Below are positions 1 through 28,603 of a stretch of 28,603 nt of DNA, one piece after another. The first letter of the stretch is position 1. Each line of letters opens with the position of its first letter. The position numbers and the translations under genes were made by a program. A model generated the notes under the pieces. That model searched no databases. It was given only the letters and a program-made list of their open reading frames with translations, and was not told the origin of the DNA. Origin of the DNA: Armatimonadota bacterium (GTDB taxonomy: Bacteria; Sysuimicrobiota; Sysuimicrobiia; Sysuimicrobiales; Humicultoraceae); contig JBBIJB010000027.1 in assembly GCA_037446215.1 (NCBI GenBank), positions 1-28,603 of the forward strand. The letters run 5' to 3'.

Positions 1-681
1 GGCAACGACCACCCCCATGGGATCGACCACCAGGGAGCGGCCGACGCGGTCGGCTGAGATTTGGTCCGCCGCGATGAACCAGCAGGCATTCTCGATGGCC
101 CGCGCGCGCACCAGGGTTACCCAGTGCTCCTCCTTGAGCGGCCCGCTGACCCACGAGGTGGGCATCACGATGACCTCGGCGCCGCCCAGGGCCAGCAGCC
201 GGGACCACTCGGGGAAGCGCACATCGTAGCAGATCTGCAGCCCGAGGCGTCCCAGCGCAGTCTCGACCACTGGCGGCGGCGCGCTTGCCGGTACTATCCA
301 GTCCGACTCACGCCCTTTGAAGGCGTCGTACAGGTGGACCTTCCTGTAGACGGCCAGGAGTCCGCCCTGGGGCGAGAGCAGTACGGCGGTGTTGTATGCT
401 CGGCTCTCCTCGCCCGGCGCGCGCTCCAGCACCCCCATGACGAGGTGCAGCCCGTGCTCTCGCCCGGTCTCAGCCATCGCCCGGACGAACGGGCCATCGA
501 CGGGCTCCGCGATCTGGCCGAGCGGCGTGGACAGATCGACGGGCCTCCTGTACATGTACATCTCGGGGAAGACGAGCAGCTCCACACCGAGCCGCCCGGC
601 CTCTGCCGCCACATCGATCGCCCGGGTCAGGTTGGCGGCCACGTCTGATGCCGGCCCTAACTGCGCCATGCCCACACGCAT
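1..681 (-). CDS. Carbon-nitrogen hydrolase (nitrilase superfamily, Nit1/YbeM-like amidase), 3' end outside the window
   Basis: Absent from the ORF track (no stop in window). Manual translation from ATG at 681: MRVGMAQLGPASDVAANLTRAIDVAAEAGRLGVELLVFPEMY...YNTAVLL...YRKVHLYDAF...GLQICYDVRFPE...RARAIEN...GRSLVVDPMGVVVA. The E-K-C triad is present (FPE, YRK, ICYD). The start overlaps the creatininase stop (TGATG). Confidence 0.92.
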   Translation of the reverse strand, partial: MRVGMAQLGPASDVAANLTRAIDVAAEAGRLGVELLVFPEMYMYRRPVDLSTPLGQIAEPVDGPFVRAMAETGREHGLHLVMGVLERAPGEESRAYNTAVLLSPQGGLLAVYRKVHLYDAFKGRESDWIVPASAPPPVVETALGRLGLQICYDVRFPEWSRLLALGGAEVIVMPTSWVSGPLKEEHWVTLVRARAIENACWFIAADQISADRVGRSLVVDPMGVVVA

Positions 682-1460
682 CACCGGCCACCCCCGGGTC
701 GGGCACGGTCCGTCTCCAGATGGTCCTGCCCGCCGAACTCGGGGCTCTGTGCGAACTCCACCAGGCGCGCGACGCCGCGCCGGAAGACCTCACTTCCTTT
801 CTGCGCGGTTCCCCTGGTCGCGTCTCCCAGAACCGCATCCGGCGCACGGTCGCGGTAGCTGCCGTACCTGATGATCTCGGGAAACCGGTCAGGCGCCGGC
901 GGGTTGCTCACAGCCCGATCCATGCTGACCAGGTGCGGGGCCAGGGCCAGCAGCAAGCTGGTGTTGGTCTCGGCGGCGTGGCCCTGCGGCAGCGCGCTCT
1001 CCATCAGCGGCGCCGCGTGAGGAATCAGGAAGCGCCAGAGATCTACCTGGGCGAACCGGCAGCCCGGGCTGTGGAGCTTCAACTCCTCCACGAGATCGGA
1101 GATGACGGCCACGTTTCCAGCGTGCCCGTTCAGGAACAGGATCCGCCGCACGCCGAGCCCGAGCAGAGATCCGGTCAAACCTGCCAGGTAGGCTCGCAGC
1201 GCCGCGGCGGGCACGCTGAGCGTGGGCGAGAACACCTGCAGGCTGGCCGAGAAGCCCACGGGCACCAGCGGTGCCACGAAGCAGGAGACGCTCTCCGCGA
1301 CCTCTCGGGCCATCCGGTCGGCCACCAGGCCATCGGAACCTTGCGGCAGGTGCGGGCCGTAGGCCTCCACCGCGCCTACCGGCAGGATGCACAGGTCTGT
1401 GGCGCGCGCGGCCTCCGCCACCTCCGTCCAAGACATCTCGGCGATCACAAACGCGGGCAC
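681..1460 (-). CDS. Creatininase-family (creatinine amidohydrolase-like) protein with non-canonical metal ligands
   Basis: Motifs EMSWTEV, LPVGAVEAYGPHLPQGSD, NGHAGN, GHAAETNTS and GDATRGTAQKG. GTG start preceded by AGGAGAG. Confidence 0.9.
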   Translation of the reverse strand: MPAFVIAEMSWTEVAEAARATDLCILPVGAVEAYGPHLPQGSDGLVADRMAREVAESVSCFVAPLVPVGFSASLQVFSPTLSVPAAALRAYLAGLTGSLLGLGVRRILFLNGHAGNVAVISDLVEELKLHSPGCRFAQVDLWRFLIPHAAPLMESALPQGHAAETNTSLLLALAPHLVSMDRAVSNPPAPDRFPEIIRYGSYRDRAPDAVLGDATRGTAQKGSEVFRRGVARLVEFAQSPEFGGQDHLETDRARPGGGR

Positions 1461-1465
1461 CTCTC

Positions 1466-2305
1466 CTAGACCTCCCTTCGAGCGACGTCCTTCCGCAGAC
1501 GCGGGTCCAGGTAGTCGCGGAGTCCGTCACCCAGCAAGTTGAACGATAGAACGGTCCCAAGGATGAGAAGAGACGGGGCGACCACCACGGAAGGTGAGAT
1601 CTCCATGAAGTGACGCCCCGACGACACCATCCTGCCCCATGAGGGCGCCGGCGCCGGGGGGCCCATCCCCAGGAAGCTCAGTCCCGACTCCAGGAGGATC
1701 GCGAAGCCCAGGCTGAGCGAGAACTGGACCATCAACGGCGCGAGCATGTTCGGCAGTATGGCCCGTGTTATGATGCGCCGATCCCCGGCGCCCACCGCCC
1801 TGGCGGCTTCCACAAACTCCATCTCACGGAGGCGAAGGCTCGACCCGTACGCGATGCGAGCGAACAGCGGCGTATAGAGGACGGCGATGGTGAGGATCAC
1901 GTTCCTGGTGGATGCGCCCAGGAACGCGATGACCACGATGGCCAGCAGCACCGGCGGGAAGCTCAGGATAACCTCGATGGAGCGCATCAGGGCGATCTCC
2001 GCCCATCCCCTGTAGTACGCGGCCACCAACCCGATCAGCGTGCCGGCCGCGGAGGCGAGCGTCACGGCCGAGAAGGCCACCAGGAGGGAGATCCGTGTCC
2101 CAAAGAGCAGACGTGAGAGGGTGTCGCGCCCGAACTCGTCGGTGCCCAGCACGTGTCGCACGGACGGGGGCTGAAGCCGGGCTGACGGGTTCATCTCCAA
2201 CGGCGGGTGCGGCGCGAGCGCCTCCGCCAGTACGCCAGAGGCGACCACCAGAAGGATGAAGGCGACGCTGAAGGTCACGCGTGGGTTCCTCCAGATGCGC
2301 CTCAC
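1466..2305 (-). CDS. Peptide/nickel ABC transporter permease, DppC/OppC-like
   Basis: HVLGTDEFGRDTLSR, EAA loop (EFVEAARAVGA), ESGLSFLG, PSWG and FNLLGDGLRDYLDPR. Confidence 0.95.
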   Translation of the reverse strand: MRRIWRNPRVTFSVAFILLVVASGVLAEALAPHPPLEMNPSARLQPPSVRHVLGTDEFGRDTLSRLLFGTRISLLVAFSAVTLASAAGTLIGLVAAYYRGWAEIALMRSIEVILSFPPVLLAIVVIAFLGASTRNVILTIAVLYTPLFARIAYGSSLRLREMEFVEAARAVGAGDRRIITRAILPNMLAPLMVQFSLSLGFAILLESGLSFLGMGPPAPAPSWGRMVSSGRHFMEISPSVVVAPSLLILGTVLSFNLLGDGLRDYLDPRLRKDVARREV

Positions 2306-2315
2306 GTCGCCTTCC

Positions 2316-3263
2316 CTACTGGTACCTGATCCTGGGATCGAGAAAGCCGTATATCAGGTCCACCGCCAAGTTGATCAGGGCGAAGGCCATGCAGATCACC
2401 AGCACCACGCCCTTCACGACCGGGTAGTCCCGCTGGCTCACCCCAGTGATCAGGAATGTGCTGATCCCCGGCCAGGCGAACACCTCCTCTACAATGACGC
2501 TGCCGCCCAGCAGGTTCCCCATTTGGACGCCGATCACGGTCACCACGGGGATGAGAGAGTTCCTGAGCGCGTGGTGGAAGAGCACGACGCGCTCAGGGAG
2601 GCCCTTGGCCCGCGCGGTGCGGACGAAATCCTGAAGGATGACCTCGAGCAGCGACGATCTGGTCATCCGCATGATCACGGCGGTCATGCCCAGCGAAAGA
2701 ACCACCATCGGCATGACCAGCAACGCCACGTGCCCCGTGGGGTCGCTTGAGAACGCCGTCCACCCCGACGACGGCAGCAGCCGTAGCCGCACGCTCAGCA
2801 CCAGCACCAGCAAGGTCCCGGTCACGAAGACCGGCGCCGAGACGCCAAGCATCGCCAAGACCGAGGCCCCGACATCCAGCCTGGAGTTGTGGTGACGGGC
2901 CGCGAGAACGCCGAGCGGGGTCCCGACCAGCACCGCCAAAGCAACCGCGCCGGCGACGAGCTCGAACGTCCGGGGCAGACGCAGGGCCAGGTCCTTTGCC
3001 ACCGGCCGTCCGGTGACCAGCGACTTCCCGAAGTCGCCGCGCGACAACCCGACCAGCCAGGATGTGTACTGGACGTGGAGGGGCCGGTCGAGACCGAGCG
3101 ATGCCCGTACCGCGGCCAGCTTCTCCGGCGTAGCCTGTTCGTCGCCGACTATCGTGAGCGCGGGATCTCCCGGGACCAGGTGGATCAGGAAGAAGATGAT
3201 TGTTGCGACGACAAGGAGCAAGCCAAGGGTCGACAGCAGCCGCCGCAGGAGGAAGGTCTTCAT
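2316..3263 (-). CDS. Peptide/nickel ABC transporter permease, DppB/OppB-like
   Basis: PGDPA, LGLDRPLHVQY, GDFGKSL, DFVRTARAKGL, HALRNSLIPVVT, VEEVFAWPG and YGFLDPRI. Confidence 0.95.
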   Translation of the reverse strand: MKTFLLRRLLSTLGLLLVVATIIFFLIHLVPGDPALTIVGDEQATPEKLAAVRASLGLDRPLHVQYTSWLVGLSRGDFGKSLVTGRPVAKDLALRLPRTFELVAGAVALAVLVGTPLGVLAARHHNSRLDVGASVLAMLGVSAPVFVTGTLLVLVLSVRLRLLPSSGWTAFSSDPTGHVALLVMPMVVLSLGMTAVIMRMTRSSLLEVILQDFVRTARAKGLPERVVLFHHALRNSLIPVVTVIGVQMGNLLGGSVIVEEVFAWPGISTFLITGVSQRDYPVVKGVVLVICMAFALINLAVDLIYGFLDPRIRYQ

Positions 3264-3347
3264 GGCGCGGTCCGTGCTCCTGGCGCCCTTGGGTTGCGGT
3301 AGGCTCCTGCGGCGCCTGCTTCGACGGGGATCACGTTGCTGCGACCC

Positions 3348-4922
3348 CTAGCGATCGAGCCACACGTATCTCAGGAAGACTTGAGAGTCGGTCACGAGCC
3401 CGCCGGGCAGGTGCTGATAGCCCTGGACTGCCTTCACGGCGGCGTCCCCCTGAACCCGCAGGGTCAGGAAGGTCCACGGCGACAGGGCCAACAGGCGCTC
3501 CTCGAACTGGCGGTAGATGCGCTTGCGCTGGGCCTGATCGATCGTGGCCCGCCCTTCCTTCAGGAGCCGGTCCAGGGTGTCGTTCCGGAAGCCTACCGGC
3601 TTCGAGTAGAACGCTGACTGGCTGGAGAAGTAGTACGCGTAGAAGTCCGGGTCGATGATGGTGCTGAGCAGTCCGTGCACGCGGAAATCGTAGTCGCCCT
3701 TGAAGCCACGCTCCACGGCGATCGGCCACTCGACACTGTCCAGCACGACGTTCATGCCGATCTTGCGAAGCTCTGCTTGGACCACTTCGCCTGTCTGGTA
3801 GTGCATCGCGTGTGTGGCTGACTGCATCAGACGCACGGGGGTCGAAGGGTCATATCCGGCTTCGGCGAGGAGCTTCCTCGCCCGCTCCGGATCGTGCTTG
3901 AATGTGCCCTCCAGCTCGGAGTTGTGCGCCCAGGTCCCTGCGGGAATGAGCCCGCCCGTTATAGTCGATCCGCGCCCGAAGAACACCACGTCCAAGATAG
4001 CCTGGCGGTTGACGGCATGGGCGATTGCCTGCCGGATGCGCCGGTCGTCGAACGGCTTTCGATTGACGTTGTACATCAGCACCATGAAGGGCCCGGGTGT
4101 ACCCCAGAACTGAAGCCGCGCATCGCGCTCTATGATCGCCATATCCTTCCAGGGGACGTACCCGATCATGTCGACCGCGCCCGAGCGCAGCGCGTTGACC
4201 CGTGTGGCGTCGTCGCGCAGCGGCAGGAAGGTTATGCCGTCGAGGTAGGGGACGCCCCTCTCGAAGTAGTTCTGGTTCTTGACCAGCCGGATGCGCACGC
4301 CCGGCTCACGCTCGGCGAAAGCGAAGGGCCCTGTGCCTATCGGCGTGGACCTGAAGTCGTGGTTGGCATCGGCCAGCGCCTTGGAGACGATGGCTGCCTC
4401 GGGTCTGGCCAGCAGGGCGAGGAACGAAGCTTGGGGCTCGGTCAGCGTGATCTTCACCGTATGGCTGCCCGTGACCTCGACCGCGGCGATATTCGGTGTG
4501 AGCGAATCCCGAATGAGCGCGCTGATCCTCGGGTTTGCGATCCGATCGATCGACGCCTTCACATCAGCCGCGACGAGCGGCGCATCGTTGTGGAAGCGCA
4601 CGCCACGCCGGATGTGGAAGATGTAGGTCTTGGGGTCTGGGATCTCCCATCGCTCGGCCAGATCCGGAATCAGCGACCCCCCGGGGCCGTATCGCAGCAG
4701 TGAGTTGTAGATCTGCAGGATAACGTTGCGGCTGGCGGCGCCCGTTGCCACGTGCGGGTCGATATTGGGCGGATCCGCGTCAAGCCCGTAGCGGAGATGG
4801 CCGCCCGGTCTCGGGGATGGCCCGGCGGACGACTGCCAAGGGGTCAGCGAGAGAGTCGCGCATATCAGCGCGATCGATGCTGCGCATGCCAGGAGCACGC
4901 TACGGCGCCTTCTCGGGGTCAT
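3348..4922 (-). CDS. ABC transporter substrate-binding protein, family 5 (DppA/OppA-like)
   Basis: PDLAERWE, FHIRRGVRFHND, PIGTGPF, ALRSGAVD, KPFDDRRIRQAIAHAVNR and DPERARKLLAEAGY. Start placed at ATG 4922 because GAGGAGG lies 6 nt upstream (the track uses 4943). N-terminus RRRRSVLL plus a hydrophobic stretch resembles a signal peptide, possibly Tat. Confidence 0.93.
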   Translation of the reverse strand: MTPRRRRSVLLACAASIALICATLSLTPWQSSAGPSPRPGGHLRYGLDADPPNIDPHVATGAASRNVILQIYNSLLRYGPGGSLIPDLAERWEIPDPKTYIFHIRRGVRFHNDAPLVAADVKASIDRIANPRISALIRDSLTPNIAAVEVTGSHTVKITLTEPQASFLALLARPEAAIVSKALADANHDFRSTPIGTGPFAFAEREPGVRIRLVKNQNYFERGVPYLDGITFLPLRDDATRVNALRSGAVDMIGYVPWKDMAIIERDARLQFWGTPGPFMVLMYNVNRKPFDDRRIRQAIAHAVNRQAILDVVFFGRGSTITGGLIPAGTWAHNSELEGTFKHDPERARKLLAEAGYDPSTPVRLMQSATHAMHYQTGEVVQAELRKIGMNVVLDSVEWPIAVERGFKGDYDFRVHGLLSTIIDPDFYAYYFSSQSAFYSKPVGFRNDTLDRLLKEGRATIDQAQRKRIYRQFEERLLALSPWTFLTLRVQGDAAVKAVQGYQHLPGGLVTDSQVFLRYVWLDR

Positions 4923-4963
4923 CGGTTTCCTCCTCGTTGCCATAGTGGGGGCTCTGGATGGTC

Positions 4964-4991
4964 ATTCTACTCTCTGACAACTCGCACCTGC
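4964..4991 (-). promoter_or_regulatory. Putative sigma-H-type promoter of the dpp operon (GCAGG-N19-GAAT; also contains TAGAAT)
   Basis: Minus strand reads GCAGGtgcgagttgtcagagagtaGAAT, about 40 nt upstream of the SBP start. Same geometry as three other sites in the window. Confidence 0.55.
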
Positions 4992-5001
4992 GCGGAGCAC
5001 G

Positions 5002-5109
5002 TATCTGCCCGCCGGGCGCTCCGCCGCGATAGCCTACATCCTGTTCGTGATCATCTTCTGCATGACGCTGGTACAGTGGAGGATCGGCAAGAGGGTCCAC
5101 TACCAGTGA
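5002..5109 (+). pseudogene. Remnant of the C-terminus of a carbohydrate ABC permease (MalF/UgpA-like)
   Basis: Frame reads YLPAGRSAAIAYILFVIIFCMTLVQWRIGKRVHYQ*, matching the typical GxASAIAxxLFxII...QxR...VHY ending. In-frame TGA at 4975 and no start codon before the homologous segment. Confidence 0.65.
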
Positions 5110-5164
5110 TCCGACCCCGGGTGAGGCAGGGCTTCCCGGCTCGCGGTGCTTGACCTGGAGAGCA

Positions 5165-5198
5165 GCGAGGGGGCTGCAAGGCACCGCGGCCCCCTCGC
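5165..5198. terminator. GC-rich hairpin downstream of the CHRD gene (possible terminator)
   Basis: GCGAGGGGGCTGC-aaggcacc-GCGGCCCCCTCGC: 13-bp stem with one G-T pair, 29 nt past the CHRD stop. U-tract weak. Confidence 0.5.
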
Positions 5199-5226
5199 GC
5201 TTGTATGGTGGGTCTGGTCAGACGGC

Positions 5227-5727
5227 CTACCTAATCTGCCCGCGGATCTCCCCTGCGGGGAATGCCCTCGTGTGGACGTTGACGTAGGCAGTGCCGTTGC
5301 TGATCGCGCTGACGAGCGCGTCAAGCGTTTGACCCGCCAGTGGTCCGATCAACTGCGACCTCGCGATAGTTCCCTCTGCGAGGTGCCCGCTGAACACCCC
5401 ATCGATCGGCCTTGCCGGCGGAGCCGACGGATACAGCCAGACCGCCACGGGGCCGTTCTGGCCCGCGGGCGCGATGTGTATGTGCGCCATCTGCACGTCA
5501 CGGGCGTTGTCGACGTGGAGCCAGTACGTGAGGGAGTTCCCGTCGGCGGCAACCTCGAACGCCGCGAAGCCGGTGGTGTCCGACGCCGCCATGGGGACGG
5601 ACTCCCCACCAGACAACTGAGCGAACCAGATCGTGCGGGACTGCGCGGATGCGGGCGCCGCAGGCAGTGCCAGACCGGCAACGGCCAGGACGACACCCAG
5701 CAGTACAACTACCCCTACCGCTCTCAT
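5227..5727 (-). CDS. Exported CHRD-domain protein
   Basis: LSGGESVP...TGFAAFEV...AHIH...GQNGPV...YVNVHTRAFPAGEIRGQI is the CHRD signature. N-terminal signal peptide ending A-S-A. GAGGAGGAAGG precedes ATG 5727. Confidence 0.9.
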   Translation of the reverse strand: MRAVGVVVLLGVVLAVAGLALPAAPASAQSRTIWFAQLSGGESVPMAASDTTGFAAFEVAADGNSLTYWLHVDNARDVQMAHIHIAPAGQNGPVAVWLYPSAPPARPIDGVFSGHLAEGTIARSQLIGPLAGQTLDALVSAISNGTAYVNVHTRAFPAGEIRGQIR

Positions 5728-5919
5728 GACCTTCCTCCTCATCCTGGAACGGTGCGCTGCCCGCGTTCAGGCAGTCTGTCGCATCGCCCCTTCCAACGGC
5801 GTGCTGCACCCCTCTATTCCGCCCCCAGGAGTGGGCCGGCCAAGCGTAGGGATTCAGGCCGAGCACACGGAATCCACACCCTGGCCGTCGATGGCAGCTA
5901 CCGGAGGAGACAGAGGGAG

Positions 5920-6186
5920 GGGGAGGGCGCCAGGATCCTTGGCCATCTCAAGGAGGCCGGCGTCAACCTGATCGCGTTCCATGCGTTCCCCACGCAGCGG
6001 CGCACGCAGATGGTCATGGTCCCGTCTGATCCTGCGCAGTTCAAGGCGGCGGCGCGGAAGGCCAAGTGGAAGGTGGTGGGCCCGAAGAAAGCCTCCCACG
6101 TCGAAGGGGACGACCGCGTGGGCGCTCTCGTGGGCCACATGGGCAAGTTGGGCGAGGCCAAGGTCAACATCACCGCCACCGACGCT
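5920..6186 (+). pseudogene. Internal fragment of a tandem ACT-domain protein
   Basis: Within the 5146-6315 track ORF: GEGARILGHLKEAGVNLIAFHAFP...GDDRVGALVGHMGKLGEAKVNITATDA contains two ACT-like helix-GVN/KVN-strand units. No credible start; the sequence diverges on both sides. Confidence 0.55.
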
Positions 6187-6328
6187 GGGGCTCACCTAGG
6201 GCCGAGGCCGGTTCTGCCGCTCCCGGGTCACGAGCGGGGCGCCCGCCTTCAGGTCGTGGCGTGCCACCCTGCCGCGTCTGCGCCCGAACTCCATTGCCGT
6301 CGCCCGAATAGTTGAGCGGAGGTAGACA

Positions 6329-7126
6329 ATGAATGCGAGGACCGTAGTCGTCACGGGCGCGTCGAGCGGAATCGGGGAGGCGACCGCGAGGGCGTTTGGC
6401 CTCAGGGGAGACCGCGTGGTCCTGGTCGCTCGGCGGACTGACAGGCTCGAGCGGTTGGCCGGCGAGCTGCCCGAGGCACTGGTAGTCACCGCGGACGTGA
6501 CGCGGCGCGACGAGATGGCGCGGATCGTCGGGGCGGCGGTGGGCCGGTACGGCGGAGTCGACGTCCTTGTGAACAACGCGGGCCTGGGCAGGCACGACTG
6601 GCTCGAGCGGCTGCCCGTCGTCGAGATCGCGGCCCAGATCGACACCAACTTGACCGCGCCCATCTTACTCACCCAGGCGGTGCTCCCGACCATGCAGGCG
6701 CGGAGCCGAGGTGTGATCATCAACGTCTGCTCCGTCGCGGGCAAGATCGGCGTGCCCACGATGTCGATCTACGCCGCCACCAAGTTCGGGCTGACGGGCT
6801 TCTCCGAGGGACTGCGAAGGGAGCTCCGGCCGCAGGGGATCCACGTCTGCACCATCTATCCCGGGCCGGTGACCGGGACTGAGTTCAGCGCGAGGCGCCG
6901 CAAGGGCGGCCTCAGGCACGCGAGGGGAAGGCTGTTTCGCACCAGCACCGAGCGCGTCGCGCGGGCGATCGTTACCCTGGCAGACCGCCCTCGCCCTCAT
7001 GTCGTGATCCCGGCCGTCTTCTGGCCCCTCGTGGGTCTCAACGCGATTCTCCCATCGCTCGTGGACGCGCTCATAGCGCCGGTGGCCCGGCGCGCCCTGG
7101 CCGCGCGCGAGCCCGGCGAAGAGTAG
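6329..7126 (+). CDS. Short-chain dehydrogenase/reductase (SDR), likely NADP-dependent
   Basis: TGASSGIG, VLVARR (basic residues after beta2), NNAG, S...YAATK. GGAGG RBS. Confidence 0.95.
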   Translation: MNARTVVVTGASSGIGEATARAFGLRGDRVVLVARRTDRLERLAGELPEALVVTADVTRRDEMARIVGAAVGRYGGVDVLVNNAGLGRHDWLERLPVVEIAAQIDTNLTAPILLTQAVLPTMQARSRGVIINVCSVAGKIGVPTMSIYAATKFGLTGFSEGLRRELRPQGIHVCTIYPGPVTGTEFSARRRKGGLRHARGRLFRTSTERVARAIVTLADRPRPHVVIPAVFWPLVGLNAILPSLVDALIAPVARRALAAREPGEE

Positions 7127-7191
7127 GGAACACCGAGGCCGGGTCGTCCGTACATACCAGAGGACGATCAGATGAGAGAAGGGAGAACGAG

Positions 7192-7674
7192 ATGCGGCAG
7201 ATCAGATTCGCTGTGATGGCGGGATTGGCGCTGACCCTGCTGCTGCCACCTGCAGTCGTTACCGCCGAGCCTGTGGTCGATCAGGAGCTCAAGACGGGCT
7301 ACAGGGACCACGAGTACTGCTTCAGCCAGAACCTGGTCTTCGGCAACATCATCATACCTGGGCAGCGCTGCTACAGCTTCTACGTCGTGCGTGACCGCAC
7401 GGGCTACTTCCTGGGCTTTGGGCCTCAGGGACCGCCGATGATACCGCCCGGGCAGTTCGTCCGAATGGGGACGCCCGCGGGGGCGAAGGTGAAGGGCCGG
7501 CTGTTCTATCTGGTTCCGCTGCCGGTACGCTCCTCGTACGGCCAGGCGCTCGACTCGGTCCAGGCAGTGCGGGTTCGTGTGGGCGACAGCCCTAGAGGCC
7601 TCGTGATCATGCTCCCAGGCACCCTCTTCGGGCTCGGCGACCGGGCGGTCGAGCTGCCCTTCCTGCTGCGCTAG
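7192..7674 (+). CDS. Hypothetical secreted protein (160 aa)
   Basis: Purine-rich RBS (GAAGGGAG), signal peptide MRQIRFAVMAGLALTLLLPPAVVTA, GC-ending codon bias, fills the gap between the SDR and acs. Family not recognised. Confidence 0.8.
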   Translation: MRQIRFAVMAGLALTLLLPPAVVTAEPVVDQELKTGYRDHEYCFSQNLVFGNIIIPGQRCYSFYVVRDRTGYFLGFGPQGPPMIPPGQFVRMGTPAGAKVKGRLFYLVPLPVRSSYGQALDSVQAVRVRVGDSPRGLVIMLPGTLFGLGDRAVELPFLLR

Positions 7675-7732
7675 ACGGGAGGGCGTGACCCAAAGAGCCC
7701 GGCGTACCGGATCAGGGAGGGCGCGAGATCGG

Positions 7733-9676
<1,944 letters not shown>

Positions 9677-9682
9677 ACGGCA

Positions 9683-9711
9683 ATTGTACGGGGGCCCCCG
9701 TGGCCGTGCAA
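9683..9711 (-). promoter_or_regulatory. Sigma-70/sigma-A promoter for a leaderless acs mRNA
   Basis: Minus strand TTGCAC (9711-9706), 17 nt, TACAAT (9688-9683), 6 nt, GTG start. No Shine-Dalgarno. Confidence 0.7.
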
Positions 9712-9736
9712 GGAGCTTGGGACCCCGGCCTGGAAT
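9709..9736 (+). promoter_or_regulatory. Putative sigma-H-type promoter of the coxS-like gene (CAAGG-N19-GAAT)
   Basis: CAAGGagcttgggaccccggcctgGAAT, 35 nt upstream of GTG 9771. Confidence 0.5.
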
Positions 9737-9770
9737 GGATTCACATCCCAACGCGGCGGTGAGTGGGGAA

Positions 9771-10238
9771 GTGAAGGTAACCATCACGACGAACGGCGTC
9801 AGCGCCACCTGCGAAGTGGAGCCGCGCACGCTCCTGGTGCACTACCTGCGGGACGTACTCGGACTTACCGGGACGCACATCGGCTGCGACACGACGAGCT
9901 GCGGCGCGTGCACCGTGCTCCTCAACGGGCTAGCGGTGAAGTCCTGCACGGTCCTCGCGGTGCAGGCCGACGGCGGCAGCATCACGACCGTCGAGGGGTT
10001 GGCCCGGAACGGCGGCCTGCATCCACTCCAGGAGGCGTTCTGGGAAGAACACGCGCTCCAGTGCGGCTACTGCACGCCCGGGATGCTCATGACCGCCATC
10101 CAGATCATCGAGCGGCACCCCCGGCCGACCCCGGAGCAGATCCGGCGCGGCCTGGAGGGAAACCTGTGTCGGTGCACCGGCTACCAGCAGATAGTCGCCG
10201 CCGTGAAGTCCGCGGCAGGACGGATGGCTGCCGAGTAA
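9771..10238 (+). CDS. coxS: (2Fe-2S)-binding small subunit of the xanthine/CO dehydrogenase family (CoxS/CutS-like)
   Basis: GCDTTSCGACTV...SC, QCGYCTPG and GNLCRCTGY. GTG at 9771 gives the typical MKVTITTNG N-terminus. Confidence 0.9.
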   Translation: MKVTITTNGVSATCEVEPRTLLVHYLRDVLGLTGTHIGCDTTSCGACTVLLNGLAVKSCTVLAVQADGGSITTVEGLARNGGLHPLQEAFWEEHALQCGYCTPGMLMTAIQIIERHPRPTPEQIRRGLEGNLCRCTGYQQIVAAVKSAAGRMAAE

Positions 10239-10310
10239 ACGGCTTCCCCGGCGCGAGGGTCAAACTACAGTGATCGGGCGAGCCATCGACCGTTCCCCGG
10301 AGGCCTGTGG

Positions 10311-11792
10311 ATGAAGCGTATCGTTGTCGCGGTGTGCGTAGTCGCCGTGCTCCTCGGCGGAGCGTGGGCCTATCGCGCCGGGGAAGCGTCCAAGGCGGCA
10401 CCCGAAGGGCCGCGCACGGCCCGCGTCACGCGCGGGAATCTCGTCTCGAGCGTTTCGGCGACAGGTACACTGCGGCCCTACTCCCACGTGGAGGTTCGGT
10501 CGCGCTCCACGGGGACCGTGACCGAGGTCCACGTACAGGAGGGCGACCGGGTAGAGAAGGGACAGCTCCTGGTCCTGATCGACGACAGAGACGCCAGGGC
10601 AGACTACGAGATCAGGCGGTCGCAGCTCGCCTCGGCACAGGCCAGGCTCCAGCAGGCCCAGAGCCAACTCGCCACCTCCAGGGTGCAGAACGCAATGCGG
10701 ATCGCGGAGGCCTCCTCCGCGCTCGCCACCTCCAACGCGAGGCTGGCGCAGCTGCTGGCGGGATCGCGCCCCGAGCAGATAGACCAGTCACGGGAGTCGG
10801 TGAGGCAGGCGGAGCTCTCACTGGAGTCCGCCCGCCTGCACCTCGCGCGCACACAGGATCTCTTCTCCGGGGGCTTCGTGTCTAAGGCCTCTCTGGACCA
10901 GGCCCAGAACCAGCACGACTCGGCGCAGGCTCAGCTGCGCGCCGCGCAGGCCCGCCTCCGCGAGCTGACTGCCGGCAGCCGCCCCGAGGAGATAGAGGTA
11001 GCGCGCGCGCAGGTGCGACAGGCCGAGTCCGCGGTGGCCCTGACGAGGGCGGCTCAGCTGGCGGAGCGCTCGCTCGAGGCAGAGGTCAGGTCAGCCGAGG
11101 CGCAGGTCCGCACGGTGACCGCGCAGGAGGCCCAGGCGCGCGACAGGCTGGGCGAGACACGCATAGCGGCGCCGATAGCGGGGATAGTCGCCCGCCAGCT
11201 CGTCCAGGTCGGTCAGTCGGTCATCGGCGGGCTGACCGGCGGGGGCACGCTGGTGATGACGATCGCCGACGTTCAGGCGATCCAGGCCCAGGTGGGCGTC
11301 GACGAGTCGGACGTGGCACAGCTCGCGGTAGGGATGCCGGTGCGGATCACGGCCGACGCGCTGCCCCGCCGCACCTTCGAGGGCAAGATCACGAGGATCG
11401 CCCCCCAGTCGGTAGTGGTCCAGAACGTGACGCAGTACGAGGTGGTAGTAGACGTCGAGAACCCCGATCCGGCGCTGCGGCTGGGCATGAGCGTGGACGC
11501 CGAGTTCATAGTGAGCGAGAGGCTGGGCGTGCCCCTGGTCCCGTCGGAGGCGATCAGGGGGCAGGATGCCAGGGTCGTCATCGTGGTCGAAGGTACCAAG
11601 ATGAGGGCGGTCGTCGTCACCACAGGTGCGAGCGACGGCCGCCGGGTCGAGATAGTCGAGGGTGTCGAGATAGGGCAGACGGTCTACCTGGGCCCTGCCA
11701 GGCAGGGCTCCGCCTCGACCTCCCGGCCGCAGACCACCAGCCCCTTCGCGCCGCGGTTCCCCACCAGGCCGTCCTCCCCGCCGGCAAGATGA
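10311..11792 (+). CDS. Efflux membrane fusion protein (MacA/HlyD-like) with a long coiled coil
   Basis: N-terminal TM helix, lipoyl halves (EGDRVEKGQLL; IAAPIAGIV), duplicated AGSRPEQI/EEI coiled coil, VDESDV...GMPV...LRLGMSV. Confidence 0.93.
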   Translation: MKRIVVAVCVVAVLLGGAWAYRAGEASKAAPEGPRTARVTRGNLVSSVSATGTLRPYSHVEVRSRSTGTVTEVHVQEGDRVEKGQLLVLIDDRDARADYEIRRSQLASAQARLQQAQSQLATSRVQNAMRIAEASSALATSNARLAQLLAGSRPEQIDQSRESVRQAELSLESARLHLARTQDLFSGGFVSKASLDQAQNQHDSAQAQLRAAQARLRELTAGSRPEEIEVARAQVRQAESAVALTRAAQLAERSLEAEVRSAEAQVRTVTAQEAQARDRLGETRIAAPIAGIVARQLVQVGQSVIGGLTGGGTLVMTIADVQAIQAQVGVDESDVAQLAVGMPVRITADALPRRTFEGKITRIAPQSVVVQNVTQYEVVVDVENPDPALRLGMSVDAEFIVSERLGVPLVPSEAIRGQDARVVIVVEGTKMRAVVVTTGASDGRRVEIVEGVEIGQTVYLGPARQGSASTSRPQTTSPFAPRFPTRPSSPPAR

Positions 11793-12505
11793 TCGGCGCG
11801 GGCAGAGAAGGGGGGCCGGGCGTCATGCCGCTGATCGACATGCGCGGCGTGGATAAGGTCTACCGCATGGACGGCGTGGAGGTCCACGCGCTGCGGGGGA
11901 TCTCGCTGACGGTCGAGCCCGGCGAGTTCGTCGCGATAATGGGGCCGAGCGGCTCGGGGAAGTCAACCTGCATGAACATCCTGGGTTGCCTGGACCGGCC
12001 CACGGGCGGGACGTACACCCTGGAGGGAACCGACGTCACCACGCTCGATGATGTGTCGCTCGCGAGGATCCGGAATCGCAGGATGGGGTTCGTCTTCCAG
12101 TCGTACAACCTGCTGCCCCGCACGCCGGCGATCGAGAACGTCGAGCTGCCCATGATCTATGCCGGGATTCACGACCGCCGGTCCCGCGCGAAGGCCGCGC
12201 TCGAATCGGTGGGGCTCGAGGGGCGGATGTGGCACCTGCCCACCCAGCTCTCCGGCGGGGAGCAGCAGCGCGTGGCGATCGCACGGGCCCTGGTGATGTC
12301 GCCCTCGATCGTCCTCGCGGATGAGCCGACCGGGAACCTGGACACGGCGACCGCGTCGGAGATCATGGCCCTGCTCGACCGGATGAGCCGCCGCGGGATC
12401 ACGGTCGTCCTGGTGACGCACGAGGCGGACATCGCCGCCCGCGCGAGGAGACACGTGCTCTTTCGGGACGGCCGCATCGTGCACGACGCCCCGGTCGGAC
12501 CATGA
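11789..12505 (+). CDS. ABC transporter ATP-binding protein, MacB/LolD family
   Basis: [43 protein letters not shown] and VTHE. ATGA overlap with the upstream gene; alternative start at ATG 11825. Confidence 0.96.
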
Positions 12506-13713
12506 ACCTGGGCGTGAGCTTCCGAATCGCCCTCCGCGCGATGGCGGCCAACCCCCTGCGATCGCTCCTCACGGCGCTGGGGGTAATCATCGGGGTAGGC
12601 GCCGTTATCGCAATGGTCGCGATAGGCCAGGGGGCCAGGGCCGCGGTCACCGAGCGCGTGCAGTCGCTCGGCACCAACCTGCTCTCCGTCTTCGCCGGGG
12701 CGGCCCAGACGGGCCGCATAGCCCGCATCGACCAGGTGCGGACGCTCACCCTCGAGGACGCCGAGGCGATAAGGGCAGAGGTCCCCGGCGTAACGGGCGT
12801 CAGCGCGGAGTTCTCGCGCCAGGCTCAGGTGGTCTACCTTGGAGAGAACGTCTACACTCAGGTCTCCGGCGTGACCCCCGAGTTCCAGAGCGTGCGCAAC
12901 TTCAAGGCCGCAACGGGCGACTTCATCACCGACGCCGACATACGCAGCCGGGCGAAGGTGGCCCTTGTGGGAAAGACCGTCGCTGGAAAGCTCTTCCCCG
13001 AGGGGGATCCCATCGGCCAGAGGATCAAGATCAGGGGGATCACCTTCACGGTGGTCGGCGTGATGGAGGAGAAGGGCTCTGCGGGCTTCTCGGACCGCGA
13101 CGACGTCGTCTTCGTGCCGCTCTCGACGGCGCAGCGCCGCCTGTTCGGGGTACAGCATGTGCGGGCGATACACGTCCAGATCGGATCGTCCGAGGAGATG
13201 GCCGCCGCGCAGGAGGCACTTCGCGAGGTGCTGCGCAGGCGCCACCGGCTGAGCCCCACCCAGGACGACGACTTCACCATCCGCAACCAGGCCGACGTCC
13301 TCCAGGCGTTCACGAGCGTCTCGCAGACCATGACCGTGCTGCTGGGCGGTATCGCGGCGGTCTCACTAATCGTCGGCGGCATAGGCATAATGAACATCAT
13401 GCTCGTGTCGGTGACGGAGCGCACACGGGAGATCGGGATCCGCAAGGCCGTCGGGGCCCGGCGGAGGGACATCCTCCTGCAGTTCCTCGTCGAGTCGGTC
13501 TCGCTCAGCGTGACCGGGGGCGTGATCGGCGTCGGGCTCGGGATTGTCGGCTCACGGCTGATCAGCCGGTTCGCCGGCTGGACCACCGTGCTCTCTGCGC
13601 AGGCGATCCTGATGGCGTTCGTCTTCGCCGTAGCGGTGGGGGTGTTCTTTGGGCTCTACCCTGCGCAGCGAGCGGCGAGGCTCGATCCGATCGTTGCGCT
13701 CAGGCACGAGTAG
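12502..13713 (+). CDS. MacB-like ABC permease (FtsX domain)
   Basis: [46 protein letters not shown] and [21 protein letters not shown]. Confidence 0.96.
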
Positions 13714-13726
13714 CCGGAGGTTTGGG

Positions 13727-14305
13727 ATGAAGAAGCGGTGGGTGTGGGTCGGGGTCGTGGTGGCGGCAGCGGGGCTGGCCGCGGGAGGGTTCTACTACTA
13801 CGGGCTCCGCACAAGGCAGGCCGCGCAGCCCCAACGGCCGAGAGATCCGGGGTTCCTCGTGATAGCGTCCATACGCGCGCTCGAGCGCAACGAGGAGACC
13901 CGGCTCACAAAGGAGCAGGTCGTGCGCATCCTGCCCTTCGTGAAGGCGCTCAAGGACGTCCCCACGTCGGACTCCGAGGCGGCCGCGGTGATCGCGCGGG
14001 CAGTTGTCGAGGCGTTGACACCGGAACAGCGCGCCACGCTGGAGCAGATGCGAAAGCGCCTGCAGGAGGCGGCCCGCCAGCGAGGCTCGGCACCCGGGAT
14101 CCCCGGTGCGCCGGGAGGAGGAGTCGCAGGGCCGGGTCTCGGAGGCCCGGGCGGTCCTGGAGGCCCAGGCGGTCCTGGCTTCGGCCCGGGCGCAGGAGCA
14201 GGGGCAGGCGGTGCCGGCATGCTCAGCGATGAGGAGCGGGCCGAGATCCGCAAGCGCACCTTCGAAAGGGTGATACGATATCTGGAACGCAGGGCAAGGT
14301 CGTAG
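13727..14305 (+). CDS. Membrane-anchored periplasmic protein with LTxxQ motifs and a Gly/Pro-rich insert
   Basis: GGAGG RBS before ATG 13727. MKKRWVWVGVVVAAAGLAAGGFYYY anchor, LTKEQ and LTPEQ motifs, (GGP)4 tract. Confidence 0.82.
   Translation: MKKRWVWVGVVVAAAGLAAGGFYYYGLRTRQAAQPQRPRDPGFLVIASIRALERNEETRLTKEQVVRILPFVKALKDVPTSDSEAAAVIARAVVEALTPEQRATLEQMRKRLQEAARQRGSAPGIPGAPGGGVAGPGLGGPGGPGGPGGPGFGPGAGAGAGGAGMLSDEERAEIRKRTFERVIRYLERRARS
14141..14176 (+). repeat. Two tandem 18-bp units encoding GGPGGP
   Basis: ggaggcccgggcggtcct and ggaggcccaggcggtcct (one mismatch), in frame in the hypothetical gene. Confidence 0.8.
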
Positions 14306-14342
14306 GTCCCCCGGGGCCACACCCAGGAGGATGGGAGGAGTC

Positions 14343-15626
14343 ATGCGCACCACGGCGTTCATGGTTTCACTGCTGCTGCTAGGCACCCTAGCGCCAGGGC
14401 TGATGTCCAAGGCAGACGCCCAGACCCCGCGGCCGCACGTGCTGGCCGAGCTGGTCGCGATGGCTGATCAGCGTAATCCCGCGATAGCCGCGGCTCGCCA
14501 GTCGGTGGCCGCGGCCGAGGCCAGGGTCTCGCTGGCCAGGGCCGGCAGGGGGCCCACGGTCACGGCGACGGGCAGCGGCGCAACCGCCGGGGGAGGAACC
14601 CCCACCTCGACGCCCTCGTGGTCGAGCTCCACCGGCATATCGGCCTCGTACGTCGTCTACGACAACGGGCAGATGGTCATCGCAGTGCGCCAGGCCGAGG
14701 CTAACCTCAAGGCCGCCCAGATGGCGCTCGAGGCCGTCCGGCAGGACGTGGCGCTCACGGTGGCCGTCGCCTACGTCAACGTCCTGCGGGCCGAGCGTAC
14801 GGTGCTGCTCCGCCAGCAGGTCCTGGTGCAGAGCCAGGAGCTGCTGCGAGTTGCCGAGGGTCAGTTCCGGGCAGGCGTGGTACCGCGCGCCGACGTAGTG
14901 CGCGCGCAGTCGGGTCTGGCCTCGGCCGAAGGCGAGTTGATCGCCGCCCGCAACGCGGTCGACCAGGCCAAGGCGGTTCTCAACGTCGCTCTGGGGCAGG
15001 GACCCGCGGGATCGATCGCGGTCGCTCCGGCGCCGGCAGTGCCGACCCTGACGGTTTCGCAGGCCGATCTGGTGAGGCTCATCGAGCAGCGGCCCGAGGT
15101 GCGGCGCGTGCTGGCCGAGATAGAGGCGGCCGAGGCCGCCCTCGAGCTCGCGAGGGCCGCACGCGGTCTGCGTGCCACCCTGGACGGACGCGCGACCTAC
15201 CACTTTGCGCCGAACATCCAGACCACCTACTCGCTGGGCACCACGCTCAGCTTTCCGGTCTCGGACGCCGGCCGGATAGACTCCGGCGTCGCGGAGGCCA
15301 CGGCCGGCCTCGCGGGCGCGCGCGCCCGAGTGGAGACCGCCCGGCTGTCCGCGCAGCAGCAGGCGCTTGGAGGGATGCTCGGCATCCTGGATGCTCGGGC
15401 ACGGATCGCCAGCGCCAGGGCCGGCCTGGCCTTTGCCCAGGAGTCGCTGCGCCTCGCGCAGGGGCGATACGCGGCAGGCGCCGGTCCGATTCTGGAGGTC
15501 GTGGACGCGCAGACCGCTCTCGTACAGGCCGAGGTGACGCTTGCGCGCGCGGAGTTCGACGAGCTGGCCGCCGTCATCACGCTCCGCCACGGCCTGGGCC
15601 GCTCGGTCGTGGACGGCGGGATCTAG
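14343..15626 (+). CDS. TolC-family outer membrane efflux protein
   Basis: Signal peptide, NPAIAAARQ, two OEP repeats (QFRAGVVPRADVVRAQ; RYAAGAGPILEVVDAQ) and QRPEV. GGAGGAG precedes ATG 14343. Confidence 0.92.
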   Translation: MRTTAFMVSLLLLGTLAPGLMSKADAQTPRPHVLAELVAMADQRNPAIAAARQSVAAAEARVSLARAGRGPTVTATGSGATAGGGTPTSTPSWSSSTGISASYVVYDNGQMVIAVRQAEANLKAAQMALEAVRQDVALTVAVAYVNVLRAERTVLLRQQVLVQSQELLRVAEGQFRAGVVPRADVVRAQSGLASAEGELIAARNAVDQAKAVLNVALGQGPAGSIAVAPAPAVPTLTVSQADLVRLIEQRPEVRRVLAEIEAAEAALELARAARGLRATLDGRATYHFAPNIQTTYSLGTTLSFPVSDAGRIDSGVAEATAGLAGARARVETARLSAQQQALGGMLGILDARARIASARAGLAFAQESLRLAQGRYAAGAGPILEVVDAQTALVQAEVTLARAEFDELAAVITLRHGLGRSVVDGGI

Positions 15627-15664
15627 TAGACCCCCCGCGGGAGGCATAAGGGGAGTCAACGGCG

Positions 15665-15670
15665 TAGAAT
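15665..15670 (+). promoter_or_regulatory. -10 box for a probable leaderless ctpA transcript
   Basis: TAGAAT, 6 nt, ATG 15677. No Shine-Dalgarno and no clear -35. Confidence 0.5.
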
Positions 15671-15676
15671 AGAGAG

Positions 15677-17062
15677 ATGCGGACCCGCCTGGCCCTACTC
15701 GTAGCGGCACTGCTCGCGGCCGCCGCGTTTGCACCCGCGGCTCCGGCGCAGCAGCTAGATGCCGGCGCCTACGTCTTCCTCGAAAGCTACCGGATACTCA
15801 GGGATGAGAGCCTCGCCTCGCCCAGCGTCGAGGTACTCCTCCAGGGAGCCGATGCGGGTCTTCGATCGATGCTGCGCACAGAGGGACGGGATCCTTCGGC
15901 CCTCAGCCCCCTCTACCTGACAGGAGGGGAGCGGGTGGACCTCGACCAGGTCCTGCAGAGGATAGCCCAAGCCCAGGGGCTGTCCCGGGGGCGGTCAACC
16001 GCCGCCCATGCGGCCATCTCCGGAATGGTGGCGGCGCTGAGGGACACGAACAGCGCCTTCTTCGACCCCGACGCCTTTGCCCAGTTCCTGCGCCGCACGC
16101 AGGGCGACGAGTTCGTGGGCATCGGAATAGTGATCGAGGAGAGGGCCGGCCAGGTCGTCATCGTCGAGGTGATGTTGGGGACACCGGCCTCCGAGGCGGG
16201 CCTGCGGGAGGGCGATGTAGTAGGCGCGGTGGACGGTGTCCCCACTTCCGGACTCACCCTCGACCAGGTCAGCCAGATGATTCGCGGCCTGGAGGGCACA
16301 CAGGTCATGCTGGCGATCCAGCGTTCCGGCACGGAGGCGGCCGTTCAGTTCACGATCACCCGCAGGCGAATACTGCAGCGAGTCGTGGCCACGCACACCC
16401 CCGCGTCGGGAGTCGGGCACCTCCGGGTGATGCAGTTCACCCAGCATGCGCCAGACATGGTCTCCTCCGGACTGCGGGAGCTGCTCGAAGGCAAGGCACG
16501 GGGCATAGTCCTGGACCTGAGGGGTAATCCCGGCGGGCTCCTCGACGCCGCGGTCAGCATAGCGAGCCACTTCCTGGAGAGGGGACCGGTCGTCACCCTA
16601 GAGACCGGCCGAGGCACCTCGACAACCTACCTGGTGCGGCCGCGTGCTCCGAGGCACACGGGGCCTCTGGTGGTGCTGGTCGATAGGGGCAGCGCCAGCG
16701 CCTCCGAGGTGGTTGCCGGCGCCCTGCAGGACTCCGGGATCAAGCTCGTGGGCACCAGGACCTACGGCAAGGCCACGGTCCAGGCGATCTTCCGGCTGCG
16801 CGACGGCAGCGGCATCAGGCTAACGGTTTCGCGGTATCTCACGCCGCGGGGCCGCGACGTCGAGGGAAGGGGCCTTCACCCGGATGTCGAGGTGGCAACA
16901 GGCGGGGCCGCGATCGGCGGCTCCAACGACGCCCCGCTGAACCTCGCCATCTCTATGCTTGCCCAGGCGGGTCTGGGACTCCCCGGCCCGGCCGCTGTTC
17001 CCTCACTCCAGGCGACCGCCAGGACCCCGGTCGCCTTTGCCTCCGGGCAGAAGGGGGACTGA
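15677..17062 (+). CDS. S41A C-terminal processing peptidase (CtpA-like, PDZ domain)
   Basis: Signal peptide, PDZ (FVGIGIV...GLREGDVVGAVDG), DLRGNPGGLL, catalytic SASASE and TYGKATVQ, RYLTPRG...GLHPD. Confidence 0.94.
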   Translation: MRTRLALLVAALLAAAAFAPAAPAQQLDAGAYVFLESYRILRDESLASPSVEVLLQGADAGLRSMLRTEGRDPSALSPLYLTGGERVDLDQVLQRIAQAQGLSRGRSTAAHAAISGMVAALRDTNSAFFDPDAFAQFLRRTQGDEFVGIGIVIEERAGQVVIVEVMLGTPASEAGLREGDVVGAVDGVPTSGLTLDQVSQMIRGLEGTQVMLAIQRSGTEAAVQFTITRRRILQRVVATHTPASGVGHLRVMQFTQHAPDMVSSGLRELLEGKARGIVLDLRGNPGGLLDAAVSIASHFLERGPVVTLETGRGTSTTYLVRPRAPRHTGPLVVLVDRGSASASEVVAGALQDSGIKLVGTRTYGKATVQAIFRLRDGSGIRLTVSRYLTPRGRDVEGRGLHPDVEVATGGAAIGGSNDAPLNLAISMLAQAGLGLPGPAAVPSLQATARTPVAFASGQKGD

Positions 17063-18829
17063 ATGCCGGTACTGGGGATCGTTCGCCGTGGACGCTACTT
17101 CGACTCCGTGACGCTGATGCTGGCACAGAAGCAGGCGCGCGAGCAGCCCGGGGTCGACGAGGCCGGCGTGGTGATGGCGACCGACGCCAACAAGGCCCTG
17201 CTCACAGACAGCGGCCTGGGGTTCACCGACCTGGCCGGTGCGGGGTCGGAGGATCTGGTGGTCGTGGTGCGGGCGGCGAGCGAGGAGCAGGCCAGGGCGG
17301 CCGCGGCGGTGGCGGAAGAGGGGTTGACGAGACGACGCCCTGCGGACGCAGGCGGCTCCTACCGCCCCAAGACGGTCGCCACCGCGGTCCGGCAACTGCC
17401 TGAGGCCTCGGTCGCCGTGGTCTCCGTGCCCGGGAGGTTTGCGCACTCGGTGGCGCGCGAGGCGCTCGACGCGGGTCTGCACGTGCTCCTGTTCTCCGAC
17501 AACGTACCTATAGAGCACGAGATCGAGCTCAAGGCACGGAGCCGCGAGCGAGGGCTGCTCCTGATGGGGCCCGACTGCGGGACCGCGATCGTCGGCGGGG
17601 CCGCGCTTGGATTCGCCAACAGCGTGAGGAGCGGCCGCATCGGCCTGGTTGGGGCGGCGGGGACGGGGCTGCAGGAGGTATCCTCCCTGATCCACCGGTA
17701 CGGCGGCGGAATCACACACGCCATCGGCACAGGAGGACGCGACCTCTCCTCGGCGGTCGGCGGGGCGACGATGCTGCAGGGGGTTCGCGCCCTCGCGCTG
17801 GACCCGAGGACCCACGTGATCGTGCTGGTGAGCAAGCCGCCCTCGGCCGAGGTGGCGGGCAAGATCCTGGCCGCGTCCGCGGCGGCCGGCAAGCCGGTGA
17901 TCGCGGCGTTCGTGGGGGCGCACGTGGAGCCCTCCGGACAGGTGCGGGGCGCCGCCACGCTCGAGGAGGCGGCCCGGGCGGCGGTTGAGATCGCCTACGG
18001 GTTTGAGGTTCCCCCCCCGGCCCTGCGCTCGCTTCCATCGCAGGAGGCGGGAAGGCTCTCCTCCGCCCAGCGCTACATCCGGGGGCTCTACAGCGGGGGA
18101 ACGCTGGGCTACGAGGCGCTCGTGATGCTGCGCCAGCACGTGGGGCCGGTGCTCTCCAACTCCCCCCTGAACGCCTCCGAGACCCTGGAGCCGGTGACCC
18201 GGAGCCGCGAGCACTCGGTGATCGACATGGGCGGGGACGAGTTCACGCAGAGCCGGCTCCACCCGATGCTGGATCCGACGCTTCGTCTGCAGCGGATCCG
18301 CCAGGAGGCGGCAGACCCCGAGAGCGCGGTCCTCCTGCTCGACGTCGTCCTCGGATACGCCAGTCACCCGGATCCGGCAGGAGCGCTCGCTCCCACCATC
18401 CGAGAGATCTGCGAGAGCAGCCGAGGATCGGGTTGCCGCATCTGCATAGTAGGATCGGTCTGCGGGACCGACGACGATCCGCAGATGGCGTCCTCGCAGC
18501 GTGATGCGCTGATCGATGCCGGGATGCTTGTCGAGGCGAGCAACGCGAGGGCGGTGCGCCTGGCAGGCCTGATCGCCGAGGCGCGAGGCGCCCGGGGAGG
18601 GCCCGCTGAGCCCCCCCGCATCTCGGCGGCGGGATCGGCGCCTGGCTGGCCGGAGGTGGGAGCGATCAGTTCACTGCTCGGCTCGCGCCCAGCCGTGGTC
18701 AACGTCGGGCTCGATCTGTTCGCGGAGAGCCTGGCCGCGCAGGGCGTTCCGGTGGTGTCGGTCGACTGGCAGCCGCCTGCCTCAGGGAAGACCCACCTGC
18801 TCGACCTTCTCGACAGACTCGAGGCGTAG
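17063..18829 (+). CDS. fdrA: FdrA / AllF-like acyl-CoA synthetase-fold protein (oxamate carbamoyltransferase subunit homolog)
   Basis: YFDSVTLM, VMATDANK, SVPG, FSDNV, MGPDCGT, GTGGRDL, RGLYSGGTL, DMGGDEFT...HPMLDP, LDVVLGY and the C-terminal NVGL...DWQPPA domain. Confidence 0.93.
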   Translation: MPVLGIVRRGRYFDSVTLMLAQKQAREQPGVDEAGVVMATDANKALLTDSGLGFTDLAGAGSEDLVVVVRAASEEQARAAAAVAEEGLTRRRPADAGGSYRPKTVATAVRQLPEASVAVVSVPGRFAHSVAREALDAGLHVLLFSDNVPIEHEIELKARSRERGLLLMGPDCGTAIVGGAALGFANSVRSGRIGLVGAAGTGLQEVSSLIHRYGGGITHAIGTGGRDLSSAVGGATMLQGVRALALDPRTHVIVLVSKPPSAEVAGKILAASAAAGKPVIAAFVGAHVEPSGQVRGAATLEEAARAAVEIAYGFEVPPPALRSLPSQEAGRLSSAQRYIRGLYSGGTLGYEALVMLRQHVGPVLSNSPLNASETLEPVTRSREHSVIDMGGDEFTQSRLHPMLDPTLRLQRIRQEAADPESAVLLLDVVLGYASHPDPAGALAPTIREICESSRGSGCRICIVGSVCGTDDDPQMASSQRDALIDAGMLVEASNARAVRLAGLIAEARGARGGPAEPPRISAAGSAPGWPEVGAISSLLGSRPAVVNVGLDLFAESLAAQGVPVVSVDWQPPASGKTHLLDLLDRLEA

Positions 18830-18847
18830 ATGCCGGAGGGCACCCAG

Positions 18848-20092
18848 ATGGATATTAAGGCTGCAAACGCGGTAGTGCTCGAGCGGATAGTCGCGTCACA
18901 GCCCTACCTGACAGGAGTGGGCCGGGCCGCCGACCTGATACCGGGGATGCGTCGAGACCTGATCCTGCATGCCGGCCCTCCCATCGAGTGGTCGAGGATG
19001 TCCGGACCCCTCAAGGGCGCGGTCATAGGAGGGTTGATCTTCGAGGGCCTGGCCGCCGACGAGCGGGAGGCCCTGTCACTCGCCGAACGGGGGGGCGTCG
19101 AGTTCGCGCCGTGCCACCACCACGCGGCCGTCGGACCGATGGCAGGGGTGACGACGGCGTCGATGATGGTCTACGCCGTCGAGAACCGGGCCTTCGGCAA
19201 CAAGGCGTTCTCGAACTTCAACGAGGGCTACGGGAAGGTGCTCCGCTTCGGCGCGTACAGCGAGGAGGTCCTTGCCAGGCTCAGGTGGATCAACGACACC
19301 CTGGCCCCGGCGGTGGGCCAGGCCCTTGTGCGGGCCGGGGGGCTGGACATGAAGGGTCTGATCTCCCTGCAGCTCACTATGGGCGACGAGGGGCACAACC
19401 GCAACAGGGCCGGCTCGGCGACCTTCGGCCGGATGCTGGCGCCGCACCTGGCCCGGATCGGACTCGAGGCCGAGACCCTGGAAGCGGTGCTCAGGTACTT
19501 CGCCGACAACGACCTGGCGGTACTGAACGCGGTGATGGCTTCGTGCAAGGCGACGATGGACGCGGCGCACGGGGTGGAAGGTAGTACCGTGGTGACGTGC
19601 ATGGCGCGCAACGGTACCGACTTCGGCATCCGCGTCTCGGGGCTCGGCGATAGGTGGTTCGTCGCGCCCGCGGAGGTTCCGGTGGGGCTCTACTTCCCTG
19701 GGTTCTCGAGCGAGCACGCCAACCGCGACATCGGTGACTCTACCATCACGGAGACCGCCGGCATCGGCGCGTTCGCGATGGCCGCGGCCCCGGCCATCGT
19801 GAAGTTCGTGGGCGGCACGCCTTCCGAGGCGGTCGCCGCGACCCTCGAGATGTACGAGATCACGGTAGGCGAGAACCCCGCGTTCGGGCTGCCTCCACTG
19901 GACTTCCGCGGGACCCCGACAGGGGTGGATATCAGGAAGGTAGTGCGCACGGGAATAACCCCACGGATCAACACCGGGATAGCGCACCGAGAGCCCGGCG
20001 TCGGCCAGGTCGGGGCAGGATTGGTGAGGCCGCCCATCGCCTGCTTCGAGCAGGCGGTCGAGGCGATGGCCGCACAGATTGGAGGGGTTTGA
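18848..20092 (+). CDS. ylbE: DUF1116 YlbE / AllG-like protein
   Basis: ILHAGPPI, PCHHHAAVGPMAG, NEGYGKVLRFGA, MGDEGHNRN, MARNGTDFGIRVSG, DIGDSTITETAG and PRINTGIAHREPGVGQVGAG. GGAGG precedes ATG 18848 (the track starts at 18830). Confidence 0.93.
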   Translation: MDIKAANAVVLERIVASQPYLTGVGRAADLIPGMRRDLILHAGPPIEWSRMSGPLKGAVIGGLIFEGLAADEREALSLAERGGVEFAPCHHHAAVGPMAGVTTASMMVYAVENRAFGNKAFSNFNEGYGKVLRFGAYSEEVLARLRWINDTLAPAVGQALVRAGGLDMKGLISLQLTMGDEGHNRNRAGSATFGRMLAPHLARIGLEAETLEAVLRYFADNDLAVLNAVMASCKATMDAAHGVEGSTVVTCMARNGTDFGIRVSGLGDRWFVAPAEVPVGLYFPGFSSEHANRDIGDSTITETAGIGAFAMAAAPAIVKFVGGTPSEAVAATLEMYEITVGENPAFGLPPLDFRGTPTGVDIRKVVRTGITPRINTGIAHREPGVGQVGAGLVRPPIACFEQAVEAMAAQIGGV

Positions 20093-20550
20093 TGAAAGCG
20101 GAGGCTAGGATCAGCGAGCTGGGGCTGCAGCTCCCCGTCGCGCCCCGACCGGTCGCCAACTACGTCCGCGTCGTGCGCACGGGCAACCTGCTCTTCGTCT
20201 CGGGGCACGGCCCCTACCGGGACGGCGCGCTGCAGTTCTTGGGAAAGGTCGGCGGCGAGATCACCCCGGAGGAGGGCTACGAGGCCGCCAAGCTGGTCGC
20301 GCTCAACTGCCTGGCATCGGTCAAGGACGCCCTGGGAGACCTGGATCGCGTCAGGAGGGTGGTGAAGCTGCTCGGCATGGTCAACGCCGTCCCCGGGTTC
20401 GAGGGGCACCCAGAGGTGATCAACGGCGCCTCCGACGTCCTGGTCCAGATATTCGGAGAGGCCGGACGCCACGCGCGCTCGGCGGTCGGCATGGCGTCGC
20501 TGCCGCGCAACATCTCGGTCGAGATCGAGATGGTGCTGGAGATAGACTAG
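20092..20550 (+). CDS. Rid/YjgF-family protein (Rid1-like imine deaminase)
   Basis: PVANYV, LFVSGHGP, INGASD, GRHARSAVG (catalytic Arg retained) and VEIE. ATG overlaps the ylbE stop (TGATG). Confidence 0.92.
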   Translation: MKAEARISELGLQLPVAPRPVANYVRVVRTGNLLFVSGHGPYRDGALQFLGKVGGEITPEEGYEAAKLVALNCLASVKDALGDLDRVRRVVKLLGMVNAVPGFEGHPEVINGASDVLVQIFGEAGRHARSAVGMASLPRNISVEIEMVLEID

Positions 20551-21304
20551 CCCCGCACACGAAACGTGATCGGCTCGCTCGCGCCCCGAACCGAGATCAC
20601 CGCCAGACGCGGGGCGATCGTCCGTATGACCTCCGCCGGGGTCGCGGCGTCGAACACGACCAGGTCGGCCGCTCCTCCCTCCTCAAGCCTGTGGTCGGTT
20701 AGGCCGAAGCAGGCTGCCGCCCGAGAGGTCACCATGTCGAGGAGCACGGCGAGCTCGTCGTGGCCGATGCATACGTTGATCCCTGCCGCGAGCAACTCCT
20801 TGACCCTCGTGAAGCCGCGGCGCACAGGGTAAGCGTCGAATCGGCCCTGCAGCACCGAGTTGTCCAGCGGGTTTGTGACGAAGTGTACGCCCGCGTGCCG
20901 TACCCATCCGATCAGACGGCTGGCGTAGGCGTTGTTGCACGAGTGCATGGCCGTGGTGTGGCACGACGTCACGCTCGCCGTAGTCGCGGGTCCACTCGTA
21001 GTGGGGTATGCCTCCCACCAGATCCGCGCCTGCCTCCAGCGCGCGCACGAGCAGCTCCTCTCCCCGCGGAAACGAGTAGATCCCCTGCTGGGGAAACGCG
21101 ACGATCTGCAAGGTGACGGTCTCGCGCCACCCCTCCCTGACCTCGACCATCGCCCTGAGCGCCGTCAGGTTGGGATCGCAGACATCAACGTGCGTCCTGA
21201 TGTGGGTGACGCCGCAGGTGGACGTGGGTCTCCACCGGGGAAGTTGTCACGAGCCTCCCGGCGGCGTCTACTTCCTGCGCTCCGCGCCCGGGGATCTCCG
21301 GCGC
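20547..21304 (-). pseudogene. codA: Cytosine deaminase (CodA-type amidohydrolase) pseudogene with multiple internal deletions
   Basis: Collinear CodA blocks in shifting frames: EVDAAGRLVTTSPVETHVHL | GVTHIRTHVDVCDPNLTALRAM...LQIVAFPQQG...GGIPHYEWTRDYG | HTTAMHS...NPLDNSVLQGRFDAYPVRRGFTRVKELLAAGINVCIGHD | ELAVLLDMVT...ADLVVFDA. The HCDE and DPWYPLG segments and the N-terminus are missing. Confidence 0.88.
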
Positions 21305-21332
21305 GCAGGTTATCGTCTCTGGCGCATTGAAT
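21305..21332 (+). promoter_or_regulatory. Putative sigma-H-type promoter of the cyclase operon (GCAGG-N19-GAAT)
   Basis: GCAGGttatcgtctctggcgcattGAAT, about 80 nt upstream of the cyclase start. Confidence 0.55.
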
Positions 21333-21414
21333 CAACCCCACCGGGGCGACCGCTCCGATCGTACCGCGACCAAACAGGCAGGTCCAGGTGATAGGAACCC
21401 ACGGAGGTGAGTTG

Positions 21415-22245
21415 ATGAAGCCGTTCGACCTATCGAGAGCGCGCGTGCTTGACCTGTCCCAGAACTTCAGCGTGGACTCTCCACCCTTCGCGTACTACGA
21501 GGGCCCGACGATCAAGTGGGTCAAGAAGATGGCGTTCGAGGGCGTCAACGCCCAGCACATCAGCAGCACCAACCACATCGCGACGCATCTCGATGCCCCC
21601 CTACACTTCAACGACCCGGGCCCGGACGTGGCAGGGATACCGCTGGCCACGCTGGTCGGGCCGGCCTGCATAGTAGACCTCCAGCAGTTTGGGATCGGCG
21701 ACTACCAGATCTACGGACCGAAGCACTTCGAGGAGTGGGAGAAGAAGTACAACACCAAGATCGAGCGGGGCGACATCCTTGTCATCCACACCGGATACCA
21801 CGCCTACTACAACGAGGACTGGTCTATGGAAACGAAGAAGCAGCATCCCGACGCCGGCGCCGACCTGCCGCGCTCGTTCCTGCGCCACCCCGGGCCGCAG
21901 GCCGAGTTCTGCGACTGGGTGCTCGATCGGGGCATCAGCTGGATGGCCATCGATGCCATCTCGACGGCCCATCCGTTCAACACGAAGGTCAGGGACGCCA
22001 GGCGCGACCTGATTCCCGAGGTTGAGGCCAAGATCGGGATGTCGATGGATGAGGCGTTCCCCTGGCCGAAGGACTATCAGGCCACCCACACCAAGCTCTT
22101 CCCCAAGGGTGTGTTCCACATAGAGAACGCGGGCGGAGAGATCGACCTGGTCCTCAACCAGCGCGTATGGGTGGGGTGCTTCCCCTTCAGGTTCAAGGGG
22201 GGCGAGGCGGCGTTCTGCCGGTTCGTGGCGTTCGTCGAAGGGTAA
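21415..22245 (+). CDS. Cyclase-family metal-dependent amidohydrolase (kynurenine formamidase/isatin hydrolase-like)
   Basis: VLDLSQ, HIATHLDAPLH (HxGTHxDxPxH variant), IERGDILVIHTG, H...HIEN and FPFRFKGGEAAFCR. GGAGGTG precedes ATG 21415. Confidence 0.9.
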   Translation: MKPFDLSRARVLDLSQNFSVDSPPFAYYEGPTIKWVKKMAFEGVNAQHISSTNHIATHLDAPLHFNDPGPDVAGIPLATLVGPACIVDLQQFGIGDYQIYGPKHFEEWEKKYNTKIERGDILVIHTGYHAYYNEDWSMETKKQHPDAGADLPRSFLRHPGPQAEFCDWVLDRGISWMAIDAISTAHPFNTKVRDARRDLIPEVEAKIGMSMDEAFPWPKDYQATHTKLFPKGVFHIENAGGEIDLVLNQRVWVGCFPFRFKGGEAAFCRFVAFVEG

Positions 22246-22254
22246 GCGATCCGC

Positions 22255-23442
22255 GTGAAGACCCCACTCGAAGACCTGCTCGTTGTGGATCTCACGCGTG
22301 CTCTCGCAGGTCCTTACTGCACCCTGATGCTGGGCGACTTCGGCGCCCGCGTCGTGAAGGTCGAGGTCCCCGAAACGGGTGACGACACCCGCGGCTGGGG
22401 ACCTCCCTTCGTCGGGGGCGAGAGCACCTACTTCCTGAGCGTCAACCGTAACAAGCAGAGCCTCACCCTCAACCTCAAGCACCCGCAGGGGCAGAGCATC
22501 CTCTGGCGCCTTGTGGAGCGCGCAGACGTGTTGGTGGAGAACTTCCGCCCTGGGATCATGGGGCGCCTGGGGTTCCCCTACCAGGCCGTTGCCGCGGCCA
22601 ACCCCGGCCTCGTCTACTGCGCGATCTCCGGGTTCGGCCAGGACGGCCCTTACAGGGAGCGCACGGCCTACGATCTCATAGTCCAGGGGATGGGCGGGCT
22701 GATGGGGATCACCGGCGACGAGGGCGGGGCTCCCGTGAAGGTGGGGGTGGCCATAACGGACATCGCCGCCGGGATGTTCGCCGCCTACGGGATCCTGGCG
22801 GCGCTCCGGGTCCGCGACCGCACCGGGAGGGGCCAGTTCGTGGACGTCTCGATGATGGATGGCCAGGTGGCGTGGAAGACCTACCAGGCCGGGAACTTCT
22901 TCGCCACCGGCGAGAACCCGAAGAGGCTGGGCAGCGCCCATCCCTCGATCGTCCCCTATCAGGCCTTCAGGACCGCCGACGGCTACGTCAACGTGGCCGT
23001 GGGCAGCGAGGCGATTTGGGGCCGCTTCGCCTCCACGGTGGGTGCGCCGGAGCTGGCGACCGATCCCCGATTCCGGACCAACAAGGACCGCGTCGCCGGC
23101 CGCGACGCCTTGATAGCGCTGCTCGAGCCCCTCCTTGCCGGCAGGACCACGGCGGAGTGGGTCGCGGTCTTCGAGGAGGCGGGGGTGCCCAGCGGCCCCA
23201 TCTACTCGCTCTCGGAGCTCTTCGGCGATCCTCAGGTCCGCCACCGTCGAATGGTGGCGGAGGTCAGGCATCCGAAGGCGGGGGCGATCGGCCAGACAGG
23301 GATCCCCGTCGCGCTCTCAAAGACGCCGGGTAGGATTGCGGCTCCCCCGCCGGTGCTGGGGGAGCATACCGAGGCGATCCTCGCAGAGCTCGGCTATCCA
23401 CCCGAGGAGGTCGCCGCGCTACGCGTCGACGGGGCGATCTAG
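22255..23442 (+). CDS. Class III CoA-transferase (CaiB/BaiF/Frc family)
   Basis: DLTRALAGPYCT, GDDTR, NRNKQS, ADVLVENFRPG, ISGFGQDGPY, AYDLIVQ, catalytic Asp in AITDIAAG and LGEHT. Confidence 0.95.
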   Translation: MKTPLEDLLVVDLTRALAGPYCTLMLGDFGARVVKVEVPETGDDTRGWGPPFVGGESTYFLSVNRNKQSLTLNLKHPQGQSILWRLVERADVLVENFRPGIMGRLGFPYQAVAAANPGLVYCAISGFGQDGPYRERTAYDLIVQGMGGLMGITGDEGGAPVKVGVAITDIAAGMFAAYGILAALRVRDRTGRGQFVDVSMMDGQVAWKTYQAGNFFATGENPKRLGSAHPSIVPYQAFRTADGYVNVAVGSEAIWGRFASTVGAPELATDPRFRTNKDRVAGRDALIALLEPLLAGRTTAEWVAVFEEAGVPSGPIYSLSELFGDPQVRHRRMVAEVRHPKAGAIGQTGIPVALSKTPGRIAAPPPVLGEHTEAILAELGYPPEEVAALRVDGAI

Positions 23443-23489
23443 AGGGCCGCATCGGCCCAGGCTGAGTCGGCGGGAATCTGGGAGGGGCC

Positions 23490-25211
23490 ATGACCCGGAA
23501 CGAGAGTTGCGGCAGTTGCGGGCTAGCCACCCCACGCGACGGGCTTCGCGGGGCGCTTTGGACATGCTCCTCTTGCGGCCACCACTTCTCGATGCCCGCA
23601 AGGGACAGGATCGACTCCCTCGTAGACCCCCGGTCGTTCAAGGAGTTGGCAAAGGGCCTGGTGTCGGTCGACCCGCTCCGCTTCTCGGACAAACGCGCCT
23701 ACCGGGCGCGGCTGCTGGAGGCGCGGAGGCAGACGGGCCTGCGGGAGGCGGTGGTCACCGGCATCGCGAAGCTGGACGGCCTCCCGGTGGTCCTGGCGGT
23801 CTTCGACTTCGCGTTCCTCGGAGGCACGATGGGCTCGGCCGTGGGGGAGAAGATCGCCGATGCGTTCGAGGTGGCGACGCGCAGGCGATGGCCAGTGGTC
23901 TCGGTCGCGTCAAGCGGCGGCGCCCGCATGCAGGAGGGGATGCTGTCGCTGCTGCAGATGGCGAAGACCTCGGCCGCGCGCGCGCGCCACCACGCGGCAG
24001 GCCTGGCGCACATCTCGGTTCTCACCAACCCGACGTTCGGCGGCGTGGCGGCGAGCTTCGCCTCGCTCGGTGACGTGCTGATCGCGGAGCCGGGAGCGCA
24101 GGTGGGATTCGTAGGGCCGCGCGTGATAGAGGCTACGCTCAAAGAGACGTTGCCTCCCGAGTCGCACCGTGCCGAGCGGTTGTTCGCCGGGGGAATGGTT
24201 GACCTCCTGGTAGGCAGGCGTGAGCTCCGCGAGACCATCTCGTATCTGGTGCGCCACCTGCGACGCACACGCCGCCCGCGGGGGCGAGCGAGGAGGGAGC
24301 ATGCTCCGGCGCCCGAGCGGGCAGCGGGCACCCCTGCCTGGGAGGTAGTCAAGCTCGCCCGGCGCCCCGACCGCCCAACGACCATGTCTCACATCGGCAG
24401 GTTGCTCGCCCGGTTTGCGGAGTTGCACGGCGACAGGCAGTTCGGCGACGATCCCGCGGTAGTAGGCGGGCTGGGTGAGATCGACGGGCACACGGTCGTG
24501 GTCGTGGGCCAGGAGCGGGGAGCGACCCCAGAGGAGGCGGAGCGGCGCAGAGGGGGCATGGCCTATCCGGAAGGCTACCGCAAGGCCCTCCGCCTGATGC
24601 ACCTCGCCGCGAAGTTCCGGCTTCCCCTGGTAACCTTCATAGACACCCCCGGCGCCTATCCGGGCTACGAGGCCGAGCAGCGCGGGGTCGCGCAGGCGTT
24701 GGCCCACAATCTCCAGGCGATGGCGCTGCTGCCCACGCCGATCGTGGCAGTGGTGGTGGGAGAGGGCGGCAGCGGAGGCGCGCTGGCACTCGGCGTCGGG
24801 GACCGTGTGCTGATGATGGAGAACGCCTACTTCTCCGTCATCTCGCCGGAGGGCGCCTCCGCGATCCTTTACAGGGACCCATCCCGGGCCGCAGATCTTG
24901 CCGCGGCGCTGAAGCTCACGGCACCTGACCTATTGAGGCTCGGGATCATAGACGAGATAGTGGCCGAGCCCCCGGGCGGCGCCCACACGGATCCCGCCGC
25001 CGCGACGGAGATGCTGCGAGGGCGGATCGTCTCGGCTCTTGACGCCCTGGAGCCGGTTTCCCCCGAGAGGCTGGTGCGCCGGCGCTACGAGAAGTACCGG
25101 GGAATCGGTCAGGTTGGCAGGTACTGGCGAGAGGTCGTGCTGGGCGAGGTGGGGGACGTCGTGGAGAGACTCGAACGCCGCCTGCCCCGACGCGGAGGCC
25201 CTGAAGGGTAG
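23490..25211 (+). CDS. accDA: Fused acyl-CoA carboxylase carboxyltransferase beta-alpha (AccD-AccA fusion)
   Basis: N-half: C4 zinc finger (CGSC...CSSC), GGTMG, SGGARMQEG, PTFGGVAAS, GFVGPRVI. C-half: ELHGDRQFGDD, PEGYRKALR, FIDTPGAYPG, GEGGSGGALA, SVISPEG, EPPGGAH. One uninterrupted ORF with an Arg-rich linker. Confidence 0.93.
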   Translation: MTRNESCGSCGLATPRDGLRGALWTCSSCGHHFSMPARDRIDSLVDPRSFKELAKGLVSVDPLRFSDKRAYRARLLEARRQTGLREAVVTGIAKLDGLPVVLAVFDFAFLGGTMGSAVGEKIADAFEVATRRRWPVVSVASSGGARMQEGMLSLLQMAKTSAARARHHAAGLAHISVLTNPTFGGVAASFASLGDVLIAEPGAQVGFVGPRVIEATLKETLPPESHRAERLFAGGMVDLLVGRRELRETISYLVRHLRRTRRPRGRARREHAPAPERAAGTPAWEVVKLARRPDRPTTMSHIGRLLARFAELHGDRQFGDDPAVVGGLGEIDGHTVVVVGQERGATPEEAERRRGGMAYPEGYRKALRLMHLAAKFRLPLVTFIDTPGAYPGYEAEQRGVAQALAHNLQAMALLPTPIVAVVVGEGGSGGALALGVGDRVLMMENAYFSVISPEGASAILYRDPSRAADLAAALKLTAPDLLRLGIIDEIVAEPPGGAHTDPAAATEMLRGRIVSALDALEPVSPERLVRRRYEKYRGIGQVGRYWREVVLGEVGDVVERLERRLPRRGGPEG

Positions 25212-25230
25212 AGGGCGGGAGGCGTCGAAC
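25203..25230 (+). promoter_or_regulatory. Putative sigma-H-type promoter of the NCS2 permease (GAAGG-N19-GAAC)
   Basis: GAAGGgtagagggcgggaggcgtcGAAC spans the accDA stop and lies about 190 nt upstream of the permease start. Confidence 0.45.
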
Positions 25231-25422
25231 CAAACGCAAGTCCCAGGACAGAATGCGACGCGGCGCCCGGGCTCCTGCCAGACCTTTGGGCAGCACACCG
25301 TTGCGGCCACGCGCGTTCGAGGGACGGGTGAGCACGATCACCCGGGCAGGGAGACGCAAGCAGGGGAGGTGATCGCAGAGACCGCAGGAGGGCAGTCTTC
25401 CACCAAGAAGGGGGGCGGATAG

Positions 25423-26832
25423 ATGGCAACGGAAGTCCGCAGGGGAGAGCTCATCTACAGCATCGATGACATCCCCCGCCCGTTCAGCAGAGCCTTCTTC
25501 CTAGGTGTGCAGCACGTCCTCACGATGTTTGGGGCCACCGTATCGGTCCCGCTACTCCTCGGGCCGGCGATGGGTTTGAGCCAGGCCCAGATCGCGACCC
25601 TGGTTGGGTCGGTCATGCTGGCCTCCGGCGTAGTCACCCTGCTTCAGGTCCACTGGGGATCTCGCCTGCCGATCGTCCAGGGGGTCTCGTTCTCCTTCCT
25701 AGGCCCCTTCTTCGCGATCATCGGCCAACACAAGGGTCCCCTCGCGATGCAGTACATCGCCGGCGCCATAATGACGGGCAGCATCGTCGAGATGGCGGTC
25801 GGCCACTTCCGCTGGATCGGCAAGCTGCGTCGGTTCATAAGCCCCGTCGTCATCGGGCCGGTGATCATGCTGATCGGCCTGGCGCTGTTCAAGGTGGGCG
25901 CGCCCAAGGCCGGAACCTACTGGCCGATCGCCGCGCTGGTAATCGTGTGCATATTCTGGTTCTCGCAGTTCCTGTCGCGGAGCAGCATGTTGTTCAGGCT
26001 GTTCCCGATCCTGTTGGCGGTGCTGGTAGGGTGGCTGGTATCGTGGTTCTTCAGCGCGATCGGCAGCTTCGGGCCGGAGCACCCCGCCTACGTGAGCCTC
26101 CAGGTAGTGCGGGAGTCGAAATGGTTCCGTCCACCGTGGGGCGAGGCCGGATGGATCCTGCCGTGGGGCTTCCCCAAGTTCAGCCTAGCGTTCTTCCTGG
26201 CGATCCTAGCCAGCTACCTCGCATCGATGATCGAGTCGTTCGGGGACTACCACTCGGTCTCCTACATGAGCCGGCTCTCTGACCCCAGCGAGGAGTTGAT
26301 CAACAAGGGGATCCGCGCGGAGGGCGCGGGCTGCTTCTTCACCGGCCTCTTCGGCGGGTTTGCCAGCACCAGCTACTCCGAGAACATCGGGCTGATCGGG
26401 ATCACGAGGGTCGCGAGCCGCTACGTCGTGACCGTCGGAGCGTTCGTCCTGATCTTCCTCGGTGTCTTCGGCAAGTTCGGCGCCCTGGCCGCCACGCTGC
26501 CCGGACCGGTGGTGGGCGCGATGTACTGCGCGCTCTTCGGGCTCATCGCCGCAATCGGCGTTCAGCAGGTGGCGAGGGCCGACCTGCGCAGCGACCGCAA
26601 CCTCCTGATAGTCGGCTTCTCCCTGTTCATGGGCCTGAGCCTTCCGGCCTACTTCACCGGCGTGCCGGAGCTCGGCTTCGCGGCCAACAAGGTGGTGATA
26701 GCGGGAGCGCCCTGGCTCGCAGAGATGATCAACATCATCGGATCCACCGGGATGGCCGTGGCGGCCATCTTCGGGCTGATCCTCGACAACCTGCTGCCCG
26801 GCTCGCCCGAGGAGAGGGGCATCGGGAGCTAG
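25423..26832 (+). CDS. NCS2/NAT nucleobase:cation symporter (uracil-xanthine permease family)
   Basis: GVQHVLTMFG, RLPIVQGVSF, VIGPVIMLIG, ESFGD, NAT motif SYSENIGLIGITRVASR and about 13 hydrophobic segments. Confidence 0.95.
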   Translation: MATEVRRGELIYSIDDIPRPFSRAFFLGVQHVLTMFGATVSVPLLLGPAMGLSQAQIATLVGSVMLASGVVTLLQVHWGSRLPIVQGVSFSFLGPFFAIIGQHKGPLAMQYIAGAIMTGSIVEMAVGHFRWIGKLRRFISPVVIGPVIMLIGLALFKVGAPKAGTYWPIAALVIVCIFWFSQFLSRSSMLFRLFPILLAVLVGWLVSWFFSAIGSFGPEHPAYVSLQVVRESKWFRPPWGEAGWILPWGFPKFSLAFFLAILASYLASMIESFGDYHSVSYMSRLSDPSEELINKGIRAEGAGCFFTGLFGGFASTSYSENIGLIGITRVASRYVVTVGAFVLIFLGVFGKFGALAATLPGPVVGAMYCALFGLIAAIGVQQVARADLRSDRNLLIVGFSLFMGLSLPAYFTGVPELGFAANKVVIAGAPWLAEMINIIGSTGMAVAAIFGLILDNLLPGSPEERGIGS

Positions 26833-26854
26833 CGGCAAGGGTCCGACCGGGGGA

Positions 26855-26881
26855 GTCCTTCGAGGCAGGCCCTCGGAGGAC
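26855..26881. terminator. Hairpin between the convergent NCS2 and EamA genes
   Basis: GTCCTTCGAGG-caggc-CCTCGGAGGAC: 11-bp stem with one G-T pair, no U-tract. Confidence 0.5.
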
Positions 26882-26903
26882 GGATAGGCCGGCGGGGCGT
26901 CTG

Positions 26904-27800
26904 TCAGATCGACGGACGCCCCGCCGCGCTTTGGGGAGGGCGCGGCGGGAAGAGCTGGAGCGAGGCGATCGATGCCAGGATCAGCGCAGCGCCGGCGATC
27001 CCACGCCCGGTGAGAGTCTCACCCAGCAGCAGCGCCGCCGCAACCGCTGCGACGACCGGCTCGAGCGTCGCGGTCAGGCTCGCGGTCCGGCTGTCTATGA
27101 AGCGCAGCCCGCCCAGGAAGAGCCCGAAGGGCAGGAGCGTGGCGAAGACAACGATGAAGGCGATCAAGCCCCACTCCTGTAGGGTGTAGGGCTGCAGGTA
27201 GGCCCTCCAGGGAGGAACGTAGAGGCTCCAGAGCACCGCCCCTGCGCCGAACGCGTACAGCAGCATCTCCCAGGGGGTCAGCTTGTTGCCCTGTGACCGC
27301 CCAATCAGGACCCACGCGGCAAATCCCGCGGCCGATGCGATTCCTGCGATCGCCGCCTTCGGGGTCACGGCCAGGCCCTCCGGACCGACCACCAGCAGGT
27401 AACCCCCAAGGAGAGCGCCCGCCAGCGCTATCAGCTGGGCCGCCGTCAGCCGCTCGCGGAGCATCAGCGCCCCGTAGGTCATCACAAGCGCGGGCGCGGT
27501 GTATTGGAGGAAGATCGCCGTCGTCACGCTCGCCAGGTTGATGGTGACGTAGTACGTGGACTGCGTGAACGCGATAGCCGCCCCTAGGGGGATGAGCCGG
27601 ACGGCAGCGCCAGTTGGGATCCGAATCCGCCACCCCCTCACGAGGAAGACGGCCAGCGTCAGGACGAAGACCCCGGTCAGCCTTATCTCGACGAGCGCGA
27701 GGGGGTCCACCGCGCCCGAGAACAGCGATTTGGCGACCACACCTGCCACGCCCCACAGCATGGCAGCGGCGATCACGGCGGCGTAGCCCTTCCAGTGCAT
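26904..27800 (-). CDS. EamA/DMT-family transporter
   Basis: AAMLWG, LQYTAPA, LRERLT, TLEPVVA and LLGETLT, about 10 TM segments. ATG directly follows the DUF2877 stop. Confidence 0.93.
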   Translation of the reverse strand: MHWKGYAAVIAAAMLWGVAGVVAKSLFSGAVDPLALVEIRLTGVFVLTLAVFLVRGWRIRIPTGAAVRLIPLGAAIAFTQSTYYVTINLASVTTAIFLQYTAPALVMTYGALMLRERLTAAQLIALAGALLGGYLLVVGPEGLAVTPKAAIAGIASAAGFAAWVLIGRSQGNKLTPWEMLLYAFGAGAVLWSLYVPPWRAYLQPYTLQEWGLIAFIVVFATLLPFGLFLGGLRFIDSRTASLTATLEPVVAAVAAALLLGETLTGRGIAGAALILASIASLQLFPPRPPQSAAGRPSI

Positions 27801-28603
27801 CTATCCCTCCAGGCGCTCCCAGGCCCAACAGAACCCGGCCAGCGCATCCGCCCCCGAGGTCTCTCCGACGCGGAGCAGCCGGCGGGCGGCTCTCCTCAGG
27901 TCGTCCCGCTCCCCTCCCAGGCTCCGCACAAGCCGGTGCCACGGCAGGGAGGCATCGCCCGCACACGCCGCCTCCAGATAGGCCGCGCTTATCCGACTGG
28001 TTCTGGACAGGGCGGCGTCTATGAGGACCTTGCGCGCAAGCGCCCCTTCCGTCTCCGGAGCGCGGTGCAGAGTGGTGAGCGCGTTCGCGATCCCCACAAG
28101 CAGGTCATCCCCCGACGGGGTCAGTCCTGGGCCCAGCCCGGCGATCCTGGCAGAGACCGCCTCCCTGGCTTCGCAGGCCGCCGCCTCGCAGAGCGGATCC
28201 GCGAGCAGCCGAGCCATCGAGTTGAGCCCGTCCCGAAGCGACTCGCTCAAGGCCGCGGCCACCTGTCCGGCACGGCTTTCCCGGGAGCCCAACACCGCAG
28301 CCGCGACGCTCTCCCTCGGCGCCCGTGAGAGGAGTTCGGCCACTACGGCCTCCCGCGAACCTGCGGGGGCCCGCTCTGCCCGCGGCAGGCGCGCGTCCCA
28401 GACCTCGGCACCCCCGAGGTCGATCCTCGTCCCATCTATGCTCAGCAGCGCTCCGCCGACCGCGGCAGGCATGCCCGGCGCGATGCCCGCGATCCGTGTC
28501 CCGCGCTCCAGGGAGATCGAGATCGGGCCCCGCTCCAGATCATGGGACGCCAGCGCCACTAGCCTGCCGCCCAGATCGAGGTATGCGCTGCGCTCGAATA
28601 CCG
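27801..28603 (-). CDS. ylbF: DUF2877 YlbF / AllH-like protein, 5' end outside the window
   Basis: GLGPGLTPSGDDLLVG, RTSRIS and VGETSGADALAG. The frame stays open to the window edge (VFERSAYLDLGGRLVAL...). Confidence 0.88.
   Translation of the reverse strand, partial: VFERSAYLDLGGRLVALASHDLERGPISISLERGTRIAGIAPGMPAAVGGALLSIDGTRIDLGGAEVWDARLPRAERAPAGSREAVVAELLSRAPRESVAAAVLGSRESRAGQVAAALSESLRDGLNSMARLLADPLCEAAACEAREAVSARIAGLGPGLTPSGDDLLVGIANALTTLHRAPETEGALARKVLIDAALSRTSRISAAYLEAACAGDASLPWHRLVRSLGGERDDLRRAARRLLRVGETSGADALAGFCWAWERLEG

Follow-up and report, generated by a model that had tools for sequence, protein, structure and literature searches.

A gene cluster in an uncultured soil/hot-spring bacterium, which combines homologs of the AllFGH subunits with a cyclase-family hydrolase, a CaiB-type CoA-transferase, and a fused AccD-AccA carboxyltransferase paralog, probably degrades uracil by an undescribed route. 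The stretch of DNA analyzed here (the window, 28,603 nucleotides) is the entire contig C27 of a metagenome-assembled genome of 149 contigs, and roughly half of a conserved nucleobase-catabolic supercluster is encoded on it. The remaining genes are on contigs C83 and C48 and encode the L, M, and S subunits of a Mo-hydroxylase, the proteins for its maturation, and an amidase of the asparaginase family. Because the window is the whole contig, the record has nothing past position 28603, and the region beyond was therefore read via another contig and relatives. No published account of such a cluster or route was found in the literature.

The explanation that we favor, and to which we give nearly an even chance, leads from uracil through barbiturate to ureidomalonate, then to carbamoyl phosphate and malonamate, and from malonamate through malonate and malonyl-CoA to acetyl-CoA; we infer every substrate and reaction from gene content, homology, conserved linkage, co-absence, and motif conservation. 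Uracil or thymine would be imported directly, or would come from cytosine via CodBA where this is intact, and a CoxL-like Mo/FAD/FeS hydroxylase would convert it to barbiturate. The cyclase-family metallo-amidohydrolase would open the barbiturate ring to ureidomalonate (N-carbamoylmalonamate), an acyl-ureide that is the oxalurate homolog longer by one carbon, and the FdrA-AllG-AllH complex would phosphorolyze this compound to carbamoyl phosphate and malonamate. An amidase would then release NH3 from malonamate to give malonate, the class III CoA-transferase would form malonyl-CoA, and the AccDA paralog (AccDA') would take the carboxyl off to leave acetyl-CoA, while an unlinked carbamate kinase would turn carbamoyl phosphate into ATP, NH3, and CO2.

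The pathway was first outlined in a sequence-only reading of the window, and conserved synteny, the Mo-hydroxylase, and intact codA and codB in relatives speak for that outline, but two of its parts did not hold. Malonamate had been taken straight to a CoA ester; since malonamate is not decarboxylatable in that form, a second amidase step is needed and has been added, with the asparaginase-family protein (family f1) and an AS amidase (Chloroflexia) as candidates. This second amidase is missing from some clusters, and in the compact clusters of family f4 the single hydrolase is the cyclase. Carbamate kinase had been suggested as a gene to look for in the neighborhood; it is present in all five genomes searched, never within the cluster, and both copies in the source genome adjoin OTCase-type genes.

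Every gene listed in that reading was recovered at its position by Pfam and NCBIfam profile matches. The FdrA/AllF-like subunit (588 aa; 17063-18829, plus strand) has CoA_binding and Ligase_CoA domains, scores 521 bits against NF004760 (cut-off 433), and has FdrA (3dmy) as its closest solved structure. The AllG/DUF1116-like subunit (420 aa; 18830-20092, plus strand; PF06545, 304 bits) has orthologs at 68-84% identity in most relatives, and the AllH/DUF2877-like subunit (27801-28603, minus strand; PF11392, 88 bits) has lost its 5' end at the contig end. AllH and the EamA-family gene next to it are convergent with the fdrA...NCS2 genes, and in relatives AllH closes a MoL-MoM-MoS-AllH-EamA operon.

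The closest known system is E. coli AllF-AllG-AllH with AllK, which has the FdrA, DUF1116, and DUF2877 families in common with the window and, according to the available part of its description, the same proposed type of reaction, phosphorolysis of an N-acyl-urea to carbamoyl phosphate and an amide, with carbamate kinase yielding ATP and a urease-negative cell spared nitrogen loss, as we also propose here (PMC11326118). However, the window subunits are only 38%, 51%, and 32-40% identical to AllF, AllG, and AllH, and with FdrA 40% identical to YahF and AllG 50% identical to YahG, the trio is equidistant in sequence identity from AllFGH and YahFGE. Unlike in the All system, AllH stands apart from FdrA-AllG, behind the Mo-hydroxylase, and the neighbors are the cyclase, CoA-transferase, and carboxyltransferase rather than allECD and a linked carbamate kinase. 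The E. coli yahE-yahF-yahG-yahI-yahJ cluster, of unknown function, has the paralogous trio with the amidohydrolase-family yahJ beside it and a linked carbamate kinase-like gene, but has no Mo-hydroxylase, cyclase, CaiB, or AccDA, and CodA in our relatives, a true cytosine deaminase, shares only 26% identity with YahJ.

As AllFGH is, in the available part of that description, the sole characterized member of the family (PMC11326118), the complex might be a true oxamate carbamoyltransferase that ends a purine or allantoin route, with the cyclase or asparaginase hydrolyzing oxamate and CaiB activating oxalate. CaiB does score 310 bits with the CoA:oxalate transferase model (cut-off 522), and a xanthine dehydrogenase function is conceivable for the Mo enzyme, yet xanthine dehydrogenase models fall far under cut-off (418 vs 780 bits) and the window proteins are as close to YahFGE as to AllFGH. 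We judge this explanation quite improbable, because the cluster and its flanks hold no allB, allC, allD, or allE. The sequence-only reading had likewise seen no allantoinase, allantoate amidohydrolase, or ureidoglycolate dehydrogenase, none of which was matched among the window ORFs scanned, and the flanking allB, allC, or allD that it named as evidence against its pathway did not appear. In addition, the two Ldh_2 genes of the source genome lie beside Tct transporter genes or IclR/PfkB/M20/DctM genes, not among allantoin genes, and on chemical grounds we know of no plausible decarboxylation of oxalyl-CoA by an ACC-type carboxyltransferase.

In relatives, the genes for the Mo-hydroxylase that had been predicted lie immediately upstream of AllH, and the source genome has them on its own contig C83, which also carries two PHO4 genes with no role in the proposed route. 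It is a CoxL-like enzyme of three subunits (L/M/S) with the maturation genes CoxG, CoxD, CoxE, and XdhC/MobA. The large subunit has the motif PYRGAGR instead of the form I CO-dehydrogenase motif, and its top solved relatives include quinoline 2-oxidoreductase and an N-heterocycle dehydrogenase. Form II CoxL-like Mo-hydroxylases and quinoline 2-oxidoreductase share this subunit set, the maturation genes, and the active-site loop xYRGAGR; in contrast to form II CoxL-like enzymes, the enzyme here sits in a nucleobase cluster, in one operon with AllH, and is without the form I motif.

By NCBIfam, however, the large subunit would be annotated as an aerobic CO dehydrogenase (NF040766, 999 bits, cut-off 950), and CoxLMS in CSP1-3 has been read as CO oxidation in the available part of one report (PMC11962464). 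The neighbors might then have no common pathway, with AccDA' serving as an extra ACC isozyme and the CoxL-like protein acting as a dehydrogenase of CO or aldehydes. This seems very improbable, as a search of the whole source genome turned up no form I motif and the linkage persists through several rearrangements and across phyla. The recurrence of cyclase, CaiB, and AccDA beside AllFGH homologs, proposed earlier as a check, is conserved in relatives: the cyclase has an ortholog at 78-92% identity in 35 of 40 (plus one partial copy), and the 20 loci fetched include caiB in 14, accDA in 14, allG in 14, and allH in 8. AllFGH or Mo genes occur in 25 of the 28 loci having at least 8 kb either side of the cyclase, and fdrA, allG, cyclase, caiB, accDA, allH, and the Mo subunits all stand together in 13 of 80 further loci.

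This linkage of Mo-hydroxylase, AllFGH, cyclase, CaiB, and AccDA' is maintained, in several different arrangements, throughout an entire order of CSP1-3/Sysuimicrobiota MAGs. Three genomes (G008, G009, and G023) have codA-caiB-accDA-AllH-MoSML-asparaginase at one site and AllG-cyclase at another, with FdrA 12 kb from the former on the same contig (G009), on that contig (G023), or on another contig (G008); the split groups still pair with each other. In 19 of the 80 loci, mostly from Chloroflexia/Chloroflexota with a few titled "uncultured bacterium", a cyclase that shares 75-80% identity with that of the window is followed by MoM-MoS-MoL, and an AS amidase follows the Mo genes in the three Mo-bearing Chloroflexia loci scanned with Pfam. 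Loci of the Chloroflexia type place FdrA-AllG-AllH-Acs 10-20 kb from the cyclase-Mo genes, one (L115) having AllG-Acs only. In three other genomes (G026, G033, and G036), orthologs of the cyclase and AllG are absent along with the fused AccDA paralog, which also argues against unrelated neighbors.

The cyclase-family amidohydrolase (21415-22245, alternative start 21388, plus strand; PF04199, 110 bits), whose ATG at 21415 is preceded by the Shine-Dalgarno sequence GGAGGTG, is a candidate opener of the hydroxylated-base ring. It is unusually conserved, at 77-91% identity across the order and 74-80% to Chloroflexia/Chloroflexota, and its gene adjoins Mo-hydroxylase genes in Chloroflexia. Its HxxxHxDxPxH motif is invariant across 14 orthologs and aligns with that of kynurenine formamidase (4co9), with which it has this metal-binding motif and the hydrolase fold assignment in common; however, the arylformamidase model scores 36 bits (cut-off 223) and the window protein is about 65 residues longer.

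Alternatively, the cyclase could open uracil itself to 3-ureidoacrylate, which AllFGH would cleave to carbamoyl phosphate and 3-aminoacrylate; the Rid protein would then form malonate semialdehyde and a Mo aldehyde oxidoreductase malonate, ahead of CaiB and AccDA'. This would give a part, resembling that of RutC, to the Rid/YjgF-family protein (153 aa; 20089-20550, plus strand; PF14588, 94 bits), and the next-best models for the Mo subunits are those of archaeal glyceraldehyde oxidoreductase (alpha 653, beta 259 bits, both under cut-offs). We would nevertheless allow it only a small chance, because Rid is an accessory gene confined to family f1 among the fetched loci, 3-ureidoacrylate does not belong to the acyl-ureides of the oxalurate kind, the recurring amidase/asparaginase would be left without a role, and we know of no precedent for hydrolytic ring opening of aromatic uracil. 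In the barbiturate route that we favor, neither Rid nor EamA (298 aa; 26904-27800, minus strand; PF00892) has a role; EamA lies directly downstream of AllH, and the pair is kept in relatives.

The later steps of that route are suggested by two adjoining genes, caiB and accDA', which are also adjacent in relatives. The class III (CaiB/BaiF) CoA-transferase (395 aa; 22255-23442, plus strand; PF02515, CoA_transf_3, 454 bits) reached no NCBIfam equivalog cut-off; among solved structures it is closest to SUGCT, a dicarboxylate enzyme (9br6, 370 bits), which we count toward a malonyl intermediate and which makes it a candidate malonate CoA-transferase. AccDA' (573 aa; 23490-25211, plus strand) shares 45% identity with the housekeeping AccDA, which belongs to a separate accDA-accB-accC operon on contig C8. 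In AccDA' the CxxC...CxxC cysteines are conserved, as are the two Gly-Gly motifs present in E. coli AccD/AccA. The existence of a second copy with the catalytic motifs of the ACC carboxyltransferase intact points to a malonyl-CoA intermediate, from which AccDA' may remove CO2. Malonate decarboxylases (Mdc/Mad) and ACC likewise use AccD/AccA-type domains on a malonyl thioester, with a transferase loading malonate, but the MdcD and MdcE models reach only 66 and 49 bits (cut-offs 278 and 237), the search here found neither ACP nor MdcA nor a membrane beta subunit, and the carrier would be free CoA. From its sequence AccDA' looks biotin-dependent; the cluster contains no BCCP gene, and the five genomes searched yielded no beta subunit of a carboxybiotin decarboxylase.

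The NCS2/NAT nucleobase permease (469 aa; 25423-26832, plus strand; PF00860, 299 bits) is by sequence nearer to SLC23/xanthine-type carriers (closest solved structures, 284 bits) than to UraA (72 bits), which counts against our explanation. The cytosine deaminase thought to be decayed is a genuine codA pseudogene (20559-21301, minus strand) in three fragments and three frames, matching residues 34-62, 104-195, and 240-424 of the intact 425-aa CodA of a same-genus genome, with at least four internal deletions; that the source organism itself is without functional codA also counts against the explanation. Relatives have intact CodA (NF005748, 512 bits vs cut-off 438) and CodB permease (461 bits vs cut-off 326) inside the cluster.

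The same logic might serve another ring, with the Mo-hydroxylase attacking a different N-heterocycle (a purine analog, a hydantoin or imidazolone, orotate, or a substituted pyrimidine), the cyclase opening it, and AllFGH cleaving the resulting acyl-ureide. The Mo large subunit sequence does not reveal the substrate, the best NCBIfam match of NCS2 is the xanthine permease subfamily (268 bits, under cut-off), and nitrifier MAGs also have AllFGH homologs next to genes for triuret and biuret, according to the available part of PMC12625717. We consider this unlikely, since the ACC-type paralog points specifically to malonyl-CoA and CodBA inside the cluster supplies uracil. By chemical reasoning, and to our knowledge, barbiturate alone among the common sources of ureides yields a malonyl ureide.

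A pyrimidine context is further supported by other genes near the cluster, which include, besides NCS2, uptake genes of the Bmp/PnrA and NMT1 types, a 5'-nucleotidase, and a dihydropyrimidinase; however, the last of these and a nearby carbamoylase could point to a different pyrimidine route. The Acs-like AMP-forming acyl-CoA ligase (698 aa; 7733-9829, minus strand; NF001208, 679 bits) shares 55-58% identity with the Acs-like gene located after FdrA-AllG-AllH in Chloroflexia, which is only 40% identical to the source genome's second Acs (contig C8), and probably belongs to the periphery of the system.

The classical oxidative pyrimidine pathway of Rhodococcus/Nocardia uses uracil/thymine dehydrogenase, barbiturase, and ureidomalonase, and it has barbiturate, ureidomalonate, and malonate as well as a Mo-type first dehydrogenase in common with the route proposed here. 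In contrast to that pathway, a cyclase-family enzyme would replace the AtzD/TrzD-family barbiturase (none was found in the five genomes, in a search without a positive control), proposed malonate disposal is encoded within the same cluster, and the ureide would be phosphorolyzed to carbamoyl phosphate, not hydrolyzed to urea. No urease alpha subunit scored above cut-off in any of the five genomes, where positive controls were detected, and a urea-releasing route would therefore waste nitrogen. Overall, the proposed route probably would recover nitrogen and some energy rather than lose urea.

All genes that the sequence-only reading had named at this locus were confirmed by Pfam and NCBIfam, and the decayed cytosine deaminase gene was recognized by comparison with an intact CodA. 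The window is a complete contig (C27) of a MAG of 2.16 Mb (149 contigs, 91% complete); open reading frames were predicted from codon log-odds learned from the window sequence, and annotation of neighbors was restricted to frames with Pfam or NCBIfam matches. The three subunit families of the E. coli oxamate carbamoyltransferase AllFGH (oxalurate + Pi <-> oxamate + carbamoyl phosphate) are all represented. FdrA (17063-18829, + strand; NF004760, 521 bits, cut-off 433) is followed on the same strand by the DUF1116 protein AllG (18830-20092; PF06545, 304 bits) and a Rid protein (20089-20550; Pfam/NCBIfam). Between Rid and the cyclase, on the − strand, lies a codA remnant in three frames with several deletions, the fragments of which match residues 34-62, 104-195, and 240-424 of an intact 425-residue CodA. 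The + strand continues with the cyclase-family protein (PF04199; likely start ATG at 21415, end at 22245) and, all by Pfam/NCBIfam, a class III CoA-transferase (caiB, 22255-23442), an AccD-AccA fusion (AccDA', 23490-25211), and an NCS2 permease (25423-26832). EamA (26904-27800; Pfam/NCBIfam) and the 5'-truncated DUF2877 protein AllH (27801-28603; PF11392, 88 bits) lie on the opposite strand.

In relatives, AllH is immediately preceded by the genes of a three-subunit CoxL-like Mo/FAD/FeS hydroxylase (MoL-MoM-MoS-(DUF4126)-AllH-EamA), and divergent from this operon are DUF47, two PHO4 genes, an asparaginase-family gene, and the maturation genes CoxG, CoxD, CoxE, and XdhC/MobA. In the own genome (G000), contig C83 carries MoS, MoM, and MoL that are 72-80% identical to a same-genus copy, followed by DUF47, two PHO4 genes, a dihydropyrimidinase gene, and the start of an asparaginase gene, with the continuation on contig C48. 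No sequence overlap was found between the ends of the window and C83 or between C83 and C48, and the window-C83-C48 join is therefore drawn from synteny with relatives only. The prediction of xdh/cox subunits beyond position 28603 was thus borne out in relatives and on C83, whereas the linked carbamate kinase expected with them did not appear: this gene is never cluster-linked, and both copies in G000 adjoin OTCase-type genes. The DUF47 gene (TIGR00153) and the two tandem PHO4 phosphate or sulfate permease genes (C83:4059-6698, locus L111; also loci L028, L029, and L030) keep their arrangement, divergent from the Mo operon, in G001, G006, and G020. A link between these genes and the phosphate-consuming AllFGH step is possible.

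The association of these genes is widely conserved. Of 40 relatives of the order, 35 have a cyclase ortholog at 78-92% identity, and there is one additional partial copy (the tally takes in the unpublished genomes G015 and G024). Among 20 loci fetched around the cyclase, caiB, accDA, and allG were each detected in 14, fdrA in 11, and allH in 8. When 185,579 species genomes were scanned for the pattern, 182 relatives emerged, and in the best 80 loci, which were examined, fdrA, allG, cyclase, caiB, accDA, allH, and the Mo subunits were found all together in 13. For 28 loci the available sequence reaches 8 kb or more to either side, and 25 of these carry AllFGH or Mo genes, the exceptions being L043, L044, and L102. 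The layout itself varies considerably. Family f4 has a compact form in which fdrA-allG-cyclase-caiB-accDA converges on allH-MoS-MoM-coxG-MoL; in genera g2, g3, and g9, the genes are divided between two sites, codA-caiB-accDA-allH-MoSML-asparaginase and allG-cyclase. The position of FdrA differs: in G009 it shares a contig with the former site at a distance of 12 kb, G023 and G019 have it on the contig of AccDA', and G008 has it on a different contig. This persistence of linkage through gene reshuffling argues for a common function. Furthermore, the orthologs of the cyclase and AllG and the fused AccDA paralog are jointly absent from three genomes that are 89-99% complete (G026, G033, and G036), a pattern broken by two incomplete genomes, G029 (72%), which lacks the cyclase only, and G007 (73%), which lacks AllG only.

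The core extends to another phylum: 19 of the best 80 loci, most of which bear Chloroflexia or Chloroflexota in their titles and a few only 'uncultured bacterium', have a cyclase 75-80% identical to that of the window with MoM, MoS, and MoL behind it, and an amidase-signature amidase follows the Mo genes in the three of these loci that were scanned with Pfam. An AMP-forming acyl-CoA ligase (Acs-like) accompanies FdrA-AllG-AllH 10-20 kb from the cyclase in both locus copies of G042; in G045, only AllG and an Acs-like gene were detected, approximately 6 kb from the locus end, and the unpublished G041 has AllH, an Acs-like gene, and an adjoining AllG. The recurrent synteny by which the sequence-only reading proposed to judge its pathway is present across the order, with its core also in Chloroflexia/Chloroflexota.

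The window has an Acs-like gene of its own (7733-9829, − strand), which, in comparison with the Chloroflexia ligase, is the best match in the genome (55-58% identity vs 40% for the other Acs of this genome). Because it is the gene closest to the Chloroflexia cluster ligase, it may belong to the catabolic system. It is overlapped by an orphan [2Fe-2S] MoS-type reading frame (9603-10238, +; Fer2_2, 114 bits; 49% identical to the cluster MoS) with no L or M subunit adjoining, possibly the remnant of an earlier Acs-Mo layout like that of Chloroflexia. Between the Acs-like gene and fdrA (10311-17062, +) lies an efflux operon of MacA/HlyD, MacB ATPase, MacB permease, and TolC-like OEP genes, followed by an S41 C-terminal protease gene; the operon is kept upstream of fdrA in same-genus genomes. 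A second nitrogen-compound cluster occupies 1-4943 (−) and comprises a CN-hydrolase (deaminated-glutathione amidase-like, below cut-off), a creatininase-family protein, and an oligopeptide-type ABC transporter with two permeases and an SBP_bac_5 binding protein. Neither Pfam nor NCBIfam gave a match for the frames at 5146-6315 (+, 389 aa) and 7192-7674 (+, 160 aa), the former of which competes with an antisense frame at 5227-5742 favored by the codon model; a Pfam scan gave none for 13649-14305 (+, 218 aa).

MoL passes the NCBIfam model 'CODH_aero_grp5' (999 bits, cut-off 950). Its active-site loop reads PYRGAGR in all copies compared (own genome, same genus, family f4, and Chloroflexia), unlike the AYxCSFR loop of form I CO dehydrogenase. 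A search of the 2.16-Mb assembly in all frames gave no AYxCSFR-type loop, and the only two CoxL-like genes with the PYRGAGR loop found in G000 are those on C83 and C141. The solved relatives at the top for MoL include quinoline 2-oxidoreductase and 6-hydroxypseudooxynicotine dehydrogenase. In one report, CoxLMS in all CSP1-3 MAGs is read as CO oxidation (PMC11962464); the copy in this cluster is more likely a heterocycle hydroxylase.

Several genes in or beside the cluster point to pyrimidines. In relatives, codA scores above the cytosine deaminase cut-offs, and in G020 it is followed by a cytosine permease gene that exceeds its own cut-off; most genomes of the genus have an intact codA, whereas G001 has none and the window only the decayed copy. 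ABC uptake genes of the Bmp/PnrA and NMT1 types are also present, as are genes for a dihydropyrimidinase (586 bits, cut-off 393) and a 5'-nucleotidase. By similarity, the NCS2 permease stands nearer to SLC23/xanthine-type carriers than to UraA. The PreA-type dihydropyrimidine dehydrogenase gave only sub-threshold matches in five genomes (best 168 bits vs a cut-off of 335). The AtzD/TrzD barbiturase family (PF09663) was found in none of the five, although its model was likewise silent in 14 of 14 control genomes. The urease alpha subunit was not found above cut-off in any of the five genomes, in a search in which controls matched; a classical ureidomalonase, which releases urea, would therefore waste nitrogen. 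Such an amidase-signature enzyme was considered and rejected, as the CSP1-3 clusters examined contain a single PF01425 gene, approximately 8 kb from the cyclase in locus L017.

The cyclase would be the candidate for ring opening. It has the HxxxHxDxPxH metal-binding motif, with H63, H67, D69, and H73 invariant in 14 of 14 orthologs and aligned with 4co9, and it falls below the arylformamidase equivalog cut-off (36 bits vs 223). An AlphaFold2 model from the 14-sequence alignment had a mean pLDDT of 61, with the motif region below 50, and was thus too poor for fold search or active-site inspection. The protein is unusually conserved for a catabolic hydrolase, across the order (77-91% identity) and between phyla (74-80%) alike, whereas its neighbors are much less so (FdrA 50-73%, AllH 33-49%), which suggests strong structural constraint or recent lateral transfer.

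The AllFGH family was reportedly characterized only in 2024. As judged from the sequences, the FdrA, AllG, and AllH of the window are equally far from E. coli AllFGH and its uncharacterized paralogs YahFGE (FdrA, 38% to AllF and 40% to YahF; AllG, 51% to AllG and 50% to YahG). In E. coli, the allFGH(K) operon adjoins the allantoin genes allE, allC, and allD, and an allantoin reading would make the present cluster its counterpart. However, AllH follows the Mo subunits here in a distinct operon that converges on the fdrA genes, with carbamate kinase unlinked, and neither the window nor C83 nor the flanks examined in relatives yielded an allB, allC, allD, or allE gene, so that the flanking allantoin genes named beforehand as evidence against a new pathway did not turn up. 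In addition, the neighbors of the two Ldh_2-family genes of G000 are unrelated transporter and regulator genes, the scores with xanthine dehydrogenase models fall well short of the cut-offs, no urease alpha subunit was found above cut-off in five genomes, and carbamate kinase is present in five of five. These observations speak against the allantoin reading. A lone AllG paralog (C66:4253-5497, L004), 51% identical to that of the window, lies between an oligopeptide ABC ATPase gene and a malic enzyme gene with no FdrA or AllH nearby, and second AllG copies (46-55% identity) occur in many relatives. Oxalurate is the known AllFGH substrate (PMC11326118). Ureidomalonate, the ring-opened form of barbiturate (N-carbamoylmalonamate), is its homolog, one carbon longer.

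A malonyl intermediate would fit the remaining two enzymes. The CoA-transferase is closest to the dicarboxylate enzyme SUGCT. AccDA' is a 45%-identical paralog, adjoining caiB, of the 623-residue AccDA on contig C8; it was rejected as the sole housekeeping acetyl-CoA carboxylase carboxyltransferase, being a second copy without accB or accC, and the C8 copy, in an accDA-accB-accC operon, fits that role instead. The housekeeping accD and accA are fused into this one 623-aa frame in G000 (C8:640-4358, L007) and apparently also in G012 and G016, whereas most relatives have two adjacent frames. In an alignment with E. coli AccD and AccA, AccDA' keeps the four zinc-ribbon cysteines and both Gly-Gly oxyanion motifs. 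It scores 342 bits with TIGR00513 (cut-off 319) and 306 with TIGR00515, slightly below the cut-off of 317; the Pfam Zn_ribbon_ACC model gave no match, yet the four cysteines align. With these motifs retained, AccDA' looks like a catalytically intact malonyl-CoA carboxyltransferase. It appears to be biotin-dependent. With the models of the biotin-independent malonate decarboxylase subunits MdcD and MdcE it scores only 66 and 49 bits (cut-offs 278 and 237), and neither MdcA nor ACP genes were found among the cluster neighbors examined, so that this assignment was rejected. No BCCP gene was found in the cluster and no carboxybiotin-decarboxylase beta subunit in the five genomes; the carboxyl group could be lost or passed to the housekeeping BCCP and biotin carboxylase.

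Overall, the cluster probably encodes one N-heterocycle pathway, initiated by a Mo-hydroxylase and including AllFGH-type ureide phosphorolysis. Its specific course is more tentative, and we place somewhat less than even confidence in the sequence uracil to barbiturate to ureidomalonate to carbamoyl phosphate and malonate, then malonyl-CoA and acetyl-CoA. In this scheme, a 'form II CoxL' clade that automatic annotation currently labels CO dehydrogenase would be a uracil/thymine dehydrogenase, the cyclase-family enzyme a non-homologous barbiturase, and the AllFGH-type complex a ureidomalonate (malonurate) carbamoyltransferase yielding ATP via carbamoyl phosphate. The putatively biotin-dependent AccDA' would act in reverse on malonyl-CoA, with CO2 possibly passing to the BCCP and biotin carboxylase of the cell for a second ATP. 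That all four assignments hold jointly, as a fourth and energy-conserving pyrimidine route, is somewhat less likely still. The compact f4 clusters have a single hydrolase and thus no assigned gene for the conversion of malonamate to malonate, and the scheme leaves Rid, EamA, and the two PHO4 genes unaccounted for. The unlinked carbamate kinase is a further weak point. The pathway idea of the earlier reading passed the context tests that were run, the Mo-hydroxylase prediction among them. No description of such a pathway was found in the literature, in a search with most subscription journals outside its range.

To our knowledge, firm identification of the genes has never been achieved for the enzyme that begins the oxidative pyrimidine pathway. 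This cluster supplies concrete candidates, both for this enzyme and for non-homologous enzymes in place of the two that follow it. It also puts in question the routine annotation of CoxL-like proteins as CO oxidation in CSP1-3 and Chloroflexia genomes. If the proposal is true, AllFGH would have a second substrate, and its unusual phosphorolysis would be a general means by which urease-negative bacteria recover ATP and nitrogen from ureides.
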